Part shown: positions 1-64,000 of the stretch, in pieces | Position numbering within the stretch: position 1 is the first letter of the stretch | Layout of the letters: each line of letters begins with the position of its first letter | IMG/VR virus record: IMGVR_UViG_3300046804_003469 | Span: 1-64,000 of that record | Reading direction: 5' to 3' (one strand) | Length of the DNA stretch: 64,000 nt | Notes under the pieces: model-generated | Told to the model about the DNA's origin: nothing | The model's input: only the letters and a program-made list of their open reading frames with translations | Databases searched by the model: none | Made by a program: the position numbers and the translations under genes

Positions 1-1
1 T

Positions 2-328
2 TTTAGACCTAAAGAATATGAAAATTTAGGTCCAGAAAAATATTCATATTGTCAACCTTATTCTGAAAAAATTGAAATTATTAATTCTTTATATGATGAT
101 GGGTATAAAATTTTAATTTATACTGCAAGAGGGATGCATCAATTTGATGGCAATATTATTGAAATTTATAATAAGTTATATAATAAAACAAATGATCAAT
201 TAAAATCCTGGGGATTAAAGTATCATAAACTTATAATGGGTAAAATATACTACGATCTTTTAATTGATGATAAAGCATTGAACTCTAAAAATATTGATAA
301 AGATACCATTCGAGAATTTTTAAAATAA
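2..328 (+). CDS. HAD-family phosphatase, capsule-biosynthesis (EcbF/BcbF) type; 5' truncated by window
   Basis: Frame is open from position 2 (..IINSLYDDGYKILIYTARGM..); C-terminal GKxxYDLLIDDK HAD motif. Confidence 0.7.
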   Translation, partial: FRPKEYENLGPEKYSYCQPYSEKIEIINSLYDDGYKILIYTARGMHQFDGNIIEIYNKLYNKTNDQLKSWGLKYHKLIMGKIYYDLLIDDKALNSKNIDKDTIREFLK

Positions 329-336
329 CCAATTAT

Positions 337-348
337 TGTGCTATAATA
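337..348 (+). promoter_or_regulatory. Extended -10 promoter TGTGCTATAATA
   Basis: TGnTATAAT in the gap before ORF 373; near-identical motifs at 6412 and 11120. Confidence 0.6.
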
Positions 349-372
349 TATACTAAGAGTTTTTATTCATCT

Positions 373-1440
373 ATGAGTGATTATAAGAAGACAGCACTTG
401 TTCTTGGTGCTGGTGGTTTTATTGGAAGCCACATGGTAAAAAGACTGCGAGCAGAAGGTTATTGGGTTCGTGGTGTAGATCTTAAGAAACCAGAATTTTC
501 TCCGTCTGAAGCGAACGAATTTATTATTGGAGATCTTCGTGATGTTACTTTTGTTGAAAGAGTAATTCAATTTAAAGGTTATTCTGGAAACTTTTATCAT
601 TTTGTTGCTTCTCAGTATCTCCAACCATTTGATGAAATCTACCAGTTTGCTGCCGATATGGGTGGAGCAGGATTCGTTTTCACTGGAGAAAACGATGCAG
701 ACATTATGCACAATTCAGTGTCTATTAATCTAAATGTTCTTGAATCTGTAAGACAATTCAATAATTACAAAGGAGAAAACAAAACTAAAATTTTCTATTC
801 TGGATCTGCTTGCATGTATCCAGAGCACAACCAATTAGATCCTGATAATCCCGATTGCCGTGAAGAATCCGCATATCCAGCAAACCCAGACTCAGAATAT
901 GGTTGGGAGAAACTTTTCTCCGAACGTTTATACTTTGCTTACAACCGTAATTATGACATCCCTGTTAGGGTTGCTCGTTACCATAATATTTTTGGCCCTG
1001 AAGGAACCTGGGAAGGTGGAAGGGAAAAGGCACCCGCAGCGATCTGTCGTAAAGTTGCTTATTTACCATCAGAAGGCGGAACTGTAGAAGTATGGGGTGA
1101 CGGTAAACAGACTCGTTCATTCCTTTATATTGATGAGTGTATTGAAGCCACTCGTCGTATGATGGATTCTGATTTTATGGGACCAGTTAATATTGGTTCG
1201 GAAGAGATGGTAACAATTAATCAACTTGTTGATATTGCAGCAAAAGTTGCTGGTAAAACTGTGCATAAAATGCATAAGTTAGATGCTCCTTTGGGAGTTC
1301 GTGGACGTAATTCTAATAATGATTTAATTCGTGAAAAACTTGGATGGGATTATTCTCAACCTCTTGAAGAAGGGATTCGTAAAACATATGAATGGATTTA
1401 CTCTAGAATAAATCAAACAATCATGTATCACCCTGTTTGA
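373..1440 (+). CDS. GDP-mannose 3',5'-epimerase-like extended SDR
   Basis: GAGGFIG, AADMGGAGF, SSACxY-like SGSACMY, YGWEK, GGREKAPAA, WGDGKQTRSF. Confidence 0.85.
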   Translation: MSDYKKTALVLGAGGFIGSHMVKRLRAEGYWVRGVDLKKPEFSPSEANEFIIGDLRDVTFVERVIQFKGYSGNFYHFVASQYLQPFDEIYQFAADMGGAGFVFTGENDADIMHNSVSINLNVLESVRQFNNYKGENKTKIFYSGSACMYPEHNQLDPDNPDCREESAYPANPDSEYGWEKLFSERLYFAYNRNYDIPVRVARYHNIFGPEGTWEGGREKAPAAICRKVAYLPSEGGTVEVWGDGKQTRSFLYIDECIEATRRMMDSDFMGPVNIGSEEMVTINQLVDIAAKVAGKTVHKMHKLDAPLGVRGRNSNNDLIREKLGWDYSQPLEEGIRKTYEWIYSRINQTIMYHPV

Positions 1441-1449
1441 GGTAACAAT

Positions 1450-2238
1450 ATGAATATTGGTATTATTGGTGTAGGTGTAGTTGGAAGCGCAATCAAATTA
1501 GGATTTGAAAGATTGGGGCATGATGTATTTTTTCATGATGTTAAACATAATACATCAATAACTGATGTACTTAATACTGAAGTATGTTATATCTGCGTAC
1601 CAACACCAGAAAATGAAGATGGTAGTTGTAATACTGTAATTGTTGAAAACGTAATTGATGAATTAGTTCAAAATAATTACAATGGTATTATTGCTATTAA
1701 ATCTACTGTAGTACCTGGAACAACAGAGAATCTTTTATCCAAATATGAAAAACTTGCTTTTGTTCCAGAGTTCTTGAGAGAAAGATGTGCTATATCTGAC
1801 TTTATACAAAACCATGAAGTCTGTGTTATTGGTACACATTCTGATGAGATTTATGAAGTAATCAAATCCAGTCATGGAAATTTCCCACAAGAATTTGTAA
1901 AATGTACTCCAACAGAAGCAGAATTTAGTAAGTATTTTCATAATGTTCATAACGCTATGCAAATTATATTTGCAAATAGTTTTTATGAAGTCTGCACTAA
2001 AATGGGAGTCAGTTATGACAATGTGAAAAATTCTCTCAAAAATAGAACAAATATTAATTTTAATTATTTGAACTGTAATAAAAACTTCAGAGGATTTGGT
2101 GGTGTATGTCTGCCTAAAGATACTGCAGCAATGGATTATCTTTGTAAAAAATTAAATTTAGATGTAGAGTTTTTTCAGAACATATTAGATGAAAATTCTA
2201 AGTATGTAACGACTGTCCCAGATGGAATGAGATTATGA
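1450..2238 (+). CDS. UDP-glucose/GDP-mannose 6-dehydrogenase, short form lacking the C-terminal domain
   Basis: GVGVVG, ICVPTP, KSTVVPGT, PEFLRE, GFGGVCLPKD; 262 aa. Confidence 0.85.
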   Translation: MNIGIIGVGVVGSAIKLGFERLGHDVFFHDVKHNTSITDVLNTEVCYICVPTPENEDGSCNTVIVENVIDELVQNNYNGIIAIKSTVVPGTTENLLSKYEKLAFVPEFLRERCAISDFIQNHEVCVIGTHSDEIYEVIKSSHGNFPQEFVKCTPTEAEFSKYFHNVHNAMQIIFANSFYEVCTKMGVSYDNVKNSLKNRTNINFNYLNCNKNFRGFGGVCLPKDTAAMDYLCKKLNLDVEFFQNILDENSKYVTTVPDGMRL

Positions 2239-3170
2239 AAAGAGTTTTAGTAACAGGTGGATGTGGATTTATAGGTCATCACCTTGTAATGAAACTTCTA
2301 AAAGAAGGATATGAAGTAACTGTTTTTGATAATCAACAGAGAGGAAATATTGGTCTTTTAGAATCTGTAAAAGATAAGATTAATTATTATAATGGTGACA
2401 TCAGACAACTTGATGATCTTGTAAATGCATCTGTAAATATTGATGTAATTATTCATTTAGCATTTGTAAACGGAACAAAAAACTTTTATTCAATACCTAG
2501 TTCAATTATAGATATTGGAATTCGTGGATTAATGAATGTTTATGATGCTGCAAAAATTAATAATATCAAAGAATTGTTTTTAGCATCATCTTCAGAAACA
2601 TATCAAACTCCTCCAATTACTCCTACACCAGAAGATGTTCCTTTGATTATTCCTGATGTAACAAATCCAAGGTATTCATATGGAGGAACAAAAATCTTAT
2701 ATGAGTTAGTTGGTCAACACTATAGGAGTGATGAGTTTGATAGAGTTATTACTTTTAGACCTCATAATGTTTATGGAACAAACATGGGTAAAGATCATGT
2801 TATTCCAGAATTAATTGAAAAAATTAAAAAGGGATATGATTCTGGTGAAATAACTTTATTAGGTGATGGAACCCAAACAAGATCTTTTTGCCATATTGAT
2901 GATTTTTGTGATGGAATTTTAACTCTATTAATTTCTGGGAAGCATAAAGAAATTTATCACATTGGAAATGATGAAGAAGTTACAATAGAAGAACTTTGTA
3001 AAAAAATATTTAATACGATGAATGTAAATCTGAAGATTAAATATTCAGAAGCACCTAGGGGAGAAACAAATCGTAGAATCCCTGACATTTCTAAATTAAA
3101 ATCATTAGGATATAATCCTAAAATAAATCTTGATGAAGGATTAGTACAAATATTAAATGAGGAAAAATGA
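2235..3170 (+). CDS. NAD-dependent NDP-sugar epimerase/dehydratase/decarboxylase
   Basis: TGGCGFIG, ASSSETY, YGGTK (YxxxK), NVYG, GDGTQTRSF. Confidence 0.85.
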   Translation: MKRVLVTGGCGFIGHHLVMKLLKEGYEVTVFDNQQRGNIGLLESVKDKINYYNGDIRQLDDLVNASVNIDVIIHLAFVNGTKNFYSIPSSIIDIGIRGLMNVYDAAKINNIKELFLASSSETYQTPPITPTPEDVPLIIPDVTNPRYSYGGTKILYELVGQHYRSDEFDRVITFRPHNVYGTNMGKDHVIPELIEKIKKGYDSGEITLLGDGTQTRSFCHIDDFCDGILTLLISGKHKEIYHIGNDEEVTIEELCKKIFNTMNVNLKIKYSEAPRGETNRRIPDISKLKSLGYNPKINLDEGLVQILNEEK

Positions 3171-3595
3171 AATTAATTTATTCTAAAGTAGAACCAGAAA
3201 AACTACTCCACATTGTTTACAGATATTCCGAAATTAACGAAAGGACTGATATTGCTCCAGAGAATCAATTCTTGCAATTATCTAGTATTAAACAGAATAA
3301 GGGTAAAAAATATAGAGCACATGAGCATATTTGGAAAGAACCAAAATACGAAAAAGTAATAGCACAAGAATCTTGGGTTGTAATCGATGGATCTGTAAAG
3401 GTTTACATGTATGACTTAGATGGATCTCTTTTAAATGAGGATATTATTACTAGAGGAGATTGTTCTGTTACTTTTGAAGCGGGTCATAACTATGAAATAA
3501 TGGAAGACAATACGATTGTTTATGAATATAAAACTGGACCTTATGAAGGTGTTAAAAATGACAAAGTGTTTTTCGATGAAAAGTATAGGGACTGA
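3167..3595 (+). CDS. WbuC-like cupin protein
   Basis: AHEH..QESWVVIDG..GHNYE..YEYKTGPY cupin pattern; context. Confidence 0.65.
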   Translation: MKLIYSKVEPEKLLHIVYRYSEINERTDIAPENQFLQLSSIKQNKGKKYRAHEHIWKEPKYEKVIAQESWVVIDGSVKVYMYDLDGSLLNEDIITRGDCSVTFEAGHNYEIMEDNTIVYEYKTGPYEGVKNDKVFFDEKYRD

Positions 3596-4106
3596 TGTTT
3601 GTATTGATAAATTTGTAAGGATAACTCGACCAAATTTAGTTGAAATTGGAAATCATGTAGCAATTGATTTTGGATTTACCTGCACAACACAATTAAAAGT
3701 TGGTGATTATGTGCATATATCTCCTCATGTTTCTGTTATAGGTGGGGAACAAGGAAGATTAGAAATAGATGATTTTTGTTTCATATCTACAGGAGCAAGA
3801 GTTATATGTTCGTCTGAAAAATTTATGGGAGATGGATTAGTCGGTCCTTTTATTCCTAAAGAATATCGAGATACAGTTCTTAAAGGTACAGTTAAATTTG
3901 AAAGATTTTCTGGCATGTGTGCAAATTCTATAATTATGCCAGGAGTTACAATGGCAGAAGGATCCGTACTTGGTGCTAATTCTTTTCTTAAAGAATCTAC
4001 AGAACCTTGGGGGATCTATGCTGGAAGTCCTGCAAGGTTGATAAAGAAAAGAAGGAGTGATATAATTTACAATAACGCAAAAGAAATGGGTTACGTCTAT
4101 GAGTAA
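3576..4106 (+). CDS. Hexapeptide-repeat (left-handed beta-helix) sugar acetyltransferase
   Basis: IGNHVAID, VGDYVHI, MPGVTMAEGSVLGANS, YAGSPAR; start moved to ATG 3576. Confidence 0.8.
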   Translation: MKSIGTDVCIDKFVRITRPNLVEIGNHVAIDFGFTCTTQLKVGDYVHISPHVSVIGGEQGRLEIDDFCFISTGARVICSSEKFMGDGLVGPFIPKEYRDTVLKGTVKFERFSGMCANSIIMPGVTMAEGSVLGANSFLKESTEPWGIYAGSPARLIKKRRSDIIYNNAKEMGYVYE

Positions 4107-4704
4107 TTTTGATGTAGTTACAGAACTAGAAAACAAAGTTGCAGAATTTTTTGGATCTCCATATGCAATCGCTGTAGATTGCTGTACACATGGAGTTGAA
4201 TTATGTCTGAGGTATGAGAACGTAAAAAAGATTACAGTCCCAACCAGAACTTATATTTCTATTCCTTTCCTAGCAAAAAAATTAAATCTTGAATGGGAAT
4301 GGGAAGATAAAGTGTGGAATGATTACTATCATCTTGGAGATACTAATATTATTGATGCTGCAGTTTTATGGGAAAGAAATAGTTACATCCCTGGAACATA
4401 TATGTGTCTTAGTTTTCAATTTCAAAAACACTTAAGTCTTGGTAGGGGAGGAATGATTCTTCTTGATAATCCAGTCGCTAGAGATCATCTTAAAAAGATG
4501 TCTTATGATGGTAGAGAACACGGTATTCCTTGGAGAACTCAAAACATCAGTAGTATGGGATATCATTATTATATGACTCCAGAAACTGCTCAATTAGGAT
4601 TAGATAAATTACCTAAAGCAATTGAATCAACACCTAGGAAATGGGTAGTTACTGATTGGCCAGATCTGAGAGAAATGGATGTTTTTAAAGAGGATGTAAA
4701 ATGA
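4099..4704 (+). CDS. DegT/DnrJ/EryC1/StrS-family PLP aminotransferase, compact 201 aa
   Basis: AIAVDCCTHG, IDAA, SFQFQKHL (PLP lysine), GRGGMIL, GYHYYM. Confidence 0.8.
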   Translation: MSNFDVVTELENKVAEFFGSPYAIAVDCCTHGVELCLRYENVKKITVPTRTYISIPFLAKKLNLEWEWEDKVWNDYYHLGDTNIIDAAVLWERNSYIPGTYMCLSFQFQKHLSLGRGGMILLDNPVARDHLKKMSYDGREHGIPWRTQNISSMGYHYYMTPETAQLGLDKLPKAIESTPRKWVVTDWPDLREMDVFKEDVK

Positions 4705-5564
4705 TAGGATTTAATGAACTTGGAAGAAAGGGATGGTTGGGAAATCAAATGTTTCAGTATGCCTCACTGAGAGGAATTGCTGCAAATAGGGGATATGATT
4801 TTTGTATTCCTCCTAATGATAATACAAGAATTCATAACTATTCTCTCTTTGAATGTTTTGAATTAACTAACTGCGAAAGAGTTGGATATATTAATGCTGA
4901 AACTTATTATGCGGACACTACGGATCTACCGCATTCTTGTTGTTTTGAGTTTAGTGAAAAGTTATTCAATGAATGCCCAGACAATGTTAACATCAATGGG
5001 TTTTTTCAGACTGAAAAATACTTTAAACATATTGAAGAAAGTATAAGAGAAGATTTTACTTTTAAAAAAGATTACTTGGAACCATGCCAAGAATTTATTT
5101 CTCAATTTGATAAAACTCCGTTATTTTTACATGTACGCAGAAATGATTATGTAAAACATCCTGATCATCATTTCAATCAACCGATTGAATATTACATGAG
5201 ATCTTTAAAATATTTTGATGATGATTTAGATGTTTTGATTTTTTCTGATGATATTGAATGGTGTAAACAGCAAGAATTCTTTAATGGAGATAGATTCCAT
5301 TTTTCAGAATCAAAAGATAGATTTAATACTGTTGTTCCAGATTCTGGACACACTCAACCAGCATTAGTTCCATTTGTTGATTTGTGTTTGATGTCACTCT
5401 GTAATGGTGCTATTATTCCTAATAGTACATTAGGATGGTGGGGTGCTTGGTTGCAAAAAAATAGAGATAGGAGTATTATTTGTCCTACTTCTGATAGATG
5501 GTTTGGTCCCGCATATCCAGTGAACACTAAAGATATTTGCCCAGAAACTTGGATTAGAGGTTAG
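4701..5564 (+). CDS. GT11 alpha-1,2-fucosyltransferase-like
   Basis: GWLGNQMFQYA, GFFQTEKYF, HVRRNDY, FSDD, NSTLGWWGAW. Confidence 0.9.
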   Translation: MIGFNELGRKGWLGNQMFQYASLRGIAANRGYDFCIPPNDNTRIHNYSLFECFELTNCERVGYINAETYYADTTDLPHSCCFEFSEKLFNECPDNVNINGFFQTEKYFKHIEESIREDFTFKKDYLEPCQEFISQFDKTPLFLHVRRNDYVKHPDHHFNQPIEYYMRSLKYFDDDLDVLIFSDDIEWCKQQEFFNGDRFHFSESKDRFNTVVPDSGHTQPALVPFVDLCLMSLCNGAIIPNSTLGWWGAWLQKNRDRSIICPTSDRWFGPAYPVNTKDICPETWIRG

Positions 5565-5570
5565 TTTACT

Positions 5571-6410
5571 ATGATTACATTTTTAGAATTAGGTCAATAT
5601 GGAAGACTTGGAAACCAGTTATTCCAATACGCTGCTTTAAAATCTTTATCAGTTTCTAAAGGATATCAAATAAAACTTCCTGGTAATCTTTATGATAGAG
5701 TGTGGCATAGTCAAAAATGTCTGTTATCTAAATTTAATATAAAGTTTGATAATTTAGAAAGCAGTGATTTATATAATGTAAAGACATATGATCAATATCA
5801 AATAACTGGAAGTGCTCAAGCATATGATCCAAATTTCTTTGATGTAGAAGATAATACAAATCTTTCTGGGTATTATCAAAATCTTAAATATTTTCATCAT
5901 CATTCTGAAGTCATCAAAGAAGATTTTAAAATTGATGAAAGTATTCAAAAAGAATCTATCAAATACCTAGAAGATAAAATTGGATTTGAAAAACCTATTG
6001 TCAGTGTACACATTCGAAGAGGAGATTATGCTCCTCATTCTGATCAAGAATTAATTAAAAATCATATCGAACAGTGTATAAAGTTTTTCAATGATGAAGT
6101 TAACTTCTTGCTTTTTACTGGTGGATCTACAGGAGTAGGAGAAAATAATATTGATGATGTCCAATATTTGAAATCAAATTTTAAAGATAGTAATTTTTAT
6201 TATAGTGAAACAAATAATCCTATTCAAGATTTTTGTTTGATGAGTAACTGTAATCATAATATTATTTCTCACGGTAGCACCTTTAGTTGGTGGGCTGCTT
6301 ATTTAAATTCCAATCAAGATAGAAAAGTCCTTGCTCCTAAAAATCCAGATAGTGTAGATCAAAGTGTAGTATATGATTGCTTCTATCCAGAAGATTGGAT
6401 TTTAATGTAG
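5571..6410 (+). CDS. GT11 alpha-1,2-fucosyltransferase-like
   Basis: GRLGNQLFQYA, HIRRGDY, STFSWWAAYL. Confidence 0.9.
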   Translation: MITFLELGQYGRLGNQLFQYAALKSLSVSKGYQIKLPGNLYDRVWHSQKCLLSKFNIKFDNLESSDLYNVKTYDQYQITGSAQAYDPNFFDVEDNTNLSGYYQNLKYFHHHSEVIKEDFKIDESIQKESIKYLEDKIGFEKPIVSVHIRRGDYAPHSDQELIKNHIEQCIKFFNDEVNFLLFTGGSTGVGENNIDDVQYLKSNFKDSNFYYSETNNPIQDFCLMSNCNHNIISHGSTFSWWAAYLNSNQDRKVLAPKNPDSVDQSVVYDCFYPEDWILM

Positions 6411-6411
6411 T

Positions 6412-6426
6412 TGATGTGGTATAATA
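6412..6426 (+). promoter_or_regulatory. Extended -10 promoter TGATGTGGTATAATA
   Basis: Exact 15-nt copy at 11120-11134; intergenic. Confidence 0.55.
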
Positions 6427-6429
6427 AAG

Positions 6430-7107
6430 ATGGAAAACACTAACAAATGCGGTATGTTTGAAAACATTGAAATACCTTCTAATATTGAGAGAATCTATAT
6501 TGATGTAGGTTTAGCAGCAGATGCTCCACATTCTTTGGAATGGTTATCTTCAGATCCAAATTGTTTTGTATTTGGATTTGAACCAGTTAAAGAAAATTGT
6601 GAACGAGTTTTGGAAAAAATAAAAGAACGTGGATATGAAGATAGGTATAAACTATATGAATGTGCAGTAGACAATGTAGTTGGGCAGCAAGTTAAAGATT
6701 TTTATGTAACTTGTAATTCTGAAGTTGATAGAGATCATGGTCAATCTAGTCTATTCAAATTGAAAGATGAATTGAAGCATTCTGAAGGTACAAAATATTG
6801 GGTTGAAAAGGTTGTCCCTACAGTCTGTATTAATTTGGCAGATTTTTTAATTAAAATTGATTGGGAAAGATTTAAAAATATTTCTTGTCTTAAGACAGAT
6901 ACTCAAGGAAATGATATGAATATACTCAATTCTATCGAATCTTTCTTTGATAGAATCCCATTAATCTTTTGTGAGTCGCATGTTCATGGACAATATCAGA
7001 AGGACGATGATAATCCAAATATTGTATACAATTATATGACAAGTAAAGGATATCAACTTGTAAACTGCAGTATTGATAATGCAGATCATTATTACCAAAG
7101 AGTTTAA
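6430..7107 (+). CDS. FkbM-family methyltransferase
   Basis: IDVG, GFEP, LKTDTQGND. Confidence 0.75.
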   Translation: MENTNKCGMFENIEIPSNIERIYIDVGLAADAPHSLEWLSSDPNCFVFGFEPVKENCERVLEKIKERGYEDRYKLYECAVDNVVGQQVKDFYVTCNSEVDRDHGQSSLFKLKDELKHSEGTKYWVEKVVPTVCINLADFLIKIDWERFKNISCLKTDTQGNDMNILNSIESFFDRIPLIFCESHVHGQYQKDDDNPNIVYNYMTSKGYQLVNCSIDNADHYYQRV

Positions 7108-7112
7108 ATCGT

Positions 7113-8069
7113 ATGAGAGTTGTAACAGATGGATCTGGTGATTACCCAGATGGACCTACAGTAAAAATCAATCTAACTAGATTTGATGAACCTGATAATG
7201 ATACGGTTCTTTTTTATGGATACAATTCTGTCTTCAATCAAGAACTCCGCGAAGAATATAAAAATTATAAAAACAAAATTTTATTGAATCTTTGGATGCC
7301 AACAGAGTTTAATGGTAATCCTCCTTTTCCATCTGGTATGACAGATTATCAACCAGATGGAAAATTCATGGAATATTTTGATACCATTTATACTATTTGT
7401 CCATATACAATTGATTGGATAAAGGAAATGACTGGAGATGAAAGATATAAATTTATCTGGCATCCGTTTGCTTCTCCAAGAGATTATAATGGATCTGATT
7501 TATCATATGAAAAGAAATATGATATGTGTTATTTTGGTGGCATCCATGGAAAGTATCATGAAGATATTGCCAGGGTAGTTAGAGAATATAATGGTAGAAT
7601 TTCTTACATCTATCCCAATCAATATACAACTGATATTGCATTGAGTCATCATCAAAAAATGCAACTTGCTTGTAATTCTAAAATTACAGTGGTAATCAAT
7701 CAATGCCCATTAACTACTAATCATATTAATTCTATTAAGAGATATAAGAATTGGGATAAAAATGAAGCATTTGTTGGGGTAAATTTTGATATTCCTACTG
7801 TTCCTCAATACAAATGTAGAACTGCTGAAGCAGCATTTGCTCGTAGTGTTATTCTTGTAAAACGTGATCGTTGGAATATCATCGAAAATTTCTTTGAAAC
7901 AGATGAGTTTGTCTACTTTGATGATATTAATGATATGAAAGAAAAGATAAATCATATTCTAACTAAATATGAGGAATATCAACCAATGCTTGAAAAGGCA
8001 TATTTAAGATCATTACAAATGGATGGACAAGGAACATTTATGAAAATTAAGGAGAATGAAAATGTTTGA
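7113..8069 (+). CDS. Putative GT-B glycosyltransferase (CgeB/Glyco_trans_1_2-like C-terminus)
   Basis: KYDMCYFGG, KCRTAEAAF, EFVYFDD..KINHIL; context. Confidence 0.55.
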   Translation: MRVVTDGSGDYPDGPTVKINLTRFDEPDNDTVLFYGYNSVFNQELREEYKNYKNKILLNLWMPTEFNGNPPFPSGMTDYQPDGKFMEYFDTIYTICPYTIDWIKEMTGDERYKFIWHPFASPRDYNGSDLSYEKKYDMCYFGGIHGKYHEDIARVVREYNGRISYIYPNQYTTDIALSHHQKMQLACNSKITVVINQCPLTTNHINSIKRYKNWDKNEAFVGVNFDIPTVPQYKCRTAEAAFARSVILVKRDRWNIIENFFETDEFVYFDDINDMKEKINHILTKYEEYQPMLEKAYLRSLQMDGQGTFMKIKENENV

Positions 8070-8604
8070 TACCTCATCAAGAAAAAAATTCGTAGCATCT
8101 TTCCCAGAATCTTTTACTGTCGGAGCAGAAGTAGGGGTATCAAGTGGAGATTTTGCAAAGAACATTCTTACAGTAACAAAGAATGTAAAACTATATTGTG
8201 TAGATATTTGGGAACAAAATTATCAACTTCCAGATCCAGAAAGATCATATAAAGAAACATTCAATAATCTTATTCCTTTTGGTGCTGAAAGATTTGAATT
8301 AGTTCGTGAAGGATCACCAAAATCAGCATTAAGATTTGAAGATGAATTCTTTGATTTTGTTTACATCGATGCAGATCATCATTACGAACCAGTTCTTGAG
8401 GATCTGAAAGCATGGTATCCAAAAGTTAAGAGTGGTGGAGTATTCTTCGGTCACGATTATAATCAACCTTGGGATGGTGTAGTTAATGCAGTTAATGAAT
8501 TCTTTGCTGAAAAAGGATATGAAGTTGGAGTTATTTCTTCTGTTGGATATGCTGATGGCGACCAAGATGGAGGATCTCAAAGTTGGTATGTGATTAAAAA
8601 ATGA
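8062..8604 (+). CDS. Class I SAM-dependent methyltransferase (Methyltransf_24-like)
   Basis: GAEVGV, VDIW, FDFVYIDADH.YE..DL..W..KVKSGG..GHDY; AAGGAG RBS fits ATG 8062. Confidence 0.85.
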   Translation: MFDTSSRKKFVASFPESFTVGAEVGVSSGDFAKNILTVTKNVKLYCVDIWEQNYQLPDPERSYKETFNNLIPFGAERFELVREGSPKSALRFEDEFFDFVYIDADHHYEPVLEDLKAWYPKVKSGGVFFGHDYNQPWDGVVNAVNEFFAEKGYEVGVISSVGYADGDQDGGSQSWYVIKK

Positions 8605-8614
8605 TCTAACCTTT

Positions 8615-9268
8615 ATGAAAAAAATTGCAATTCTTTATAAAGGAATTTTTGGATTGAAAAGAATTAATTCCAAAGGTCTAAAGGATCAAGTTCTTTTGGA
8701 TGCAAAGGAAAATCTTAATGATCATAAAATCAAAATTTTTAATCAAATAAAAGATCTTGGATATGACATTGACTTTTATATGAGCACATATAATGTCAAT
8801 GATGAATTGAATAAAATTTATTTGGAAGAATTGAATCCCAAATTTTATTCTTATCTTCCAAATGAATACTTGAAAAATTATTCAACTTGGCAATGTCAGT
8901 TGATGCATTATAAAAATTTAATTTTAGAATTAAAGAATCAAAACATTTCTTATGATTTTTTAATCTTTACCCGTCCAGACTTGAAATTCCTTCAAGACTT
9001 CAGTACAATTAATTTAAATTTGGATCTATCTAAATTTAATTTACCAGTACAACATTTGTCTGGAAATTGTGATGATAATTTGTTTATCTTTCCGAGTAAT
9101 TTTCTAAATCAATTTGAAAATATTATTGACACTTTGATTAGGAGAAACGGAATAACACATGAAATAAATCATTTATTAGAAGAACAATGTGTCCCAATTA
9201 ATTGGATGAGTTCTTATGTTCATGAAAATGATGAATTTGGGCACAATATATTTTGCTGTTTCCGTTAA
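8615..9268 (+). CDS. Hypothetical glycan-island protein, possibly glycosyltransferase-like
   Basis: KKIAILYKG, YDFLIFTRPDL, CDDNLF; very AT-rich. Confidence 0.5.
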   Translation: MKKIAILYKGIFGLKRINSKGLKDQVLLDAKENLNDHKIKIFNQIKDLGYDIDFYMSTYNVNDELNKIYLEELNPKFYSYLPNEYLKNYSTWQCQLMHYKNLILELKNQNISYDFLIFTRPDLKFLQDFSTINLNLDLSKFNLPVQHLSGNCDDNLFIFPSNFLNQFENIIDTLIRRNGITHEINHLLEEQCVPINWMSSYVHENDEFGHNIFCCFR

Positions 9269-9280
9269 TTAAAAACTATT

Positions 9281-10084
9281 ATGATTGAACATAATTATTC
9301 AAAAGATTTTGACAATCTGAAAACCAAACTATTAGAAGGAGAAAACTTTGCCTTTTTAAGATTTTCTGATGGTGAGGGATATATTCTTTATAATCAATAC
9401 TTAGAATTGAATGATAAAGGATATAACCTGGATGGATCTACTGGATACGCTTACTATGGTAAAGAAGAGCAAAAATTATTTGATCCAGAAAAACATTCCT
9501 TTTATAGAGAAAGACTCATTGAATCCTTAGAATACGTTGCTGACAATTATTATAAAGGTCTTCCAATGAGATATGATTGTGAAGCATGTGGTTTTATCTT
9601 TGATGAATTGATTGAAAATGCTGGAGGAGATAGTGAATATCTAACTTTTGCTAACTTATGGAATAATGCAAATTATCCAAGGTTCGTTGAAGAAATTGTT
9701 CCAATTTTTTCTGATAAGAAAATTGTTATGGTTGTAAATGAATGTGCAAATATTGATAAACTACCTTTCAAAGTAGAAAAAGATTTTAGAGTTGGAACTA
9801 ACTGTTTTATCAATAACTATGATATAATTGAAGAGATCAAGGCATACATAACTGATAATTCAATTCAAGATCATGTGTTCTTAATTTCTGCATCTAGTTT
9901 AAGTAATTTAATCGTTCATCAATTATACGAGATGAACAAGAATAATACTTATATTGATATTGGAAGCACGTTAAATCCTTTAATGGATATGACTGGTTGG
10001 ACAGGAACTAGAACATACTTGTCGCAATATTGGAATTCAGAATCATCTAAAGCACAACTTGAACTAGTTGATACCTGGGTATAA
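9281..10084 (+). CDS. GT-D-fold-like glycosyltransferase
   Basis: FAFLRFSDGE and IDIGS motifs resemble GT-D/DUF1792. Confidence 0.55.
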   Translation: MIEHNYSKDFDNLKTKLLEGENFAFLRFSDGEGYILYNQYLELNDKGYNLDGSTGYAYYGKEEQKLFDPEKHSFYRERLIESLEYVADNYYKGLPMRYDCEACGFIFDELIENAGGDSEYLTFANLWNNANYPRFVEEIVPIFSDKKIVMVVNECANIDKLPFKVEKDFRVGTNCFINNYDIIEEIKAYITDNSIQDHVFLISASSLSNLIVHQLYEMNKNNTYIDIGSTLNPLMDMTGWTGTRTYLSQYWNSESSKAQLELVDTWV

Positions 10085-10088
10085 ATTT

Positions 10089-11132
10089 ATGAACGAACTA
10101 AAACTAATTCCCAATGAACAAAAATATTGGGAGTTTATTCGGGAATTGAGATTTCATCCAAATAATCTTTCGGGATTTGTTATTTCTGAAGAAGTAACAA
10201 CTGAACAACAAATTGAATACATGAAAAAATATAATGATACTTATTTTATTTGTTTGGATGAATCTGAAAATCCTGTAGGATTTATTGGTGAAGTTGATAA
10301 TGATATTCGTTTAGCAGTACATCCAGATTCCAAAGGAAAAGGAATTGGTAAGTACATGTTAAATGAATTCATGAAGACTCATCCTTTTGCCACTGCTAAA
10401 ATCTTATCAGATAATACAGCAAGTCTTAAAACCTTTTATTCATGTGGATTTATCTCACATAAGTTTGATGGAAAGTTTTTCTATCTTACAAAAACTGAAC
10501 ACGGATATTATAAGATCAAACATAATCCATACAAAATTGTGAGAATGTTTGAAGAATCAATTGCAGATTACACTGGTGCTCCTTATGCAATTTCTGTAGA
10601 TAGTTGTACCAATGCTTTGTTTTTATGTTGTAAATATCTGGAAGTTAAAGATGTAATGATTCCATCAAAGACTTATCTTTCTGTTCCAGAATCAATTATG
10701 CAAGCAGGAGGAAATGTAATCTTTGATACTGAAAGAAATAATTGGACTGGAACATATCAATTGAAACCGTATCCAATATGGGATTCTGCTAAAAGATTAA
10801 CTTCGAATATGTACATTCCAGGATCTTTCATGTGCTTATCTTTCCACATCAAAAAAACTTTAAAGATTGGTAAAGGTGGAATAATTTTAACTGATGATGA
10901 AAATGCTGTAGAATGGTTTAAAAAAGCAAGATACGAAGGAAGAAGCGAAAAATTATACAAAGAAGATAACATTCAGACCGAAGGGTGGAATATGTATATG
11001 ACACCTCAACAAGCAGCACACGGTCTTTGTCTATTACAAAACTACCCACTTCATGTACCAGATCTAGGTGAAGAGAACGGATATTCTGATCTTCGTCAAT
11101 TTGATTTATTTTCTAAATGTGATGTGGTATAA
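10089..11132 (+). CDS. GNAT acetyltransferase fused to a DegT-family aminotransferase
   Basis: N-terminal VHPDSKGKGIG and NTASLKTF GNAT motifs; C-terminal VDSCTNAL, DSA, SFHIKK, GKGGIIL. Confidence 0.8.
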   Translation: MNELKLIPNEQKYWEFIRELRFHPNNLSGFVISEEVTTEQQIEYMKKYNDTYFICLDESENPVGFIGEVDNDIRLAVHPDSKGKGIGKYMLNEFMKTHPFATAKILSDNTASLKTFYSCGFISHKFDGKFFYLTKTEHGYYKIKHNPYKIVRMFEESIADYTGAPYAISVDSCTNALFLCCKYLEVKDVMIPSKTYLSVPESIMQAGGNVIFDTERNNWTGTYQLKPYPIWDSAKRLTSNMYIPGSFMCLSFHIKKTLKIGKGGIILTDDENAVEWFKKARYEGRSEKLYKEDNIQTEGWNMYMTPQQAAHGLCLLQNYPLHVPDLGEENGYSDLRQFDLFSKCDVV

Positions 11133-11134
11133 TA
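11120..11134 (+). promoter_or_regulatory. Extended -10 promoter TGATGTGGTATAATA
   Basis: Identical to 6412-6426; about 25 nt before ORF 11159. Confidence 0.6.
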
Positions 11135-11158
11135 TACGAAAACTTTATTAAGAGAATT

Positions 11159-11911
11159 ATGAGCAAAAGTATTACAGTTATTTTAAATGGTTACAAAAGA
11201 AATAATCTGAAAGAACAAGTAGAAGCAATTAGAAATCAAACAGTTCCTGTCCAAGAAATTTTTTATTGGCAAAACACTGTACCTGGATTCTCTTATGATG
11301 AAGATACTTATTCTGAATTAAATTCTGCCCTTAGTAACTATAATTATGGTGTTTGGGCAAGATTTGCATATGCATTGAATGCAAGGACTGATTATGTTTG
11401 TGTATTTGATGATGATACTATTCCTGGAAATAAGTGGCTAGAGAATTGTTTAAACACTTATGAAACACATCCTGGTCTTTTGGGTGGAATTGGTCTCTGG
11501 TTTAAAAATAAAAACTATGAGTTAGAGACTCTTGAAGATGGACAACCTGCCAGATTTGGGTGGCATGTTAATAATAACGCTACAGTTCAAGTTGATATTG
11601 TTGGTCATTCTTGGTTTTTCTCTAGAGATCTTCTTTCAGTATTTTGGAGAGAAATGCCTGAGAAACATTGGACAATGTTGTGTGGAGAAGATATTCATTT
11701 CTCGCATATGATTCAAAAATACACTGATCTTAAAACATGGGTTCCTCCACATCCTTCAAATGATACTTCTATGTGGAGTAGTTTAAAGGCACTTCAATAT
11801 GGTGGAGATCATTTGGCAACAGCAAATATTACAGTTCAAACTGGTGAGATGGCTCAATATCTTTCTTATTGTGTTGATAATGGATTTAAACTTCTTAAAG
11901 ATTTAAAATGA
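11159..11911 (+). CDS. GT-A fold (GT2-like) glycosyltransferase
   Basis: ITVILNGYKR, VCVFDDDTIPG, GEDIHFS. Confidence 0.7.
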   Translation: MSKSITVILNGYKRNNLKEQVEAIRNQTVPVQEIFYWQNTVPGFSYDEDTYSELNSALSNYNYGVWARFAYALNARTDYVCVFDDDTIPGNKWLENCLNTYETHPGLLGGIGLWFKNKNYELETLEDGQPARFGWHVNNNATVQVDIVGHSWFFSRDLLSVFWREMPEKHWTMLCGEDIHFSHMIQKYTDLKTWVPPHPSNDTSMWSSLKALQYGGDHLATANITVQTGEMAQYLSYCVDNGFKLLKDLK

Positions 11912-12783
11912 TTAATATTTTTTATTCTGATTCATATTTTGGATATACAAATAGAATGTGTGGTCCAAAAAAAGTTGTTTGTAATTTAATTGAATCTTTA
12001 GAACAGGAAAAAGTACCTTATTCAATTAATGAAGATGTTTATGATTATAATTTCTTACTTCAATATGATGCAATAGGTTATCAAAAACATGAAAATTTAG
12101 AGCATGAAAGTTGTGTTATAGGACCACAATTCTGGCCTTTTGATGGAGATATCTATGGTAATTTTCTAATTGATAACCCACAATACTATAAAAAGTTAAT
12201 TGCTCCATCTTATTGGGTCAAAGATTTATTGGTAGATAAGTTTAAATTACCAGAAAATAAAGTTTCTATTTGGCCAGTTGGAATCAAAGATCTTTCTGGA
12301 ATTAAAAATGAGACAAGTACAACTGATTGTTTAATCTATTTCAAATCTCGTTCAGAAGAGGATCTTGAATTTGTTAAGAACTTTTTAAACTATAAGAGAA
12401 TTACCTATAAAGTAATCGGGTATGGATCTTATTCTGAGGAGGAATTTTATGAAGAACTTTCAAAAGTAAAATTTTGTTTTATCTTAAATCATACTGAAAG
12501 TCAAGGTATTGCAATTCAGGAAATGATGTCAGCAAATATTCCTCTTCTTGTTTGGGATGTTCCATATTGGGATCACAAAGGAGAAGAATATAAACTTCCA
12601 TCTAGTTCTGTTCCTTATTGGAATTCCGAATGTGGAGAAAAGTTTTATACTGCCTTTGACATTGAATCGACTTTTGAAAAATTCTATGATAAAATGGAAC
12701 AGTACAGTTCTAGAAAAATATACGATACTGAGTTATCTTATAAAGTTACTGTTGAAAAAATATTAAAAATTTTTGAAGAATGA
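11908..12783 (+). CDS. GT-B fold (GT4-like) glycosyltransferase
   Basis: ESQGIAIQEMMS (Ex7E motif), IAPSYWV. Confidence 0.7.
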   Translation: MINIFYSDSYFGYTNRMCGPKKVVCNLIESLEQEKVPYSINEDVYDYNFLLQYDAIGYQKHENLEHESCVIGPQFWPFDGDIYGNFLIDNPQYYKKLIAPSYWVKDLLVDKFKLPENKVSIWPVGIKDLSGIKNETSTTDCLIYFKSRSEEDLEFVKNFLNYKRITYKVIGYGSYSEEEFYEELSKVKFCFILNHTESQGIAIQEMMSANIPLLVWDVPYWDHKGEEYKLPSSSVPYWNSECGEKFYTAFDIESTFEKFYDKMEQYSSRKIYDTELSYKVTVEKILKIFEE

Positions 12784-13469
12784 AAATTTGTATTCTCACG
12801 ATTGCTACTAATAAGTATCTTCAATTTGTAGAAAAACTCTATGATAATATTGAAGAAAGATTTTTAAATGGACATGAAATTAGTTGCTTGTTATTTACAG
12901 ATCATGAAGTAGAAACTTCAGAAAATATCAAAGTACATTATATTGATCATGAACCTTGGCCTATGCCAACACTTAAAAGATATAATTACTTTTTAAAGGA
13001 AAAGGATTTTATTCTTCAGCATGATTATTGTTTTTATTTCGATGCAGATATGAGGATTGATAATCCTGTTGGAGATGAAATTCTTGGTGATTTAGTAGGT
13101 ACTAAACATCCATATCAATCCTTTCATAAACTTGATGAAATGTCTTATGAGAGGAGACCAGAATCTTTAGCATATGTTCCTTATGGTGAAGGTGAAACTT
13201 ATTATGCTGGAGGATTTAATGGTGGAAAAACAACAAGATTCTTGGAGATGGCAGAAGTAATTGCCAATAATGTAAATAGGGATCTTGAGAACAATATAGT
13301 TGCAGTATGGCATGATGAAAGTCATATGAATAGATATATGATTGATAATCCACCAACCTTAAGTTTAACTCCATCGTATTGTTATGCTGAAGAATTTTAT
13401 GGAACGGATTATCCATATGAACCAAAAATTATTGCATTAAAGAAGAATCACAATGAACTTAGATCTTAG
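12780..13469 (+). CDS. GT6 (ABO-type alpha-1,3-Gal/GalNAc transferase family)
   Basis: IATNKY, WPMPTLKRY, FDADM, YYAGGFNGG, WHDESHMNRY. Confidence 0.9.
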   Translation: MKICILTIATNKYLQFVEKLYDNIEERFLNGHEISCLLFTDHEVETSENIKVHYIDHEPWPMPTLKRYNYFLKEKDFILQHDYCFYFDADMRIDNPVGDEILGDLVGTKHPYQSFHKLDEMSYERRPESLAYVPYGEGETYYAGGFNGGKTTRFLEMAEVIANNVNRDLENNIVAVWHDESHMNRYMIDNPPTLSLTPSYCYAEEFYGTDYPYEPKIIALKKNHNELRS

Positions 13470-14097
13470 AGAAATTCCTGCTGTTTATTTAAATCTTGAA
13501 AAGCATACTGAAAAAAATGAAAGTATGCAAAATCTTCTTAAAGAATGTGGATTTAAAAATATTATTCGGGTAGAGGGAGTTGCAAGACCAGATAACACTG
13601 TTGCTGGATGTTCTGCTGCTCATTATAAAGGACTTGGTGAAATTGATCCTCCATTTATTCTTTTTGAGGATGATTGTGTAATTAAAAATTTTAGACCAGT
13701 AATTGAGATCCCAGATGATGCTGATGCAGTTTATCTTGGAATTTCATCATGGGGTAGAATGAATGGTCATTCGGGACCTTACCTTCAATATAAACATATT
13801 AAAGATGATTTATACCAAGTTTATAATATGCTTGGTGGTCATGCGATCTTGTATTTAACTGAAGATTATGTTAAAATGTGCCAGAGAATTACATATCATG
13901 CTGGTTATATAATCGAAGATTATCAAGATATTGGATTTGCTGAAGTTCAGCGTTGGTTTAATGTTTATACGTTTGATGATCCATTCTTTTTCCAAACAAG
14001 TGGATACCATGGAACTGTAAATCCACTTACAAGTTATCCTACAGAAGAATGTTTCAAATATGATAAAAACTATTTCTTACCTGAGAGAGTTGTATGA
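13453..14097 (+). CDS. GT25-like glycosyltransferase
   Basis: VYLNL, GCSAAH, ILFEDD, DAVYLG, GHAILY. Confidence 0.65.
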   Translation: MNLDLREIPAVYLNLEKHTEKNESMQNLLKECGFKNIIRVEGVARPDNTVAGCSAAHYKGLGEIDPPFILFEDDCVIKNFRPVIEIPDDADAVYLGISSWGRMNGHSGPYLQYKHIKDDLYQVYNMLGGHAILYLTEDYVKMCQRITYHAGYIIEDYQDIGFAEVQRWFNVYTFDDPFFFQTSGYHGTVNPLTSYPTEECFKYDKNYFLPERVV

Positions 14098-14993
14098 TTA
14101 AAAGTTTAGTTACTGGTGGTGCTGGATTTATTGGTTCAAACCTCGTAGACCGTTTACTTGAAATGGGACACGAGGTTGTTGTAATTGATAATGAGTACTC
14201 TGATGCTCATGATCAATTTTATTGGAATGATAAAGCACAAAACTATAAGTATGATATTCGTGATTATAAAAATACTCGACCTTTGTATGATGGAGTAGAT
14301 TATGTATTTCATATTGCAGCAGAGGCACGTATTCAACCAGCAATTTTAAATCCTATTGAAGCAGTAAGTATTAATTCTGTTGGAACTTGTACTGTTCTTC
14401 AGTGTGCTCGTGAAGCAGGCGTTAAACGTGTAATGTATTCTTCTACATCTTCTGCATATGGAACTAACCAACCTCCAAATGTGGAAACTCAACCAGACGA
14501 TTGTTTAAATCCTTATTCAGTTTCTAAGGTGAATGGTGAAAAACTATGTAAGATGTATACAGATCTCTTTGGATTACCTACAGTTATCTTTAGGTATTTC
14601 AATGTATATGGTGAAAGGCAACCTTTAAGAGGTCAATATGCTCCTGTAATTGGTATTTTCCTCCGTCAACGTGCTGCTGGAGAACCTTTAACTATTGTTG
14701 GTGATGGAGAACAACGTAGAGATTTTACTTACGTTGGAGATGTTGTAAATGCTAATGTTATGGCAGCAATTTCAAATCCAGATCCAGAAGCATTTGGACA
14801 AGTTTATAATGTAGGAACTAATAATAATTATTCAATCAATCAAATTGCAAGAATGTTTGATCATCAAACTGTAAATATTGCTCCTAGACCTGGAGAAACT
14901 AAATTAAGTCTTGCAAACAACCAAAAAATTAAAAAAACATTTGGTTGGCAACCAACTGTAAAACTTGAAAATTGGATACAAGAAAACTTATGA
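14094..14993 (+). CDS. NAD-dependent NDP-sugar 4-epimerase (GalE/WbpP-like)
   Basis: TGGAGFIGS, SSTSSAYG, YSVSK, RYFNVYG, GDGEQRRDF. Confidence 0.9.
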   Translation: MIKSLVTGGAGFIGSNLVDRLLEMGHEVVVIDNEYSDAHDQFYWNDKAQNYKYDIRDYKNTRPLYDGVDYVFHIAAEARIQPAILNPIEAVSINSVGTCTVLQCAREAGVKRVMYSSTSSAYGTNQPPNVETQPDDCLNPYSVSKVNGEKLCKMYTDLFGLPTVIFRYFNVYGERQPLRGQYAPVIGIFLRQRAAGEPLTIVGDGEQRRDFTYVGDVVNANVMAAISNPDPEAFGQVYNVGTNNNYSINQIARMFDHQTVNIAPRPGETKLSLANNQKIKKTFGWQPTVKLENWIQENL

Positions 14994-15745
14994 ATCGTAT
15001 TACTGATTATTCTGAATTGCAAAATAATATTGTAACTTGGATTAAAGAATATGCTAATTCTAATGGCATTGAATCTCTTGTAGTGGGAATTTCTGGAGGA
15101 ATCGATTCTTCAGTTGTTTCCACTCTTTGTGCTGAGACAGGACTTCCTACTTATGCTTTGTCTATGCCTTTGATGCAAATTTCATCTCAATCTGAATTAT
15201 CTAATACACACCGAGAATTTCTTTCAAAGAAATATAATAATGTAATTTCACTCAAAATTGATTTATCAACAACCTACAATCAGTTTTTAACAGCATCTAG
15301 ATTTTGGTTAGGTGAAGATATGGTCTCCAATAATTTAGCATTGGCAAATACAAAATCTCGTCTTCGTATGGTGACTCTTTATCAAGTTGCTGGATCCGTT
15401 AAGGGTATTGTTGTTGGTACTGGTAATAAAGTCGAAGATTATGGTGTAGGATTCTATACTAAATATGGTGACGGAGGAGTTGACATTGCTCCTATTGCTG
15501 ATCTTTATAAAACTGAAGTATGGGAACTTGGAAAGCATCTTGGTGTAGATCAACGTATTATTGATGCACAACCTACAGATGGTCTCTGGGAAGACGGAAG
15601 AACCGATGAAAATCAAATCGGTGCTTCCTATGCTGAACTTGAAGAAGCAATGGAAAATGGAACTGGTCCTGCAGTTGAAATACTTAAAAAATTCAACGCA
15701 CAAAATAAACACAAAATGATTTCTATTCCTACATTTAAACTATGA
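14990..15745 (+). CDS. nadE: NH3-dependent NAD+ synthetase
   Basis: GISGGIDS PP-loop, NTKSRLRM, GTGNKVE, GFYTKYGDG, PIADLYKTEV, PTDGLW..TDE. Confidence 0.9.
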   Translation: MNRITDYSELQNNIVTWIKEYANSNGIESLVVGISGGIDSSVVSTLCAETGLPTYALSMPLMQISSQSELSNTHREFLSKKYNNVISLKIDLSTTYNQFLTASRFWLGEDMVSNNLALANTKSRLRMVTLYQVAGSVKGIVVGTGNKVEDYGVGFYTKYGDGGVDIAPIADLYKTEVWELGKHLGVDQRIIDAQPTDGLWEDGRTDENQIGASYAELEEAMENGTGPAVEILKKFNAQNKHKMISIPTFKL

Positions 15746-16893
15746 AGATTGGAGTTATCGGAGCAGGAAGACTTGGCATTTGCTTTGCTCTTCTAATGGA
15801 AAAAGCAGGATACGATATATTGGTATCTGATATTCGTGAGAATTATGTTAATGATCTAAACAATAAAAAGATCATAACAAATGAACCTCATGTCCAAGAA
15901 CTGCTGTCAAATTCTAAAAAAATTGTGGCAACTACGGACAATAAAAAAGTAATTGAAGAGTGTGATATTATTTTTACTTTAGTTGCTACACCTTCTCTTC
16001 CTGATGGCAGTTACGATGTAAGTTCCGTTTGGGAAGTTATTGACGACATTCAAAATTCTGAAAAGTCGAGAAATAAATTATTTGTTGTTGGTTGTACAAC
16101 AAATCCAGGAGACTGTGAGAAGTTCCAGGAAGAACTTTTACCTTATAGTGTTGATGTATTATATAATCCAGAATTTATTGCACAAGGATCTATTATCAAT
16201 GATCTTGAAAATGCAGACATGGTTTTGATTGGTGGTAATAATCCTTCCAACATTGAAAAGATTAAAGAAATTTATTATAAGATTCAAATCAACAAACCAA
16301 ATATTTGTACAATGTCTCCTAAGGCAGGTGAAATTACAAAAATTGCTATCAACTGCTTCTTAACTTCAAAGATTAGTTTTGCCAATATGATTGGTGAAGT
16401 GATGTGTTTATCTGGAATGGAAGATGAAGTATCTGACGTTCTAACTGCAATTGGAAGTGATACAAGAATAGGAGGAAAATATCTGAAATATGGATATGGA
16501 TTTGGTGGTCCATGTTTCCCTAGAGATAATAGATCCTTTGCTTCTTATGCTGAAAGCGTTGGATGTCAATTTAATATTGGAAGAACTACTGATAATTTTA
16601 ATAAAAAGCATGTAGAGTTTTTAAAAAATTATTTTATAAACAAAAACTCAAATAATGAACCATATTACTTTGATTATATTTCTTATAAGAAGGGAACTGA
16701 TATACTGATAGAAAGTCAACAATATCAATTGTGTTTAGAATTATTGAATTCTGGATATGTAGTTTATGTAAATGATATAGAATCTGTTGTTGAACAAGTT
16801 AAAGAATCGTTAGAAAATAAATTTTATGATAGAATTAGATTTGTCAAAGATGAATCTGAGTTACCAGAAAAAATTTTAAAAATTAAATTTTAA
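15742..16893 (+). CDS. ugd: UDP-glucose 6-dehydrogenase family protein
   Basis: GAGRLG, VATPS, NPEFIAQG, KISFAN, GFGGPCFPRD. Confidence 0.8.
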   Translation: MKIGVIGAGRLGICFALLMEKAGYDILVSDIRENYVNDLNNKKIITNEPHVQELLSNSKKIVATTDNKKVIEECDIIFTLVATPSLPDGSYDVSSVWEVIDDIQNSEKSRNKLFVVGCTTNPGDCEKFQEELLPYSVDVLYNPEFIAQGSIINDLENADMVLIGGNNPSNIEKIKEIYYKIQINKPNICTMSPKAGEITKIAINCFLTSKISFANMIGEVMCLSGMEDEVSDVLTAIGSDTRIGGKYLKYGYGFGGPCFPRDNRSFASYAESVGCQFNIGRTTDNFNKKHVEFLKNYFINKNSNNEPYYFDYISYKKGTDILIESQQYQLCLELLNSGYVVYVNDIESVVEQVKESLENKFYDRIRFVKDESELPEKILKIKF

Positions 16894-16898
16894 GACTT

Positions 16899-17750
16899 AT
16901 GAAAATAACTATACTTGGTTCTAGTGGTCAAATTGGAACTTACCTTACAGAATATTTGCGTGAAAAGGGTCACTATGTTTACGAGTTTGATGTTGTAAAC
17001 AATCCTCATGAGGATATGACTCAGATTCCAAATCCTCTTTTGGAAGAAAGAATTGCAGATTCTGATTTTGTATTCTTCCTTGCATTTGATGTTGGTGGAT
17101 CTCGTTATCTTAAAAAGTACCAACATACTTTCCAATTTATTAATAATAATTGCCGTTTGATGGCAAATGCTTTTACTATACTTCAGAAGTATAATAAGAG
17201 ATTTATTTTTGCTTCGTCTCAGATGAGCAATATGAGTTATTCTCCTTATGGAGTTCTTAAGAACGTTGGAGAACTTTATACTAAATCCTTGAATGGTTTG
17301 ATTGTAAAGTTTTGGAATGTCTATGGTATTGAAAAGGATCATGAAAAAGCACATGTCATCACAGACTTTATTCGTAAAGGATTTGAGACTGGTGTGATTG
17401 ATATGATGACTGATGGTGAAGAAGAAAGAGATTTTCTTTATGCTGAAGACTGCTGTGAAGCATTAGAAATAGTGATGGAAAAATATACTGAATTTACATA
17501 TGAAGATGATCTTCATATTACAAGTTTCAAAAACACTAAAATTAGAGATGTTGCCAGTATTATATCTGGACAGTTTAATTTGATTGGAATGCATGACGTA
17601 AAAGTTCAACCATCAGAAGAAAAAGATAGTGTTCAATTAGATAAAAGAAATCAAGCGAGTACTTTTATTACAAAATGGTGGATTCCAAAGACAACAATTG
17701 ATCAAGGTATTGCAAAAGTATTTGAGGAAATGAAGAATGATCGGAAATAA
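16899..17750 (+). CDS. NAD-dependent epimerase/dehydratase
   Basis: LGSSGQIG, FASSQ, YGVLK, NVYG, DGEEERDFLY. Confidence 0.8.
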   Translation: MKITILGSSGQIGTYLTEYLREKGHYVYEFDVVNNPHEDMTQIPNPLLEERIADSDFVFFLAFDVGGSRYLKKYQHTFQFINNNCRLMANAFTILQKYNKRFIFASSQMSNMSYSPYGVLKNVGELYTKSLNGLIVKFWNVYGIEKDHEKAHVITDFIRKGFETGVIDMMTDGEEERDFLYAEDCCEALEIVMEKYTEFTYEDDLHITSFKNTKIRDVASIISGQFNLIGMHDVKVQPSEEKDSVQLDKRNQASTFITKWWIPKTTIDQGIAKVFEEMKNDRK

Positions 17751-18591
17751 TACTATTGGTACAATGGGACGTTTGGGAAATCAAATGTTTCAGTATGCAT
17801 CATTAAAGGGAATTGCTGTCAATAATGGATTTGAGTATACAATACCGCCACAAAATCCTCAGATTCAAATTGATAATTATGGTCTTTTAGAGGCATTTGA
17901 ATTATCCACCAATAAAAATATTGGTTGGAGTGAATCTGAGTTTGGAATACAGGAAAGGTTCTTTCATTTCGATGAAGAACTTTTTAACAATTGTAGGGAT
18001 GATGTAAATTTGGTCGGATTTTTTCAATCTGAAAAGTACTTTAAACATATTGAAAAAGAACTTCGTCAGGATTTTACTTTTAAATCGGATTGGTTAACTC
18101 CATGTCTTGAATTTAGAAAAGAATTTGAAAATCAAGAAGTTTTGTTTCTTCATGTTCGTAGGGGAGATCCAAATCTTTCTGATAAACGTGGGTTTAAATG
18201 GGCGTATGTGAATCTTCAGGATCAACATCCTGTTCAATCTTTAGAATATTATGAACAGGCATTGAAAGAATTTCCTGAAGATATGCCAGTGATTGTTTTT
18301 TCTGATTCAATTGAATGGTGTAAAGAGCAAGAAATTTTTAAACCAGATAGGTTTATGTTCTCTGAACCTGAGCATAAACATTCTGATGGTGCTTTAGTTC
18401 CTTACACTGATTTATGCTTGATGTCTTTATGTGATCATGCTATAATTGCGAATAGTTCTATGAGTTGGTGGGGTGCCTGGTTAATTAAAAATCCAAATAA
18501 AAAAGTAATTGCACCAAAAACTTGGTTTGGATCTGCCTATGCAGATAAAGATACTAAAGATCTTTATTGTGAAAATTGGATAGTACTATGA
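17737..18591 (+). CDS. GT11 alpha-1,2-fucosyltransferase-like
   Basis: GRLGNQMFQYA, GFFQSEKYF, HVRRGD, NSSMSWWGAW. Confidence 0.9.
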   Translation: MIGNNTIGTMGRLGNQMFQYASLKGIAVNNGFEYTIPPQNPQIQIDNYGLLEAFELSTNKNIGWSESEFGIQERFFHFDEELFNNCRDDVNLVGFFQSEKYFKHIEKELRQDFTFKSDWLTPCLEFRKEFENQEVLFLHVRRGDPNLSDKRGFKWAYVNLQDQHPVQSLEYYEQALKEFPEDMPVIVFSDSIEWCKEQEIFKPDRFMFSEPEHKHSDGALVPYTDLCLMSLCDHAIIANSSMSWWGAWLIKNPNKKVIAPKTWFGSAYADKDTKDLYCENWIVL

Positions 18592-18601
18592 AAATCTGAA
18601 G

Positions 18602-18865
18602 ATGATTAGAAAAATAAGAGTATTTTTATGGAGTATAGCTTTTGAATTAGAAAATATACTATACCCATATAGTGCATTTTCTGAAGAAGACTATTATATT
18701 AAAGTAAAAAATGATGAGACTGGTGAAAACTATTTGATTATAGATTGGATCAAAGCACACAAAGAACAAATAGAAAGATTACAAGAAGAAATGATATGGG
18801 TAAAATCTGAGTTGAATAGAATTCAAGAATCAATCAAAAATCATGACGATTATGGACAAAAATAA
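18602..18865 (+). CDS. Hypothetical protein with coiled-coil C-terminus
   Basis: Fills the operon gap; heptad pattern. Confidence 0.55.
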   Translation: MIRKIRVFLWSIAFELENILYPYSAFSEEDYYIKVKNDETGENYLIIDWIKAHKEQIERLQEEMIWVKSELNRIQESIKNHDDYGQK

Positions 18866-19658
18866 ATCAGCATACAAACTTAAAAATTTTGGGCCAGTAT
18901 ATTACCTAAATCTGGATGGTCAACCAGAAAGGGCACAATATATGGAGGATCAATTTAAGTATTGGGAAGTTGAAAACTACACTCGTATTTCTGCCTATGA
19001 TGGTAGAGAAGATGATTTGGGTGATATTATTAAAGGTAAATATCCAGATATGATGACATCTGGAGAAGTTGGATGCGTTACATCACACCTTAAAGCAATT
19101 AAGCATTGGTATGAAACTTCAGATAGTCCTTATGCGATTATTATGGAAGATGATTGTAATTTAGATCCAGTAAGATTTTGGAATTTTACTTGGGATGATT
19201 TTATTTGTAGAGTACCATATGATTGGGATGTAGTTCAAATTGCAATCATTTGTACTGGAGATATTCACGTAAGACTTCATAAGAGGTTTGTGAATGATTT
19301 CTCCACTGCTTGTTATATTATAAATCGTCATCATGCTGAAAAACTTTTAAAACATCATATTCGTGGTGACAAATATAAACTTGATAATGGTGTAAAACCT
19401 CGTCCTGTTGCTGATGATTTGATCTATAATTCTGGAAATACCTATAGCATTCCTCTACTTTTATATAAAATTGAATTGGGTTCTTCAATTCATCCTGAAC
19501 ATATTGACATTTTCCACAGAGCAAGTCATGATGGACTTGTCAATTTCTGGACTCAAAATGGAGCACAGTTTGCTATTGAATCTTTAATGGATTATGATCC
19601 ATATTTGGGGAGAGTTGTTGAAAATACCGCTGCTCAACAAGCACAACAACCCTCTTGA
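18843..19658 (+). CDS. GT25 (LPS-biosynthesis) glycosyltransferase
   Basis: YYLNLD..ER, RISAYDG, GEVGCVTSHL, IMEDD, STACYII. Confidence 0.85.
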   Translation: MTIMDKNKSAYKLKNFGPVYYLNLDGQPERAQYMEDQFKYWEVENYTRISAYDGREDDLGDIIKGKYPDMMTSGEVGCVTSHLKAIKHWYETSDSPYAIIMEDDCNLDPVRFWNFTWDDFICRVPYDWDVVQIAIICTGDIHVRLHKRFVNDFSTACYIINRHHAEKLLKHHIRGDKYKLDNGVKPRPVADDLIYNSGNTYSIPLLLYKIELGSSIHPEHIDIFHRASHDGLVNFWTQNGAQFAIESLMDYDPYLGRVVENTAAQQAQQPS

Positions 19659-19712
19659 CATGATTGAAAAAGTAGTTTAGGATATAAACCAATCTTAATA
19701 TTTAATTAAGAC
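19655..19712 (+). promoter_or_regulatory. Sigma70-type promoter TTGACA-17-TAGGAT followed by degenerate Pho-box-like repeats
   Basis: TTGACA 19655, TAGGAT 19678; CTTAATAT 19694 and ATTAAGAC 19705 are 11 nt apart. Confidence 0.5.
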
Positions 19713-19781
19713 TCCTAAATAACGAAGACTTCTTTTTGTAAGAATTCTTTACATTTGTCGTTTAGTACACAAAACAAATTT

Positions 19782-21263
19782 ATGAAACTCAAACAACTGA
19801 TGCTTGCGCCTGTTGCTCTGGGAATGGTTGCTCCTGTTGCTGCGAATGCTGCAGATCTCAATATGGTAGCAGTCAACCAATATTCCTCGGAACAGGTTAC
19901 AAGCGTTTCACAACTGTCTGATGTGCAACCTACCGATTGGGCATATCAAGCACTTAGCAATCTTGTAGAGCGTTATGGTTGCGTCGCTGGTTATCCCAAC
20001 GGCACTTTTGGTGGTGGTCGTGCAATGACTCGTTATGAGGCAGCAGCACTTTTGAATGCTTGTCTGGATCGTGTAACTGAAGTTACCGATGAATTGAAGC
20101 GTCTTACTAATGAATTTGCTTCTGAACTTGCTGTTCTCCGTGGTCGTGTAGATAAACTGGAAGCACAAGTTGGTCAACTTGAAGCAACTCAATTTTCTAC
20201 CACCACAAAACTGCGTGGTGAAGCAACCTTTGTTCTCGGTGGTGTAGATGGTGCTCAACTCTCTAACGGAACTAATGTTGGAAATACTGCTTTCAACTAT
20301 GATCTCCGTCTGAATTTTGACACTTCGTTCACTGGTAAAGACCTGCTCCGTACTCGTCTGCGTTCGGGTAATTTCTCCAGTCAACCCTTTGGTTCTAGTT
20401 CGTCACTCTTCAAACTGGATAAGGCAGAAAGCACTGCTAACAGTGTTATTCTTGATCGTCTGTACTATCAGTTCCCCGCTCTCACTAAAGGTCTGACTCT
20501 GACTGCTGGTGCTCTGGTTCGTAACACCGAAATGGCGTGGGTTCCTACTGCATATAAGTCTGATATTCTGGACTTCTTTGCTGTTGCTGGTGCTCCTGGT
20601 GTTTATAACAAAGCAACTGGTGCTGGTTTTGGTGCCCAATGGGCACAATCTGGTAAGAAAGGTTTCGTTGCTGGTGTGAACTATGTTGCCCAAAATGGCA
20701 ATGATTCCACCAAAGGTGAATTTAACTCTACTGGTGCTCTGAATACTCTGGCACAGATTGGTTATCGTGCTCCTCAGTATGGTATTGCTTTTGGTTACCG
20801 TTATGGTACTGAAGGAACCCGTGTTCGTACTTTTAATGCTATTGATGGTGGTTCTGGTGTTCTTGCTCCTGGACAAACCTCTAACGGTTATGCTATCAAT
20901 GCTTATTGGCAACCAAAGACCTCTGGCATTATTCCTTCCATCAGTGCTGCTTATGGATGGAACAATGTGAGTGGTGCAACAACTCCTAATGGTGCTACTA
21001 ACTCTCAAACCTGGATGGCAGGTGTTCAGTGGAGTGATGTATTTGCTAAGGGTAATGCTGCTGGTTTTGCTATTGGTGCTCCTGGAAATGCTGCTTCTCT
21101 GGATTCTGATCAGAAAGCAATCATGTGGGAAACTTTCTATCGTTATAAAGTCAGTGACAACATCAGTATTACTCCTGCTGTGTTCTATGTTTCTAACAAC
21201 CAATCGTTTAGTGGTGCTTCCTCTAACTATGGTGGTGTGATTCAGACTAAGTTCACTTTCTGA
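19782..21263 (+). CDS. som: Cyanobacterial Som/OprB-type outer-membrane porin with SLH domain
   Basis: Signal peptide, SDVQPTDWAYQAL..LVERYGC SLH domain, coiled coil, FSTTTKL, beta-barrel ending in TKFTF. Confidence 0.9.
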   Translation: MKLKQLMLAPVALGMVAPVAANAADLNMVAVNQYSSEQVTSVSQLSDVQPTDWAYQALSNLVERYGCVAGYPNGTFGGGRAMTRYEAAALLNACLDRVTEVTDELKRLTNEFASELAVLRGRVDKLEAQVGQLEATQFSTTTKLRGEATFVLGGVDGAQLSNGTNVGNTAFNYDLRLNFDTSFTGKDLLRTRLRSGNFSSQPFGSSSSLFKLDKAESTANSVILDRLYYQFPALTKGLTLTAGALVRNTEMAWVPTAYKSDILDFFAVAGAPGVYNKATGAGFGAQWAQSGKKGFVAGVNYVAQNGNDSTKGEFNSTGALNTLAQIGYRAPQYGIAFGYRYGTEGTRVRTFNAIDGGSGVLAPGQTSNGYAINAYWQPKTSGIIPSISAAYGWNNVSGATTPNGATNSQTWMAGVQWSDVFAKGNAAGFAIGAPGNAASLDSDQKAIMWETFYRYKVSDNISITPAVFYVSNNQSFSGASSNYGGVIQTKFTF

Positions 21264-21286
21264 TAAACTACTCACATTTTGAGTTG

Positions 21287-21314
21287 AACCACCCCAGAAA
21301 GGGGTGGTTTTTTT
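21287..21314 (+). terminator. Rho-independent terminator
   Basis: AACCACCCC-agaaa-GGGGTGGTT plus T run. Confidence 0.85.
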
Positions 21315-21352
21315 AATTAAAATCTTAACCAAATCTTAGTTGACCTTAAGAT
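21312..21352 (+). promoter_or_regulatory. Pho-box-like direct repeats upstream of pstS
   Basis: CTTAACCA (21324), CTTAGTTG (21335), CTTAAGAT (21345); resembles the cyanobacterial PyTTAAPyPy(T/A) repeat with about 11-nt period. Confidence 0.65.
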
Positions 21353-21403
21353 TGTCCTCTAGTATTATTACTTATGAAGTCAATTTACTTCTAAAAACTT
21401 TTT

Positions 21404-22369
21404 ATGAAACTTAAAAATTTTATTGCTATTGGTCTGGTTACTGCTCCTGTTGCTGCACTTGCTGGATCTTCTCTGAATGGTGCTGGTGCCACCTTCCCAT
21501 CACCAATTTATCAACGTTGGTTCCAAGATTATGCACGAACTTCTGGGAGTAGGGTTAATTATCAGTCCGTTGGTTCTGGTGCTGGTGTTCGCCAATTCCT
21601 TGCGGGAACAGTTGATTTCGCAGCAAGCGATGAACCAATCAAACCCGCAGAGGCAGCAAAAGTGAAACGTGGTGTCGTTCAAATTCCTATGGTAGGTGGA
21701 ACGATTGCTATTGCCTATAATAAAACTGGATGTACTCTGAAACTCTCTCAGAAACAAACTGTGGATATTTTTGCTGGACGTATTAAGGATTGGAAACAAC
21801 TTCCTAACTGTGGTAATGGTACTATTCGTGTGGTACATCGTGCTGATGCTTCTGGTACTACCTTTGCTTTCACTAACTCTCTTGAATCATTTGGTGGTTG
21901 GACTTATGGTGTTGCTAAATCCGTAAACTGGCCTACTGGTATTGCTTCTAAGGGTAACGAAGGTGTTGCTGGTACGATCAAAAACACTCCTGGTTCTATC
22001 GGTTATGTAAATACTGGATTTGTTCGTGCCAACAAACTCCAAGCAGCAGCAATTCAAAACAAGGCAGGTAAGTTCATTCTTCCTTCTGCTTCCACTGGTT
22101 CTGCTGCTCTGAATAGTATTACTCTAGATACAAACCTTGCAGGTGAAAATCCTAATCCTTCTGGTGTAAATGCATATCCCATTTCTACTCTGACATGGAT
22201 TCTTGCCTATAAGACTGGTAATGGTTCTAAGGCAGGTGATATTCGCTCTGCTCTAAACTATGCTCTAAGTTCTAAGGCACAGATGATTGCTGATGACCTT
22301 GGATATGTTCCTCTTGCTGGAAGTGTTCTAAACAAAGCACGTCTTGCAGTTGGTCGTATCGGTCAGTAA
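21404..22369 (+). CDS. pstS: Phosphate ABC transporter periplasmic binding protein
   Basis: GAGATFP, YQSVGSGAG, DFAASD, RADASGTT, KGNEGV, YPISTLTW. Confidence 0.95.
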   Translation: MKLKNFIAIGLVTAPVAALAGSSLNGAGATFPSPIYQRWFQDYARTSGSRVNYQSVGSGAGVRQFLAGTVDFAASDEPIKPAEAAKVKRGVVQIPMVGGTIAIAYNKTGCTLKLSQKQTVDIFAGRIKDWKQLPNCGNGTIRVVHRADASGTTFAFTNSLESFGGWTYGVAKSVNWPTGIASKGNEGVAGTIKNTPGSIGYVNTGFVRANKLQAAAIQNKAGKFILPSASTGSAALNSITLDTNLAGENPNPSGVNAYPISTLTWILAYKTGNGSKAGDIRSALNYALSSKAQMIADDLGYVPLAGSVLNKARLAVGRIGQ

Positions 22370-22399
22370 ATTCCGACAAAATAAGTATCAGATAATACC

Positions 22400-22437
22400 A
22401 AGGGGTGCTTGACACCTCTTTATTTTTCCTATATAAT
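22400..22437 (+). promoter_or_regulatory. Terminator hairpin overlapping a consensus sigma70 promoter for hli
   Basis: AAGGGGTG-cttga-CACCTCTT plus T-rich tail; TTGACA 22409, 17 nt, TATAAT 22432. Confidence 0.8.
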
Positions 22438-22464
22438 TGTGTAACAATTCGTAATAAAACGAAA

Positions 22465-22674
22465 ATGACTGTAACAAAAAATGAATTTGGACAAATGAAT
22501 ATGTGGGCAAAAGAACCTTCGATGTATATGACGAAGGAAGATCTTGAACGTTATGGTATTGAACCTTATGCAGAAAAAGCGGAGAAAATGAATGGACGTT
22601 GGGCAATGCTCGGCATTATTGCTGGTGCTATTTCTTATGCTCTCACTGGTAAACTTTTCTTCGGAGTCTTCTGA
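22465..22674 (+). CDS. hli: High-light inducible protein with N-terminal extension
   Basis: AEKMNGRWAMLG chlorophyll-binding helix. Confidence 0.9.
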   Translation: MTVTKNEFGQMNMWAKEPSMYMTKEDLERYGIEPYAEKAEKMNGRWAMLGIIAGAISYALTGKLFFGVF

Positions 22675-22679
22675 TTGAT

Positions 22680-22844
22680 ATGAGTGCTGGAATGCTCGGG
22701 CAATTTAATCTTGCCCTTCAAGAACTTGTAGAATCAGGTGCCTGGGATAAAGATGATGAACTTAAAGTTTGCATCGCAGGCACCTTACCTAAAGATAAAT
22801 TTATTGTCATTCAAAACATTACTAAAAGAGGAGAAAAAAAATGA
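22680..22844 (+). CDS. Hypothetical 54-aa protein between the two hli genes (not in ORF track)
   Basis: MSAGMLGQFNLALQELVESGAWDKDDELKVCIAG..; ATGA overlap with next gene. Confidence 0.65.
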   Translation: MSAGMLGQFNLALQELVESGAWDKDDELKVCIAGTLPKDKFIVIQNITKRGEKK

Positions 22845-22960
22845 AAAATCTTTTTACTGAGAAAGCAGAACGTATTAATGGTTGGGCTGCTATGATTGGA
22901 ATTATTGCTGGTATGGGTTCTTATCTTGCCACTGGTCAACTGATTCCTGGTGTATTCTGA
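22841..22960 (+). CDS. hli: High-light inducible protein, 39 aa (not in ORF track)
   Basis: MKNLFTEKAERINGWAAMIGIIAGMGSYLATGQLIPGVF; GAGGAG RBS. Confidence 0.9.
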   Translation: MKNLFTEKAERINGWAAMIGIIAGMGSYLATGQLIPGVF

Positions 22961-22971
22961 TGGAGGTTACT

Positions 22972-23496
22972 ATGCGTAAAGAAGGTTATCAAATTGCTCA
23001 AGTTGAATTTGTATTTCGTGAATCTGGCGAGTTTGTAACTCGTACAACTGAAGATCTTTTCAATGGAAAACGTGTTGTCATTTTTAGCCTGCCTGGTGCT
23101 TTCACTCCTACTTGCAGTGCCTATCAGTTACCTGGATTCGAAGAGAAATACAACGACTTTCTTGGTCTCGGCATCGACGATATTTATTGCGTCTCTGTTA
23201 ATGACGGGTTTGTGATGAACGCCTGGGCACAAGATCAAAACATTAAAAACGTAAAACTTATTCCCGATGGAAATGCTTATTTCACCCGTTCGATGGGTAT
23301 GCTCGTTCGTAAATCAAACCTTGGGTTCGGTGAGCGCAGTTGGCGTTACGCTGCTGTGGTGAATAACGGAATCATCGAAAAACTTTTTGTTGAGGATGGA
23401 CAACGTGATAATGCAGATTCTGATCCATATGAGGTAACAACTCCAGAAAATGTTTTAAATTATCTAACACTTTCACAAAAACCTGTTGCAGTTTAA
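22972..23496 (+). CDS. Type II (Prx5-like) peroxiredoxin
   Basis: LPGAFTPTCS, SVNDGFVMNAW, DGNAYFT, RSWRYA; GGAGG RBS before ATG 22972. Confidence 0.9.
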   Translation: MRKEGYQIAQVEFVFRESGEFVTRTTEDLFNGKRVVIFSLPGAFTPTCSAYQLPGFEEKYNDFLGLGIDDIYCVSVNDGFVMNAWAQDQNIKNVKLIPDGNAYFTRSMGMLVRKSNLGFGERSWRYAAVVNNGIIEKLFVEDGQRDNADSDPYEVTTPENVLNYLTLSQKPVAV

Positions 23497-23502
23497 ATTT
23501 AT

Positions 23503-23529
23503 TCCCCCTTCTACAAGGGGGATTTTTTT
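23503..23529 (+). terminator. Rho-independent terminator
   Basis: TCCCCCTT-ctac-AAGGGGGA plus T7. Confidence 0.85.
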
Positions 23530-23536
23530 ATAAATA
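23529..23536 (+). promoter_or_regulatory. T4-type late promoter TATAAATA
   Basis: Exact consensus directly after the terminator and before the hydrolase genes. Confidence 0.8.
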
Positions 23537-23561
23537 TCTCAGTGTCGCAAAAATATTTCAA

Positions 23562-24233
23562 ATGACATTAGATCTTCATAACTTTTTTAAGTATTATGAT
23601 GATAGTAATTCAAACCATGTAGCAGCAGTTCAATGGTTAGAGGATAATCTTCCTGCTGAATATATGGATGACTCTGAAACTGAATGGGTTAGAATTTTTA
23701 GAACTAAACCTCCAACTCCAGCAGTATTAGATGTTCCCTACTTTAATCAAGTAGATAACTATAGAGATGCACATAGAACTTGTAACTCTTCATCGTGTGC
23801 TATGTGTCTTGCTTTCCTGAAACCAGGAAGCATCAAAGGTGATGATGAATATATTAAAAAAGTGTTCGCAATTGGAGATACTACTGACCATGCTGTACAG
23901 ACAAAAGTTCTGGCAGGTTATGGTGTTAAGTCACACTTTAGTTACAATCTTTCTTTTGCTGATATTGATAAGAGTCTTGATGCTGGGAAACCTGTCGTTA
24001 TTGGCATCTTACACAGGGGTCCTCTTTCTGCTCCTACTGGCGGTCACATGGTTGTAGTGATTGGTAAGACACCAGATGGTAAAGGTTATTACTGTAATGA
24101 TCCATATGGTTCATGTAATGATAATTACACTGGCCCAGTAACAAACGGTAAGAAAACCGTTTATACCAAAGCAATGCTCAAGTATCGTTGGTGCCCAGGT
24201 GGCAATGACGGTTGGGGTAGAATTTTCGACTGA
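23562..24233 (+). CDS. C39-like cysteine peptidase with an N-terminal domain shared with the next gene; probable cell-wall hydrolase
   Basis: VPYFNQ, CNSSSCAM, GHMVVVIG, NDPYG (Cys-His-Asp). Confidence 0.8.
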   Translation: MTLDLHNFFKYYDDSNSNHVAAVQWLEDNLPAEYMDDSETEWVRIFRTKPPTPAVLDVPYFNQVDNYRDAHRTCNSSSCAMCLAFLKPGSIKGDDEYIKKVFAIGDTTDHAVQTKVLAGYGVKSHFSYNLSFADIDKSLDAGKPVVIGILHRGPLSAPTGGHMVVVIGKTPDGKGYYCNDPYGSCNDNYTGPVTNGKKTVYTKAMLKYRWCPGGNDGWGRIFD

Positions 24234-24246
24234 TAGGAGAACAATC

Positions 24247-24915
24247 ATGGCAAAGGTAGATTTACACAACTTTTTTAAATATTATGATGACAAAAATCCT
24301 AATCATGTAAAGGCGGTTCAATGGATGGAAGATCATCTTCCCATCAAATACTTAGAAGATAACTCTGAATGGGCAGAAATTTTTAGAGGAAAAAAGACTA
24401 GTGCTGCACCAGCCCCTGCCGCTGCTGCAGCTCCAGTCGTAGGTGGTGATGATGTACCTATGATGGGCATCAAATTAATCAAAGAGTTTGAAGGATGTAG
24501 ATTAAATGCTTATCCTGATCCTCTTTCTGGTGGACTTCCTATTACAATTGGGTGGGGTTGTACTCGTAAGAAGGATGGATCTCCATTCCATCTTGGAGAT
24601 ACAATCACTCAAGCAGAAGCAGACGAACTTTTAATTGAAGAATGCAAACATAATTTCCTTCCATCACTCCGTAAAATTCCACATTGGAATGAAATGAGTG
24701 ATGGTAAAAGAGGGGCCCTATTATCTTTTGCATATAATTTGGGTGCTGGATTTTACGGTGGTGATAATTTTAATACTATTACTAAACGTTTGAAAAATAA
24801 AGAGTGGGATTTAGTTCCCGATGCATTGTATCTCTACAGAAATCCTGGTTCAAATGTAGAAGCAGGACTTGCACGTAGAAGAAAGGCTGAAGGTGAATCT
24901 TGGAAAAAAGGTTAA
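24247..24915 (+). CDS. GH24 lysozyme/endolysin with shared N-terminal domain and Ala/Pro linker
   Basis: IKEFEG..AYPD..TIGWG, SFAYNLG, GLARRR.AE; AGGAG RBS before ATG 24247. Confidence 0.9.
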   Translation: MAKVDLHNFFKYYDDKNPNHVKAVQWMEDHLPIKYLEDNSEWAEIFRGKKTSAAPAPAAAAAPVVGGDDVPMMGIKLIKEFEGCRLNAYPDPLSGGLPITIGWGCTRKKDGSPFHLGDTITQAEADELLIEECKHNFLPSLRKIPHWNEMSDGKRGALLSFAYNLGAGFYGGDNFNTITKRLKNKEWDLVPDALYLYRNPGSNVEAGLARRRKAEGESWKKG

Positions 24916-24933
24916 ACTTTCACACAAACTAAA

Positions 24934-25272
24934 ATGGAAAACGACAAAAAGGCAAAATGTATGAGTACTGTTATTCGTGTCGCTATTCTTAGTTGGTCTG
25001 CTGCTCTTCTTACAGCATCATATGCGGGTCTTCTTTCAAAGATGGATCCTACCTTTATTGCAACTGTTTTCACTGCTTCCGCTGCTACCTTTGGTATTAA
25101 CACAATGAAAAAAGGTGGAGATGATGATGAGAAAAAAGTAGAACCACGTAGAGAAGAAGTAGTTGTAGAAGCACCTCCAGAACCACCAGCTCCAGAAACT
25201 CTTGAAGCAAGAGTAGAAGCATTGGAGGAAAAGGTTGAAGAGGGTGAAGGATTTGTTCAACCTCGTACATGA
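24934..25272 (+). CDS. Two-TM membrane protein with charged tail; holin candidate
   Basis: Two hydrophobic segments, acidic Pro-rich tail, directly after endolysin. Confidence 0.5.
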   Translation: MENDKKAKCMSTVIRVAILSWSAALLTASYAGLLSKMDPTFIATVFTASAATFGINTMKKGGDDDEKKVEPRREEVVVEAPPEPPAPETLEARVEALEEKVEEGEGFVQPRT

Positions 25273-25276
25273 TAAA

Positions 25277-25489
25277 ATGAAGTATATAACTTTAACATTT
25301 TCTGTGATAAGTTTGGGCATCAGTACCGCTATAGGTATTGGTGCCTATGTAACTTATCAGAAAGCACAAAAGATTCTTGATAATCCAGAAGCATTTGTTG
25401 GTGCCGTTGTAGAAAAGCAAGTTAACAAAGCATTTGAAAAATTACCAGTTCCAAAACTAAATACCAAAGAGTTCAAATTACCTTTCTAA
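25277..25489 (+). CDS. Single-TM small protein
   Basis: MKYITLTFSVISLGISTAIGIGAYV followed by a helical region. Confidence 0.6.
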   Translation: MKYITLTFSVISLGISTAIGIGAYVTYQKAQKILDNPEAFVGAVVEKQVNKAFEKLPVPKLNTKEFKLPF

Positions 25490-25902
25490 TGGCAGATAAA
25501 GATCCTTACATTTACAGAATCCGTGAGATTCATAAAGTAGTTGATGGAGATACTATTGATGCTGACATTGATTTGGGTTTTGATATTTCTCTCACTAAGC
25601 GAATTCGCCTTGCTGGGGTTGATACTCCTGAGTCACGCACTGCAGATGCGAATGAAAAGAAATATGGACTTGAAGCGAAAGAATGGTTGAAGCACCGTTG
25701 TGAAGGTGCTAAGGACATTCTGATCAAGACTGAACTTCCAGACTCCACAGAGAAGTATGGTCGTATTATTGGTCATTTATTCATTAATGGCGAAACAACA
25801 TCCCTCAACAATCAAATGATTACTGAGGGATATGCTTGGAACTATGACGGTGGAACTAAAGTTAAGAATTTTGCCGAATTAGATTCTAAGAGGAAAAAAT
25901 GA
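25489..25902 (+). CDS. Thermonuclease (SNase)-like nuclease
   Basis: VVDGDT, RIRLAGVDTPE, KYGR. Confidence 0.85.
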   Translation: MADKDPYIYRIREIHKVVDGDTIDADIDLGFDISLTKRIRLAGVDTPESRTADANEKKYGLEAKEWLKHRCEGAKDILIKTELPDSTEKYGRIIGHLFINGETTSLNNQMITEGYAWNYDGGTKVKNFAELDSKRKK

Positions 25903-26642
25903 AAAAATTTTTTTCAATTTTATCTGTTGCATTATTATCCTTACCAGTCAGTGCTGAATCATTAACTAAAACACAACCAACTGTAAAACCATATAGTTTA
26001 TCAGCAATGGGTTGTATGATTCTTTTGGAATGTACAGAAGGAGTTGAAAAACTTACATCAGATTCTGAATTTTTGAAAGGATCTGAATTTGATCCTTTTA
26101 GAGAAGAAATTAAAAGTATTCTTACAGGTCTCGATAAACTTAATGTTCCCGTTTATGTTGCCCCAGAAAGATATTTCACACCAAGAACCGTAGGATTATA
26201 TAAACCAGAATATAATCGATTTTTTGTGAATGAAATTCTTCTTAAAGATCCAAGAGAATTCTTGGGAACAATGAGACATGAGGGATGGCATACAGTTCAA
26301 GATTGTATGGGTGGTGGATTGAATACTGCATTTATGGCACAAGTACATCAAGATTCCGAAATACCTTCTTGGGTAATGAAGATGACTAAACTTTCTTATG
26401 AAAGTATGGGCCAAGGTCGTGCTGTGCCTTGGGAAGCAGATGCTAACTGGGCAGAAGAACAATCCAATACAACTGCACAAAAACTTGAAATGTGTGCAAA
26501 AGGTCCATTGTGGGAACAGATTCGTCCAACACCAATGACTATGGAATGGTTAATTGGGTGTGGATGGATGAAACCACAAGAAGGTTTATATCCATATAAT
26601 CCAAATAAAAAATCAGAATATTGTGTAGAGGGAAAATACTAA
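25899..26642 (+). CDS. Exported zincin-like metallopeptidase
   Basis: Signal peptide (VSA/E), HEGWH motif, downstream WEADA glutamate. Confidence 0.7.
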   Translation: MKKFFSILSVALLSLPVSAESLTKTQPTVKPYSLSAMGCMILLECTEGVEKLTSDSEFLKGSEFDPFREEIKSILTGLDKLNVPVYVAPERYFTPRTVGLYKPEYNRFFVNEILLKDPREFLGTMRHEGWHTVQDCMGGGLNTAFMAQVHQDSEIPSWVMKMTKLSYESMGQGRAVPWEADANWAEEQSNTTAQKLEMCAKGPLWEQIRPTPMTMEWLIGCGWMKPQEGLYPYNPNKKSEYCVEGKY

Positions 26643-26643
26643 T

Positions 26644-26859
26644 ATGGTTTATTTTAATATTGTGAGGGTATTCATTATTGTTTGGGCAGCAGTTATGATT
26701 TCTGCTGTGGAATCAGTTGGAATTCGTTCTAATGGTATGGTGGAATTGGAAAATAAAGCAAGACAAGATACCTACGCCAAAGTTCTTATACTTGCTGTAG
26801 GATCTTTTCTTGGTGACGCTGCATTCAATTTAAAAAGAAAAAAAGATAAATCAGAATGA
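26644..26859 (+). CDS. Small two-TM membrane protein
   Basis: Two hydrophobic segments, basic C-terminus. Confidence 0.55.
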   Translation: MVYFNIVRVFIIVWAAVMISAVESVGIRSNGMVELENKARQDTYAKVLILAVGSFLGDAAFNLKRKKDKSE

Positions 26860-27669
26860 CAGTCTAGCAGAAAGTTTTTTTGCAACTTTTTTAGCAGGGG
26901 CAAATAGAGATTTGAATCTCTTTTGTCCCTCTTTTGTAAATTTATCTAATATTACATCATCGATAATAATTTTATTTTCAATTTCATATAAAGAATTACT
27001 ATCTACTTGATCTCTAATATATTGTTCTATATTATCAACTTGATCTACTAAACGAGTTCCTTCAGAAGAGTATTCAAAAATATCAACATGTCCTTCCTCT
27101 GCTAAAACATAATGTAATACAGGTTTAACTTGTTTAATTTTAATTTTAAATTTATTTTTTGCTGCTTGTCTAATCATAGGTTCTGCAGCATTTTTTAATG
27201 TATTGAAAATAGCAGTTGATGCTACAGTTGCAGCAGTAGTTACTACTGCAACTGCCCCTGCTGTAGCGACTATTGATGGATCTGGTAAATCGAGATTTAA
27301 ACCAGCAATTGTGATACTAGGTTTATCTGCTGGTATTTCAGCAACTGGAGTTTGAAGGGGAGGGGTTTGAGCAATTTGAGGCAGATTAGGTGGGGAGGTA
27401 TCTGGTAATCCTCTATTTTTTTCTGGTTGTTCTTCTTGCTTTTTTTGATCTGCTTTTACAGCAGCATCAAATTCTTCTTGTGTCGGTACGTTAATTGTTG
27501 GATAATTTATTTTAGGATCTGGTATATTTACAACAGGAAGTTCCAGACCACGAATGACTGGAACTTCCATTGATTTAACAACAGGTGGATCTATAGTTGG
27601 AATAATACTGGGTCCATTGATTCCAACCTTAGGAACATTATTGTTTCCTATCGTTGGTATCTCGTTCAT
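26851..27669 (-). CDS. Pro-rich membrane-anchored hypothetical protein
   Basis: Pro-rich N-terminal ~130 aa, Ala/Val/Thr TM-like segment, basic stretch, C-terminal globular domain. Confidence 0.7.
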   Translation of the reverse strand: MNEIPTIGNNNVPKVGINGPSIIPTIDPPVVKSMEVPVIRGLELPVVNIPDPKINYPTINVPTQEEFDAAVKADQKKQEEQPEKNRGLPDTSPPNLPQIAQTPPLQTPVAEIPADKPSITIAGLNLDLPDPSIVATAGAVAVVTTAATVASTAIFNTLKNAAEPMIRQAAKNKFKIKIKQVKPVLHYVLAEEGHVDIFEYSSEGTRLVDQVDNIEQYIRDQVDSNSLYEIENKIIIDDVILDKFTKEGQKRFKSLFAPAKKVAKKLSARLSF

Positions 27670-28205
27670 TTTCTTACTACAACATCAGCACAGATTTTTG
27701 AATATGGTGAGTCAGGATGAAACATGACTCCATTTTTATATGCTTCACCACATTTTAATAATCTAACTAATTCAAAATCTAATCTTGCTTTGTCTGCTTC
27801 TGCTTGTTGTCTTGATATTTCTACTCTTACTCTTGATTTGCACAATTCTTGTAAAGAATTATCCAAAGGTAGATTAAATCCAATAGATAATCCAGCATTA
27901 CCAGTATAAGATTGATAAGTTTCTGGATCTCTACTTGCATTAGTATTCCCCACTAAAAATGGTGAAATACTTAGTGTCGGACCCTGACAACTAACCCCTC
28001 CTCCGTAGGTATTAACTGCGAACGGACCTTGTAAGACTTGTACTGCTTGGTTAGTAACATTGCCTGTAGCAGAAGCACTGGGACCAGCAATATTAGTATT
28101 ACTAGGAGCTGTTTGAGCCCACATGGGCGATACATATAAACTTATTGAGTAAAGACAGATACCGAGTTTGTAGTAGATTGTTGTTCTGTGGTGCGATCTA
28201 TCCAT
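27666..28205 (-). CDS. Exported hypothetical protein: beta-hairpin plus coiled coil, Cys-rich
   Basis: Signal-like segment ending MWA/Q; GLSIGFNLPLD then long helix; start uncertain. Confidence 0.7.
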   Translation of the reverse strand: MDRSHHRTTIYYKLGICLYSISLYVSPMWAQTAPSNTNIAGPSASATGNVTNQAVQVLQGPFAVNTYGGGVSCQGPTLSISPFLVGNTNASRDPETYQSYTGNAGLSIGFNLPLDNSLQELCKSRVRVEISRQQAEADKARLDFELVRLLKCGEAYKNGVMFHPDSPYSKICADVVVRK

Positions 28206-28507
28206 GTTTCTTTTGCCACTCCAGGACCTAGATAAGTTTCCGAGAACTGGAACGGAGCACCTTGAGTTTGAATAGTGTAATTTGCTCCCTGTTGAGGAGT
28301 GCCAGGAATGTTTATATTTGTTCCAGTCACTGTGTATGATGTGCCAGTTGTATATTCAACTTGACGAATCGTTTCTACAATTTTTGTAGTGGTTTCTGTT
28401 GTTGCATTTATAGTGCCACGAGTAAAATTGGGCACAACTTGCTCAGCATAAACGGGAGTACAAACGACTCCCGCTGCTAAAAGCAAAGCGGGAGTTATGT
28501 ATCTCAT
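28142..28507 (-). CDS. Exported Thr-rich beta-strand protein
   Basis: Signal peptide (VYA/E); GTNI, FQFSE and C-terminal SVF motifs. Confidence 0.75.
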   Translation of the reverse strand: MRYITPALLLAAGVVCTPVYAEQVVPNFTRGTINATTETTTKIVETIRQVEYTTGTSYTVTGTNINIPGTPQQGANYTIQTQGAPFQFSETYLGPGVAKETWIDRTTEQQSTTNSVSVFTQ

Positions 28508-28965
28508 TTGAATACGCTTAACTCAACACTACGTTGTGCAGTGGCAGTACTTCCAGGACCGCCAGCAGTAACGGTAGGAACACCAGTAGGTGATAATGTA
28601 CCAGCGAGAGAACCCTTGTCCCCTGCTAATTGTGTAACACTATCCCCATAAAGGTTGGGAGAAGCAATAACTCCACCAGAGACCGATTGAACGGTGACTG
28701 GTGTATCAGCAGAAACGAAACTTTCTGAAAAACTAAATGCTTGCCCCGCATTATCAATTGAATAAGTTCCAGCACCACCTACACCACCAAATGAAGTTGC
28801 TTGGATATTTGTACCTGAGGCAGAATATGATGCCCCTATTCTTGTTGATTGAACCGCTGCGCCCTGAACACCAAGTTGAACAGAATCAGTAATCTTTGAT
28901 GTAATTTCAGCAGCACTTACAGGAGTGATTAAGAATAACGAAGAGATTAAAAGTAATCTTTTCAT
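28504..28965 (-). CDS. Exported Gly/Ser-rich beta-strand protein
   Basis: Signal peptide (VSA/A); GTNI, FSFSE and C-terminal SVF motifs. Confidence 0.75.
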   Translation of the reverse strand: MKRLLLISSLFLITPVSAAEITSKITDSVQLGVQGAAVQSTRIGASYSASGTNIQATSFGGVGGAGTYSIDNAGQAFSFSESFVSADTPVTVQSVSGGVIASPNLYGDSVTQLAGDKGSLAGTLSPTGVPTVTAGGPGSTATAQRSVELSVFK

Positions 28966-28996
28966 TTTTCTTATTATTGTGAGTAAACACTAAAAG

Positions 28997-29011
28997 TATT
29001 TATCATAAATA
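28997..29011. promoter_or_regulatory. Back-to-back late promoters TATTTAT-C-ATAAATA
   Basis: Perfect palindrome between divergent ORFs; ATAAATA on both strands. Confidence 0.7.
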
Positions 29012-29034
29012 TTGTTACACTCACTTTCAGAAAA

Positions 29035-29430
29035 ATGAAACGCCAAAGATCCTCTGAGGATACTTTGACGTTGGGACAGAATATTGCTGATCGGTGTTCA
29101 AGTGCTGTCGGTTCTTGGAAGTTCATAATAATCCAGTCAGTAATTTTAATATTCTGGATTATTCTCAACGTCTCATTACCTAATAGTAAAAAGTGGGATT
29201 CATATCCCTTTATACTTTTAAATTTAATGCTTTCTTTCCAAGCAGCATATACTGGTCCAGTTCTTTTAATGGCAGCAAATCGTCAATCTGAAATTGATAG
29301 AAATAGAGCAATAGAAAATCTTGAACTAGTTCAAAATAATTATAAACAACTTGCAGAATTAATAGAAAATATTAATAAACATTTTCATGAGTTGAATGAA
29401 AAAATCGACAAAAATAATGATAGTAAATGA
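29035..29430 (+). CDS. DUF1003 membrane protein
   Basis: ADR..VGSWKFII, DSYPFILLNLMLSFQAAYTGPVLLMAANRQ. Confidence 0.85.
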   Translation: MKRQRSSEDTLTLGQNIADRCSSAVGSWKFIIIQSVILIFWIILNVSLPNSKKWDSYPFILLNLMLSFQAAYTGPVLLMAANRQSEIDRNRAIENLELVQNNYKQLAELIENINKHFHELNEKIDKNNDSK

Positions 29431-29532
29431 TTATTCTTCGTATGCTTCTTTGAGAATAGAATAAATCACCCAGGCAGTTCCTACTAGTCCAATACTGAGT
29501 AAAATAATTATACTCCAAACCACATCGGTCAT
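29431..29532 (-). CDS. 33-aa single-TM microprotein (not in ORF track)
   Basis: MTDVVWSIIILLSIGLVGTAWVIYSILKEAYEE. Confidence 0.6.
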   Translation of the reverse strand: MTDVVWSIIILLSIGLVGTAWVIYSILKEAYEE

Positions 29533-29553
29533 TTTTATTTCTCTGAGTATAAA

Positions 29554-29664
29554 CTACTTTTTCTTACCACCGTTCTTTGCTTTTTTAGCAGTAGCATTAC
29601 CCTGATTTTGTTTTGGTTTATTTGCTTTCTTATTTGCTGCGCCTTTGTTTTTTGCTTTGGACAT
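29554..29664 (-). CDS. 36-aa Lys/Ala/Asn-rich basic microprotein (not in ORF track)
   Basis: MSKAKNKGAANKKANKPKQNQGNATAKKAKNGGKKK; AGAGGA RBS; minus-strand ATAAATA at 29690-29696. Confidence 0.65.
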   Translation of the reverse strand: MSKAKNKGAANKKANKPKQNQGNATAKKAKNGGKKK

Positions 29665-29725
29665 GTCTTTGTCCTCTAAGGTAACTCACTATTTATTAAT
29701 CTAAATAGTTAAAAAAACAAAGGCA

Positions 29726-30061
29726 ATGGCAGTTTTTGCGGCAAATTTAGTAATACCACAAGGAACTGATTTCGAACAATCATTTAATCTTTTTAATGAA
29801 GATGGTAGTCATTTAGTACTTACTGGATGCGCTGTTACAGCAAAACTCCGTAAGTATTATGGATCTGTAGGAGTAACTACCTTTACTTCATCTATTGTAA
29901 ATCCAACTCAAGGTGGAATTAAAATATCATTAAATGAAACACAAACTGCAAATTTGACAGTGGGTAGACATTACTATGATGTTCTGGTAACGTCTGGATC
30001 AAGCATTACTTCAAAGGTTATTGAAGGAATGATTCTAGTAGAAGGAACTGCATCTTTATAA
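29726..30061 (+). CDS. Small Ig-like/BppU-like virion-associated protein
   Basis: NLVIPQGTDF, GRHYYDVLV, KVIEG pattern common in cyanomyoviruses. Confidence 0.6.
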   Translation: MAVFAANLVIPQGTDFEQSFNLFNEDGSHLVLTGCAVTAKLRKYYGSVGVTTFTSSIVNPTQGGIKISLNETQTANLTVGRHYYDVLVTSGSSITSKVIEGMILVEGTASL

Positions 30062-30062
30062 A

Positions 30063-30170
30063 ATGAAAGTAACTCTATCCACAAATCAAATAATTGTAAA
30101 ATCGGATTTAGAAAAAAGAATAACGGTAGGTATTAGTTCTTCTAATGTTATTCAAGTTAAACAAAAATAA
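30063..30170 (+). CDS. 35-aa hypothetical peptide
   Basis: ATG 1 nt after previous stop; MKVTLSTNQIIVKSDLEKRITVGISSSNVIQVKQK. Confidence 0.4.
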   Translation: MKVTLSTNQIIVKSDLEKRITVGISSSNVIQVKQK

Positions 30171-30188
30171 ATTAAATCATTCTGGCAG

Positions 30189-30222
30189 TTGACGGGAATG
30201 ACTGTCAGTGTTATGATAAATA
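30189..30222 (+). promoter_or_regulatory. psbA promoter TTGACG-17-TATGAT with overlapping late-type ATAAATA
   Basis: Hexamers at 30189 and 30212; ATAAATA 30216-30222. Confidence 0.75.
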
Positions 30223-30231
30223 CAACAACAC

Positions 30232-30390
30232 GTTAAGGAATGTAACAAATCCTTAACAATTGTTCTTGCTGAAACGGGTCTAACCACCTTACTGAGACTA
30301 GGCAAGTAAAAGATGTCTCTCATACCCACAGTGGAGGGTGCTGTGGGAAATAATGTAACATCCAGAACCCCCTGGACTTTTACTTACCCT
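30232..30390 (+). ncRNA. Structured psbA 5' leader, probably PhotoRC-II-type cis-regulatory RNA
   Basis: Helices GTTAAGGA/TCCTTAAC, CTTGC/GCAAG, CCCACAG/CTGTGGG, TCCAG/CTGGA, GTAAAAG/CTTTTAC; family assigned from position only. Confidence 0.6.
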
Positions 30391-30400
30391 TTAACGAAAA

Positions 30401-31480
30401 ATGACTGCTTCAATTGCTCAACAACGTTCTAATTCCACCTGGGAGTCTTTCTGCCAGTGGGTTACTTCAACCGATAATCGTCTTTATGTAGGTTGGTTTG
30501 GAACTCTTATGATTCCTTGCCTGCTTGCTGCTACTATTTGTTTCATCATTGCATTCATCGGTGCTCCTCCTGTAGACATTGATGGTATCCGTGAACCCGT
30601 TGCTGGTTCACTCATGTACGGAAACAACATCATCTCTGGTGCTGTAATTCCTTCGTCAAATGCTATTGGACTGCACTTTTACCCCATCTGGGAAGCTGCT
30701 TCCCTAGATGAGTGGCTCTACAACGGTGGTCCTTTCCAACTGGTTGTGTTCCACTTCCTCATCGGCATCTATGCTTATATGGGTCGTGAATGGGAACTCT
30801 CTTATCGTCTGGGTATGCGCCCTTGGATCTGTGTCGCTTATTCGGCACCTGTTGCTGCTGCATCTGCAGTGTTCCTGGTCTATCCTTTCGGTCAAGGTTC
30901 TTTCTCTGATGCGATGCCTCTGGGTATCTCTGGTACGTTTAACTACATGCTTGTGTTCCAGGCAGAACACAACATTCTGATGCACCCCTTCCATATGCTT
31001 GGAGTTGCTGGTGTCTTCGGTGGTTCTCTGTTCAGTGCGATGCACGGTTCTCTGGTTACTTCCTCGCTGGTTCGTGAAACCACCGAGAATGAGTCGCAGA
31101 ACTATGGTTACAAGTTCGGTCAAGAAGAAGAGACCTACAACATTGTTGCTGCTCACGGTTACTTTGGTCGTCTGATCTTCCAATACGCTTCGTTCAACAA
31201 CTCTCGGTCACTTCACTTCTTCCTTGCTGCATGGCCTGTTGTTGGTATCTGGTTCACCGCTCTTGGTGTTTCCACGATGGCGTTCAACCTGAACGGATTC
31301 AACTTCAACCAGTCTATCGTTGATAGTCAGGGTAAAGTGATCAACACTTGGGCAGATGTCCTCAACCGTGCTGGACTCGGGATGGAGGTAATGCACGAGC
31401 GCAACGCCCACAACTTCCCTCTTGATCTTGCTGCTGTTGAGAACACTCCTGTTGCTCTCACTGCACCTGCAATTGGTTGA
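30401..31480 (+). CDS. psbA: Photosystem II D1 protein, no intron
   Basis: Full-length D1: [44 protein letters not shown]. Confidence 0.99.
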
Positions 31481-31506
31481 TAAAAAAACTGAATAACTGA
31501 TATAAT

Positions 31507-31532
31507 AAGAGGGTGTAATAACCCTCTTTTTT
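31507..31532 (+). terminator. Rho-independent terminator after psbA
   Basis: AAGAGGGT-gtaata-ACCCTCTT plus T run. Confidence 0.8.
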
Positions 31533-31655
31533 ATGTCTCACAATCACAACTACGAACCTATGCCTGACTGGGTTATCTTGGCAGGTATAGGTATTATGGT
31601 ATTTACAGTTCTTGTTTTTCTTTTATTTACCCTTGGAGTCATTTATTGGGGTTGA
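31533..31655 (+). CDS. 40-aa single-TM microprotein between psbA and psbD (not in ORF track)
   Basis: MSHNHNYEPMPDWVILAGIGIMVFTVLVFLLFTLGVIYWG; upstream TTGATA-18-TATAAT. Confidence 0.65.
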   Translation: MSHNHNYEPMPDWVILAGIGIMVFTVLVFLLFTLGVIYWG

Positions 31656-31685
31656 CCTCTTTGTTAACTTATGTTAAGATAAATA
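31652..31685 (+). promoter_or_regulatory. psbD promoter TTGACC-17-TAAGAT with overlapping ATAAATA
   Basis: Hexamers at 31652 and 31675; ATAAATA 31679-31685; AGGAGG RBS downstream. Confidence 0.7.
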
Positions 31686-31706
31686 TGAGAAATGATATAG
31701 GAGGTT

Positions 31707-32768
31707 ATGACTTCATCTACACTTTCACAACCAATTTCACAAAGAGGATGGTTCGATGTACTCGATGACTGGCTTAAGAGAGACCGTTTCGTTTTTGTTG
31801 GCTGGTCTGGACTTCTTCTTTTTCCCACTGCTTATCTTGCTCTTGGTGGTTGGCTTACTGGGACAACTTTCGTTACGAGTTGGTATACTCACGGACTTGC
31901 GAGTTCCTATCTTGAGGGTGCAAACTTTCTTACTGCAGCAGTTAGCACTCCAGCAGATTCTATGGGTCATTCTCTTCTTCTTCTCTGGGGTCCTGAAGCT
32001 CAAGGGGATATCGTCCGCTGGTTCCAACTTGGGGGACTCTGGACTTTTGTGGCGCTCCACGGCGCCTTTAGTTTGATTGGTTTTATGCTTCGCCAGTTTG
32101 AAATTGCTCGATTAGTAGGCATTAGACCTTACAATGCAATCGCATTCTCTGGTCCTATCGCAGTATTCGTTTCTGTATTCCTGATGTATCCATTGGGACA
32201 ATCCAGTTGGTTCTTCGCACCTTCCTTTGGTGTTGCTGCTATCTTCAGGTTCCTTCTGTTTCTTCAGGGTTTCCACAACTGGACTCTCAACCCCTTCCAT
32301 ATGATGGGAGTTGCTGGTATACTGGGAGGTGCTTTACTTTGTGCAATTCATGGTGCAACAGTTGAAAACACCCTCTTTGAAGACGGGGACAAAGCAAACA
32401 CCTTCAAAGCCTTTGAACCTACACAGGAAGAGGAAACTTATTCAATGGTTACTGCGAACCGATTCTGGTCACAGATATTTGGTATTGCTTTTAGTAACAA
32501 GCGTTGGCTTCACTTCTTCATGTTATTTGTTCCTGTCATGGGTCTGTGGACTTCCAGCATTGGTATCATTGGTCTTGCCCTTAATTTACGTGCTTATGAC
32601 TTTGTGAGTCAGGAAATTCGAGCAGCAGAAGATCCAGAATTTGAAACCTTTTACACCAAAAATATTCTTCTAAACGAAGGTCTTCGTGCTTGGATGGCAC
32701 CTACTGATCAACCTCATGAGAACTTTGTGTTCCCAGAAGAGGTTCTTCCGAGAGGTAATGCTCTTTGA
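31707..32768 (+). CDS. psbD: Photosystem II D2 protein
   Basis: [33 protein letters not shown]. Confidence 0.99.
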
Positions 32769-32774
32769 TTTTAT

Positions 32775-32796
32775 GAGACCCGAAAGGGTCTTTTTT
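32775..32796 (+). terminator. Rho-independent terminator after psbD
   Basis: GAGACCC-gaaa-GGGTCTT plus T run. Confidence 0.85.
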
Positions 32797-32829
32797 ATTC
32801 TTTATAAGTAATATGGAAGCAAATAAAAT

Positions 32830-33381
32830 ATGAAAAAAGTAGCAATTTTCGGTTCAGCAAGAACAAATCCAAAATCAGGTCTTTACAGTGCTGTAGAAAA
32901 ACTTGGAAAAAATATTGCTGAACAAGGATGGATTGTGGTTACGGGCGGAGGTCCAGGAACCATGGAAGCAGCAAATAAAGGTGCAATGAGTATTTGTGGT
33001 GATGAAAGACTTTGTTCAGTCGCAGAGGCGATTTATCTGCCCTTTGAGGAAGGTGTAAATGCTTATGTGCAGGAATATGAAAAGCATCAGACGTTCTATT
33101 CAAGATTAAAAACTTTTGCAGAATGTGATGCTTTTGTAGTTACTCCTGGTGGGATTGGAACTCTTCTTGAAATGGCAATGATCTATCAATTAGTTCAAGT
33201 AAATCATATTGATAAAAAACCAATTATTTGTGTTGGAAGAATGTGGAGAACACTTAAGCATTGGATTGAGGAAGAAATGTTAGATAATGGTTTTTTGAGT
33301 CATGATGATATGGATTTAATACATTATGTTGATAGATTTTCAGAAGCAAAACATTTACTTAAAGGTCTTCTTACAGAATGA
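32830..33381 (+). CDS. LOG-family (SLOG) nucleotide phosphoribohydrolase
   Basis: VAIFGSAR, TGGGPGTMEAANKGA, LPFEE, PGGIGTLLE. Confidence 0.9.
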   Translation: MKKVAIFGSARTNPKSGLYSAVEKLGKNIAEQGWIVVTGGGPGTMEAANKGAMSICGDERLCSVAEAIYLPFEEGVNAYVQEYEKHQTFYSRLKTFAECDAFVVTPGGIGTLLEMAMIYQLVQVNHIDKKPIICVGRMWRTLKHWIEEEMLDNGFLSHDDMDLIHYVDRFSEAKHLLKGLLTE

Positions 33382-33524
33382 TAACATCGGAAACTCCATA
33401 TAAACTGGCAGAAATTATTAGAGATACTTGGCCTAATCTTTATAGATATGAATCACCGAAAACACAAGCAAATACAAAACTTACGCAAACCAAAAAAGGA
33501 ACAATACAATCCTTATGCAAATGA
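33378..33524 (+). CDS. 48-aa hypothetical protein (not in ORF track)
   Basis: MITSETPYKLAEIIRDTWPNLY..; ATGA overlap with the LOG stop. Confidence 0.5.
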   Translation: MITSETPYKLAEIIRDTWPNLYRYESPKTQANTKLTQTKKGTIQSLCK

Positions 33525-33642
33525 TCCACCAGATGCTAAGTGTCCTTATTGTGGAGAGAGTGGAAAGATCTGTTCGTATATTAATAGTGTAAGTCGTGGA
33601 TGGGGAAGGGGTGCTTGCAAGATAAAACACAATAACCTATAA
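33448..33642 (+). CDS. Small Cys-rich hypothetical protein
   Basis: CPYC..C..C; overlaps previous ORF. Confidence 0.45.
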   Translation: MNHRKHKQIQNLRKPKKEQYNPYANDPPDAKCPYCGESGKICSYINSVSRGWGRGACKIKHNNL

Positions 33643-33663
33643 TTCCTAAAAGGCATTAAACAT

Positions 33664-33948
33664 ATGAATGATTATTGGGTAGTGACAGATAAAAACACAG
33701 GTAGGATTATCGCTCACTGTGGCGAAGAAATAGATGCCTTGATGATGATTAGTTTTGATCCAAATAAAAGAACTTATAGAAAACAAAAGTTTATTTTAGA
33801 TCAAGTTATTACAATCTCATCAACAACAGATAAACAACTTCCTGGTCAACAAGGTTTACCTGCAGCAAAAGAAGTACTTCCTCATATAGAATTACAACAG
33901 CAAGTATGGTTACCTGAAGGACAAGGAATTCCTTTAAACACTAAATAA
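33664..33948 (+). CDS. Hypothetical protein
   Basis: Uninterrupted ORF in co-oriented block. Confidence 0.6.
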   Translation: MNDYWVVTDKNTGRIIAHCGEEIDALMMISFDPNKRTYRKQKFILDQVITISSTTDKQLPGQQGLPAAKEVLPHIELQQQVWLPEGQGIPLNTK

Positions 33949-33968
33949 TTTTCAGTTTATTAATAATC

Positions 33969-34208
33969 ATGAAGTTTACAATTTATTCGAAAGACGGATG
34001 CCCTTATTGCAGCAAAATACAACAAGTGTTAGAATTATCTGAACTTGAACATGTTGTTTACAAACTCAATGAGCATTTTACTAAAGAACAATTTTATTCG
34101 GAGTTTGGACAAGGATCCACATTTCCTCAAGTAATTTTAAACGACCAAGAACATCTTGGTGGATGTACAGATACCGTTCAATATCTTAAGGAGAAAAATT
34201 TATTTTAA
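33969..34208 (+). CDS. Glutaredoxin
   Basis: YSKDGCPYC, TFPQV, LGGCTD. Confidence 0.9.
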   Translation: MKFTIYSKDGCPYCSKIQQVLELSELEHVVYKLNEHFTKEQFYSEFGQGSTFPQVILNDQEHLGGCTDTVQYLKEKNLF

Positions 34209-34567
34209 TGGAAACAGCAATTCACGAAGTTTATGGTGATGTAGAAAAAGCAATTGATTTTGCTTTTAATGGACAATTCGTTTTGAAATTTTATGATTAT
34301 TTAAAAATTCGTGGAACAAAAAGATTTGAAGTTGAAGAATTCATTGCAAGTGCCACAGCAAATGAAATTAATAATCTTATAATGGATTTGGATGATTATC
34401 TGGAAGGTGGTGCTGATGAGATTCATAAACAACTTCGTGAGGGATATGGTCACATTCCTAAACCTCAAGCAAGGAAAATAAGAAATTACCTATATGGTAT
34501 TCTTGAAGATGCCTGGAGATATAATAATGACAAAAAACCAGGAAGGAGAAAGAAACAAACTAAATAA
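34208..34567 (+). CDS. Conserved cyanomyovirus hypothetical protein
   Basis: LREGYGHIPKPQARKI; usual position after glutaredoxin. Confidence 0.75.
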   Translation: METAIHEVYGDVEKAIDFAFNGQFVLKFYDYLKIRGTKRFEVEEFIASATANEINNLIMDLDDYLEGGADEIHKQLREGYGHIPKPQARKIRNYLYGILEDAWRYNNDKKPGRRKKQTK

Positions 34568-34730
34568 TTCTGAACTCGATATTAATCGAGGATTTGAACT
34601 GTTACTTAGGAATAGGAGGAGAAAGGATCAAAAGCCAAAAACTTTCCAAATGAGATTTGGCAAAATGATTTCTCTCTTCCGACGAGAGATACACTTTTAT
34701 TTTGAATTTCATTTGGACGTAAAGAAGTAA
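34527..34730 (+). CDS. Hypothetical basic protein
   Basis: INRGFELLLR..; start uncertain. Confidence 0.55.
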   Translation: MTKNQEGERNKLNNSELDINRGFELLLRNRRRKDQKPKTFQMRFGKMISLFRREIHFYFEFHLDVKK

Positions 34731-34747
34731 CTCTCGGAGAACCTAAA

Positions 34748-34975
34748 ATGTTAGCAGTAACTCTCACCATCACAACATTAGTATCAATAATGTTTTTGAT
34801 TGTTGGTTGTATGTTAGGATGGATAGCAAAGCAGCATTTTTATGAAAGAAGTTATTTTTCTTCTATGCATCCAGAAATGTTTGACCACAATGGAAATATA
34901 ATTCCAGACGAAATTTTAGCAGTGAGATTTGAAAACGATTATGACACAAACTACGACGAAGAAGAAGACGACTAG
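34748..34975 (+). CDS. Single-TM conserved hypothetical protein
   Basis: N-terminal TM, HPEMFD..DEILAVRFE, acidic tail; GGAG RBS. Confidence 0.7.
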   Translation: MLAVTLTITTLVSIMFLIVGCMLGWIAKQHFYERSYFSSMHPEMFDHNGNIIPDEILAVRFENDYDTNYDEEEDD

Positions 34976-35522
34976 TAATAGATCTACAACTACTAGTATA
35001 GAACTTCCAACTAACCCCTTTGTATTTGAAATTCTTGAATTAGCATCAAAGCAAAAAACAAACGTAAAAAAAGTAGAAGTTCTTCAAAAATATGAACATG
35101 ATTCTTTAAAGAGTGTTCTGATTTGGAATTTTGATCAATCTATCATTTCTCTTCTTCCTGAAGGTGAGGTTCCTTATGGTGATATTAATGATCAATCAGT
35201 TTATTCTGGGACTCTTTCAAATAATCTTTCCATGGAAGCAAGAGGTGGTGAATCTGCCACTGGACAAGATTTAGATGGAAGAGGAAGAACTTCTTTAAGA
35301 AGGGAATATCAAAACCTCTATCATTATGTAAAAGGTGGTAATAATACTCTTTCGAGTATTCGTAGAGAAATGATGTTTATTAACTTACTGCAAGGACTGC
35401 ATCCCCGTGAGGCAGAAGTTCTTTGTCTTGTTAAGGATAAAAAGTTAAGCGATAAATATAATATCTCATTTGAAAATGTTAAAACTGCTTATCCCGATAT
35501 TACTTGGGGTGGTCGTTCATGA
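34941..35522 (+). CDS. Conserved T4-like hypothetical protein
   Basis: WNFD..LPEGEVPY, RREMMFINLLQGLHPREAE. Confidence 0.75.
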   Translation: MTQTTTKKKTTSNRSTTTSIELPTNPFVFEILELASKQKTNVKKVEVLQKYEHDSLKSVLIWNFDQSIISLLPEGEVPYGDINDQSVYSGTLSNNLSMEARGGESATGQDLDGRGRTSLRREYQNLYHYVKGGNNTLSSIRREMMFINLLQGLHPREAEVLCLVKDKKLSDKYNISFENVKTAYPDITWGGRS

Positions 35523-35851
35523 ATTCTACTATGGAGAAAGAGATGGCAGATTGGACTAAACAAGAAAAAGAAGAATTGCCATCTCAATATGGATGTGAAT
35601 TAATTTACGAAAGGGCAACTTTAGAATTAGCAAAGGATAAGTCTTTACCTAATGATGCTTATCTTGTATTTTATGAAGTTGACAATAACATGAGAATGGA
35701 CGTTTGTAGAGGAAGTAGAAGAGTAGATATCTTTGATCTTTATTACGATAAATTTGGTCCAGGATCTGTTAAAAAAATTACCTGGGGTTATGGCAGGAAA
35801 AATCCAAAACTCTGGGGTTATAAAGCACCTGAGAAAAAGAAAAGATCATGA
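35519..35851 (+). CDS. Conserved hypothetical protein
   Basis: LPNDAYLV, IFDLYYD, GRKNPKLWG. Confidence 0.7.
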   Translation: MNSTMEKEMADWTKQEKEELPSQYGCELIYERATLELAKDKSLPNDAYLVFYEVDNNMRMDVCRGSRRVDIFDLYYDKFGPGSVKKITWGYGRKNPKLWGYKAPEKKKRS

Positions 35852-36054
35852 GTGAAGGATTTAGTGAAGAAAAACTTGAAGTAGCGATTAATAAAGATGA
35901 AGTTGATAAATTGCTGAAGCAATATAAAAAAATTAAAAAATATATGAAATCTTCTTTATATACAATCAAAACTCTTGATGGAAATGAAAAAATTGTAAAC
36001 GATTTATTAAAAGAACTGGAAGACGAATCTGATGGGAAAGCATTATCTACTTAA
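35848..36054 (+). CDS. Hypothetical protein
   Basis: ATGA-coupled ORF. Confidence 0.6.
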   Translation: MSEGFSEEKLEVAINKDEVDKLLKQYKKIKKYMKSSLYTIKTLDGNEKIVNDLLKELEDESDGKALST

Positions 36055-36358
36055 TCTATTTGGTTGTTCGTTTGTTTTATTAGATGATGAACAATGTCTT
36101 ATAGACTTATTGGAAAATGCTGCCGCAGCAAGTGGAGCAACAGTTGTTCAAACGATCTCAAAAAAGTTTGAACCTCAAGGAGTAACTGTAATATGCTTAC
36201 TGTCAGAAAGTCATATAAGTATCCATACTTGGCCTGAAGAAGGTAAAGCAGCAGTTGATGTATATACTTGTGGAGATTGTAATCCAAAGATTGGATGTGA
36301 TATAATTATTCAACAACTCTACGCTACTGATCATACATTGAGTTATATAGAACGATGA
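36032..36358 (+). CDS. speD: Pyruvoyl-dependent S-adenosylmethionine decarboxylase family proenzyme
   Basis: GKH, FEPQGVT, LSESHISIHTWPE, DVYTCG. Confidence 0.9.
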   Translation: MGKHYLLNLFGCSFVLLDDEQCLIDLLENAAAASGATVVQTISKKFEPQGVTVICLLSESHISIHTWPEEGKAAVDVYTCGDCNPKIGCDIIIQQLYATDHTLSYIER

Positions 36359-36363
36359 TACTT

Positions 36364-36399
36364 GGGAGGATTGACAACCTCCCTTTTTTTATGTAAAAT
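36364..36399 (+). promoter_or_regulatory. Terminator with the -35 box in its loop; promoter TTGACA-17-TAAAAT
   Basis: GGGAGG-aTTGACAa-CCTCCC plus T7; TAAAAT at 36394. Confidence 0.8.
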
Positions 36400-36421
36400 G
36401 TATTTGTGATATCATATATCA

Positions 36422-36589
36422 ATGGACAAGAAAAAACTAGAACTAATCATCTCAAATTTAGAATATTCAATTCAATCTTTAAAAGAAGAACTTCAACTTG
36501 AAGATAAGCAAGAATATTCTTATGAAGAAATTACATCTCATGTTGATGACTATGATGAAATTTTTGATGATGAAGCATATTCAGATTGA
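36422..36589 (+). CDS. 55-aa acidic hypothetical protein (not in ORF track)
   Basis: MDKKKLELIISNLE..DDYDEIFDDEAYSD. Confidence 0.7.
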   Translation: MDKKKLELIISNLEYSIQSLKEELQLEDKQEYSYEEITSHVDDYDEIFDDEAYSD

Positions 36590-36598
36590 GGAGTATAA

Positions 36599-37288
36599 AT
36601 GAAACCAACCGTTAAATTAATTTCTGCTACGCCTGATGCCGAAAAGCATATTGCTTATTGTGCTAGGGTAAGTAATCCAAAGAATCAAGAAAACTCTAAT
36701 TTTGAAGGATTGCTTAAATATTGCATTAAACATCAACATTGGAGCATCTTTGAACATGCTTTCCTTACTGTTGAAATTAATACATCGTTGGCAATTGCCA
36801 CTCAAATACTTCGACATCGTTCATTTACATATCAGCAATTCTCGCAAAGATATGCGGACAGTACTGAACTTCAAGTTGAACTTTCTACGCCTGAACTTCG
36901 ACGCCAAGATACAAAGAATCGTCAAAATTCTACAGATGATCTTGATCCTGCTTTGAAGGAAACAATGGAAATGCTAATTAAAAAGCATTTTGATGAAGGA
37001 CTTAACATTTATAATCTCCTTCTTGCTCAAGGAGTTGCAAAGGAATGTGCAAGGTTTGTACTCCCACAAGCAACACAAACAAGATTGTATATGTCTGGCT
37101 CTGTAAGATCGTGGATCCATTATATTGATCTTCGTTCTGCTCATGGAACTCAAAAAGAACACATGGAGGTAGCAGAAGCAATTCGATGCATTTTTACTTG
37201 TCAGTTTCCCACAATTTCTTCAGCACTTGGGTGGACTAGAGAAAACTGTCCAGAATGTGTTGATGCTCCATCTATTACTATGGAATAA
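36599..37288 (+). CDS. thyX: Flavin-dependent thymidylate synthase
   Basis: ARVS, HWSIFEH, RHRSFTYQQFSQRY, KECARFVLP. Confidence 0.95.
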   Translation: MKPTVKLISATPDAEKHIAYCARVSNPKNQENSNFEGLLKYCIKHQHWSIFEHAFLTVEINTSLAIATQILRHRSFTYQQFSQRYADSTELQVELSTPELRRQDTKNRQNSTDDLDPALKETMEMLIKKHFDEGLNIYNLLLAQGVAKECARFVLPQATQTRLYMSGSVRSWIHYIDLRSAHGTQKEHMEVAEAIRCIFTCQFPTISSALGWTRENCPECVDAPSITME

Positions 37289-37313
37289 ATAAATTATCTT
37301 GATTTTATAACAC

Positions 37314-37562
37314 ATGGCGACGTATCCCGTTATTAATAAAAACACTGGTGAACAAAAAGAAGTGGAAATGAGTGTCCACGCCTGGGACCAGTGGAAGAAA
37401 GAAAATCCAGATTGGGACAGAGATTGGTCTGACCCATCAACTTGTCCTGGTGCTGGAGAAGTTGGTGAATGGAGAGATAAACTCATCCAGAAAAACCCAG
37501 GTTGGAATGATGTTTTACATAGGGCATCTAAAATGCCTGGTTCTAAAGTCAAAAAACTCTAA
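37314..37562 (+). CDS. Conserved small protein upstream of phoH
   Basis: MATYPVINKNTGE, GWNDVL..PGS. Confidence 0.75.
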   Translation: MATYPVINKNTGEQKEVEMSVHAWDQWKKENPDWDRDWSDPSTCPGAGEVGEWRDKLIQKNPGWNDVLHRASKMPGSKVKKL

Positions 37563-37568
37563 AAAAAT

Positions 37569-38330
37569 ATGGCAAGAAGCAGAAGAAAAGGTGGTGAACA
37601 ACCAATTGGTGTTGGGATGACTACCAGAGCAATGAGGAAAAATAAAAAGGCGATCAATTCTGATCTTCTTCTTGATATCGATCCTCTTACAGAAAATCAA
37701 GAACGACTTTTTCAATCTTATAAGGATGGAAAAAATTTAGTTGCATATGGTGCCGCTGGAACAGGAAAAACTTTTATTACATTGTATAATGCAATAAAAG
37801 ATGTTCTTGATGAACGTAGTCCATATGACAAGATCTACATTGTAAGATCTCTTGTTGCCACTCGTGAGATTGGTTTTCTTCCTGGAGATCATGAAGATAA
37901 ATCATCTCTTTATCAAATTCCATACAAGAACATGGTAAAATACATGTTCCAAATGCCAGATGACGCATCGTTCGAAATGCTCTATGGAAACTTAAAAAAT
38001 CAAGGAACAATTTCTTTCTGGTCTACTTCATTCATTCGCGGAACCACTTTGGACAATGCAATTATCATTGTAGATGAGTTTCAGAATTTAAACTTCCACG
38101 AACTTGATTCAATCATTACTCGTGTTGGTGAAAATACTAAGATTTGTTTCTGTGGTGATGCAACTCAATCAGATCTTGTTAAAACAAATGAGAAGAATGG
38201 TATCATTGATTTTATGCAAATTCTTCGTGTAATGCCATCATTTGATATTATTGAATTTGGTATTCCTGATATTGTTAGATCTGGACTTTGCAAAGAGTAT
38301 ATTGTAGCAAAAACTCAATTAGGATTTTAA
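37569..38330 (+). CDS. phoH: PhoH-family ATPase
   Basis: GAAGTGKT, IGFLPGD, FIRGTTL, DEFQN, TRVG, GDATQSD, VRSG. Confidence 0.95.
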   Translation: MARSRRKGGEQPIGVGMTTRAMRKNKKAINSDLLLDIDPLTENQERLFQSYKDGKNLVAYGAAGTGKTFITLYNAIKDVLDERSPYDKIYIVRSLVATREIGFLPGDHEDKSSLYQIPYKNMVKYMFQMPDDASFEMLYGNLKNQGTISFWSTSFIRGTTLDNAIIIVDEFQNLNFHELDSIITRVGENTKICFCGDATQSDLVKTNEKNGIIDFMQILRVMPSFDIIEFGIPDIVRSGLCKEYIVAKTQLGF

Positions 38331-38336
38331 TTTGTT

Positions 38337-39008
38337 ATGTTTAATCATGTAGATATTGAACTCCCAAAGTTAGTTCGTGAAACTATTGATGGTGTTCGTT
38401 GGTATAGAAAAGAACATGAGACGGATTTAAAAAAGTTCGTCTCTATTACTTCTGTGACTAGCAACTATAAAAAAGAGTTCTTCAATCAGTGGAGACAAAA
38501 AGTTGGTGTAGAAGAAGCAGATAGAATTACTAGAAAAGCAACAAGTAGAGGTACTGATGCTCATACTTTAATTGAACATCATCTAAAAAACCAAGAACTT
38601 CCAAAAGTTCAACCACTTTCTGAAATGTTATTTCAGATTGCTAAACCATCTTTAAATCGTATAAATAATATCTACGCATTAGAAGGATCTCTCTATAGTG
38701 AGTTTCTAGGAATTGCTGGAACTGTAGATTGTATTGCTGAGTTTGATGGAGAACTTTCAATTATAGATTTTAAAACATCTGCCAAGCCAAAACCAAGGGA
38801 ATGGATTGAAGGTTATTTTGTTCAATGTTGTGCGTATGCATGTATGTTACATGAATTAACTGGACTATCAGTTAAGAAATTTGTAATTATCATGTCTTGT
38901 GAAAATGGAGAAGTTGAAGTTTATGAAGAATATGACAAGGCAAAATACATTAAATTACTTACACGTTACATTAAAAAGTTTTTAAAAGACAAACTTGAGA
39001 TGTCTTGA
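38337..39008 (+). CDS. PD-(D/E)xK exonuclease
   Basis: SITSV, RGTDAH, AGTVDC, IIDFKTS, QCCAYA. Confidence 0.85.
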   Translation: MFNHVDIELPKLVRETIDGVRWYRKEHETDLKKFVSITSVTSNYKKEFFNQWRQKVGVEEADRITRKATSRGTDAHTLIEHHLKNQELPKVQPLSEMLFQIAKPSLNRINNIYALEGSLYSEFLGIAGTVDCIAEFDGELSIIDFKTSAKPKPREWIEGYFVQCCAYACMLHELTGLSVKKFVIIMSCENGEVEVYEEYDKAKYIKLLTRYIKKFLKDKLEMS

Positions 39009-39033
39009 CTCGTTTATAATTTTATCTTATAAT
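39005..39033 (+). promoter_or_regulatory. Sigma70-type promoter TTGACT-17-TATAAT
   Basis: Intergenic, upstream of gp33. Confidence 0.75.
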
Positions 39034-39085
39034 AGACAACAGTATTATGGTGTAAAAAAAATTGTACATAACAGTGTTAGATCGA

Positions 39086-39343
39086 ATGGAAAATGAAGTA
39101 GAAAAGGCATTTCAAGATAAATTTTTTTGTCCTTCACGATTTGCACAGGAAATTGAATCTCTTGTGCAAATTAATAAGGAGATGAATTACATTGATGCAA
39201 TTGTTCATTTTTGTGAAAAAAATAATATTGATTTAGAATCAGTACCAAAACTAATCTCTAAACCATTGAAAGAAAAAATTAAGTATGAAGCAATGGAGTT
39301 AAACTTTTTAAAGAAAACTTCCAGAGCAAAATTGGTATTTTGA
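39086..39343 (+). CDS. gp33: Late-promoter transcription co-activator
   Basis: FAQEIE, YIDAIVHFCE, LISKPLKEKIKYEA..LNFL; synteny. Confidence 0.9.
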   Translation: MENEVEKAFQDKFFCPSRFAQEIESLVQINKEMNYIDAIVHFCEKNNIDLESVPKLISKPLKEKIKYEAMELNFLKKTSRAKLVF

Positions 39344-39346
39344 TGA

Positions 39347-39946
39347 ATGGTTCCTTTTGATACTTACAAAACTTATATTTCAATTAAAAATCATTTTACA
39401 AATAAAAAATACGATTATCATAAGTACGCTGGAAAAAATAAAGCGTCATTAGAATCTTTCTATAAAAGAAAGGATAGATATTGGTTTGAAAAATTATCAA
39501 GGCAAAAAGAAGATAAGGATGTGATAAATTTCTTTGTTGCTAATTTTGTTTCATCTACAGATCCAGGACAACTGTGGATGGGAAATTTAATTAAGGAAGG
39601 TGAAAAAACTTATGTAGAGTGGAAAAGAAAAATCGAATCACTCTCTTATGTTTTTAAACAAGAATCAATAGATTTATTTTCTGAGTATAAATTTCAAGAT
39701 GTATTCTCATGTAAGAATGGATCTCACCCAATAGTATTAAAAAAGTTTTTAAGTGGGAAGATCAGTCTTGAAACTATGGTAATCTATGATAGAATATTCT
39801 CGTACTCCAAAAATTTCGACAAACAACTCAAGGATCCAATTTGGGAAATGGTTAGTTTAAAACTAAACAAGTATTCTTCTTTTCTAAATATCGATGTATT
39901 CCATTATAAAAAAATTCTGAAGGAAATAGTAATAGGAGGAAAATGA
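39347..39946 (+). CDS. gp59: Helicase loader
   Basis: KNHFT..YDYHKY.GK, FYKRKDRYWFEKL, ISLET. Confidence 0.9.
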   Translation: MVPFDTYKTYISIKNHFTNKKYDYHKYAGKNKASLESFYKRKDRYWFEKLSRQKEDKDVINFFVANFVSSTDPGQLWMGNLIKEGEKTYVEWKRKIESLSYVFKQESIDLFSEYKFQDVFSCKNGSHPIVLKKFLSGKISLETMVIYDRIFSYSKNFDKQLKDPIWEMVSLKLNKYSSFLNIDVFHYKKILKEIVIGGK

Positions 39947-40287
39947 ACTTTTTTGATTCAGAGGTTGTTAGATCTGAAATGGCAGAAATTGCAGAACTTC
40001 AAGAAGAAATTTATAAAAATATTTTTAAATTTTCTTTTATGGGAAAAGATGATAAGATCTACCATGTCAATCTCCTCCAAAAACTTTTAGATAAACAACA
40101 AGTTCTTTATACGAGACTGAGTTTATCTGATGATCCCGAAGCAAAAGAAATGAAAGAAAAAATTACAGAATCTGCTTCTATGATGGGACTTCCTCCAAAT
40201 ATGGACATGAATATTATTTTTAATAATATGAATAAGTTGATCGATGCAATGAAAGAACAGATTGACAAAGCAGGATCCGACCTGTAG
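39943..40287 (+). CDS. DUF1825-like conserved protein
   Basis: FFDSEVV, RLSLSDDPEA. Confidence 0.75.
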   Translation: MNFFDSEVVRSEMAEIAELQEEIYKNIFKFSFMGKDDKIYHVNLLQKLLDKQQVLYTRLSLSDDPEAKEMKEKITESASMMGLPPNMDMNIIFNNMNKLIDAMKEQIDKAGSDL

Positions 40288-40290
40288 AAT
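40262..40290 (+). promoter_or_regulatory. Sigma70-type promoter TTGACA-17-TAGAAT for gp32
   Basis: Hexamers at 40262 and 40285. Confidence 0.75.
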
Positions 40291-40335
40291 GATGGAGTAC
40301 ACAAAGGCCAAATCCAATTAATACGAGGTACACAA

Positions 40336-41298
40336 ATGTCTTTTGCTGATCTTAAAAAGCAGTCTTCACTTGGTTCACTTACTGAAAAACTTGTGAAGCA
40401 AGTTGAAAAAATGAATAATGTATCTGGTTCAGTCGATGATCGCTTCTGGAAACCAGAAATGGATAAGACTGGAGTAGGTTCTGCAATCATCCGTTTTCTT
40501 CCCGCACCTGAAGGGGAAGATATGCCATGGGTTAAAATTTATTCTCATGCATTCCAAGGTCCTGGTGGTTGGTATATCGAAAATTCTCTAACTACAATTG
40601 GTCAAAAAGATCCTGTTTCTGATCATAACCGTGAACTTTGGAATACTGGTAACGAAAAGGATAAAGAAACCGTGCGTAAACAAAAGCGCAAACTGACTTT
40701 CTATAGCAACATTTACGTTATCAAAGATCCCGCAAATCCCCAAAACGAAGGAAAAGTATTTCTCTTTAAGTTTGGTAAGAAAATCTTTGATAAGATTACC
40801 GCTGCAATGCAACCTGAATTCGAGGATGAAGAACCTATCAATCCTTTTGATTTCTGGAATGGTGCAAACTTCCGTCTGAAGATCCGTAAGGTTGAAGGAT
40901 ATTGGAACTACGATAAGTCTGAGTTTGATAGTCCTTCTCCTCTTCTGAATGATGATGATGCTCTTGAGCAACTCTGGAAGAAACAATATTCTCTTTCTGC
41001 AATCGTTGCTCCCGATCAATTCAAGTCTTATGAAGATCTTGAAAAGCGTCTGAACAATGCTCTTGGTAAGAAAGGTGCTTCTCGTGCTCAACAGCAACAG
41101 GAAGAAGTATATGAGTCTTACACTCAACCTAAGAGTAGGGAAGATGCTGTGATGGAAGAACTGGAAGAATCTTATGCAAAAAGCAAAGCAAGTCCAGTTC
41201 CTGATAATCTCAAACAAGAATTGAATCGCCTCTCTTCAATCGATGATGAAGACGAAGATGAAAGTCTTGCTTACTTTCAAAAACTTGTGGATGAATGA
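40336..41298 (+). CDS. gp32: Single-stranded DNA-binding protein
   Basis: DDRFWKP, IRFLP, HAFQGPGGWYIEN, KFGKKIFDK, NYDKSEF, acidic tail. Confidence 0.95.
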   Translation: MSFADLKKQSSLGSLTEKLVKQVEKMNNVSGSVDDRFWKPEMDKTGVGSAIIRFLPAPEGEDMPWVKIYSHAFQGPGGWYIENSLTTIGQKDPVSDHNRELWNTGNEKDKETVRKQKRKLTFYSNIYVIKDPANPQNEGKVFLFKFGKKIFDKITAAMQPEFEDEEPINPFDFWNGANFRLKIRKVEGYWNYDKSEFDSPSPLLNDDDALEQLWKKQYSLSAIVAPDQFKSYEDLEKRLNNALGKKGASRAQQQQEEVYESYTQPKSREDAVMEELEESYAKSKASPVPDNLKQELNRLSSIDDEDEDESLAYFQKLVDE

Positions 41299-42324
41299 TT
41301 AGTCGTAAAGTCTAATATTATCTCCCCTCTTCATGGTGCTGCTCACGTATTGAGTAGCACCTTCTTTGTAAGGCATAACCTTATCAATATCATTGAATAT
41401 AACATTTAGATAAATTGGTTTTAGTATATAAATTCCTCTTTTTTCATTTTCTAATCTCATTTCATACTCATAGTTAGTAACAGGATTTAGGAATGAAGAT
41501 GATGATACTGTTACATAGTATCCATAGTTATCATCATAATACTCATAATAATAAGAATTGCCAGTTAAAGTAGGGTCTGTAATAATAAATGAAACAGTCT
41601 CAGAACGATTGTCACTAAGATATGGTTGTACGACATCTGGAACAGTGTCTAATTCATATGTAAATCTTTGAATAACACCATCGCTAAAGGGACTATTTAC
41701 ACTAGTTACAGTAAATCTTCCATTGTAAATATTTTCAGATACGTTATCAACTTGTACTTGATTTCCTACTTGTAATCCAGAAATACCATCATTAAGAACT
41801 ACAGTAACTGTAGTAGATGTATTAATACCATCTCCAGAAAATATTGCATTTATAGAATGATTAATTATTTCTACAAAGTTTCCATTTGTTTTCCAAGTTT
41901 TGGGCATAACACGACCCTCTGGAATTAAAACTTTTCCAGTAGAATCAGTCAGTTCTATAGTTTCATAATGATGAATTCCAGCGTATAATTCATCATAAGA
42001 TCCATATCTTTCAAGCATTACCTTATCAAATGTAGACTGAGATAAAGGCCATTCATCATAAACATTTAGAATATTATTTGCTAGTAAAATAATCCAATCT
42101 AGTGATGGGTCATTATAAAATTTTTGAGCAACATTATCGGGTCTTTCATCACCAATAATTTGATACTTTTCAAAAAATTGAAGATCTGAAAATATATCTT
42201 CTCTAAGTTTTCCACGTTTAAAAAGATTTTTTACCTCAATATAATTTGAAATAGTCTTCTCATTTTTATTTCTATTAGTGTATAAAAAGTTTGGGAGATT
42301 TCTGAAGTACTGATTTTCTGCCAT
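41299..42324 (-). CDS. gp53: Baseplate wedge protein with an inserted beta domain
   Basis: YFRNLPN, ERPDNVA, WIILLANNI, HHYET, VTNYEYE..NEKR.I.ILKP. Confidence 0.85.
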   Translation of the reverse strand: MAENQYFRNLPNFLYTNRNKNEKTISNYIEVKNLFKRGKLREDIFSDLQFFEKYQIIGDERPDNVAQKFYNDPSLDWIILLANNILNVYDEWPLSQSTFDKVMLERYGSYDELYAGIHHYETIELTDSTGKVLIPEGRVMPKTWKTNGNFVEIINHSINAIFSGDGINTSTTVTVVLNDGISGLQVGNQVQVDNVSENIYNGRFTVTSVNSPFSDGVIQRFTYELDTVPDVVQPYLSDNRSETVSFIITDPTLTGNSYYYEYYDDNYGYYVTVSSSSFLNPVTNYEYEMRLENEKRGIYILKPIYLNVIFNDIDKVMPYKEGATQYVSSTMKRGDNIRLYD

Positions 42325-42325
42325 T

Positions 42326-43681
42326 TTAGTATCCTATTACATTTTCTGGCATTGTATATTCATCATTATAAACTGGTTCTAATTCTTGGAATTGTAAAGT
42401 CAATTTATAAGTTACCATTGTACCATCTTCGTTAAATGTCATGTAACTTCCTTCTGGAGTATAATCCACATTAAAACTAAGAAGGGCACAATCCTTAATC
42501 AAATTTAGTCCAGCAGCACCTTTTCCTTTATATGCAATTTTAAAAATATTTGGTGCCTTTAAAAACAAATCTGTTTTTGATCTTTGCACTGCCATATTTT
42601 GTTTAAAAAATCTAATAATCTTTTTCACATTTGTTGCTTCGGGAGCACTTCTGGGAGACATTTGAAATGTAAAATTAAAAGGTCTTAATGTAGGACCTTG
42701 GAAAAGAAGTTCAAAATTTGGATTTACAATTGCTCCCGTTAAACGTGGTAACAAACCTTTAGTTGATGCTGCCTCTTGTGCTAACCAAGTTTGAATTGCA
42801 GTGTTGATATTACCACCTTCTTGTTTATATGTATTTGCAGTTCTATCAACTGGACTCTTTCCTTGAGCAAGTGTAGCACTCAAGTCCACTAAAGCTTGAT
42901 CAAGAGCATTCATTTCCATTCCTTGCCAATTTACTGAATTGTAATCAGCAATTGATGGTTGTATTCCAATTAAACATTTACCTTTAGAACTTCCTTGTGA
43001 TCTACCACTAAATCCCAATGTAGTTTCATTGATTGTTTTTTTACCATATTCAAAAGCTTCAAATAAAACCATATCCATTGATTTATTCATTTTTAATGGA
43101 TATTGTAAGTCTCCTCCACCCACAGCAACATTTGATGTTTTTGATTGAATGGATATACTATTAAAATCATTAATTGTTGCTGAAGGATTAGCACCTCCAG
43201 AATTAGCACCTCCAGGGGGAGTACCTCCAGGTGGAGTAGCAGCAGGAGCAGCATTGTTTCTACTAGAAGCAACTTTTCCCATTTGTGCTGGAGTTACACC
43301 AGCTGATGTTGCAGTTTTTATAATTTGTGCCTGAGTATTTTTATAAAGAGCACTATTTGTATCATTTAAATCTTTTAATGCACCAGTACCTAATATTGGA
43401 TCTCCTGCTTTTGCGTATTGAGCAATTCCTAAATTGAAAATTGTAGCGGCATCATATTTTGCTACTGTCCAACTTCCAGGTTTTCCTCCTTGAGTTGATG
43501 ATGCTGCAAGAATGTAATTTCCATTTCCAACAGGATCATATAAGATATTAGTTGTCGAAGAAATTACATTTCCTTGACTATCTTTTGTATATGATACTAC
43601 AGCTTTTGTATATAATGGATTGCTAGAACCTGTCGTTTTAGTTCCAGCTGGTTGACTTGTACGAGTAATTGTATCTGCCAT
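42326..43681 (-). CDS. gp48: Baseplate tail-tube cap
   Basis: LQYP, NPNFELLFQGPTLRPFNFTF, IIRFFK, VDYTPEG, LQFQELEP. Confidence 0.85.
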   Translation of the reverse strand: MADTITRTSQPAGTKTTGSSNPLYTKAVVSYTKDSQGNVISSTTNILYDPVGNGNYILAASSTQGGKPGSWTVAKYDAATIFNLGIAQYAKAGDPILGTGALKDLNDTNSALYKNTQAQIIKTATSAGVTPAQMGKVASSRNNAAPAATPPGGTPPGGANSGGANPSATINDFNSISIQSKTSNVAVGGGDLQYPLKMNKSMDMVLFEAFEYGKKTINETTLGFSGRSQGSSKGKCLIGIQPSIADYNSVNWQGMEMNALDQALVDLSATLAQGKSPVDRTANTYKQEGGNINTAIQTWLAQEAASTKGLLPRLTGAIVNPNFELLFQGPTLRPFNFTFQMSPRSAPEATNVKKIIRFFKQNMAVQRSKTDLFLKAPNIFKIAYKGKGAAGLNLIKDCALLSFNVDYTPEGSYMTFNEDGTMVTYKLTLQFQELEPVYNDEYTMPENVIGY

Positions 43682-43754
43682 CAGAAATTACTCCCGCATC
43701 CAATCCGTATCAATTTTTGAATAGAGATTAACATCTATTTATTTTTTTAATTAT

Positions 43755-44330
43755 TTATGGCACTCTTAAAAATTTTGCATAGGGAATATTTTTCATATCA
43801 TTAATCTCATCATTATTAATAACATGATATAAACTTCCCACTTCTGCCCAAGTGTAATTTCTTTGAGTTCCCCAATGAAAATTAATTCCTTTAAATCCCC
43901 ATTCCTCTGTAGATAAAACTGCAACTAAAGGATGTTGATCATATAAAAGTTTTGGAGTTTTTGCATTATAAACAAATGTGAAATAATTTCCAGGTTGCGG
44001 AAAAGAACTGGTTTCACTGAAAACTTTCATAATAATATCCATGATTAATGTAGGATCATCAATTCCTCTTATTTTTTGTTGAAGAATTTTAACTCTATTT
44101 TGTTCAGTCTTTACATCCTGATCAATTTTTTTGCTTATCTTTTTTTGCTTATAATCAGGATCATTAGAAATGATACTAATTAATTCTAACTTTGTTAGAC
44201 TATTATAATTTCCTATCCTACCTTGACCACTTTTAGTAGTATAATAAACTGAATAGTTTTGTGCGATTTGAATTAATTCACTTCTCGAAAATTGAGATAA
44301 TGGTCTTTCGTAACCAGTTAAAAATGCCAT
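43755..44330 (-). CDS. gp2: DNA end protector-like protein with N-terminal extension
   Basis: FVYNAKTP..YDQHPLV, GINFHW, RNYTW; synteny with gp4. Confidence 0.6.
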   Translation of the reverse strand: MAFLTGYERPLSQFSRSELIQIAQNYSVYYTTKSGQGRIGNYNSLTKLELISIISNDPDYKQKKISKKIDQDVKTEQNRVKILQQKIRGIDDPTLIMDIIMKVFSETSSFPQPGNYFTFVYNAKTPKLLYDQHPLVAVLSTEEWGFKGINFHWGTQRNYTWAEVGSLYHVINNDEINDMKNIPYAKFLRVP

Positions 44331-44773
44331 TACTTAATACCTAATTCGTTTTCTGTAATGATTTTAAATTCAAGCATATTATCTTTACAAAATTCTTCTG
44401 CTGCTTTCCACTTTGCTTGATTTGTTGCGTAAGTATAAACCTCATTCAAATATGATCTAGTCACTTTTGATTTTTGTTTAGGAGGCATTGTTTGACGTTG
44501 AGGTTTAATCTCTACAATATATTTTTTAATTTCCCCAGTGCTTTCTTTAACTTTCATAATAAAATCTGGATAATAAGTTCTTACTCTTTTTCTTACAGGA
44601 TCATAGTATTTTATTCTTATTTCTTCAGATCCCCAAGCAAGAATGTTTTCATTTAGATCACACCATCTACAGAACTTTCTTTCCCAACTACTTCTGCAAA
44701 TAATATTATTAGGATTACCAATATATTTTTCTGGATAAGATGGTTTGTATATGCTTTTAATACTTTCTGCCAT
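44330..44773 (-). CDS. gp4: Head completion nuclease (TnsA-like)
   Basis: PEKYIGN, RSSWE, WGSEE, YYPDF, EIKP, NQAKWKAA, ITE. Confidence 0.9.
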   Translation of the reverse strand: MAESIKSIYKPSYPEKYIGNPNNIICRSSWERKFCRWCDLNENILAWGSEEIRIKYYDPVRKRVRTYYPDFIMKVKESTGEIKKYIVEIKPQRQTMPPKQKSKVTRSYLNEVYTYATNQAKWKAAEEFCKDNMLEFKIITENELGIK

Positions 44774-44803
44774 AATCTTACCTACATAATATATCAATAA
44801 ATG

Positions 44804-44811
44804 TATTTATA
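44804..44811 (-). promoter_or_regulatory. T4-type late promoter TATAAATA for gp4-gp2
   Basis: TATTTATA on the plus strand in the divergent gap. Confidence 0.75.
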
Positions 44812-44812
44812 G

Positions 44813-45655
44813 ATGGGCGCTTCACTTATAAAAACAGATTTTATAAAGGAAAAAATATTACGTCCTTCTTTAACGTCTCATTTTGTTTGTGATTTTACTC
44901 CACCTTCAAATATTCAAGATAAAATGAAATTATGGGGAGTAACTAATAGTCCAGTCAATAATAATGATAATCTTTCTTTGTTATGTGCTGAAGCATCTCT
45001 ACCAGGATCATCAGTAGCGACTGTTGACATTGAAAATGATTTTCATGGAGTTTCTGAAAAACATGCTTACAGAAGATTATATGATGATCGAGCAGATTTT
45101 ACATTTTATGTAAGTATAAGAGAAAAAAATGAATATTATGCAATTAAATTTTTTGAGGCGTGGATATCACTAGTCGTAAATGAACAATACGATGCTGGTC
45201 CAGTTCCTATTCAAAATTCAGAATATTATTATCGTGTAAGTTATCCAGAAAGTTATTATGCAAAAGATTTAAGTATTACAAAATTTGAAAGAGATTTTTC
45301 ACTAGGAAATTCTTCGTTATTGACATACAAATTTGTAAATGCATATCCAATTAGTATTAATTCAATGCCAGTTACATATGAACAATCTGAATTATTAAAG
45401 TGTACTGTATCTTTCTTCTATAGTAGATATTATATTACATCTACAGGATCTCAAACACCAACATCAGTTAAAAATGTAAATGCTCCAGGAGTGCCAGAAT
45501 TAAATCGTTCTTATAGTTCTCCATTACCACCTTCAGTGATCTCTCAATATTTGGGAGATCCTACAGGAGCATTTTTAAATGCTAGTCAGACATCAAATTA
45601 TTTTGATCAATCATCAGTATCAAAGTTAGGAACTCGCCAAACTATCAGTAGATAA
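44813..45655 (+). CDS. Tail tube-like protein (gp19/gp54 family)
   Basis: LLCAEASLPG, FTFYV, FFEAW, ITKFE, AYPISI, CTVSF.Y. Confidence 0.75.
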   Translation: MGASLIKTDFIKEKILRPSLTSHFVCDFTPPSNIQDKMKLWGVTNSPVNNNDNLSLLCAEASLPGSSVATVDIENDFHGVSEKHAYRRLYDDRADFTFYVSIREKNEYYAIKFFEAWISLVVNEQYDAGPVPIQNSEYYYRVSYPESYYAKDLSITKFERDFSLGNSSLLTYKFVNAYPISINSMPVTYEQSELLKCTVSFFYSRYYITSTGSQTPTSVKNVNAPGVPELNRSYSSPLPPSVISQYLGDPTGAFLNASQTSNYFDQSSVSKLGTRQTISR

Positions 45656-45696
45656 CCAGAATAAATAAACACATCTGAAATATTCTATAAGAGATT

Positions 45697-46413
45697 ATGC
45701 CTTTACCAAAGATTTCTACACCAACTTATGAGTTGGAATTGCCTTCGACTGGACAATCAATTAAGTATCGTCCATTTTTAGTTAAAGAAGAAAAACTTTT
45801 AGTTCTTGCTTTAGAATCTGAAGATACAAAACAAATTACTAATGCTATTAAAACGGTAATTAAAAATTGTATCGAAACTAAAGGAATTAAAGTAGAACTA
45901 CTTCCCACGTTTGACATCGAATATCTTTTCTTAAATATTCGCGGCAAATCTGTAGGAGAAGAGATCGAAGTTAATATTATTTGTCCCGATGATGAAACAA
46001 CTACAGTTCCTGTAAAAATTAATATTGATGATATCAACGTAGAAAAGAAAGAAACACACGATAAGCATATTAAAGTTGATGATTCTATTATGATGGAAAT
46101 GAAATATCCATCATTAGATCAGTTTATTAAAAATAATTTTGATGTTTCATCGAGTAATATGGAACAATCATTTGATCTAATAGCATCATGCATTGATAAA
46201 ATTTACACTGATGATGAAGTGTGGGTTGCTGCGGATGTTACGAAAAAAGAATTGAGTGAATTCTTAGAACAAATGAATTCAGCACAGTTTAAAAAGATTG
46301 AAGAATTTTTTGAGACCATGCCAAAATTATCACATAAAGTAAAAGTTATAAATCCAAATACAGAAGTAGAAAATGAAGTTGTTCTTGAAGGGTTATCGAG
46401 TTTTTTCGTATAG
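45697..46413 (+). CDS. gp26: Baseplate hub assembly protein
   Basis: MPLPKI, YRPFLVKEEK.L, FDIEYLFLNIRGKSVGE, FFETMP, LEGL..FF. Confidence 0.9.
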   Translation: MPLPKISTPTYELELPSTGQSIKYRPFLVKEEKLLVLALESEDTKQITNAIKTVIKNCIETKGIKVELLPTFDIEYLFLNIRGKSVGEEIEVNIICPDDETTTVPVKINIDDINVEKKETHDKHIKVDDSIMMEMKYPSLDQFIKNNFDVSSSNMEQSFDLIASCIDKIYTDDEVWVAADVTKKELSEFLEQMNSAQFKKIEEFFETMPKLSHKVKVINPNTEVENEVVLEGLSSFFV

Positions 46414-46415
46414 GA

Positions 46416-46595
46416 ATGATCCATATGGATCTTGAAAATTATTTTAAATTAAATTTTTCCTTAATGCAGTATCATAAATACTCATTAACGGAGATTGAAA
46501 ATATGATTCCTTGGGAAAGGGATATCTATGTTGAACTTTTAAAACAGCATCTGGAAGACGAAAAACTCAAGCAGCAACAGCAAAATGCCAGATAA
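46416..46595 (+). CDS. gp51: Baseplate hub assembly catalyst (not in ORF track)
   Basis: LENYFKLNFSLMQYHKYSLTEIENMIPWERDIYV. Confidence 0.85.
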   Translation: MIHMDLENYFKLNFSLMQYHKYSLTEIENMIPWERDIYVELLKQHLEDEKLKQQQQNAR

Positions 46596-49152
46596 TATTA
46601 ATGTTAATTCAGAAGAACTCAATGAAGTAATACTTCGTTCATTAAAATTATCTGCTAATGCTGTATTATCATATCAACAATATTTTAATATTCTTAAAAA
46701 GAAAATTTCAATGTCAAATATGGCAGGCGGAAGTCTGCCAAGAGAAGAAGAAGAAATTTTAAGACAAGAATTATTAAGAGTTTTTAAACTTGGTACTGAA
46801 GGTAGAAAAAAGAAATTTAAAATTAAATCTAAAAAAGTAAAAGTTAGTAATAAAAAAACTAAAGAAAAGGCACCAACAAAAGAAGATCAGAAACAAAGAA
46901 GAACTGATGGTGGAGGAGCACTGGTAAAATCTGAAAAGAAACCTGCTTTTGTACAAAAATTTGTACCTACTAAAAAAGAAGATGATGCAGTTAAGCAATC
47001 ATTAGATGATATTCAAAGTTCATTAGATTCTATTGCAAATATATTATCTAAGGAATATAAGAATCAAAGAAAAATTGATGAATTGGGTAGAAGAAAAAAG
47101 GAAAACGAAAGAAGAAAGAAAAAAGAAGAATTACTTGAAGGTGCAACAAAACCAGTTATTAATGCTGTTAAAAGATTCTTATCTCCACTAAAATCATTCT
47201 GGGATAAATTAATTAATTTTATTACATACACTCTATTGGGAAGAGCATTTAATATGTTCTTGGAGTGGTCATCTAAACCAGAAAATAAAGAGAAATTAAA
47301 ATCTTTAGGTAACTTCTTAAAGACATGGTGGCCTACTCTTCTTGGCGCTTTTGTATTATTTGCAACTCCTCTGGGTGGATTTATTAGATCCGTTGTAGGA
47401 ACTGTAGCAAAATTAACGTTACAATTATCTAAATTTGCTATACCAAAATTACTGAGATTTATGACAAGTCCTGCTGGAATAGCATTAGGACTTGCAACTG
47501 CTGGCGCATGGGTTCCTGCAGTTGCACCACAAACTGTCAATGAGCAAGAAAGAAGAACTGATACTGCAAAGGGAAGTAAAGAAGATAAGATTAAACAATT
47601 AGAAACTCAAAAATCAAATTTAAATTGGTTCGAAAAACTTCAAGGAAAAGGTTCTGAAATTGATGAGCAACTTTATCATTTAAAAACTGGTAAAACAAAA
47701 TCATATGGTGGATTGTTTGGTCATGCATTTGGTGGAACTTTAGGATGGTATAGTGGATATAAGAAAGGTGGAATACCATCTTTCAGTGGTGTTGTAAATC
47801 ATAAAACAGGAAAAACAGTATCTGGTGCAGGACCTGATACACAAATGTTGCCGATGCAAGATGGTGGAGCAGTTGTTCTTCAAAGAGGAGAAACAGTTCT
47901 TCAAGTTGGTGCTCGTGAAAAAATTATAAAAGAAAAAGGATTTGATCCTTTAGAATATAATGTTGGAACAAATGCAAATAAACCAAGAAAAATATCCAGC
48001 AAAATCTTTAAGGCATCTGGAGGTGGTATATTAGGTTATGCTAATGGTGGAGTTATTGGTGGTAAACCAGACTTTTGGAAACTTGCTGCCTTAGCATCTA
48101 AAGAAGATAGTTTACATCCACAAGGACAAGCAGATGTAGCACAAGCAATTTATAATCGATCTGTTGCTGGTTCTTATCCTGGAGGAAAATCTATTGGTAA
48201 TATTGTTACAGCACCTGGACAATTTGCACCAACTTTTGGAAATCCTAGTGTGTGGAAATCAATTGTAGATAAGAGTTCAGCAATTGCTGCAGTAGGAAAT
48301 GCTGACAAACTTAACATGGCAGTTAAAAGTATAACTAATCCATCTTTGCAGCAAAATGCTAAATCCTTTGTTGGTGGAAGAACTGATTTTATGGGAGAAA
48401 GTCAGAAACCTTATATGAAACCAGGAGATGTTACAAGAGGAAGAGGATATAATTTCCATGGTTGGTTTTATGATACAAAATTAAAAAACCCAGCACCAAT
48501 TCCTGATATTATTAAATCACAACAAAAAACAACAGATTCAAAACCAAAACCAAAACAAGAACAAGAACCAAATATATTCCAAAAAATTTCTTCTGGTATT
48601 CAATCCATGTTTGGTGGGCAGAAAAAGAAGGATGGTGGATTGGTTGGAAATTCGGCAAAATTTTTGTCAGACATTGGAACATCGAAAGGAATGCAATGGA
48701 AGGGGCAAGAAAGTGCAATACAAAAACTTCTGGGTATTTCAATTCCTAAGTCAAATGGTAAATCATTTTCTGGATTGATTAAAGAAAATAGTGGAATGGA
48801 TATTCCAGGTGCTGGTAGAGATAGACAGCATCTTGATGGTGAACCTGGAGAATATGTATTAACGAAAAGAGTTGTTGATGAAATTGGAGTTAATAATCTA
48901 GATAGATTAGTTGCAATGATCGACAAAAATTCAAGTGCTGCTAAAAGAGGAAAAACAATTCCTGGACCACCAGTTGAAGATAATATGAGCAATAATATTA
49001 TTACTTTACCTCCTATTGTTAGATCATCTGCTGATATGTCAGTAAAATCTTCTAGAGATAGACGTGCTCCTCGTTTTTCTGCAACTTCTGGTATTAGAGA
49101 TAGAGTTAAAAAAGATATCGCTAATAGGTACGGTATAGTACACACATTCTAA
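46585..49152 (+). CDS. Tape-measure/hub-like protein with SleB-type cell-wall hydrolase domain
   Basis: Coiled coil, hydrophobic helices, Gly-rich segments; KE..QADVAQAIYNR..IVTAPGQF; follows gp26/gp51. Confidence 0.65.
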   Translation: MPDNINVNSEELNEVILRSLKLSANAVLSYQQYFNILKKKISMSNMAGGSLPREEEEILRQELLRVFKLGTEGRKKKFKIKSKKVKVSNKKTKEKAPTKEDQKQRRTDGGGALVKSEKKPAFVQKFVPTKKEDDAVKQSLDDIQSSLDSIANILSKEYKNQRKIDELGRRKKENERRKKKEELLEGATKPVINAVKRFLSPLKSFWDKLINFITYTLLGRAFNMFLEWSSKPENKEKLKSLGNFLKTWWPTLLGAFVLFATPLGGFIRSVVGTVAKLTLQLSKFAIPKLLRFMTSPAGIALGLATAGAWVPAVAPQTVNEQERRTDTAKGSKEDKIKQLETQKSNLNWFEKLQGKGSEIDEQLYHLKTGKTKSYGGLFGHAFGGTLGWYSGYKKGGIPSFSGVVNHKTGKTVSGAGPDTQMLPMQDGGAVVLQRGETVLQVGAREKIIKEKGFDPLEYNVGTNANKPRKISSKIFKASGGGILGYANGGVIGGKPDFWKLAALASKEDSLHPQGQADVAQAIYNRSVAGSYPGGKSIGNIVTAPGQFAPTFGNPSVWKSIVDKSSAIAAVGNADKLNMAVKSITNPSLQQNAKSFVGGRTDFMGESQKPYMKPGDVTRGRGYNFHGWFYDTKLKNPAPIPDIIKSQQKTTDSKPKPKQEQEPNIFQKISSGIQSMFGGQKKKDGGLVGNSAKFLSDIGTSKGMQWKGQESAIQKLLGISIPKSNGKSFSGLIKENSGMDIPGAGRDRQHLDGEPGEYVLTKRVVDEIGVNNLDRLVAMIDKNSSAAKRGKTIPGPPVEDNMSNNIITLPPIVRSSADMSVKSSRDRRAPRFSATSGIRDRVKKDIANRYGIVHTF

Positions 49153-49161
49153 AATAAGTAA

Positions 49162-51966
49162 ATGGCACCAAAACTTTTACCATCATCAAAATCATCTTCA
49201 ATTATTAAATCTAAAAAAGTTTCCGCGTCAAAATTCATGGGAACTGGTAAAAGTTCTGGTGCATTAATCAAATCAGATAAAGGTAGTTCGTTAGTTCAAG
49301 GTATTATTGGCGTAAAAGTCAAAGTTATCAATGTTGAAAAATTAATTCAAAATAAACTTTTATTAGAATCTAAAGAAAGAAAAGATAAAAGGAAAGAAGA
49401 TGAGAATAACAAAAGAGAAGAAAACAAAAAGAAATTAAAAAAGAAAAAAACACAATTCAAATCTTCTATACTTGGATCAGTATTATCAAAGATTACATTA
49501 ATCGATGAAATTAATAGGTTTATACTTTTCACACTTTTGGGATTTATTTACAATAATATTAAAGGATTTATTCCGCAACTTATACAATTTACAAAATACC
49601 TTGCTCCAGTAGGAAAATTTTTTGAATTTTTAGTTGGTAATTTCTTTGAAAATATTGTCAATTTAATTGATTTTGGAGACAAAGCCTATAAACGAATTAG
49701 AGATATATCAAAAGGAATTGGTGGAGAACCTTTCGCAAAAGGATTTGATGATTTTACAAGTAATCTAACTAAATTTGTTAATCTTGCTCTCATTGTTGGA
49801 ATGGCAACGATGGGTGGTCCTAATGTTAAAAAGCAAGGATCAACTACAACAGGAGGAGTTAGATTAAAACCTGGAGAAGGTGGAAGACCAAGAGTTACTA
49901 AAAGTGGTGGTGGTCGTGCTGGTGGTATTGATATTAGAAATCCTTTTAGAGAAAGACCAAAAGTATCTACAAGTGGTGGTAGAACTGCTGGGGAATTTGA
50001 GTTTAGAAATCCATTAAGACAAAGACCAAAAATAACTGGAGATGTTGCCGAAGGAATTGGTGGAAGAATTGCTAAAGGTGCTGGAAGATTTAGTAAAATA
50101 GGAACTAAAGGTATTCCTTTAATAGGACCTCTAATTGATATTGCAATTCGTACATTAATATTCCATGAACCACTTGGAAAAGCAGCAGCAGGTGCTGCAG
50201 GTGCTGCTGTAGGACAAGCAATTGGTGGATGGGTTGGTGGCACAATTGGTGGAATTGCTGGATCAGTTGTACCAATTATTGGTAATATACTTGGAGGTGC
50301 TGCTGGAGTAACTGTAGGTCAATTGCTTGGGGGATTATTAGGAGATCAATTAGGTGTAGCTTTGTATGATACAATTATGTATTATGCAAATAAATCAGGT
50401 AAAAATGTTACTGGACATGCTGGAGGTGGAAAAGTATCTACAAGAAAAGGACAAATTGTTGGTGGAGAAATAAAAAGAAGTCTGAAAAAAACTTCTAGAA
50501 AAAAAGTTACCCCACCAGCACCACAGAAAACTATTCCAGGAAAAGATATTGGTGGATTTAGAGAAATAGAAAAAATATTTCCATATCCTCCAGAGAGTCA
50601 AAAGATAGTTAGTCCTTTAGGGACAATTATAAAATCTTCAAAAACAGTTAAAGAGATTCCACTTGTTGGTGGAATTATGGGTATTGCTTTGGATCTCGTC
50701 ATGGGTCAAAAACCAGACAGGGTTTCATATGAAAATTTTGGTGTATCTATTGGAAATTTAATTGGGCAACTTGTCAATAAAGATATTAGACTAACATTTA
50801 ATGATATAAGAAAATCTATTATTGGAATGGCAAACGGTGGAGAATTAGATATAAATCTTGAAGATCAATCATACATGATTGGAGAAACAATAGGAAATAT
50901 GATAAGTTCCGTAATTGGAAGATTAATAGATGATAGAATTACTGATATTATCAAAAATATATCTTTAGAATTATCCAAAAAACCACTTAAACTTGAGAAC
51001 GAACAACTGAGAACTGGAGGAGAACAGGGAGCGGGACCAGAAGGACCTGCAGATTTTAGTGGTTCTTCAGGTGCAGAAAAGGCAATGCATTATTTGATGT
51101 CTCAAGGTTTATCTGCTGCCGCTGCTGCTGGAATTGCAGGAAACTTAATGCAAGAATCTGGATTTAATCCAGCAGCAGATAATGGTGGTCACCATGGAAT
51201 AGCGCAGTGGGATAAATCAGTTAGATGGCCAAGAGTTTCTGCTTATATTCGTTCTGTTGGTATGAATCCAGAATCTTTAGAAGGACAATTAGTTGGATTA
51301 AAATGGGAAGCACAAGGTCCAGAAAAACCTTCTTGGACTAGTGTTTCTAATGCAAGCACTGCAGAACAAGCTGCCGCTATTTGGTTAAAAGTTTTTGAAA
51401 GATCTGGCGAGAAACCAGGCATGAGAGGATATGATAATAGAATAATCCATGCGAAAGACTTATTCTCAAAATATGGAAGTTATACTCCAAAAGGTGGATA
51501 TGATTTAAAAGGAACTGGTGTACAAAAAATTATAGATCTTGGTAAAAGACTTCTCACACAAGGATACTATGTTGGTTATAATAAATTCTTTGATGGTTAC
51601 AGATATGTTCCTCAAGGAACCGCATATGTTGGAACACATACTCCAGGAAGTTTGCATTATTCTGCTCGTGCTTTGGATATATCTGGAGTTGGTGCTGAAA
51701 AATTAGATCAACTTTACTCTCAATTAAAAGGAACAAATCCAACACAATTGATATGGAGAGCTCCAGGACATTATGATCACTTACATATTGCATATAAAGA
51801 TGGTGGTTTAATTGCAGATACTAAAAAGAAAGATTATAGTTCACTTCAAATGAACACTTCTTATGAAAAATCTTCTAAAGTAAAATATGTGATTACTCCA
51901 ATAATATATGAAAAACAAATTAAAGTTTCTGCAAATAAAAGCAGAGTTTTAGATTTTGGTGATTAA
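49162..51966 (+). CDS. Second tape-measure-like protein with tail-lysozyme domain and His-rich peptidase-like domain
   Basis: Glycine zipper; AAAGIAGNLMQESGFNP..GIAQW..FERSG; SLHYSARALD..HYDHLHIA. Confidence 0.65.
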   Translation: MAPKLLPSSKSSSIIKSKKVSASKFMGTGKSSGALIKSDKGSSLVQGIIGVKVKVINVEKLIQNKLLLESKERKDKRKEDENNKREENKKKLKKKKTQFKSSILGSVLSKITLIDEINRFILFTLLGFIYNNIKGFIPQLIQFTKYLAPVGKFFEFLVGNFFENIVNLIDFGDKAYKRIRDISKGIGGEPFAKGFDDFTSNLTKFVNLALIVGMATMGGPNVKKQGSTTTGGVRLKPGEGGRPRVTKSGGGRAGGIDIRNPFRERPKVSTSGGRTAGEFEFRNPLRQRPKITGDVAEGIGGRIAKGAGRFSKIGTKGIPLIGPLIDIAIRTLIFHEPLGKAAAGAAGAAVGQAIGGWVGGTIGGIAGSVVPIIGNILGGAAGVTVGQLLGGLLGDQLGVALYDTIMYYANKSGKNVTGHAGGGKVSTRKGQIVGGEIKRSLKKTSRKKVTPPAPQKTIPGKDIGGFREIEKIFPYPPESQKIVSPLGTIIKSSKTVKEIPLVGGIMGIALDLVMGQKPDRVSYENFGVSIGNLIGQLVNKDIRLTFNDIRKSIIGMANGGELDINLEDQSYMIGETIGNMISSVIGRLIDDRITDIIKNISLELSKKPLKLENEQLRTGGEQGAGPEGPADFSGSSGAEKAMHYLMSQGLSAAAAAGIAGNLMQESGFNPAADNGGHHGIAQWDKSVRWPRVSAYIRSVGMNPESLEGQLVGLKWEAQGPEKPSWTSVSNASTAEQAAAIWLKVFERSGEKPGMRGYDNRIIHAKDLFSKYGSYTPKGGYDLKGTGVQKIIDLGKRLLTQGYYVGYNKFFDGYRYVPQGTAYVGTHTPGSLHYSARALDISGVGAEKLDQLYSQLKGTNPTQLIWRAPGHYDHLHIAYKDGGLIADTKKKDYSSLQMNTSYEKSSKVKYVITPIIYEKQIKVSANKSRVLDFGD

Positions 51967-51992
51967 ATAATAATATCTAACTTGTAAAAATA

Positions 51993-53333
51993 ATGGGTGC
52001 TAATAAGGCTGCCGAATCTTCTAATATAACTTTGTTTGATGTTTATTCAAACTATGGGAAAAAGATCTCAGTATTAGGAGGAGTAAGTGAATTATATTAT
52101 CATGAAAGTATATTAGATCATACTGTTATTGTTCACGCTACTATAACAGATAGTGGACATAGAGAGAGTGGATCTGGTTATGCTATGATGGAAAAGAAAG
52201 ATGTTAATTTAACCGCTGGTGAAAAAGTAGAATTACAATTAGTTGATAACTACAATCAAAAGTTAACTCTTACTGGAAATCATCATCTAAGAATTTTACA
52301 AACCAGGAATGTTTTAGAGCACGGAAGAAAAGCATCTTATACTCTTGATCTCTATTCAAAAGAAGCGATGGATCATCATCTTTTAGAGACTAGAGTTACA
52401 AAAAGATATGATGGAAAAATTCCAGATTCAGTTTATAAAATTCTAAAACAAGATTGCTTAAAGACTCCAAAACCAGTTGAAGTTGATCCAGGATTAAATG
52501 AATTTAATTTTCTTGGGCATGTTGAAAAACCATTTGATGTCATTCATTCTTTAGCACCAAAATGTGTACCTGATGGAATGCCAAATGCACTTGGAAATCT
52601 TGCAGGTTATTTCTTTTATGAAACTGGTGGAACATCGGGTGGATTTAAATTTAAATCAATTGATAAATTATTTTCTAAAAAAGCAGCAAGAAAATTAATT
52701 AGCAATAATACAACTGGATTACCACCTGGATATAATGCAAAAATATTAGATTACTTTTTCGATAGCACTTTCAATATGCAACATCAGTTACTAACTGGTG
52801 GATTGTTTCAAACTGAACTGAGAACTTTTGATCCATATTATCATAAGTATGAAGGAGACAAAGAGAAAGCATTTAATTACAAGTCTCAGTTGACTTCAAA
52901 AAATATAGGTGGAACAGAAACTCCCAAACTTGCATCAGATCTTAGTTATCAAAGCAAATCAACAAGAACATCAACTAAATTTAAAGATACTGGTGTTCTT
53001 CCCAAAGGAAAAAATCTCAAAGAACAATTAAAAAAGTCTAAGGAAGTAAACTTTGATATTGACAAAATTGTTAGACAATCTTATATGAGATATAATAATC
53101 TGTACTCAGTAAAACTTTCTATTACAATTCCTGGAGATTTTGGATTGCATGTTGGTGACTTAGTTCATTGTGATTTTCAAGAAATATCTGATGCACAAGA
53201 ACCATCTTATAGTGACAAGAAAAGTGGTCTATATATGATAGTAGATTTATGTCACCTCATACGATCATTCCCTGGTCAAAGTTACACTAGATTAAATTTA
53301 GTGAGAGAATCTATCGGCAGGAAATCATTCTAA
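51993..53333 (+). CDS. Baseplate hub-like (gp27-type) structural protein
   Basis: YHESI, GYFFYET, FKSID.L, IPGDFGLHVGD, SGLYMI..LCH; precedes gp5. Confidence 0.6.
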   Translation: MGANKAAESSNITLFDVYSNYGKKISVLGGVSELYYHESILDHTVIVHATITDSGHRESGSGYAMMEKKDVNLTAGEKVELQLVDNYNQKLTLTGNHHLRILQTRNVLEHGRKASYTLDLYSKEAMDHHLLETRVTKRYDGKIPDSVYKILKQDCLKTPKPVEVDPGLNEFNFLGHVEKPFDVIHSLAPKCVPDGMPNALGNLAGYFFYETGGTSGGFKFKSIDKLFSKKAARKLISNNTTGLPPGYNAKILDYFFDSTFNMQHQLLTGGLFQTELRTFDPYYHKYEGDKEKAFNYKSQLTSKNIGGTETPKLASDLSYQSKSTRTSTKFKDTGVLPKGKNLKEQLKKSKEVNFDIDKIVRQSYMRYNNLYSVKLSITIPGDFGLHVGDLVHCDFQEISDAQEPSYSDKKSGLYMIVDLCHLIRSFPGQSYTRLNLVRESIGRKSF

Positions 53334-53335
53334 CT

Positions 53336-53551
53336 ATGGAAAAATCAATTCAGCAACACATCAATGATGATAAGGATCAATTAGATGATCCAAATACTAG
53401 TTCTCAACGTCGTCGTCATTTAGAAGATGAACTTGATGCATTAGAAAAGTATCAAGTTAATCATCCAGATGATGATCATGATCCAACAGGATTGGAATTA
53501 TATTGTGATGCACATCCAGATGCCCTTGAATGTAGAGTATACGAAGATTAA
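53336..53551 (+). CDS. cp12: CP12 Calvin-cycle regulator, phage type
   Basis: LELYCDAHPDALECRVYED C-terminus. Confidence 0.9.
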   Translation: MEKSIQQHINDDKDQLDDPNTSSQRRRHLEDELDALEKYQVNHPDDDHDPTGLELYCDAHPDALECRVYED

Positions 53552-55788
53552 TGTTTTATCAAGAAAGTTCCAGTTTTAATTCTCAAAATATTGCTGACAA
53601 TCCAATCTGGGTTGGACAAATTGTTAATGATATAACTTGGAAAGATAATGAAAAAAGAGAAAAATGGGATACTCCTCAGGATATCCCAGGTTTTGGATCC
53701 AGATATAAAGTAGCAATTATTGGAAGACATGATCCAGGTAAAGCAGTTCCAGACGATCAACTGGAAATGTCTGAAGTTTGTTATCCAGTAACTGCAGGAT
53801 CTGGTCATGCTGGAAGTCATCAAACATCTAATTTGAGAGCAGGAACTTTTGTAATTGGAACATATAAAGATTGGCCTGAAAAAAGAGAACCTATTATCAT
53901 AGGATGTTTAGGTAACAATGATCAAACCAGATTAGCATCTAAAGATCCACCCAAATCTTTTACACCTTTTAGTGCTTATCTTGTTAGTGGATTACCAGTG
54001 GCATGTTATTCAATGCCAACTTATAATGCTCCACCAAAAGAAGGTGGCACAGGTTCAAATGCACTCGGTAATACTGAGGCAGATAAACAACAATTAAAAG
54101 ATGGACAAACAAAAACAGGATTGGATAATCCATCAAGATGTGAAGCAACTCCACTTCGAGGAATACAATTAAAGATACAAAATTTAATTAAAGATTTAGA
54201 AAAAGTAAAAGGAAAACTGAATAGTTGGGAAACTGCTGCATTAAAACCGATTATGTTCCGTGGACAACAAATGAGTCCACAAGAATATATTCAACAAAAA
54301 ATTGCTGATGCATCCAAAGATATTGCTTGTTTTGTAAAAACGATTATTGATTGGGTTAGAGATTATGTAATTAGAAAAGTAAATAATACACTTAAAGATA
54401 CTTATTATTTGTTCATGCCTAATGAAAGGCCTGCTGTGAAGAAAGCGCAAAACAAAGCATTAGAACTTTTGTCTTGTCTTTTTAATAAAATCATTTCTAA
54501 TCTTCTACAAATGATTGGAAAGTTTCTTCTCCAATGCGTAGATAGATTTATTAATACACCATTATGTGCGGTTGAAAATTTTATTGGTGGACTTCTTGGA
54601 AAACTTGGAGGATTAATTAGTGGATTTGTAGATTCTATTTTAGGTCCAATTCAATCTTTGGTTGGTTCTGCATTCAGTTTAGCGGGACAAATTATTGGGT
54701 TCTTACAACAGATCCTTGGATTCTTCCTTTGTGAAGAGACACCAGCATGTGCAGAAGTTAAAGAGTGGAGTATTTGGGATGGTGCTGGAACAAATTCATC
54801 AGGTTTATCACTCAATTTAGATAATGTTTTTAATGCTGCCAAAGATCTTGGAGCAAACATTGCAAAAGTATCTGATCCAAATAACTATGACTTTGGAGGT
54901 ATGGATTTTAGTGATGTATTTAAAGATACTTGTAATGTTGGTCCAGTTCTTTGCGGACCTCCCACAGTTTCTTTCTTTGGTGGTGGAGGATCTGGAGCAG
55001 CAGGTAATGCAATTATTGGTGCTGCTGGTCAAATATTGGGGGTTGACATTACTGCATATGGACAAAATTATACAAGTGCTCCAACAGTCGCATTTTTTGA
55101 TAGTTGTGGCAAGGGACAAGGTGCAGTTGGGACGGTAAATATAGGAACTGTTCCTGTACCTGGCGCTGGAACTGGCGGTGGAACAGATGGTGGAACAGGT
55201 GATACTACGACTGGTGTTGTTGGTGTCACAATTATAGAACCTGGAACTGGATATATACCATCACCAGATGGAAGTTTGGGAGGAGATGGTAGAACTTGGG
55301 CAGAACCTGGAGATACGGTAGTTAAACATGAAGATGGAACTTATGATCCTCCATACAAACCAGGAGACATCATAAATACAGTACCTGGAGATGAAGTAAC
55401 AGAAGTAGGAATCAATACATACAGAGGAGATCAACCAGGACTTGGAGATGGGTCATATCCTGTTCTTTTACAAGTGTGTAAGATTTCTGTCATTAATCCT
55501 GGAGTTAGATATAGTGCTTCAGATAAGGTTATCGTGACACCAAATAATGGAATTGAGGCATCTTTAGTGATTGGATCTCAAGGAACAATTGATTCAATTA
55601 AAGTTACGAATTGTGGAGTAGGTTATACAGAATATCCAGAAATAACAATAGAAACTGAAACTGGATATAACGGAAAACTTATACCAGAAATAGATATTAT
55701 TAGAGTTGGTGATAATCCTAGAATACCAGAAACTGTTCCATCTCCAGATCAAATCATTCACGTTATAGATTGTGTAGGTAGAATCTAA
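53551..55788 (+). CDS. gp5: Baseplate spike gp5 N-terminal OB-fold protein
   Basis: WVGQI, RYKVAIIGRH, V.G..PIIIG.LG; no lysozyme motif seen. Confidence 0.65.
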   Translation: MFYQESSSFNSQNIADNPIWVGQIVNDITWKDNEKREKWDTPQDIPGFGSRYKVAIIGRHDPGKAVPDDQLEMSEVCYPVTAGSGHAGSHQTSNLRAGTFVIGTYKDWPEKREPIIIGCLGNNDQTRLASKDPPKSFTPFSAYLVSGLPVACYSMPTYNAPPKEGGTGSNALGNTEADKQQLKDGQTKTGLDNPSRCEATPLRGIQLKIQNLIKDLEKVKGKLNSWETAALKPIMFRGQQMSPQEYIQQKIADASKDIACFVKTIIDWVRDYVIRKVNNTLKDTYYLFMPNERPAVKKAQNKALELLSCLFNKIISNLLQMIGKFLLQCVDRFINTPLCAVENFIGGLLGKLGGLISGFVDSILGPIQSLVGSAFSLAGQIIGFLQQILGFFLCEETPACAEVKEWSIWDGAGTNSSGLSLNLDNVFNAAKDLGANIAKVSDPNNYDFGGMDFSDVFKDTCNVGPVLCGPPTVSFFGGGGSGAAGNAIIGAAGQILGVDITAYGQNYTSAPTVAFFDSCGKGQGAVGTVNIGTVPVPGAGTGGGTDGGTGDTTTGVVGVTIIEPGTGYIPSPDGSLGGDGRTWAEPGDTVVKHEDGTYDPPYKPGDIINTVPGDEVTEVGINTYRGDQPGLGDGSYPVLLQVCKISVINPGVRYSASDKVIVTPNNGIEASLVIGSQGTIDSIKVTNCGVGYTEYPEITIETETGYNGKLIPEIDIIRVGDNPRIPETVPSPDQIIHVIDCVGRI

Positions 55789-56369
55789 TGCCAAAGAAAA
55801 AAAATTATGAAACCATAAGATATGGTAATAAAGATGGTGAAATTAAATTTGGACACATTCATAATGATGAAGTTTTATCTGCATACATGGTAAGAAGTGG
55901 GTATGATTTTAGACATTACACTACCATGGATGCCGATGGTAAAAGAAAAGGATGGACAACTAATAAATGTCCAGCAGTTTATCAAATAGAATGTGGAGAA
56001 GATGTAGATTCTAAAAAAGTATCTCTTTATATACATGCAATTAAAGGAGATATTGTATTAAAAGCATCTGATGGAAACATTAGACTTCAAGCAGCTGGTA
56101 ATATTGATATACTTGCGAATGGACATGATAATAAAAATGGTAATATTACAATAGAATCAAACGAAAAGGTAGAAATTAAATCAAAAAATATTGAATGTAC
56201 TGCAACTTCTGTAGCAAAGTTTTTTTCTTCTGGAACATGCAAAGTAGTTGGTGATTCAATGTTGGATATATATGGTGGTCTTGCTGCTTGTGCAACAGGA
56301 GCATCTAAGTTAAATAAATCTAAATATTCGACTGAACCAGAAAAAGAAAATAATTCATTCTTAGCATAG
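55788..56369 (+). CDS. gp5 C-terminal-like beta-helix protein
   Basis: Repeats GDIVLKA, GNIRLQA, GNIDILA, GNITIES. Confidence 0.55.
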   Translation: MPKKKNYETIRYGNKDGEIKFGHIHNDEVLSAYMVRSGYDFRHYTTMDADGKRKGWTTNKCPAVYQIECGEDVDSKKVSLYIHAIKGDIVLKASDGNIRLQAAGNIDILANGHDNKNGNITIESNEKVEIKSKNIECTATSVAKFFSSGTCKVVGDSMLDIYGGLAACATGASKLNKSKYSTEPEKENNSFLA

Positions 56370-56378
56370 GAGAAAAAT

Positions 56379-57047
56379 ATGTTATTTGATGATCTTGCAG
56401 TAGGAAAAAGACTGTTTGTAGGAAATGGTAAACCAGAAATTCTTGGAAGAGGACCTTTGGAAGTTCGTGGTTCTGCCTATATTGAAGGTCCAGAAATTGT
56501 AGGTAATCCTAACCAATTTAAAACTCCTTCTCCAACTGAATTGGGAACTTTGATGTGTGGTCAGACGACAAACGTTGAAATGAAACCAATTCCTTTTTAT
56601 TCATTGTTTGTGAGAACTTTTGCCAGAATTAAAAGTTTTCTAAAAGTTGATACACTTTTGACCGTTGAACTTATCAACGCAAAAATAGTACATACAGAAG
56701 TTCTTATGGCAAAAACTAAGAACTTTATAATTGATCATCCAACAAAAAATGATAAAAAGTTAATTCATGCATGTTTAGAAGGTGCAGAAAATGGTGTTTA
56801 TGTAAGAGGAAGACTGACAAATTCAGATGAAATTAAATTGCCATATTACTGGTGCAAATTAGTAGATCCTGCATCAATTACTATATCCTTGACACCTATT
56901 GGATCACACCAAGATCTTTGTATTAAAAGATTAACATCAGATTCAGTTATCATTCAATCCAGACCAGGACAAATAATTGATTGCTTCTATCACATTTTTG
57001 CAGAAAGAGTAGATGTAGAAAAACTAACAACGGAGATTGATTCATGA
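56379..57047 (+). CDS. Tail-associated protein with chaperone-like C-terminal domain
   Basis: KNFIIDHPTK..LIHACLEGAE.GVYVRG..LP.YW..AER.D. Confidence 0.6.
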   Translation: MLFDDLAVGKRLFVGNGKPEILGRGPLEVRGSAYIEGPEIVGNPNQFKTPSPTELGTLMCGQTTNVEMKPIPFYSLFVRTFARIKSFLKVDTLLTVELINAKIVHTEVLMAKTKNFIIDHPTKNDKKLIHACLEGAENGVYVRGRLTNSDEIKLPYYWCKLVDPASITISLTPIGSHQDLCIKRLTSDSVIIQSRPGQIIDCFYHIFAERVDVEKLTTEIDS

Positions 57048-57880
57048 CATTTACTTTTAAACATTATGGTACTTTTACTGGACCAAATAGTATAAACGGC
57101 GATTATCTTTATGATACTATATCACAAGAAGGAACGTGGCAAAATTTTCTACCAAATGATCCATCATTTAAACTAACTGATATTGCGGTAGTTTTATACA
57201 ATAATCAGGCAGATTATTGTGGAATGTATGTGAACGGTATTTCTTGCAGTACTTTAAATATTGCAAAAAACACTGGAAATTTATCACTTCTCAATATTAT
57301 GTCCAGTAATACAATATTCGCTGGAAGAACTATTACAAATGGAAATGTTTTAATTAATGGTGCTACTATTATTAATGGATCTCTTGTAGTAAATGGAGGT
57401 ATTAGTGGACCTACAATTACCAGTATTTACGCACAAATCGCATCAAAAAAATCTTTTGATATCCCACATCCTACTAAAAAGAATTATCGTTTAAGATATA
57501 TTTGTTTAGAAGGACCAGATGCTGAAGTTTATATAAGAGGGAAATTAGAAAATAAAAATATTATTGAACTTCCAGAATATTGGAAAAAATTAGTTCATGA
57601 GGAGACCATTGGTGTTTCTTTAACACCAATCGGTTATCATCAAGAATTATATGTAGAAAGAATTGAAGACGGTACGAAAATTTTTATTAAAAATAATAAA
57701 GAAGAAAATATTAATTGCACATACGTTGTCTATGGTGAAAGAAAAGATTGTAGTAAAAATATTTCTGAGTATAAAGGAACTTCTGCAGAAAATTATCCAG
57801 GTAACAATAATGAATATGTAATTAATGGTGGTTTAAGGAGAAATATCTTCAATATTACTTCTTTACCATCAAATAAATAA
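57044..57880 (+). CDS. Tail-associated protein, paralogous C-terminal domain
   Basis: KSFDIPHPTK..LRYICLEGPD.EVYIRG..LPEYW..GERKD. Confidence 0.6.
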   Translation: MTFTFKHYGTFTGPNSINGDYLYDTISQEGTWQNFLPNDPSFKLTDIAVVLYNNQADYCGMYVNGISCSTLNIAKNTGNLSLLNIMSSNTIFAGRTITNGNVLINGATIINGSLVVNGGISGPTITSIYAQIASKKSFDIPHPTKKNYRLRYICLEGPDAEVYIRGKLENKNIIELPEYWKKLVHEETIGVSLTPIGYHQELYVERIEDGTKIFIKNNKEENINCTYVVYGERKDCSKNISEYKGTSAENYPGNNNEYVINGGLRRNIFNITSLPSNK

Positions 57881-57905
57881 AGATTAAAGGTATACAATCG
57901 TTATT

Positions 57906-58727
57906 ATGGCTGATTTTTTACCAGCACAAGGAGTGCTAACAATATTAGCGAATCAAAAATTAACATTAGCATCTGCTAATAGTGACGGAATAGGTCCAAA
58001 TCTTACATTGGCATCAAATAATGTATCAGAATATAAAACTTATGCATCTCAACTTGATTCAAAAATACTTCCGTTAATCAATGAGATTAATGCAAAAAAA
58101 CAACAAATTGTAAGTATTTGTGCATTAGCAGGAGCATCAGTTGGAGGAGGAAAAAATCCACCACTTTGCGGACTTTCAACAATTGCATCTAGTATTACAA
58201 CTCAATATTCTGGAATTGCAACTAGTCCTGTAATTACTGGTTTTGGAACAGCAAAAGGAGATACCGTTGGATTAGGAACTACTGCAGTAATTGCTTATGG
58301 AACAATATATCAAGATACTTTACAAGGATATTATTTTCCAAATTTAGAGAATGGAGTTTACAATACCACAAATCCATTAGAGAATCCTGCTTATGCTAGA
58401 ATTACATCATCATCAAATTTAGGAATAGGTCAAAGTACTAATTTATTCATTAATGATTCTGGGGGTAGTTTTCTTGGTTATTGTTATGCGTTTAGTGGAC
58501 CTGCTGGAACATGTGCTGGATATGCGTCTTCAATTTCAACTCTTATTTCTCAAATTACTGCCATAAGATCTAATATTATTTCGAATTATTTAAATAATCC
58601 AACTACAATAAAGGGTTATAAACATTCATCACAATTGCAAGTATGGTCTTTGAATAATGTTAAACTTGATAATACATCTAGTTCATCTGCAATTGATAAT
58701 GTTACAAATATTATCAAGAATATTTGA
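57906..58727 (+). CDS. Hypothetical virion protein
   Basis: Ser/Thr/Gly-rich with G(L/I)GT motifs; TAAATA upstream. Confidence 0.6.
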   Translation: MADFLPAQGVLTILANQKLTLASANSDGIGPNLTLASNNVSEYKTYASQLDSKILPLINEINAKKQQIVSICALAGASVGGGKNPPLCGLSTIASSITTQYSGIATSPVITGFGTAKGDTVGLGTTAVIAYGTIYQDTLQGYYFPNLENGVYNTTNPLENPAYARITSSSNLGIGQSTNLFINDSGGSFLGYCYAFSGPAGTCAGYASSISTLISQITAIRSNIISNYLNNPTTIKGYKHSSQLQVWSLNNVKLDNTSSSSAIDNVTNIIKNI

Positions 58728-58737
58728 TAGGTATCAC

Positions 58738-58766
58738 TTGACAACCACGACCATCCGTGATATGAT
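58738..58766 (+). promoter_or_regulatory. Sigma70-type promoter TTGACA-17-TATGAT
   Basis: Hexamers at 58738 and 58761. Confidence 0.8.
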
Positions 58767-58792
58767 AGTGAGGTAATCAAATCAATGAGTAA

Positions 58793-58990
58793 ATGACCTC
58801 AGAAATTGAACAGGAAGAATATCTGTCTCGTTGTGTTGTAGACACAAGTAGTCGGACTTTTAATCTTTATTCCAGTCTTGGTAATGAAAAGGTCGTAACT
58901 TGTGATACTATGGATGAGTTCATGAACGTTCTTATGTTTGTTCGCAACACAGTTCACGAAGATGAATTAGTCTACGCAAGTCCCCTCTAA
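58793..58990 (+). CDS. Conserved small hypothetical protein
   Basis: CVVD..RTFNLYS..CDTMDEFMNVL. Confidence 0.7.
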   Translation: MTSEIEQEEYLSRCVVDTSSRTFNLYSSLGNEKVVTCDTMDEFMNVLMFVRNTVHEDELVYASPL

Positions 58991-58996
58991 AAACAC

Positions 58997-59025
58997 TTGA
59001 CAGAGTAATATACATATGTTATTCT
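58997..59025 (+). promoter_or_regulatory. Sigma70-type promoter for the tRNA, TTGACA-17-TATTCT
   Basis: Ends 9 nt before tRNA-Gly. Confidence 0.75.
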
Positions 59026-59034
59026 GTTATACAT

Positions 59035-59106
59035 GCGGATGTAACTCAACGGTAGAGTGCCATCCTTCCAAGTTGGAAGTTGCGGGTTCGAATCCCGTCA
59101 TCCGCT
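59035..59106 (+). tRNA. trnG: tRNA-Gly(TCC)
   Basis: GCGGATG/CATCCGC acceptor stem, loop CT-TCC-AA, GCGGG-TTCGAAT-CCCGT; no encoded CCA. Confidence 0.9.
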
Positions 59107-59216
59107 TACCAAAATTGAATTTTATTTTCATTTTTGGTCGAAAAATTTTCCAGGAATTTTTTTCTATATTAGATTTTTGAAAATTTTTCTAAATAAACAA
59201 AAGTAGGAATTATCCT

Positions 59217-59486
59217 ATGAAGTACAGGATTGATGCCAGATATGTATGGTATAATCAAGGATCTCAAATAGTCCTAATGTACTTTATTCAAAATATTCCA
59301 TTTACTTTTGATGAACTTCCAGATACTGCCAAACAGGATTTGGAATTAATTCATTTGGCAGATCAAGAAAAACGTTGGGATCCTGAAGACTTATATCAAG
59401 CATCTTTTTATCTTATAGATGAAGAGTGTCATCCAATGCTTTTCGAATTGGACTTAGAAAATCCAGAAATACTGCCTTGTGATTAA
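59217..59486 (+). CDS. Conserved hypothetical protein
   Basis: IVLMYFI..PFTFDELP, YLIDEECHP. Confidence 0.7.
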   Translation: MKYRIDARYVWYNQGSQIVLMYFIQNIPFTFDELPDTAKQDLELIHLADQEKRWDPEDLYQASFYLIDEECHPMLFELDLENPEILPCD

Positions 59487-59487
59487 T

Positions 59488-59561
59488 GCCTTTGTAGCTC
59501 AGTTGGATAGAGCAGGGCTTTTGTAAAGCTCAGGTCGCAAGTTCAAGTCTTGTCAGGGGCT
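59488..59561 (+). tRNA. trnT: tRNA-Thr(TGT)
   Basis: GCCTTTG/CAGGGGC acceptor stem, GGGCT-TTTGTAA-AGCTC, GCAAG-TTCAAGT-CTTGT. Confidence 0.9.
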
Positions 59562-59580
59562 TAAGTTTATAAAAACTTAT

Positions 59581-59751
59581 ATGAAAATCAATCTCTGGTA
59601 TTGCAAAGATATGAAACAATGGCGCTGGACATTGTGTGATGATTCTCGTCCTATTGTTAAGCAAGAATCAGGTCAACAACCAGATTTAAGAGATGCCATG
59701 AACGATGTTGCGAGTACCGTTGAATATATACTTGACAAACAACATAATTGA
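59581..59751 (+). CDS. 56-aa hypothetical protein (not in ORF track)
   Basis: MKINLWYCKDMKQWRWTL..QESG..LRDAMNDVASTVEY. Confidence 0.7.
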   Translation: MKINLWYCKDMKQWRWTLCDDSRPIVKQESGQQPDLRDAMNDVASTVEYILDKQHN

Positions 59752-59766
59752 TGGGATAATATATAA

Positions 59767-59836
59767 GGTGATACTGAACCAAAATCCCTTCCGTGTGACT
59801 TCTAAAACCTCCAAGAAATTGGAGGTTTTGTTGTTT
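59767..59836 (+). ncRNA. Candidate ~70-nt small RNA
   Basis: TTGACA(59732)-17-GATAAT promoter, no ATG-initiated ORF, ends in AAAACCTCCAA-gaaa-TTGGAGGTTTT hairpin. Confidence 0.5.
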
Positions 59837-59873
59837 GATAAATAATCCATAACGGAACTTACATAGAAATAAA

Positions 59874-62800
59874 ATGGGTCTTTCCAGATTAGATAATTTT
59901 CTGAAGTCAACCAGAGGTACAGTTTTATATGTTGACCCTAATAGTCTTGATGCTACAGATAGCATTGAAAATTTAGGAAACTCTTTAACTAGACCATTTA
60001 AGACTATTCAAAGAGCCCTGATCGAAGCAGCAAGATTTTCATATCAACAAGGATTTAATAATGATAGATTTGGTAAGACCACTATCATGTTATATCCAGG
60101 AGAACATATTGTAGATAATAGACCTGGATGGATACCAAATGCTTCTTCTTTTGTGTTGAGAGATGGTACAACCTCAACAGATTTTACTGCGTGGAATAAT
60201 ATTACAAATTTTGATTTAACAACATCAAATAATGCCCTTTATAAACTAAACAGTATTCATGGTGGTGTAATTATACCAAGAGGTTGTTCTATTGTTGGTA
60301 TGGATCTTAGAAAAACTAAGATTCGTCCAACTTATGTTCCAAACCCAGCAAATGATTCCATTGAAAGATCCGCAATTTTCAGAGTAACTGGTGGTTGCTA
60401 TTTCTGGCAGTTTAGTATTTTTGATGCAGATCCAAACTCAATCTGTTTTAAAGATTATACATCTAATACTTTCTTACCTAATTTTTCTCACCATAAACTT
60501 TCCGTATTTGAATATGCGGATGGATATAATCCTGTTTATATTGCTGATGACTTTTTAGCATATTCAGATACCCGCACTGATCTGGATATGTATTATGAAA
60601 AAGTTGGTATCGTTTATGGACAAGCAACAGGAAGAGCAATTACTCCAGATTATCCTTCCACTCTTGTTGATATTCAACCAGTTATTGATGAATATCAAAT
60701 TGTTGGTTCTAGAGGATCTACTGTAGGAATTACCAGTATAATCTCTGGCGATGGAGTAAATGCTACCACAACAATTACAGTAACGACAGATACAGCATTA
60801 CCTGCAATTAATGTCGATACGCCAATTCAAATACTGGGTGTTGGATCTCCTGGTTATGATGGTCAATATGTTATAAATCAAGTTGTAAATCCATATACCA
60901 TAAAATACTTAGTTCCAACAGTTCCAACTGTAGCAAGACCAAGTTCTTTAGGGGCAACTCTTAATATTGCTGTAGATACAGTAAATTCTTCATCTCCATA
61001 TATTTTCAACGTTTCATTAAGATCTGTCTATGGAATGTGTGGAATAAATGCAGATGGCAGCAAAGCCACTGGATTTAAGAGTATGGTTGTTGCTCAATTC
61101 ACTGGAATTGGACTACAAAAAGATGATAATGCCTTTGTTCGATACAATTATTCTACAGGACAATATGAAGATTCTACATCAATAGTTAATCTTCATAGCG
61201 ATTCAAAGGCAGTATTTAAACCATCATATGAAAATTTCCATATTAAAGCATCTAATAATGCATATTTACAGTTAGTTTCTGTATTTGCTATTGGTTTTGC
61301 AAATCACTTTGTTGTTGAATCTGGTGGTGATTTTTCAATTAATAATTCAAACTCTAACTTTGGTTCTAAATCTTTAGTAGCATCTGGATTTAGAGATAAT
61401 TCATTTCCTCAAGATGATATTGGATATGTAACCCATATTATTCCACCAAAACAAATTGAAGCATCGGAAGTTAATTTAGAATATGACGCAATTGATGTAG
61501 CACTTACTGTAGGTGTTGGTAATACTAGTAGATTATATCTTTATGGGGAAAATAATTTTGGTGATCCACCACCAGCAGTTATTGATGGTTATAGAATCGG
61601 TGCAAGGTCTAATGAAAAAATTTATGTGCAAGTTTCGCAAGGAGGTGAAACTCAAACATATTCATCACGCATTATCATGCCAGATACTGCGTTTACATAT
61701 GTTCAAACATCATCTCAAAAAATTGCATTTGTAAACAAACAAAGTGTTACAAATCTTGTTGGACTTGGAAATAGCATTTCTAATAATGTTATTACTTTTT
61801 CATATCCACACCAATTTTTAAATGGCGAATCAATTCGTATTTTAAGTGATGATGGTCACTTACCAGATGGCATAACTCCAAATGAAGTATATTATGCAAT
61901 TACAACTGGATTAAATATTGATCAGATTAAAGTCGCTCAAACTTTAAGTGATGCTATTAATGGTCAAGCAATTGACATTAATGCTCAAGGAGGTAATTTA
62001 TACGTTGTAAGTAGAGTATCTGATAAAAATTCTGGAGATTATGGTCATCCAGTTCAATGGGATGCTACAAATAACAACTGGTACATTAATGTAAGTACTG
62101 TTGCGGAAAATGAAATTTATTCCTTAATCACTAATTTGGGAGTTGCAAACTTAGGTAACGCAACACCTAGAACTTATATTAAAAGAGTACCTGATAGTAG
62201 AGGATTAATTGATACAATTTATAGATTGAGATATGTTATACCAAAAGATTCTTCGGTAACTGCAAGACCACCTCTTGATGGATATATCTTACAGGTATCT
62301 AATAATGTTATTGGTGCTGGCACGTCAGAAATACAAAAATATTTTAATCCAAATAATGCAACATTATCTAGATCAACAGACTTAAGAAATCCTAGTTTTA
62401 TTTCTGGAGCATTCTGGTATGGTGGTTATGCATTTATCAATACAGAGTTACCACATAGATTATCATTAGGATCTATTGTTCAGATATCAAATGTAAAGAG
62501 TACAGGAAATCCAACTGGAACTTATGGTCTTGGTTTTAATAATGTATTCCAAGTTGTTCAAATTTCAAACGCTAAGCAATTTACAGTTATTCTTACGATA
62601 CCTCCAGGTACTTTTACAAATAATACTTCTTCTAGAGATTCAAGTCTTCCATATTTCCAGAGAAAATCAACTTATGGAACTTATCAAATTTATAGAAGTT
62701 CTGAAATTAAAAAATATATTCCTTCCATTCAAGATGGTGTTTATCATTTAATTATTACAAATTCTTCAAACTCACCAACTGTTACACCATTCAATAACTT

Positions 62801-64000
62801 AAAATTCTCACAACCAATTCAAAATCTTTATCCACAAACAAATAGAGATAATCCATCATCAGATCCAAATCCATCACAATGTTATGCAGTATCTGATCAA
62901 ATTGGTAGAGTTGTTATTAATGATCCTCAAAATAGCATCAGTAAGGAATCTCTTGCAAGAGGATTATATGATGTAAATGTTGCTTTTGCTATCACGGACA
63001 TTTCCACAAAAACCACATATAATGATCATATATTTTACACAGCGATTGATCATGGACTTTCTGGTATTACATCAGTAAGTATTTTATCTGGAGGAAGTAG
63101 TTATGTTCCAGGAACTTATTATAATGCAAGCCTTGTTGGTATTGGAACTTCTGTAACTGGCTCAAATGCATCTGCATTAGTTGTAGTTAATGCTTCTGGA
63201 AATGTTTCAAACGTCCAAATTATGGATGGTGGTAGTGCTTATGGCATAGGAAATACTTTATCAGTTACAGGTATAGGAACTGCAGGTTCTCCAGGATCTG
63301 GTGCAGTTGTACAAGTAACTAGTATTATAGATCCAACTAATGATACCTTGTCCATTCTTGGTATTAGTAGTTTTGCATTCTTAAATTATAATACTCTGTA
63401 TAGAATTACAGGAGTAGATGTTGGAAAACCAAAAGAAATTAATGTAAAATCATCTGAAATAATTACTGGAATTACGACTTTAGTTCTTGGTACTGGAGTT
63501 GTACAAACTGCGGGTGTTTCTAATGCTGGAAAATCCATAGGAGTATCTTCATTAACTTATGATAGAATAACAGGAATTTCTACATTAAACTTTACAAATG
63601 CTCATGGATTTAAAGTTGATAATAAGATTAGACTTTCTGGATGTGATGATACATTCTTTGAGTCTAAAGATTATATTGTTAAGAGAGTAAATAATTTATC
63701 ATCTATTTCTATTAATACTGGTATTACTACAGTTGCAGTTTCTACTGGTGGAACTTCAATTTATGCTTTAAGACATTCATTCTCATCGTATGGAGGTGAT
63801 GTTGATACTGATAATGAAAATACTTCTGGTCGTATTATTCCTGCATATGGTGGATCTACAACATTATTAACTCAAACAGTTCTTTCGACAACATCAGATA
63901 GCGTTGCATTTGTAATTACTGATGCTGTACAATCAGGATTAAAAATTGGTGATTATCTATCAATTAATGATGAAATTGTTAGAATTAGACAAAACGTTAC
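59874..64000 (+). CDS. Very large virion structural/fibre protein, runs off the window
   Basis: MGLSRLDNFLKS..YVDP..RPFKTIQRALIEAARFSY..; absent from the ORF track, consistent with no stop in the window; ATAAATA at 59838. Confidence 0.85.
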   Translation, partial: MGLSRLDNFLKSTRGTVLYVDPNSLDATDSIENLGNSLTRPFKTIQRALIEAARFSYQQGFNNDRFGKTTIMLYPGEHIVDNRPGWIPNASSFVLRDGTTSTDFTAWNNITNFDLTTSNNALYKLNSIHGGVIIPRGCSIVGMDLRKTKIRPTYVPNPANDSIERSAIFRVTGGCYFWQFSIFDADPNSICFKDYTSNTFLPNFSHHKLSVFEYADGYNPVYIADDFLAYSDTRTDLDMYYEKVGIVYGQATGRAITPDYPSTLVDIQPVIDEYQIVGSRGSTVGITSIISGDGVNATTTITVTTDTALPAINVDTPIQILGVGSPGYDGQYVINQVVNPYTIKYLVPTVPTVARPSSLGATLNIAVDTVNSSSPYIFNVSLRSVYGMCGINADGSKATGFKSMVVAQFTGIGLQKDDNAFVRYNYSTGQYEDSTSIVNLHSDSKAVFKPSYENFHIKASNNAYLQLVSVFAIGFANHFVVESGGDFSINNSNSNFGSKSLVASGFRDNSFPQDDIGYVTHIIPPKQIEASEVNLEYDAIDVALTVGVGNTSRLYLYGENNFGDPPPAVIDGYRIGARSNEKIYVQVSQGGETQTYSSRIIMPDTAFTYVQTSSQKIAFVNKQSVTNLVGLGNSISNNVITFSYPHQFLNGESIRILSDDGHLPDGITPNEVYYAITTGLNIDQIKVAQTLSDAINGQAIDINAQGGNLYVVSRVSDKNSGDYGHPVQWDATNNNWYINVSTVAENEIYSLITNLGVANLGNATPRTYIKRVPDSRGLIDTIYRLRYVIPKDSSVTARPPLDGYILQVSNNVIGAGTSEIQKYFNPNNATLSRSTDLRNPSFISGAFWYGGYAFINTELPHRLSLGSIVQISNVKSTGNPTGTYGLGFNNVFQVVQISNAKQFTVILTIPPGTFTNNTSSRDSSLPYFQRKSTYGTYQIYRSSEIKKYIPSIQDGVYHLIITNSSNSPTVTPFNNLKFSQPIQNLYPQTNRDNPSSDPNPSQCYAVSDQIGRVVINDPQNSISKESLARGLYDVNVAFAITDISTKTTYNDHIFYTAIDHGLSGITSVSILSGGSSYVPGTYYNASLVGIGTSVTGSNASALVVVNASGNVSNVQIMDGGSAYGIGNTLSVTGIGTAGSPGSGAVVQVTSIIDPTNDTLSILGISSFAFLNYNTLYRITGVDVGKPKEINVKSSEIITGITTLVLGTGVVQTAGVSNAGKSIGVSSLTYDRITGISTLNFTNAHGFKVDNKIRLSGCDDTFFESKDYIVKRVNNLSSISINTGITTVAVSTGGTSIYALRHSFSSYGGDVDTDNENTSGRIIPAYGGSTTLLTQTVLSTTSDSVAFVITDAVQSGLKIGDYLSINDEIVRIRQNV

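What the first reader, a model, noticed from the sequence alone, without database searches (positions are those of the whole stretch)
14990..15745. NAD synthetase embedded in the glycan island
Seen: an intact NH3-dependent nadE, coupled by ATGA overlaps to an epimerase and a UDP-glucose dehydrogenase; no other NAD-pathway gene is in this window. Known: the described phage NAD-reconstitution routes that counter NAD-depleting defences use other enzymes (ADPR-PP synthetase with Namat, or NamPT with NMNAT). Inference: it either supplies NAD through the deamidated route, possibly as counter-defence, or has been repurposed to amidate an NDP-uronic acid made by the neighbouring dehydrogenase.
Basis: partly seen in the sequence, partly recalled or inferred. 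Interest (0 to 1): 0.6.

Follow-up and report, generated by a model that had tools for sequence, protein, structure and literature searches.

The report
Phage NAD synthetase hard-wired to sugar dehydrogenase
This cyanophage gene is an intact, ordinary-looking ammonia-dependent NAD synthetase of a kind already annotated in related phages; its one unusual feature is that, in every related phage examined, it sits directly in front of a nucleotide-sugar dehydrogenase that uses NAD.

Summary
Window 14990-15745 (+) encodes an intact 251-aa single-domain NadE. ATGA overlaps join it to an SDR epimerase/dehydratase upstream and an NDP-sugar 6-dehydrogenase ("ugd") downstream. The window is part of a 215-kb T4-like cyanomyovirus with no other NAD-pathway gene in the families searched.

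The gene is a known kind. Orthologues are annotated in S-SSM7, P-TIM68, Bellamy and pelagiphage HTVC008M.

Its ATP/Mg site is intact. Twelve of 16 published NaAD-contact positions are invariant in 84 phage copies, and the other four vary just as they do in the sole NadE of SAR11 and MGII genomes. No residue pattern tracks the link to ugd. I therefore read it as a real NaAD-to-NAD+ synthetase.

What appears new is the context:
- nadE->ugd is a fixed cassette: 82 of 82 untruncated viral loci, and 81 of 82 in the reverse test.
- Only 1 of 80 cellular loci carrying the closest NadE relatives shows the pairing.
- It recurs, with three different NadE subtypes, in glycan clusters of three Patescibacteria genomes.

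Best reading: NAD+ provisioning for the NAD+-consuming dehydrogenase. This is an inference. Amidation of the uronate is disfavoured by the sequence but not excluded. The counter-defence idea has no support. Interest is moderate.

The parts
14990..15745 (+). nadE: single-domain NH3-type NAD+ synthetase, 251 aa (P0001). PP-loop at S35-GGIDS-S40.
   Evidence: PF02540 E=2.9e-49; TIGR00552 182 bits. AF2 model pLDDT 89.5; TM-scores normalised to the query 0.84-0.85 to 3FIU, 1NSY and 2PZ8.
15742..16893 (+). NDP-sugar 6-dehydrogenase ('ugd', 383 aa, P0121), the invariant downstream partner. It has the GxGxxG loop, invariant D30 (the classic NAD-preferring acidic residue) and the catalytic Cys in GGPCFPRDN. 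The C-terminal nucleotide-binding domain is short and weak.
   Evidence: TIGR03026 220 bits against 189.8; PF03720 only 23 bits against a cut-off of 30.
14094..14993 (+). SDR epimerase/dehydratase (299 aa), overlapping the nadE start by ATGA. This upstream neighbour varies among related phages.
16899..17750 (+). Second SDR epimerase/dehydratase (283 aa), downstream of ugd.
373..19658 (+). Glycan island: a co-oriented block of about 22 genes holding SDRs, GT2/GT6/GT11/GT25-type glycosyltransferases, methyltransferases, DegT-like pieces and a hexapeptide transferase. The nadE-ugd cassette sits inside it.

Best explanation
The gene encodes a working ammonia-dependent NAD+ synthetase. It adenylates the nicotinate carboxylate of host-made NaAD with ATP and replaces the AMP with ammonia, giving NAD+. 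It is not free-standing. With the NDP-sugar 6-dehydrogenase immediately downstream it forms a fixed, translationally coupled two-gene cassette inside a phage glycan island whose other genes are shuffled freely between phages. The dehydrogenase is the one enzyme of the island that turns over free NAD+, using two per uronic acid made. The most economical reading is that the phage brings its own last step of NAD+ synthesis to keep that dehydrogenase supplied in small or NAD-poor cells. What is shown: family membership, an intact catalytic and NaAD site, purifying selection, and the invariant gene pairing. What is inferred: the enzyme activity itself, and above all the reason for the pairing.
For: (1) Family and fold. 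PF02540 and TIGR00552 score well above their cut-offs. All best PDB matches are NadE enzymes. The AF2 model (pLDDT 89.5) superposes on NadE structures with TM-scores normalised to the query of 0.77-0.85. (2) Active site. I used the published residue table for 18 NadE structures (Table S4 of PMC3376133), mapped through E. coli NadE. All core ATP, PPi and Mg contacts are invariant in 84 cyanophage copies; the exception is the Mg(II)/nicotinate position Ec A212, which is Asp in both phage and cellular clades. Twelve of 16 NaAD contacts are also invariant or near-invariant: Y21, H241, Y131 and D165 for the adenosine; N120, R124 and K242 for the pyrophosphate; E207 and F155 for the N-ribose; Y156, T157 and L199 for the nicotinate. 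The other four vary in the same way in cellular orthologues. (3) Closest cellular relatives. These are 50-60% identical and are the only full-length NadE in SAR11, MGII and Dehalococcoidia genomes; the SAR11 genome also has NadD. They are therefore housekeeping NaAD amidases. (4) No signature of a new function. The few cyanophage-specific substitutions (Y151, A167, T248) are shared with sister MAGs that are not ugd-linked, and are absent from the ugd-linked HTVC008M and LR756502 proteins. The stem of the phage clade is no longer than neighbouring stems. (5) Purifying selection. Codon-position differences are 3rd > 1st > 2nd. (6) Pairing. Ugd follows nadE in 82 of 82 untruncated viral loci, directly in 66, while at least 10 different genes occupy the upstream slot. 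In the reverse test 81 of 82 usable ugd loci have nadE upstream. Only 1 of 80 cellular loci shows the pairing. Phages with similar islands but no ugd (P-SSM2, S-B05) also lack nadE. (7) Generic NadE activity seems to be what is selected. In homologous glycan clusters of three Patescibacteria genomes the slot before ugd holds three different NadE subfamilies, one of them a two-domain glutamine-dependent form. Each has the NaAD-site residues typical of its own subfamily. Chloroflexota with the same Ugd-methyltransferase module keep their single NadE elsewhere. (8) The dehydrogenase has an invariant Asp at the end of beta-2 (D30), the usual mark of NAD rather than NADP preference (the meaning of that residue is textbook knowledge).
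Against: A dehydrogenase does not consume NAD+. It only reduces it, so it is not obvious why more synthesis would help. I know of no precedent for a cofactor-synthesis gene wired to a single user enzyme. No measurement of NAD pools or of Ugd kinetics backs the idea. The same pairing is equally what one would expect if NadE acted on the dehydrogenase's product. In the three Patescibacteria genomes with the cassette no NadD above cut-off was found. If those genomes are complete, NadE would have no NaAD to work on there. Independent acquisition by phages is not demonstrated: the AU test does not reject a single phage clade (p=0.455), so much of the phage linkage could stem from one event that was then retained. 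The NCBIfam equivalog model NF010587 scores 182 bits, below its cut-off of 255.
Confidence: 0.55

Rival explanations
1. Sugar amidation. The NadE-like enzyme adenylates the C6 carboxylate of the NDP-uronic acid made by the adjacent dehydrogenase and converts it to the carboxamide, giving an NDP-uronamide. The product might be ADP-linked, which would fit the retained ADP pocket. This would be a two-step pathway encoded by the cassette.
For: The pairing is obligate in both directions, keeps the order nadE->ugd, and often has overlapping stop and start codons. The pair survives while ugd diverges to 27-29% identity. The same pair lies inside glycan clusters of Patescibacteria, a phylum where only 21 of 201 sampled genomes have any NadE; NadD was not found in the three cassette genomes. 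A conserved methyltransferase of the module has as its nearest named relatives several carboxyl O-methyltransferases, though at weak scores, which hints that the module works on the carboxylate. The chemistry is the same as in AsnB-type uronate amidotransferases (general knowledge).
Against: Residues that hold the adenine, both riboses, the pyrophosphate and the nicotinate ring of NaAD are invariant across 84 phage copies and equal to those of housekeeping enzymes. No substitution correlates with ugd linkage. Three unrelated NadE subtypes, including an allosterically coupled glutamine-dependent form, would each have had to gain the new activity while keeping canonical sites. There is no hit to the known PP-loop sugar amidotransferase model TIGR03573. 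Most cellular Ugd-methyltransferase modules lack NadE altogether.
Confidence: 0.2
2. A general NAD-boosting auxiliary metabolic gene with no special relation to ugd. The adjacency would be an inherited accident of one ancestral capture, kept because the two genes share one transcript and coupled translation.
For: Phage monophyly is not rejected. Cyanophage NAD synthetase is already listed as a generic AMG, and field transcripts with a diel rhythm are reported (PMC10452541, PMC7238727). A methyltransferase can be inserted between the two genes without loss of either.
Against: Everything else in the island is reshuffled while this pair never separates, across more than 160 loci, several host groups and nadE divergence down to 50%. 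nadE is absent from related phages that lack ugd. The pair recurs with non-orthologous NadE types in cellular clusters.
Confidence: 0.12
3. Counter-defence. The enzyme rebuilds NAD+ after depletion by Thoeris-, SIR2- or DSR-type systems, through the deamidated route.
For: NAD+ restoration by phages is an established strategy.
Against: The cleavage products are nicotinamide and ADP-ribose. Reaching NaAD from them needs PncA, PncB and NadD, and the genome has none of these. NARP1-3 contain no NadE. The gene's only constant companion is a sugar dehydrogenase.
Confidence: 0.05
4. NMN synthetase. Like its best PDB match, the Francisella enzyme 3FIU, it amidates NaMN to NMN rather than NaAD.
For: 3FIU is the top match by both sequence and fold. 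The protein is of the short type.
Against: The adenosine contacts of NaAD are conserved. At the position where, as I recall from Sorci et al. 2009 (a paper I could not retrieve), the Francisella enzyme has Q133, the window protein has Gly like NaAD-type enzymes. No NMN adenylyltransferase is in the genome. The related archaeal short NadE was shown to have NADS activity and no NMNS activity (PMC3376133).
Confidence: 0.05

Closest known systems
Annotated 'NAD synthetase' genes of cultured marine myoviruses (S-SSM7 gp258, S-SSM6a, P-TIM68 gp179, Bellamy gp225, Sf-FS3, S-SCSM2R, pelagiphage HTVC008M gp161)
   Same: These are orthologues, 50-65% identical over the full length, in the same position in front of a ugd-family gene within a glycan island.
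   Different: None has been characterised biochemically. Bellamy has a methyltransferase inserted between nadE and ugd. The Bellamy and HTVC008M dehydrogenases are only 27-29% identical to the window's.
Housekeeping single-domain NadE of SAR11, Marine Group II archaea and Dehalococcoidia; solved relative P. horikoshii 2E18; characterised relative M. jannaschii NadE
   Same: 50-60% identity, the same length class, and identical catalytic and NaAD-site residues. The archaeal enzyme is a proven NH3-dependent NAD synthetase (PMC3376133).
   Different: In these cellular genomes the gene is not next to ugd: 79 of 80 loci lack the pairing.
Francisella tularensis NMN synthetase (PDB 3FIU)
   Same: Best PDB match by sequence (E=2.3e-39) and by fold (TM-score normalised to the query 0.84).
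   Different: The window protein keeps the NaAD adenosine contacts and, at one recalled specificity position, the NaAD-type residue. It has no NMNAT partner.
Phage NAD+ reconstitution pathways NARP1 (Adps+Namat), NARP2 (Nampt+Nmnat) and NARP3 (PnuC+NadR)
   Same: Phage-encoded enzymes that end in NAD+.
   Different: They use different enzymes and different precursors, and they serve a defence-related role. None of their components is in this genome.
Uronate amidotransferases of O-antigen clusters (AsnB-like, such as WbpS) and PP-loop N-acetyl-sugar amidotransferases (WbpG/PseA, TIGR03573)
   Same: ATP-pyrophosphatase chemistry on a carboxylate or related group, and a location in glycan clusters. 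This is the model for the rival reading (general knowledge).
   Different: There is no sequence membership: TIGR03573 is not among the NCBIfam hits. The protein carries a complete NaAD site.

Membership tests
NH3-dependent NAD+ synthetase (NadE, single-domain; PF02540 / TIGR00552) | Profile score above the curated cut-off | tested here: met
   PF02540 scores 167.8 bits against 21 and TIGR00552 scores 182.1 against 63.65. The stricter equivalog model NF010587 scores 182 against 255 and is not reached.
NH3-dependent NAD+ synthetase (NadE, single-domain; PF02540 / TIGR00552) | N-type ATP pyrophosphatase PP-loop SGGxDS, plus the ATP, PPi and Mg2+ ligands | tested here: met
   S35-GGIDS-S40, R126, T144, E149, D161, K174, P195 and T196 are invariant in 84 phage copies.
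NH3-dependent NAD+ synthetase (NadE, single-domain; PF02540 / TIGR00552) | NaAD-binding residues (adenine, both riboses, pyrophosphate, nicotinate) as tabulated from solved structures | tested here: met
   Twelve of 16 positions are conserved and invariant or near-invariant. The other four vary equally in housekeeping orthologues (Table S4 of PMC3376133).
NH3-dependent NAD+ synthetase (NadE, single-domain; PF02540 / TIGR00552) | No glutaminase (CN_hydrolase) domain or subunit | tested here: met
   The protein is 251 aa with only the synthetase domain in Pfam. No separate search for a glutaminase subunit elsewhere in the genome was made.
NH3-dependent NAD+ synthetase (NadE, single-domain; PF02540 / TIGR00552) | NadE fold | tested here: met
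   The AF2 model has pLDDT 89.5. All top Foldseek hits are NadE, with TM-scores normalised to the query up to 0.85. The dimer was not modelled.
NH3-dependent NAD+ synthetase (NadE, single-domain; PF02540 / TIGR00552) | Catalyses NaAD + ATP + NH3 -> NAD+ + AMP + PPi | not testable with these tools
   Needs an enzyme assay or complementation.
NMN synthetase (Francisella NadE* type) | Specificity residues that exclude the adenylyl part of NaAD, and co-occurrence with an NMN adenylyltransferase in place of NadD | tested here: inconclusive
   The residue list is from memory only, because the paper is not held. The window has N25 and G135 where I recall Y27 and Q133. The adenosine contacts are conserved. 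No PF01467 protein is in the phage genome.
Phage NAD+ reconstitution pathways NARP1 / NARP2 / NARP3 | Presence of Adps+Namat, Nampt+Nmnat, or PnuC+NadR | tested here: not met
   The 215-kb genome has no PF13793, PF04095 or PF01467 match. PnuC and Namat were not searched separately.
Known sugar amidotransferases (WbpG/PseA type, TIGR03573) | Match to the family model | tested here: not met
   TIGR03573 is not among the NCBIfam hits at E<=0.01.
UDP-glucose/GDP-mannose dehydrogenase family (the partner gene) | N-terminal NAD-binding domain, central domain with the catalytic Cys, and C-terminal nucleotide-sugar-binding domain | tested here: inconclusive
   The N-terminal and central domains and the Cys motif are present, and TIGR03026 is over its cut-off. 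The C-terminal domain scores 23.3 bits against 30, and no equivalog model is reached. The sugar and the nucleotide are therefore unknown.

The most novel reading that the evidence does not exclude
The nadE->ugd cassette, shared by marine and freshwater myoviruses, a 642-kb uncultured phage and some Patescibacteria, is a two-step pathway. A NAD-synthetase-family enzyme amidates the NDP-uronic acid made by its neighbour, giving NDP-uronamides for charge-neutral surface glycans. That would be a sugar-nucleotide amidation route not described so far.
Probability: 0.2. Interest if true: 0.8.

Novelty: new member of a known kind. Interest (0 to 1): 0.4.

Why it matters
The gene on its own is routine: phage NAD synthetase is already catalogued as an auxiliary metabolic gene. 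What the comparison adds is that the gene is never independent. In hundreds of viral contigs it is locked to one NAD-dependent sugar dehydrogenase, and the same lock appears in glycan clusters of ultra-small bacteria. The full-text searches found no paper linking the two genes. If the provisioning reading is right, this is a rare case of a virus carrying a cofactor-synthesis step for one specific enzyme, which would imply that NAD+ limits glycan synthesis in very small cells. If the minority reading is right, it is a new route to uronamide sugars. A simple enzyme assay with cultured relatives can decide between the two.

Tried and rejected
- **Complex prediction.** Complex prediction on NadE+Ugd returned no answer (score 0.00). 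It counts neither for nor against binding.
- **Independent acquisition by phages.** The quick tree places HTVC008M inside the SAR11/Dehalococcoidia clade and LR756502 with a Saccharibacteria MAG. The AU test does not reject one phage clade (p=0.455), so I do not claim convergence among phages.
- **Phage-specific substitutions.** A123S, F151Y, S167A, Y232L and V248T first looked like pocket remodelling. They proved to be phylogenetic: shared with sister MAGs that are not ugd-linked, and absent from other ugd-linked phage NadEs.
- **First structure model.** The first AF2 model, from 11 close sequences, was poor (pLDDT 65). I replaced it with a model from 43 sequences.
- **Francisella NMN synthetase paper.** It could not be retrieved, so its signature residues are quoted from memory only.
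- **Expression.** No RNA run holds the stretch. The only expression evidence is a published field study of the gene family.
- **NadD in cassette genomes.** NadD is absent from all three cassette-bearing Patescibacteria, against 5 of 18 others that have it. The numbers are too small and the MAGs too incomplete to use.
- **Methyltransferase.** Its nearest named families are carboxyl O-methyltransferases, but the scores are far below cut-offs, so this is only a hint.
- **Not run.** The large representative protein search was not used, because the word search and family scans had already settled the family.
Full report
**What is in the window**

The window belongs to a T4-like cyanomyovirus. It carries psbA (30401-31480), psbD (31707-32768), a gp53 baseplate wedge gene and a tail lysozyme. 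It forms the first 64 kb of a 215,027-bp IMG/VR virus record that CheckV rates as complete. G+C is 30-40%. The public runs that hold the stretch are labelled freshwater metagenome, so I name no host genus.

Positions 373-19658 form a co-oriented block of about 22 genes. The block holds SDR epimerases/dehydratases, GT2, GT6, GT11 and GT25-type glycosyltransferases, methyltransferases and aminotransferase pieces.

Inside this block, ORF 14990-15745 encodes a 251-aa protein, P0001.
- Its ATG lies in an ATGA that ends the upstream SDR gene (14094-14993).
- Its TGA lies in an ATGA that starts the downstream gene (15742-16893).

**Family assignment**

P0001 matches Pfam NAD_synthase (E=2.9e-49) and NCBIfam TIGR00552 (182 bits, cut-off 63.65). 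It has no glutaminase domain. All PDB sequence matches are NadE enzymes. The best is 3FIU, the Francisella NMN synthetase, followed by 2E18 from P. horikoshii. An AlphaFold2 model built on 43 homologues (pLDDT 89.5) finds only NadE structures, with TM-scores normalised to the query of up to 0.85.

The downstream protein, P0121, belongs to the NDP-sugar 6-dehydrogenase family (TIGR03026, 220 bits against 189.8). It has:
- the glycine-rich loop;
- an invariant Asp30, the usual sign of NAD rather than NADP preference;
- the catalytic Cys motif.

Its C-terminal nucleotide-binding domain scores below threshold, and no equivalog model is reached. Calling it "UDP-glucose dehydrogenase" is therefore a family-level guess.

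**Already known as a gene**

Orthologues 50-68% identical are annotated as NAD synthetase in S-SSM7, S-SSM6a, P-TIM68, Bellamy, Sf-FS3, S-SCSM2R and pelagiphage HTVC008M. A review counts "NAD synthetase" in 24 of 153 cyanophages. A field study reports diel transcripts of a cyanomyovirus NAD synthetase. Marine and freshwater metagenomes hold thousands of close relatives.

**Does the active site still look like a NaAD site?**

Table S4 of PMC3376133 lists the residues that contact ATP, Mg2+ and each part of NaAD in 18 solved NadE structures. I mapped these positions through E. coli NadE onto 84 cyanophage copies and 80 cellular relatives.

All core ATP, PPi and Mg contacts are invariant. The one exception is the position equivalent to E. 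coli A212, which is Asp in both the phage and the cellular clade.

Of the 16 NaAD contacts, 12 are invariant or near-invariant in the phage clade and equal or conservative to the E. coli or B. subtilis residue:

| Part of NaAD contacted | Conserved residues in P0001 |
|---|---|
| Adenine and its ribose | Y21, H241, Y131, D165 |
| Pyrophosphate | N120, R124, K242 |
| Nicotinate ribose | E207, F155 |
| Nicotinate ring | Y156, T157, L199 |

The remaining four positions (I140, N25, L116, D197) behave the same way in the cellular clade.

The closest cellular relatives (50-60% identity) come from SAR11, Marine Group II archaea and Dehalococcoidia. In five such genomes the relative is the only full-length NadE. 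The complete SAR11 chromosome also encodes NadD. These relatives are therefore housekeeping NaAD amidases.

A comparison of phage and cellular copies found only five clade-specific, conservative substitutions. Three of them (Y151, A167, T248) also occur in sister MAGs that are not ugd-linked. The ugd-linked proteins of HTVC008M and LR756502 lack them. They are marks of ancestry, not of function. Codon-position differences (3rd > 1st > 2nd) show purifying selection. Nothing in the protein suggests a new substrate.

**The unexpected part: an obligate nadE->ugd cassette**

In S-SSM7, P-TIM68 and HTVC008M the gene after nadE is a ugd-family gene. In Bellamy a methyltransferase lies between the two.

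I clustered all ORFs of 86 viral loci. Ugd follows nadE in 82 of them, and the other four loci are cut off by contig ends. The two genes are directly adjacent in 66 loci and separated by one or two inserted genes in 16. At least ten different gene families occupy the slot upstream of nadE, and several different families follow ugd.

In the reverse test, 83 viral loci were fetched with a ugd profile. Of these, 81 have nadE upstream, one is truncated, and one has only 1.3 kb of upstream sequence.

Among 80 cellular loci holding the closest NadE relatives, five diverse ugd queries at E<=1e-3 found a neighbour in only one.

The pair persists although the dehydrogenases of Bellamy and HTVC008M are only 27-29% identical to the window's. 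It is also present, with overlapping genes, in a glycan island of the 642-kb uncultured phage LR756502. Related phages with similar islands but no ugd (P-SSM2, S-B05, RN05-S) also lack nadE.

A tree places HTVC008M among the SAR11 sequences and LR756502 with a Saccharibacteria MAG. The AU test does not reject a single phage clade (p=0.455). I therefore do not claim independent captures by phages.

**The same pairing in cells**

The single cellular exception, L110, is a Saccharibacteria MAG. Its gene order is Wzy-like, SDR, NadE, Ugd, methyltransferase, GT4, FkbM methyltransferase.

Only 21 of 201 sampled genomes of that phylum have any NadE, and three of those 21 have it directly before ugd. 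Their clusters are homologous, but the NadE differs in each:

| Genome | NadE type | Order in cluster |
|---|---|---|
| G006 (L110) | short type, 56% identical to the window's | NadE - Ugd - MT |
| G069 | another single-domain type, about 33% identical | NadE - MT - Ugd |
| G109 | two-domain CN_hydrolase + synthetase form | NadE - Ugd - MT |

Each of the three keeps the NaAD-site residues typical of its own subfamily (compared).

The methyltransferase is a well-conserved family: phage and Patescibacteria copies are 44-53% identical. Among 401 sampled genomes of the phylum it occurs only in these three.

In metagenome contigs that carry this methyltransferase and have long flanks, Ugd is present within the 6-kb flanks, mostly adjacent, in 25 of 32. 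A two-domain NadE sits directly upstream of Ugd in 6 of 32. Two Chloroflexota genomes have the Ugd-methyltransferase module, but their only NadE lies on another contig.

Taken together, Ugd plus methyltransferase is a widespread glycan module. NadE joins it in phages and in some ultra-small bacteria. Any NadE type seems to serve.

**Interpretation**

Two readings fit a locked pair.

1. *NadE makes what Ugd uses.* Ugd uses two NAD+ per uronate made.
2. *NadE acts on what Ugd makes.* It would amidate the uronate carboxylate.

- the NaAD site is complete, conserved and under selection;
- no linkage-specific residue exists;
- NadE subfamilies are interchangeable in the cellular clusters.

Its weakness is conceptual. 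A dehydrogenase recycles NAD and does not consume it, so the benefit of extra synthesis is assumed, not shown. My own rough argument is that cells of about 0.01-0.1 cubic micrometres hold only some 10^4-10^5 NAD molecules. That is an estimate from general knowledge, not a result.

The second reading is chemically reasonable and explains the gene order and the glycan context. It requires canonical NaAD pockets to accept a different substrate in three subfamilies. I give it about 0.2.

Counter-defence is unsupported. The genome lacks PncA, NaPRT/NamPT, NadD/NMNAT and Adps-like genes, and NARP1-3 do not use NadE.

An NMN-synthetase role is unlikely, given the conserved adenosine contacts and the absence of an NMNAT.

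A test for a physical NadE-Ugd complex gave no answer.

**Verdict**

- The gene is a new member of a known kind, most probably a genuine NAD+ synthetase.
- The finding worth keeping is the invariant nadE->ugd cassette and its cellular counterparts. I did not find it described in the searched literature.
- One enzyme assay would explain it.

Noticed in passing
window 1450-2238 (+): A second NDP-sugar dehydrogenase family ORF of only 262 aa (P0122). It has the glycine-rich loop and the catalytic Cys motif but no C-terminal nucleotide-binding domain. It is flanked by two SDR genes and is not next to any nadE.
   Followed up: partly
window 4099-4704 (+) and 10068-11132 (+): DegT/DnrJ-type aminotransferase similarity is split. 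One 201-aa ORF matches only profile positions 164-240. A 354-aa ORF combines a GNAT acetyltransferase with profile positions 23-98. These may be gene fragments or domain shuffling within the island.
   Followed up: no
window 19755-21263 (+), 21404-22369 (+), 22882-23496 (+): Just after the glycan island the phage encodes an OprB-type carbohydrate porin with an SLH domain, a PstS-like phosphate-binding protein and a peroxiredoxin. A phage-borne outer-membrane porin is unusual.
   Followed up: no
L165:5738-6517, L166:7999-8832, L110:7092-7940, L273:4170-4988(-), L274:6461-7234; alignment A4: A conserved class-I methyltransferase of about 260 aa travels with ugd in phages, Patescibacteria, Chloroflexota and many soil and sediment contigs. 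Phage and Patescibacteria copies are 44-53% identical. Its nearest named families are carboxyl O-methyltransferases (BioC, CmoM, Mtf2, Tam), at weak scores. It is absent from this window.
   Followed up: partly
L003 (HTVC008M), NadE residues aligned to window positions 25 and 135: The pelagiphage NadE has Tyr and Gln at these two positions. As I recall, the Francisella NMN synthetase has Y27 and Q133 there, so this protein could prefer NaMN. The window protein has Asn and Gly.
   Followed up: no
L002:650-1084 (P-TIM68 gp170); G001:C1:842449-842856; many hits: Half-size ORFs labelled 'NAD synthetase' (about 140-180 aa, matching only the C-terminal half of the family profile) occur in P-TIM68, in a SAR11 chromosome 9 kb from its nadE, and in many unrelated phages such as Bacillus phage G and Xanthomonas phages. 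None is in this window's genome.
   Followed up: no
window 15302-15316 (NadE residues 105-109): A five-residue insertion (FWLGE in the window) is present in about half of the phage clade and absent from nearly all cellular relatives. In the model it lies at the end of a helix, before the helix that carries N120 and R124.
   Followed up: no
window 13400-17800: The public runs that hold this stretch almost completely are labelled freshwater metagenome, although the nearest cultured relatives are marine cyanophages. No RNA run was found.
   Followed up: no

What the first reader, a model, noticed from the sequence alone, without database searches (positions are those of the whole stretch)
19655..22369. 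Complete host-type porin next to pstS, both with Pho-box-like repeats
Seen: a full SLH-plus-barrel Som porin directly upstream of pstS, with codon usage like psbA (GGT, GCT, TTC, AAC) and unlike the AT-rich island. Clear CTTAA-type repeats precede pstS and weaker ones precede the porin. Known: phage pstS can be controlled by host PhoB, and some host som porins are induced by phosphate stress. Inference: a two-part phosphate-scavenging module; alternatively the porin displaces the phage receptor. Phage porins appear much less often than pstS in my recollection.
Basis: partly seen in the sequence, partly recalled or inferred. Interest (0 to 1): 0.6.

Follow-up and report, generated by a model that had tools for sequence, protein, structure and literature searches.

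The report
Cyanophage outer-membrane porin plus pstS cassette
A freshwater cyanophage carries a complete outer-membrane porin gene and a phosphate-binding protein gene that together copy a phosphate-uptake locus of its Cyanobium-type hosts, and this virus-borne porin, barely noted so far, turns out to be common in lake viruses.

Summary
Window 19782-21263 encodes a complete porin: signal peptide, SLH domain, coiled-coil stalk and a 16-strand OprB barrel. Window 21404-22369 encodes a complete PstS. Each gene has its own promoter and terminator.

The window is the start of a 215-kb, T4-like cyanomyovirus contig from a freshwater metagenome. The porin is not a one-off. IMG/VR holds 462 stretches encoding relatives, and the 80 fetched are 80-86% identical, all in phage-like DNA and under purifying selection (dN/dS about 0.2). 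23 of the 72 loci with enough downstream sequence have pstS directly after the porin.

On a tree, all viral porins form one clade. That clade sits inside a 100/100-supported group whose host members mostly lie in a CHAD-porin-pstS phosphate locus of freshwater picocyanobacteria.

The host cassette and the phage cassette share gene order, a leader hairpin, a terminator and 11-nt-phased CTTAACC-type Pho boxes before pstS. In this phage only pstS has a clear Pho box. The porin has sigma-70-like and late-promoter-like motifs, but 45 of 80 relatives carry the same Pho pair upstream of the porin.

Viral porin leaders lack the Yfr1 sRNA target that most host porin genes have.

A phosphate function is inferred, not shown. 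An iron or general-diffusion role remains possible.

The parts
19655..19683 (+). sigma-70-like promoter of the porin gene, TTGACA-17 nt-TAGGAT. It lacks the CTTAACC repeat pair that is fused to the -35 in many relatives.
   Evidence: 10 of 12 matches to the consensus. Comparison with relatives.
19693..19712 (.). Degenerate 11-nt-phased repeat pair that is also a palindrome, TCTTAATATTTAATTAAGAC. It is the homologue of the conserved leader element CTTAAG-N5-YTTAAG of relatives.
   Evidence: One-mismatch Pho-pair match on the minus strand at 19695-19710, chance-level alone. The conserved form is present in 42 of 80 relatives.
19715..19721 (+). CTAAATA, a T4-type late-promoter-like motif.
   Evidence: In the 215-kb genome, 12 of 21 CTAAATA and 37 of 61 ATAAATA lie within 70 nt upstream of a called gene. 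(C/A)TAAATA is present upstream of the porin in 60 of 80 relatives.
19724..19749 (+). Leader stem-loop, GAAGA...TTCTT. The host leader has a counterpart, GACTTC-CTTTGT-GAAGTC.
   Evidence: Consensus fold of 14 viral leaders: 5 pairs, 3 of them with compensatory changes, weak energy. Host leaders. The single-sequence fold is not significant.
19756..19768 (+). Conserved leader box TGTCGTTTAGTAC. It lies where host porin leaders carry TATCGGTGTGAGGAC, which contains the complement of the Yfr1 core.
   Evidence: GTGTGAGGA is present upstream of 109 of 147 host porin genes and 0 of 82 viral porin genes.
19782..21263 (+). Porin gene, 493 aa. Signal peptide aa 1-23 (by inspection), SLH about aa 46-88, coiled-coil stalk aa 84-136, 16-strand barrel aa 141-492, C-terminal QTKFTF.
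21286..21317 (+). Intrinsic-terminator-like hairpin GAACCACCCC-AGAAA-GGGGTGGTTT followed by a T run.
   Evidence: A hairpin with a different stem sequence stands at the same place in all viral cassettes with pstS and in the host cassettes.
21312..21352 (+). Pho-box-like array: TTTAATTA, CTTAACCA, CTTAGTTG, CTTAAGAT. The central pair is at exact 11-nt phase.
   Evidence: The SphR consensus CTTAACCT is from PMC1906773.
21340..21368 (+). pstS promoter, TTGACC-17 nt-TATTAT. The -35 overlaps the repeats.
21404..22369 (+). pstS, 321 aa, the periplasmic phosphate-binding protein, with an N-terminal signal peptide (by inspection).
22400..22420 (+). Terminator-like hairpin after pstS. It overlaps the -35 of the next gene's perfect-consensus promoter (22409-22437).

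Best explanation
The two genes are a virus-borne copy of the CHAD-porin-pstS phosphate-acquisition locus of freshwater Cyanobium-type picocyanobacteria. An ancestor of a group of freshwater T4-like cyanophages probably captured it once as a cassette. The cassette included the leader, the terminator and the pstS promoter. It has been kept under purifying selection since.

Proposed working (inferred, not shown):
1. The porin is made with a Sec signal peptide and inserted into the host outer membrane by the host's own machinery. It is tied to the cell wall through its SLH domain and stalk.
2. The added diffusion channels let more phosphate, or small phosphate esters, reach the periplasm.
3. PstS is exported to the periplasm, binds phosphate and hands it to the host PstCAB transporter.
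4. pstS is switched on by the host's phosphate-stress regulator (PhoB/SphR) through the Pho boxes that overlap its -35.
5. In this phage the porin is instead driven by a sigma-70-like early promoter and probably by a late-type promoter, so it would be made regardless of phosphate status. In more than half of the relatives the porin has the same Pho-box promoter.
6. The viral porin leader has lost the sequence through which the host sRNA Yfr1 represses som porin mRNAs, so it would escape that brake.
For: Shown by tools.
- Both genes are complete and score as members of their families.
- The contig is a 215-kb virus record rated 100% complete, with psbA/psbD and other cyanomyovirus matches nearby.
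- 462 IMG/VR stretches encode relatives. The 80 fetched are 80-86% identical and have flank GC of 0.33-0.43.
- Median dN/dS is 0.20 at dS 0.63.
- pstS follows the porin in 23 of the 72 loci with enough downstream sequence.
- The host porins nearest to the viral ones are the ones followed by pstS and preceded by a CHAD gene.
- Porin tree: the viral clade has 100/100 support. It lies inside a 100/100 clade with 18 host porins. Of those, 12 are pstS-linked, 2 are CHAD/ferritin-linked and 4 are futA-linked. Forty other host porins fall outside.
- In five host genomes the porin-adjacent pstS is the copy most like the phage's, 58-66%.
- Viral pstS genes are monophyletic (100/99) and separate from both marine phage pstS clades.
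- Host and phage cassettes share the same architecture: leader hairpin, terminator after the porin, then phased repeats and a -10 before pstS.
- Phased repeats occur in 25 of 25 viral pstS promoters (0.66 expected) and 24 of 37 host pstS promoters (0 expected).
- The strict repeat pair is unique in the 215-kb genome.
- In relatives, 81 of 83 strict matches lie in porin or pstS control regions.
- The 21-mer CTTAACCAAATCTTAGTTGAC stands before pstS here and before the porin in 18 of 80 relatives.
- The complement of the Yfr1 core is upstream of 109 of 147 host porin genes and 0 of 82 viral ones.

From the literature.
- The SphR box is CTTAACCT in tandem (PMC1906773).
- Porins SYNW2224 and PMM0709 rise under phosphate stress (PMC3865332 and PMC5451487).
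- Yfr1 represses som mRNAs at the ribosome-binding site (PMC2796815).
- Phage PstS is studied as part of host phosphate uptake in P-SSM2 (bioRxiv 10.1101/2021.07.20.453049).
Against: - There are no expression, binding or transport data. No RNA run holds the stretch.
- The porin of this window has no canonical Pho box, and its degenerate pair is chance-level on its own.
- Solute selectivity cannot be read from the sequence.
- NCBIfam names the subfamily 'iron uptake porin'.
- Four futA-linked host porins nest in the same clade.
- 19 of 49 pstS-less viral loci carry a ferritin-like gene after the porin.
- The pstS tree leaves the viral clade in an unresolved position, not as sister to the porin-linked host pstS, so co-capture rests on synteny.
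- Two pstS-linked host porins fall outside the main clade.
- The viral-host sister branch has only 90/66 support.
- The related loci share ancestry, so counts over them are not independent.
Confidence: 0.6

Rival explanations
1. The porin is a general-diffusion or iron-related channel. The phage carries it to raise outer-membrane permeability for whatever nutrient limits replication. pstS is only one of several partners, and phosphate is not its specific role.
For: NCBIfam places it in 'iron uptake porin' NF033921. futA/ABC-permease-linked host porins nest within the same 100/100 clade. 49 of the 72 viral loci with enough downstream sequence have no pstS after the porin, and 19 of those have a ferritin-like gene within 2.5 kb, as do S-SRM01 and host G111. 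The nearest solved folds are general porins: OprB, OmpM1 and OmpF.
Against: Most host members of the clade are CHAD- and pstS-linked, including all of the closest ones. The closest host (G111) has a Na/Pi cotransporter and a CHAD gene upstream. 45 of 80 viral porin genes carry the same Pho-type repeat pair that marks pstS promoters. The NCBIfam name covers the whole Som subfamily, not this clade.
Confidence: 0.22
2. The porin changes the infected cell's surface rather than its nutrition. It would replace or mask a host porin used as a receptor, giving superinfection exclusion or less loss of progeny on cell debris. Or it would stabilise the outer membrane's attachment to the wall during infection.
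For: It has an SLH domain and a stalk, like the outer-membrane-tethering porin OmpM1. It is probably also transcribed late, from the CTAAATA motif. From memory: temperate coliphages carry porin genes (Lc of PA-2, NmpC) and surface-exclusion genes.
Against: No tool result bears directly on it. The origin in a phosphate locus, the retained pstS partner and the Pho-type promoters in relatives are not explained by it. The viral porins are very uniform at 80-86% identity, unlike typical receptor arms-race genes.
Confidence: 0.1
3. The pair is host DNA in a chimeric assembly, or a decaying passenger without function.
For: GC is higher than in the flanks.
Against: GC3 is phage-like at 0.22-0.29, while host copies have GC of 0.56-0.70. 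The same gene stands in 80 fetched viral loci with phage-like flanks and in the cultured phage S-SRM01. The frames are intact and dN/dS is about 0.2. No host copy found is more than 64% identical.
Confidence: 0.02

Closest known systems
pstS module of marine T4-like cyanophages (P-SSM2, S-SM1 and others), which responds to host phosphate stress
   Same: A host-derived pstS with a signal peptide in a cyanomyovirus, preceded by Pho-box-like repeats. The proposed logic is the same: phage PstS feeds the host PstCAB. The window's PstS scores 353 bits against the solved PstS 7XG8 (bioRxiv 10.1101/2021.07.20.453049). PhoBR control of phage pstS (Zeng and Chisholm 2012) is from memory.
   Different: The window's pstS is only 47-56% identical to marine phage pstS and belongs to a separate viral clade. 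In all six marine phages examined pstS is preceded by a small gene: it is annotated DUF680 in five, about 118 aa in P-SSM2 gp247, and is an unnamed hypothetical in S-TIM5. Only indirect modelling has linked gp247 to porins. Here the upstream gene is a 493-aa Som porin.
'porin' QPX48248.1 of the freshwater Synechococcus phage S-SRM01
   Same: 79.6% identical over the full length and in the same viral clade. It is the only full-length homologue among 50,697 phage records.
   Different: There it is not next to pstS. Two small ORFs and a Dps-like gene follow it. The paper describing that phage does not mention the porin.
CHAD-porin-pstS locus of freshwater Cyanobium, Vulcanococcus and Synechococcus
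   Same: The same gene order and orientation, the same leader hairpin, a terminator after the porin, then phased CTTGA/CTTAACC/CATAAC repeats and pstS. The tree places the viral porins with these host porins.
   Different: Identity is 52-64% for the porin (BLAST 52-62%; HMMER up to 64%) and 57-69% for pstS. Host GC is 0.56-0.67. The host leader carries the complement of the Yfr1 core and a CRP-like palindrome, which the phage lacks. The phage has no CHAD gene.
Phosphate-stress-induced Som/OprB porins of marine picocyanobacteria (PMM0709 'phoE', SYNW2224)
   Same: The same protein family (OprB domain). They are documented to increase under phosphate stress (PMC5451487 and PMC3865332).
   Different: I did not place these two proteins on the tree, so orthology with the viral clade is untested.
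OmpM1 of Veillonella parvula (8BYT) and OprB of Pseudomonas putida (4GEY)
   Same: They are the best structural matches. OmpM1 shares the SLH-stalk-barrel build.
   Different: Sequence identity is 11-14% and the organisms are distant. The matches say nothing about solute preference.
Porins carried by temperate coliphages (Lc of PA-2, NmpC) and the Pho-regulon porins PhoE and OprP (from memory, not tested here)
   Same: They are precedents for a phage-borne porin and for a porin under phosphate control.
   Different: The barrel families differ. The phage cases are lysogenic conversion, not a lytic T4-like phage. None is paired with pstS.

Membership tests
Cyanobacterial Som-type porin (SLH + OprB; NCBIfam NF033921 por_somb) | SLH domain near the N-terminus | tested here: met
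   Pfam PF00395, 33.6 bits against cutoff 20.8.
Cyanobacterial Som-type porin (SLH + OprB; NCBIfam NF033921 por_somb) | OprB-family beta-barrel covering the rest of the protein, above the curated cutoffs | tested here: met
   PF04966, 53.4 bits against 22.9, matching profile positions 6-372 of 372. NF033921, 318.7 bits against 100, matching positions 1-485 of 485.
Cyanobacterial Som-type porin (SLH + OprB; NCBIfam NF033921 por_somb) | Fold: stalk helix plus a closed 16-strand barrel ending in an aromatic residue | tested here: met
   AlphaFold model with helix 84-136, 16 strands and barrel pLDDT above 90. Foldseek matches to OprB and OmpM1 at E about 1e-12. The C-terminus is ...QTKFTF.
Cyanobacterial Som-type porin (SLH + OprB; NCBIfam NF033921 por_somb) | Export signal, outer-membrane location and channel activity | not testable with these tools
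   A signal-peptide-like N-terminus, MKLKQLMLAPVALGMVAPVAANA/AD, is seen by inspection only.
PstS, phosphate ABC transporter binding protein (TIGR00975) | Equivalog score above the cutoff, and full-length similarity to solved PstS structures | tested here: met
   260.8 bits against 205. 353 bits to 7XG8 over residues 4-321.
PhoB/SphR (Pho) regulon member: pstS | Two or three tandem 8-bp CTTAACCT-like repeats with 3-bp linkers just upstream of a -10 | tested here: met
   CTTAACCA-aat-CTTAGTTG-ac-CTTAAGAT, then 10 nt, then TATTAT. It is unique in the 215-kb genome and conserved in 25 of 25 viral pstS promoters. The consensus is from PMC1906773.
PhoB/SphR (Pho) regulon member: porin of this window | The same repeats at a promoter | tested here: not met
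   There is only a one-mismatch pair on the minus strand at 19695-19710, downstream of the -10. That is chance-level in the window, 20 found against 22 expected. The feature is met in 45 of 80 relatives.
PhoB/SphR (Pho) regulon member (both genes) | Regulator binding and induction by phosphate starvation | not testable with these tools
   No RNA run holds the stretch.
Cyanophage auxiliary (host-derived) gene | Sits in a bona fide phage genome, recurs across phages, has host homologues and is under purifying selection | tested here: met
Iron-uptake porin (the name NCBIfam gives the subfamily) | Linkage to iron transport genes, or iron-responsive control | tested here: inconclusive
   This gene is linked to pstS. 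Four host copies in the same clade are linked to a FutA-like binding protein. 19 viral loci have a ferritin-like neighbour.

The most novel reading that the evidence does not exclude
Freshwater T4-like cyanophages carry a widespread and so far undiscussed class of auxiliary gene: an outer-membrane porin. It was captured together with pstS and their control regions from the host's phosphate locus. Most versions are wired to the host phosphate-stress regulator. All versions have been stripped of the target site for the host porin-repressing sRNA Yfr1. On this reading the virus re-plumbs the outer membrane of the infected cell, not only its periplasm and cytoplasm.
Probability: 0.45. Interest if true: 0.72.

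Novelty: new variant of a known kind. Interest (0 to 1): 0.62.

Why it matters
Phage control of host phosphate uptake is a textbook example of viral auxiliary metabolism, but it has so far been known only for the periplasmic PstS and for PhoA in marine phages. A virus-borne outer-membrane channel would extend that reach to the first permeability barrier.

It would also show capture of a whole host locus with its regulatory DNA. And it would give a natural experiment in regulatory rewiring: Pho box kept, moved or lost, and the sRNA site lost.

The gene is frequent in lake viromes and sits in one cultured phage (S-SRM01), so the idea can be tested directly. It also bears on phosphorus-limited lakes, where picocyanobacteria and their phages are abundant.

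Tried and rejected
- **Motif statistics in the window alone.** The strict pattern gives 1 match against 1.06 expected. With one mismatch it gives 20 against 22 expected. Neither supports the repeats by itself, so only position and conservation in relatives are used.
- **Rfam.** At a permissive threshold on the cassette, two host cassettes and a viral relative, it gave nothing for the leader or the 3' region. It found only tRNAs and a wcaG RNA in L015, plus two sub-threshold chance hits.
- **Leader RNA fold.** The single-sequence fold is not better than shuffles, z = -1.25.
- **pstS tree.** It was built to test co-capture. The viral clade is monophyletic, but its position relative to host porin-linked pstS is unresolved.
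- **Expression data.** No RNA run holds the stretch, and the two strong holders are freshwater DNA metagenomes from one sample, possibly the source. I did not use read laying because contigs cannot show transcription.
- **Host contamination or chimera.** Rejected.
- **Literature.** Eight full-text searches found no paper that discusses a Som-type porin in a cyanophage. The S-SRM01 paper does not mention it. The library lacks most subscription journals, so this is not proof that no such paper exists.
- **Calls that failed.**
  - The mixture-model tree timed out and was redone with LG+G4.
  - One genome search used a wrong 'of' argument.
  - One Pfam call used a wrong frame.
  - One Rfam call was over the size limit.
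  - One regex, for the leader box, was mistyped, and its zero count is not used.
- **Not attempted.** No complex prediction, because the report makes no binding claim. The big representative protein search was not needed.

Full report
**What is there**

Between 19655 and 22420 the + strand carries two separately punctuated genes. The first is a 493-aa protein (ATG 19782 to stop 21263). The ORF lister starts it at an upstream TTG, but every homologue begins MKLKQLMLAPVA at the ATG.

The protein has:
- an N-terminus that reads as a Sec signal peptide, by inspection;
- an SLH domain and an OprB-family barrel above Pfam's cutoffs;
- 318.7 bits on NCBIfam's Som-porin subfamily model, cutoff 100.

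An AlphaFold model built on 59 viral and host homologues has a long stalk helix (84-136) and 16 strands, with pLDDT above 90 in the barrel. Its best solved matches are OprB and OmpM1, the SLH-stalk-barrel porin of Veillonella.

The second gene (21404-22369) is a full-length PstS.

The control signals are laid out as follows:
- A terminator-like hairpin with a T run follows the porin (21286-21317).
- Another follows pstS (22400-22420).
- Sigma-70-like promoters stand before each gene: 19655-19683 and 21340-21368.

**Where it sits**

The window is the first 64 kb of a 215,027-bp IMG/VR virus record rated 100% complete. It comes from JGI metagenome 3300043446. The nearest cultured phages match only at psbA/psbD and a few T4-like genes, at 83-84%. 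The only runs that hold most of the stretch are labelled freshwater metagenome; they come from a single sample, possibly the source.

**The porin is a common viral gene**

Among 50,697 deposited phage genomes only S-SRM01, a Singapore reservoir phage, has a full-length homologue. It is 79.6% identical and annotated 'porin', and its paper does not mention it.

IMG/VR is different:
- 462 stretches there encode relatives.
- The 80 loci fetched are 80-86% identical to the window's protein.
- All sit in DNA of phage-like GC, 0.33-0.43 in the flanks against 0.44-0.49 in the gene.
- Many lie inside or after the phage tRNA cluster.
- Twelve diverse copies give median dN/dS 0.20 at dS 0.63.

The gene is therefore maintained by selection in phages.

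**The pairing with pstS recurs**

Of the 72 loci with at least 1.2 kb downstream of the porin, 23 have pstS directly downstream. Those pstS genes are 71-81% identical to the window's.

**Origin**

A scan of one genome per prokaryotic species found homologues almost only in freshwater Cyanobium, Vulcanococcus and Synechococcus. The best was 60% identical, and 64% in a wider family search.

The six closest host genes of the first scan were exactly the six followed by pstS. About seventy other loci, mostly tandem som arrays, had none. Wider fetching confirmed and refined this:
- The closest host copies lie between a CHAD-domain gene and pstS.
- In one genome they lie between Na/Pi-cotransporter-CHAD and a ferritin-like gene.
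- A slightly more distant set is linked to a FutA-like binding protein and an ABC permease.

The maximum-likelihood tree (LG+G4, 77 rows) gives three results:
- The viral porins form one clade with 100/100 support.
- They join 18 host porins in a clade with 100/100 support. Of those 18, 12 are pstS-linked, 2 are CHAD/ferritin-linked and 4 are futA-linked.
- Forty host porins without such neighbours fall outside, as do two pstS-linked ones.

An earlier 140-row tree agrees.

For pstS the picture is:
- In five host genomes the porin-adjacent pstS is the paralogue most like the phage's.
- Many other hosts have the orthologous pstS directly after CHAD with no porin between them.
- The viral pstS genes form their own clade (100/99), apart from both marine phage pstS clades.
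- Their position relative to the host groups is unresolved.

Co-capture of the pair therefore rests on synteny and on the shared non-coding architecture, not on the pstS tree.

The low GC3 (0.22-0.29), set against an overall GC of 0.56-0.70 in the host loci, and the depth of the viral clade show that the capture is old.

**Shared control regions**

In host cassettes the porin leader has a hairpin, GACTTC-CTTTGT-GAAGTC, followed by TATCGGTGTGAGGACCCGATG. After the porin comes a terminator hairpin, then three 8-nt repeats at 11-nt phase (CTTGAnnn / CTTAACCn / CATAACGA), then a -10 and pstS.

The viral cassettes have the same layout:
- a leader stem-loop with compensatory changes;
- a terminator whose stem sequence differs between lineages;
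- two phased repeats, CTTAACCAAATCTTAGTKGAC or TTTAACYTTYTCTTAAMC;
- a -10 such as TACAAT, TAAAAT or TATTAT.

The phased pattern is present in 25 of 25 viral pstS upstream regions (0.66 expected from shuffles) and in 24 of 37 host ones (0 expected). The repeat matches the CTTAACCT tandem box described for SphR, the cyanobacterial PhoB (PMC1906773).

In the window's genome the strict pair occurs once in 215 kb, before pstS. That single match is not significant by count alone.

**How the porin itself is controlled**

In 45 of 80 relatives the same strict pair lies upstream of the porin. In 32 it is fused to a TTGAC -35. In 18 it is the very 21-mer that precedes pstS in this window.

Most relatives then have three further elements:
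- a second, palindromic pair, CTTAAG-N5-YTTAAG, in 42 of 80;
- a (C/A)TAAATA motif, in 60 of 80;
- the leader hairpin.

In the window's genome (A/C)TAAATA is strongly concentrated just upstream of genes: 49 of 82 occurrences. That fits a T4-type late promoter.

The window's porin lacks the distal pair and keeps only a degenerate proximal one, which is chance-level on its own. My reading is that this phage makes the porin from ordinary early and late promoters, and only pstS from a phosphate-stress promoter. This reading is inferred.

**The Yfr1 site**

GTGTGAGGA is the exact complement of the core of the sRNA Yfr1, which represses som porin mRNAs at the ribosome-binding site in Prochlorococcus (PMC2796815). 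It lies just upstream of the start codon in 109 of 147 host porin genes, including all 12 that are both CHAD- and pstS-linked. It is present in none of 82 viral ones. The viral leader has TGTCGTTTAGTAC at the corresponding place. Loss of host sRNA control is a plausible consequence, but untested.

**Function**

Support for a phosphate role:
- the host locus of origin;
- the retained pstS partner;
- the Pho-type promoters;
- published phosphate-stress induction of family members, SYNW2224 and PMM0709.

Against certainty:
- there are no expression or transport data;
- the NCBIfam subfamily name is 'iron uptake porin';
- futA-linked host copies nest in the same clade;
- 19 of 49 pstS-less viral loci place a ferritin-like gene after the porin, as do S-SRM01 and host G111.

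A general or iron-related channel is therefore the main rival. Nothing supports or excludes the surface-remodelling or exclusion idea. Chimeric assembly is excluded.

**Comparison with the known**

In all six marine cyanomyoviruses examined, pstS is preceded by a small gene. Five of these are annotated DUF680 (about 118 aa in P-SSM2 gp247), and in S-TIM5 it is an unnamed hypothetical. A preprint tentatively models gp247 of P-SSM2 as porin-like. Here the same position is held by a bona fide porin of independent origin.

Eight searches of the held literature found no discussion of Som-type porins in cyanophages. The library is incomplete, so this is weak evidence of absence.

**Verdict**

The finding is a new variant of a known kind. 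The known kind is the cyanophage phosphate module under host control. The new parts are the outer-membrane component, the whole-cassette capture and the regulatory rewiring.

Noticed in passing
window 19756-19768; host loci L083, L085-L088, L151 (about 20 nt before the porin start): Host porin leaders carry GTGTGAGGA, the complement of the Yfr1 sRNA core, in 109 of 147 genes. All 82 viral porin genes lack it and have TGTCGTTTAGTAC at that place instead.
   Followed up: partly
L025:4880-5470 and 18 other viral loci; L001 (S-SRM01) 7977-8411; L191:9245-9820 (host G111): In 19 of 49 viral loci without pstS, a ferritin-like (Dps-type) gene lies within 2.5 kb downstream of the porin. The same is seen in S-SRM01 and in the closest host genome. 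This is a second recurrent partner of the viral porin.
   Followed up: partly
L230-L235 (P-SSM2, P-SSM7, S-SSM7, S-SM1, SynMITS9220M01, S-TIM5): In all six marine cyanophages examined, pstS is immediately preceded by a small gene. Five are annotated DUF680, and in S-TIM5 it is an unnamed hypothetical. This is the slot the Som porin holds in the window.
   Followed up: no
host loci L083, L085-L088, L151, between the porin stop and the terminator: The 3' untranslated region of many host porin genes holds CTCCTCAC(A/G)C, the Yfr1 core sequence itself. It is present in 42 of 147 genes as CTCCTCAC and in 21 more as TCCTCAC. The viral 3' region has ACTACTCA(C/T)A there. The meaning is unknown.
   Followed up: no
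host loci L085-L087, L151, about 100-120 nt before the porin start: A palindrome of the form TGTGTTCTGGAACACA (TGTG-N8-CACA, the CRP-family spacing) stands upstream of host cassette porins and is absent from the phage copies.
   Followed up: no
window 22405-22674 with promoter 22409-22437: The small ORF after pstS matches an annotated high-light-inducible protein gene of phage ACG-2014i (84.6% over 77 nt). It has a perfect TTGACA-17-TATAAT promoter whose -35 lies inside the pstS terminator hairpin.
   Followed up: no
window 373-19658: A long run of same-strand genes with very low GC (0.28-0.34) ends just before the porin. Its last gene is a family-25 glycosyltransferase (18843-19658). The same C-terminus (DYDPYLG...) precedes the porin in several relatives.
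   Followed up: partly
window 22882-23496: A redoxin/AhpC-type peroxiredoxin gene lies two genes downstream of pstS.
   Followed up: no
window 23562-24233 and 24199-24915: Two adjacent ORFs share an N-terminal segment (DLHNFFKYYDD.N.NHV.AVQW.ED.LP) but differ in the rest. This looks like a duplicated module with swapped C-terminal domains.
   Followed up: no
L015:4457-10365: In this viral relative the porin lies inside a cluster of eight tRNA genes, and a wcaG RNA motif (98.9 bits) lies 3 kb downstream.
   Followed up: no
L084 (RGYP01000505.1), L088, L090, L100, L149, L153, L156: Several contigs with cyanobacterial or viral porin genes are filed in MAGs labelled Gammaproteobacteria, Chitinophaga, Sphingobacterium, Klebsiella or Bifidobacterium. 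These are likely binning or labelling errors in public records.
   Followed up: no

What the first reader, a model, noticed from the sequence alone, without database searches (positions are those of the whole stretch)
23562..25489. Two different cell-wall hydrolases share a duplicated, uncharacterised ~47-aa N-terminal domain
Seen: LDLHNFFKYYDDSNSNHVAAVQWLEDNLP..EWVRIFR on the C39 peptidase and VDLHNFFKYYDDKNPNHVKAVQWMEDHLP..EWAEIFR on the GH24 lysozyme. Each is followed by a Pro/Ala linker. Both follow a perfect late promoter and precede a two-TM and a one-TM protein. Inference: a modular lysis system in which the shared domain oligomerises, targets the envelope or acts as an export tag, possibly with the free frameshift product as a third subunit (compare multimeric endolysins such as PlyC or CTP1L).
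Basis: partly seen in the sequence, partly recalled or inferred. Interest (0 to 1): 0.75.

Follow-up and report, generated by a model that had tools for sequence, protein, structure and literature searches.

The report
Cyanophage endolysin module with frameshift
Two neighbouring cell-wall-degrading enzymes of a freshwater cyanobacterial virus carry the same small, undescribed N-terminal module, and one of the genes has a conserved ribosomal frameshift signal that should release that module as a free 51-residue protein, which would be a new way to build a multi-part lysis enzyme.

Summary
Genes 23562-24233 (papain-like C39 peptidase) and 24247-24915 (GH24 lysozyme) start with homologous 48-residue modules (31/47 identical, E 3e-20). 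The module matches nothing in Pfam, NCBIfam or the PDB, and no solved fold. It is a cyanophage-restricted domain family found almost only in phage peptidoglycan hydrolases. It is fused to five catalytic families (C39, GH24, GH19, M15, GH73), at N-terminal, internal or tandem positions. It occurs in T4-like, T7-like and other Synechococcus phages.

Immediately after the module, the GH24 gene carries a dnaX-like -1 frameshift cassette:
- the heptamer A_AAA_AAG (24390-24396);
- a -1 stop one codon later (24399-24401);
- a stem-loop starting 6 nt downstream (24403-24431).

Across 53-56 distinct orthologues the heptamer codons show zero synonymous variation (gene mean 0.36). The -1 stop is kept by different codon pairs, and the stem shows compensatory changes. 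The predicted product is a free 51-residue module.

Best reading: a targeting (probably cell-wall-binding) and self-associating endolysin module. It would be a two-polypeptide endolysin made by frameshifting rather than by an internal start. Binding, oligomerisation and the frameshift itself are untested. The export-tag idea is not supported.

The parts
23503..23522 (+). Terminator-like hairpin followed by a T-run, at the end of the upstream peroxiredoxin gene
   Evidence: 8-bp stem, 5 G-C pairs, then TTTTTTT
23529..23536 (+). TATAAATA, a T4-type late-promoter-like motif serving both lysin genes
   Evidence: 3 matches in the window against 8.9 expected by chance; ATAAATA lies 28-33 nt upstream of the start in 46 of 78 related loci, and none lies between the two genes where they are adjacent; only the 3 loci with a 1,264-nt gap have one
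23562..24233 (+). Gene for N-module + papain-like C39-type cysteine peptidase (223 aa), a putative endolysin peptidase
   Evidence: Pfam PF13529 3.3e-15. Q63, C74, H162 and D180 are conserved. AlphaFold2 pLDDT 91.9; Z 15.7 to 3erv and 14.6 to the pseudomurein endoisopeptidase PeiR; all structural matches start at residue 49 or later
23562..23705 (+). N-module copy 1 (residues 1-48)
24247..24915 (+). Gene for N-module + Ala/Pro linker + GH24 lysozyme (222 aa), a P22 gp19 / lambda R-type endolysin
   Evidence: Pfam PF00959 7.2e-22; E82, D91 and T100 present; tblastn to lysozyme R-type endolysins
24247..24390 (+). N-module copy 2 (residues 1-48)
24390..24396 (+). Slippery heptamer A_AAA_AAG in the frame needed for a -1 shift (codons G48 GGA, K49 AAA, K50 AAG)
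   Evidence: In frame in 74 of 79 orthologues. Synonymous diversity is 0.00 at all three codons in 56 distinct sequences, against a gene mean of 0.36. It is the lowest of 193 three-codon windows
24399..24401 (+). TAG stop in the -1 frame, one codon after the shift site; predicted product is residues 1-50 plus Asp (51 aa)
   Evidence: Stop after one codon in 67 of 74 orthologues (47 of 53 distinct sequences). Different codon pairs keep it: GGT AAT, ACT AGT, TCT AAT, TCT AGT, CAT AGT. Ser52 is always AGT
24403..24431 (+). RNA stem-loop starting 6 nt after the heptamer (outer arms 24403-24408 / 24426-24431, inner pairs 24410-24413 / 24421-24424)
   Evidence: MFE -16.1 kcal/mol, z -2.0. 49 of 53 distinct orthologues have a perfect 6-bp partner at offset +6, against 28.1 +/- 3.1 under synonymous resampling of the 3' side. 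84/84 cells paired, 2 pairs with compensatory change, covariation score 0.223 against 0.070, 0/500 shuffles
24934..25272 (+). DUF6450 small membrane protein with an acidic C-terminal tail; candidate holin
   Evidence: PF20048 1.9e-18; hydropathy; follows the lysin pair in most related loci that reach that far; found in 428 phage records, all cyanophages; lies between the tail fibre and small terminase genes in podovirus NATL1A-7
25277..25489 (+). 70-residue protein with one N-terminal transmembrane segment; role unknown (second lysis-cassette membrane protein?)
   Evidence: no family match

Best explanation
Two co-transcribed late genes encode the phage's endolysins: a papain-like C39-type peptidase and a GH24 muramidase. 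Each carries at its N-terminus a copy of a small helical module of about 45 residues. The module belongs to an undescribed, cyanophage-restricted domain family that behaves like the non-catalytic targeting domain of modular endolysins. It most likely binds a component of the picocyanobacterial cell wall. The GH24 gene also makes a second product. At A_AAA_AAG (24390-24396) a fraction of ribosomes slips to the -1 frame, helped by a stem-loop 6 nt downstream. These ribosomes stop one codon later and release the module alone as a 51-residue protein. By analogy with two-polypeptide endolysins (CTP1L, Lys170), the free module would associate with the module on the full-length enzyme or enzymes and so tune binding or activity. 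Neither enzyme has an export signal, so they would reach the wall through a holin, for which the DUF6450 protein downstream is the candidate. Shown here: homology of the modules, their distribution and partners, intact catalytic residues, and nucleotide-level selection on the heptamer, the -1 stop and the stem. Inferred: that frameshifting occurs, that the module binds the wall, that it self-associates, and that DUF6450 is a holin.
For: Module and homology:
- 66% identity, E 3e-20.
- The duplication is old. Paralogues are about 65% identical and orthologues 88-91%, with fixed paralogue-specific residues.
- The module is as conserved as the catalytic domains (0.885-0.906 against 0.893-0.932), while the GH24 linker varies in sequence (0.66) and in length (21-35 residues).
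- The AlphaFold2 model is confident: pLDDT 89.5, helices at 17-29 and 41-47.

Mobile endolysin module:
- An exhaustive profile search of 1.84 billion representative proteins gave only 103 clusters.
- Architectures found: N-C39, N-GH24, N-N-GH24, N-C39-GH24, GH24-N-C39, N-C39-GH19, N-GH19, N-M15, GH24-N-M15, N-GH73-C39 and GH73-N-C39.
- A divergent branch in P60-type phages is homologous (hhalign probability 95.8%, E 7.9e-9) and has the same partners.

Host-linked and phage-only distribution:
- All 55 + 13 phage records with the module are Synechococcus phages of unrelated morphotypes.
- Only 2 loci, both phage-like, were found in 185,579 species genomes.

Frameshift cassette: as listed under parts. 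A natural control lineage keeps the residues G-K-K but encodes them as GGT AAG AAA, so the amino acids do not force the heptamer.

Other points:
- Free non-catalytic domains made from the same gene are known in endolysins (PMC4777826, PMC7098653, PMC9430671, PMC12203907).
- Neither enzyme has a hydrophobic segment.
- The cassette order C39 - GH24 - DUF6450 - one-TM protein is conserved.
- The S-SZBM1 virion proteome names only one enzyme, a cytidylyltransferase, which argues against a virion role (PMC9146016).
Against: - There is no direct evidence for wall binding, self-association or frameshifting.
- The module has no detectable relative among known wall-binding domains or solved folds. The only hint is TM 0.50 to a cyanobacterial PG_binding_1 protein.
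- It appears absent from host genomes so far as one pattern scan of 185,579 species genomes and the profile search show, unlike many wall-binding domains shared with autolysins.
- Its charge is not conserved (pI 4.3-9.8).
- In-frame A_AAA_AAG is not rare in this AT-rich genome: 11 occur in 71 ORFs, 3 of them with an immediate -1 stop.
- There is no conserved upstream Shine-Dalgarno-like stimulator.
- The folding energy of the linker region is no lower than for synonymous resampling (z -0.57), because Ala/Pro codons are G+C-rich anyway.
- The orthologues are related, so the compensatory changes may be few events.
- The L105 lineage lacks the cassette and the S-SRM01 GH24 lacks the module, so neither is indispensable.
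- Divergent stand-alone homologues lie outside lysis cassettes.
Confidence: 0.5

Rival explanations
1. The module is an ordinary monomeric cell-wall-binding domain. The short frameshift product, if made at all, is a by-product or a competitor/regulator that occupies binding sites, not a subunit. There is no multimeric enzyme.
For: The domain shows the promiscuous, host-linked distribution and the EAD-linker-module layout of classical modular endolysins. Most phages have one copy and no cassette.
Against: It does not explain why the heptamer, the immediate -1 stop and the stem are under nucleotide-level selection across the clade. A free binding domain that merely competes would seem counter-productive unless it has a regulatory role.
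Confidence: 0.2
2. The module is a protein-protein docking or regulatory domain that does not bind the wall. It might bind a host factor, a chaperone or a phage lysis regulator, or hold the enzymes inactive in the cytoplasm until the holin fires. The free module would titrate that partner.
For: There is no similarity to any carbohydrate- or peptidoglycan-binding family. Stand-alone homologues lie in non-lysis neighbourhoods. The module appears absent from host autolysins. The linker to C39 is short and conserved, and pTM is 0.77 for the two-domain model.
Against: Its partners are exclusively peptidoglycan hydrolases. It occurs in unrelated phage lineages with different lysis genes, so a phage-encoded partner is unlikely. 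Tandem and central positions are typical of binding repeats.
Confidence: 0.15
3. The conserved nucleotides at 24388-24431 serve something other than recoding, such as an RNA stability or processing element, or codon context. The gene then makes one protein.
For: No experimental data exist. The heptamer is common by chance in this genome. The linker RNA folds no better than synonymous controls. There is no Rfam match.
Against: Three independent features coincide with the geometry of a -1 frameshift site: the correct frame of the heptamer, a -1 stop kept by five different codon pairs, and a covarying stem exactly 6 nt downstream. All sit exactly at the domain boundary.
Confidence: 0.1
4. The enzymes are virion-associated entry lysins, and the module docks them to the particle.
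For: Late-promoter control would also fit structural genes.
Against: In podoviruses the module-bearing enzyme sits at the endolysin position between the tail fibre and small terminase genes. The S-SZBM1 virion proteome names no peptidase. The GH24 domain is of the lambda R / P22 gp19 endolysin type. A candidate holin follows.
Confidence: 0.04
5. The module is an export or secretion tag.
For: It is N-terminal in most proteins.
Against: It is hydrophilic, with no signal or signal-anchor segment. It is internal in GH24-N-C39 and GH73-N-C39 and tandem in N-N-GH24.
Confidence: 0.02

Closest known systems
Two-polypeptide endolysins encoded in one gene (CTP1L, CD27L, Lys170, LysIME-EF1, phi2638A)
   Same: One gene would give a full-length enzyme plus a free copy of its non-catalytic domain. 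In the known cases the free domain assembles with the full-length protein (PMC4777826, PMC7098653, PMC9430671, PMC12203907).
   Different: The known cases use an in-frame internal start to release a C-terminal binding domain, in phages of Gram-positive bacteria. Here the domain is N-terminal, the release would be by -1 ribosomal frameshifting with immediate termination, and the host is a cyanobacterium. Assembly is untested. None of the retrieved endolysin papers mentions ribosomal frameshifting.
Escherichia coli dnaX -1 programmed frameshift (tau/gamma)
   Same: From my own knowledge of dnaX: the same heptamer A_AAA_AAG, a stop one codon after the shift so that a truncated protein results, and a stimulatory stem-loop about 6 nt downstream. 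The window has all three.
   Different: There is no conserved upstream Shine-Dalgarno-like stimulator, the gene is unrelated, there is no Rfam hit, and efficiency is unknown.
PlyC (streptococcal phage C1 multimeric lysin)
   Same: A lytic enzyme built from a catalytic chain plus separately made binding subunits.
   Different: PlyC uses two genes and an octameric binding ring. No sequence or fold similarity was found here.
Modular endolysins of Gram-negative-infecting phages with an N-terminal PG_binding_1 domain (KZ144, EL188 type)
   Same: An N-terminal non-catalytic module, a flexible linker and a C-terminal catalytic domain.
   Different: There is no PF01471 match even at E <= 10, no PDB fold match, and only TM 0.50 to one PG_binding_1 model.
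C39-like cysteine peptidase domains in endolysins (mycobacteriophage LysA domain N5) and the pseudomurein endoisopeptidase PeiR
   Same: A papain-like C39-type fold in phage or prophage wall-lytic enzymes (PMC3314691; Z 14.6 to PeiR).
   Different: The bond cleaved by the cyanophage domain is unknown. Sequence identity is only 14-22%.

Membership tests
Peptidase_C39_2 (PF13529), papain-like cysteine peptidases | Profile match above the gathering score | tested here: met
   57.3 bits against a cut-off of 24, residues 56-182
Peptidase_C39_2 (PF13529), papain-like cysteine peptidases | Catalytic Cys/His/Asp and oxyanion Gln conserved; papain-like fold | tested here: met
   Q63, C74, H162 and D180 are invariant or nearly so in 22 homologues. 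Z 15.7 to 3erv
Peptidase_C39_2 (PF13529), papain-like cysteine peptidases | Cleavage of a peptidoglycan peptide bond (needed to call it an endolysin peptidase) | not testable with these tools
   Only contextual: fused in one chain with GH24, GH19 or GH73
GH24 Phage_lysozyme (PF00959) | Profile match and the catalytic Glu-Asp-Thr triad | tested here: met
   78.5 bits against a cut-off of 22.3. E82, D91 and T100 present. 33-41% identity to P22/lambda R-type endolysins
Modular endolysin with a cell-wall-binding domain | A separate non-catalytic domain joined to the catalytic domain by a variable linker and shuffled among catalytic domains | tested here: met
   Five catalytic partners; N-terminal, central and tandem positions. 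Linker variable in sequence and length
Modular endolysin with a cell-wall-binding domain | The domain binds the host cell wall | not testable with these tools
   Only indirect: all 68 phage records with the domain are Synechococcus phages of unrelated types
PG_binding_1 (PF01471) and other known wall-binding families | Sequence profile or fold match | tested here: not met
   No Pfam hit at E <= 10, none in NCBIfam, none in PDB sequences. Foldseek against the PDB gave 0 hits. Best Z was 2.8. TM 0.50 to one PG_binding_1 model
Two-polypeptide (multimeric) endolysins | A second product consisting of the non-catalytic domain alone, made from the same gene | tested here: inconclusive
   A conserved -1 frameshift cassette predicts a 51-residue free module. 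No protein-level data
Two-polypeptide (multimeric) endolysins | The free domain assembles with the full-length enzyme | not testable with these tools
dnaX-type -1 programmed ribosomal frameshift | X_XXY_YYZ heptamer in the zero frame, conserved at synonymous sites | tested here: met
   GGA AAA AAG: synonymous diversity 0.00 at all three codons against a gene mean of 0.36. Lowest of 193 windows
dnaX-type -1 programmed ribosomal frameshift | Downstream stimulatory structure at 5-8 nt with covariation | tested here: met
   Stem at +6. 49/53 against 28.1 +/- 3.1 expected. 84/84 cells paired, 2 pairs with compensatory change, 0/500 shuffles
dnaX-type -1 programmed ribosomal frameshift | Upstream Shine-Dalgarno-like stimulator | tested here: not met
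   GGAG lies 11 nt upstream only in some orthologues and is absent in the window
dnaX-type -1 programmed ribosomal frameshift | Frameshifted protein detected | not testable with these tools
   Runs holding the region are DNA metagenomes kept as contigs
Signal-anchor-release or secreted endolysins | N-terminal hydrophobic segment | tested here: not met
   Maximum 19-residue hydropathy is 0.85 and 1.02; no window exceeds 1.4
Holin (for the DUF6450 protein at 24934-25272) | Small protein with transmembrane segment(s) and a charged C-terminus, encoded next to the endolysin | tested here: met
   It sits at the T7 holin position in NATL1A-7
Holin (for the DUF6450 protein at 24934-25272) | Forms membrane lesions that release the endolysin | not testable with these tools
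   No paper mentions DUF6450. The family is absent from five other module-bearing phages (positive control)

The most novel reading that the evidence does not exclude
Cyanophages of this clade use a programmed -1 ribosomal frameshift to release a free N-terminal targeting domain, and this domain co-assembles with one or both module-bearing hydrolases (peptidase and muramidase) into a hetero-multimeric endolysin. It would be the first two-polypeptide endolysin made by recoding rather than by an internal start, the first for a Gram-negative-type host, and it would rest on a new wall-binding fold specific to picocyanobacteria.
Probability: 0.3. Interest if true: 0.85.

Novelty: new variant of a known kind. 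Interest (0 to 1): 0.7.

Why it matters
Lysis by cyanophages drives carbon and nutrient release from picocyanobacteria, yet their lysis machinery is almost uncharacterised. This work has three consequences.
1. It delimits a domain family present in the endolysins of T4-like, T7-like and other Synechococcus phages. The family is missing from the domain databases. It is a ready candidate for a picocyanobacteria-specific wall-binding tag, useful for labelling, capture and engineered lysins against blooms.
2. It predicts a new route to two-polypeptide endolysins. When the non-catalytic domain is N-terminal, an internal start cannot release it, and a dnaX-like frameshift with immediate termination would do the same job.
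3. It gives a concrete, cheap experimental test, and adds a candidate to the short list of conserved bacterial-type -1 frameshift sites outside tail-chaperone, transposase and dnaX genes.

Tried and rejected
- Known domain? Pfam at E <= 10, PHROGs, NCBIfam and PDB sequence profiles gave no family for the module. PHROGs only contains it as an undelimited part of phrog_3617 and phrog_10051.
- Known fold? Foldseek against the PDB gave 0 hits. A wide VIA-align search gave a best Z of 2.8 (HMG boxes, noise). AFDB, Atlas and BFVD returned only family members and weak hits.
- The language-model search gave only lysozyme-context hits.
- An embedded +1 ORF in the C39 gene (23839-24057) seemed possible because several metagenome proteins are fused to it. 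A synonymous-codon shuffle gives P = 0.29, and the fusions shift at different places, so they are indel errors.
- Concerted evolution of the two copies is rejected: paralogues are 65% identical and orthologues 88-91%.
- Linker RNA more stable than expected? Not against synonymous resampling (z -0.57). The evidence for the stem rests on position and covariation instead.
- Internal ribosome-binding site as the cause of the conserved purine run? The Arg47 codon varies (AGA, CGC, AGG, CGG), so no Shine-Dalgarno-like sequence is conserved there.
- DUF6450 was not found in S-PM2, ACG-2014f, S-SZBM1, S-SRM01 or S-CREM1 (control).
- A link between the window's phrog_591 protein and the 'gp165' genes next to DUF6450 in other phages was not found.
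- A word-based homologue search with the P60 N-terminus found only 2 proteins. The first genome contigs attempt failed for lack of a conserved stretch.
- Read-level evidence was not pursued. The runs holding the region are DNA metagenomes kept as contigs, and one RNA run holds 5% of the sampled words.
Full report
WHAT IS THERE

The window belongs to a 215-kb, apparently complete virus genome. It has the hallmarks of a T4-like cyanophage. PstS, high-light-inducible protein genes and a peroxiredoxin gene lie just upstream. The nearest database relatives are freshwater Synechococcus phages of the Kyanoviridae. The sequencing runs that hold the region are mostly freshwater metagenomes.

Genes 23562-24233 and 24247-24915 lie 13 nt apart on the + strand. 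One TATAAATA sits at 23529-23536, directly after a terminator-like hairpin at 23503-23522. The first protein is a Peptidase_C39_2 member and the second a GH24 Phage_lysozyme. Their first ~48 residues align at 31/47 identities (E 3e-20) and nothing else aligns. The genome has exactly these two copies.

THE ENZYMES

The GH24 domain has the catalytic Glu82, Asp91 and Thr100. It is 33-41% identical to lambda R / P22 gp19-type endolysins.

The C39 domain keeps Gln63, Cys74, His162 and Asp180 in all or nearly all of 22 homologues. Its AlphaFold2 model has pLDDT 91.9 and pTM 0.77. The model superposes on the Bacillus anthracis C39-like peptidase 3erv at Z 15.7 and on the pseudomurein endoisopeptidase PeiR at Z 14.6. 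Every structural match starts at residue 49 or later. A C39-like peptidase domain is already listed among mycobacteriophage endolysin domains (PMC3314691).

That this peptidase acts on peptidoglycan is inferred, not shown. The inference rests on natural single-chain fusions with GH24, GH19 and GH73 domains. Neither enzyme has a hydrophobic segment, so both would depend on a holin.

THE MODULE

The module gives no hit in Pfam at E <= 10, in NCBIfam or in PDB sequences. PHROGs contains it only as an undelimited part of two endolysin families.

Its AlphaFold2 model from a 32-sequence alignment is confident (pLDDT 89.5). It shows a short N-terminal turn, helices at residues 17-29 and 41-47, and a bridge between residues 2 and 36. 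Fold searches found no credible match:
- Foldseek against the PDB gave nothing.
- A wide search gave a best Z of 2.8.
- The predicted-structure libraries returned only family members.
- One hit reached TM 0.50, to a cyanobacterial PG_binding_1 protein.

An exhaustive profile search of 1.84 billion representative proteins found only 103 clusters, two of which are ankyrin false positives. The longer members have these architectures: N-C39, N-GH24, N-N-GH24, N-C39-GH24, GH24-N-C39, C39-x-N-GH24, N-C39-GH19, N-GH19, N-M15, GH24-N-M15, N-GH73-C39 and GH73-N-C39.

A divergent branch heads the endolysins of P60-type podoviruses and of S-CRES1 and S-EIV1. It is homologous (hhalign probability 95.8%, E 7.9e-9) and has the same partners.

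In a collection of 50,697 phage records, all 55 + 13 records that carry the module are Synechococcus phages. Among 185,579 species genomes, one pattern scan found two loci, both on phage-like MAG contigs. IMG/VR holds at least 569 loci.

This is the signature of the non-catalytic targeting domain of modular endolysins. The module is restricted to the phages of one host group, crosses unrelated phage lineages, and is shuffled among catalytic domains at N-terminal, central or tandem positions. That is what I take it to be. Binding itself is untested, and the module is not found in host proteins.

THE PAIR

In 74 related loci the order N-C39 then N-GH24 is conserved. DUF6450, the one-TM gene and an SNase gene usually follow.

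The two copies are an old duplication without concerted evolution. Paralogues are about 65% identical and orthologues 88-91%, with fixed differences. The module is as conserved as the catalytic domains, while the GH24 linker varies in sequence and length.

Other phages carry a single copy:
- ACG-2014f has one chain, N-C39-GH24.
- S-CREM1 has GH24-N-C39.
- S-SRM01 has N-C39 followed by a GH24 without the module, 59% identical from residue 70.

A heterodimer of the two enzymes therefore cannot be the module's general role.

THE FRAMESHIFT CASSETTE

Codons 48-50 of the GH24 gene read GGA AAA AAG. This places A_AAA_AAG (24390-24396) in the frame required for a -1 shift. In the -1 frame the next codons are GAC TAG (stop at 24399-24401). 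The product would be residues 1-50 plus Asp, which is the module alone.

Conservation of the heptamer:
- It is in frame in 74 of 79 orthologues.
- In 56 distinct sequences the three codons have zero synonymous diversity (GGA 54/54, AAA 56/56, AAG 55/56).
- Flanking codons range from 0.23 to 0.63 and the gene mean is 0.36.
- Only 2 of 20 Lys codons and 2 of 21 Gly codons in the gene fall below 0.05.
- The window G-K-K is the lowest of 193 three-codon windows. The C39 gene has nothing comparable at its domain boundary.

Conservation of the -1 stop: it follows after one codon in 67 of 74 orthologues. The two amino acids there vary (Gly-Asn, Thr-Ser, Ser-Asn, Ser-Ser, His-Ser), but the stop is kept. 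Ser52 is always AGT out of six possible codons.

The stem-loop:
- It begins 6 nt after the heptamer (24403-24431; -16.1 kcal/mol, z -2.0).
- 49 of 53 distinct orthologues have a perfect 6-bp partner for the arm at that offset, despite loop lengths of 8-32 nt. Other offsets give 2-13, apart from the neighbouring offsets 4-5 and offsets 21-24, which fall in the 3' part of the repeat-rich linker.
- Synonymous resampling of the 3' side gives 28.1 +/- 3.1, with a maximum of 36 in 300 trials.
- On 20 same-length orthologues, all 84 cells pair and two pairs show compensatory change (U-A to G-C, and C-G to U-A). The covariation score is 0.223 against 0.070 +/- 0.026 (0 of 500 shuffles), and slid partners give no compensatory changes.

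A divergent lineage (L105) keeps the residues Gly-Lys-Lys but encodes them as GGT AAG AAA. The amino acids therefore do not dictate the heptamer.

Caveats:
- In-frame A_AAA_AAG is not rare here: 11 occur in 71 ORFs.
- There is no conserved upstream Shine-Dalgarno-like element.
- The linker RNA is no more stable than synonymous controls.
- The orthologues are related, so the compensatory changes may be few events.
- There is no protein-level evidence.

From my own knowledge, the layout matches E. coli dnaX: the same heptamer, a stop one codon after the shift, and a stem-loop about 6 nt downstream. Rfam gives no hit.

HOW IT MOST LIKELY WORKS

Late in infection one transcript gives N-C39, N-GH24 and, through slippage, the free module. 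A holin lets them reach the wall. The DUF6450 protein is the candidate: it is a small membrane protein found only in cyanophages, and in podovirus NATL1A-7 it sits where T7 has its holin.

The module targets the enzymes to the wall. The free module most plausibly associates with the enzyme-borne modules, as free binding domains do in CTP1L-type endolysins (PMC4777826, PMC7098653, PMC9430671, PMC12203907). It would tune avidity or activity. The deliberate production of a free copy is the main argument for self-association.

I give about 0.7 to the cassette being functional. I give about 0.45 each to wall binding and to self-association, and 0.5 to the combined picture in outline. Rivals are listed separately. 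The export-tag idea is rejected and the virion-lysin idea is unlikely.

COMPARISON AND NOVELTY

Modular endolysins, C39-like and GH24 catalytic domains, two-polypeptide endolysins and dnaX-type frameshifting are all known. Three things are new:
- the domain family itself;
- its restriction to cyanophage lysins;
- the use of a -1 frameshift to free an N-terminal domain, for which I found no precedent in the endolysin papers retrieved.

I file it as a new variant of a known kind.

Noticed in passing
L093:3752-3931 (also L094, L095, L096); proteins P0114, P0128, P0138, P0148, P0162, P0165: Divergent stand-alone homologues of the module, 57-61 residues long, occur in marine metagenome contigs. They lie beside an integrase-like gene, an HNH gene and small ORFs, not beside lysis genes. 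Reciprocal tblastn of P0128 hits the N-modules of C39 endolysins (E 1e-5). This shows the fold can work as a free protein.
   Followed up: partly
L097:33352-34029 (P60 gp37); L100, L101, L102, L103, L104: The endolysins of P60-type cyanopodoviruses, S-CRES1 and S-EIV1 start with, or contain, a divergent version of the module. Its partners are GH19, C39 and GH73-C39. It is homologous by profile comparison (probability 95.8%).
   Followed up: yes
L105:790-1533 and L106:991-1734 (P0052): This lineage of N-GH24 keeps Gly-Lys-Lys but without the slippery heptamer (GGT AAG AAA). It has a Cys-Pro-His-Cys-Gly-Lys insertion in the linker. DUF6450 and then a Lipase_3 gene follow.
   Followed up: partly
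window 24442-24465: GGT GGT GAT GAT .. ATG ATG lies at the end of the linker. This is a Shine-Dalgarno-like run about 10 nt before in-frame ATGs, with low synonymous diversity at codon 66 (0.01). It could be an internal start giving a module-less GH24 isoform. The evidence is weak.
   Followed up: partly
window 36160 and 53030 (+ strand): Two more in-frame A_AAA_AAG heptamers with a -1 stop after one codon occur in other ORFs of the window. Conservation was not examined.
   Followed up: no
window 23839-24057 (+1 frame inside the C39 gene); P0016, P0018, P0025, P0026, P0030: A hydrophobic open +1 frame of 72-78 codons lies inside the C39 gene. Several metagenome protein predictions run into it at different points. 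A synonymous-codon shuffle shows the open frame is expected (P = 0.29), so the fusions look like indel errors.
   Followed up: yes
L009:3172-3530; L011 and L012, intergenic region between the two lysin genes: Some relatives carry a small gene with a signal-peptide-like N-terminus inserted between the C39 and GH24 genes. It may be another lysis-cassette component.
   Followed up: no
window 25489-25902 and 25899-26642: An SNase-type nuclease gene is followed by a gene for a secreted-looking 247-residue protein (phrog_591, signal-peptide-like start, His-Glu-Gly-Trp-His motif). The SNase gene follows the lysis cassette in many relatives; the phrog_591 gene appears there in only a few. No relation to the 'gp165' genes that neighbour DUF6450 in other cyanophages was found.
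   Followed up: partly
window, whole: TATAAATA is under-represented: 3 matches against 8.9 expected from shuffles. One of the three sits 25 nt upstream of the lysin operon.
   Followed up: partly
window 21404-23496: A host-like auxiliary gene block (PstS, two short high-light-inducible protein genes, peroxiredoxin) lies immediately upstream of the lysis cassette and has higher G+C (0.38-0.43) than the rest of the window.
   Followed up: no
P0135, P0157: Ankyrin-repeat proteins score as weak false positives of the module profile, because an ankyrin helix resembles the module's second helix.
   Followed up: yes
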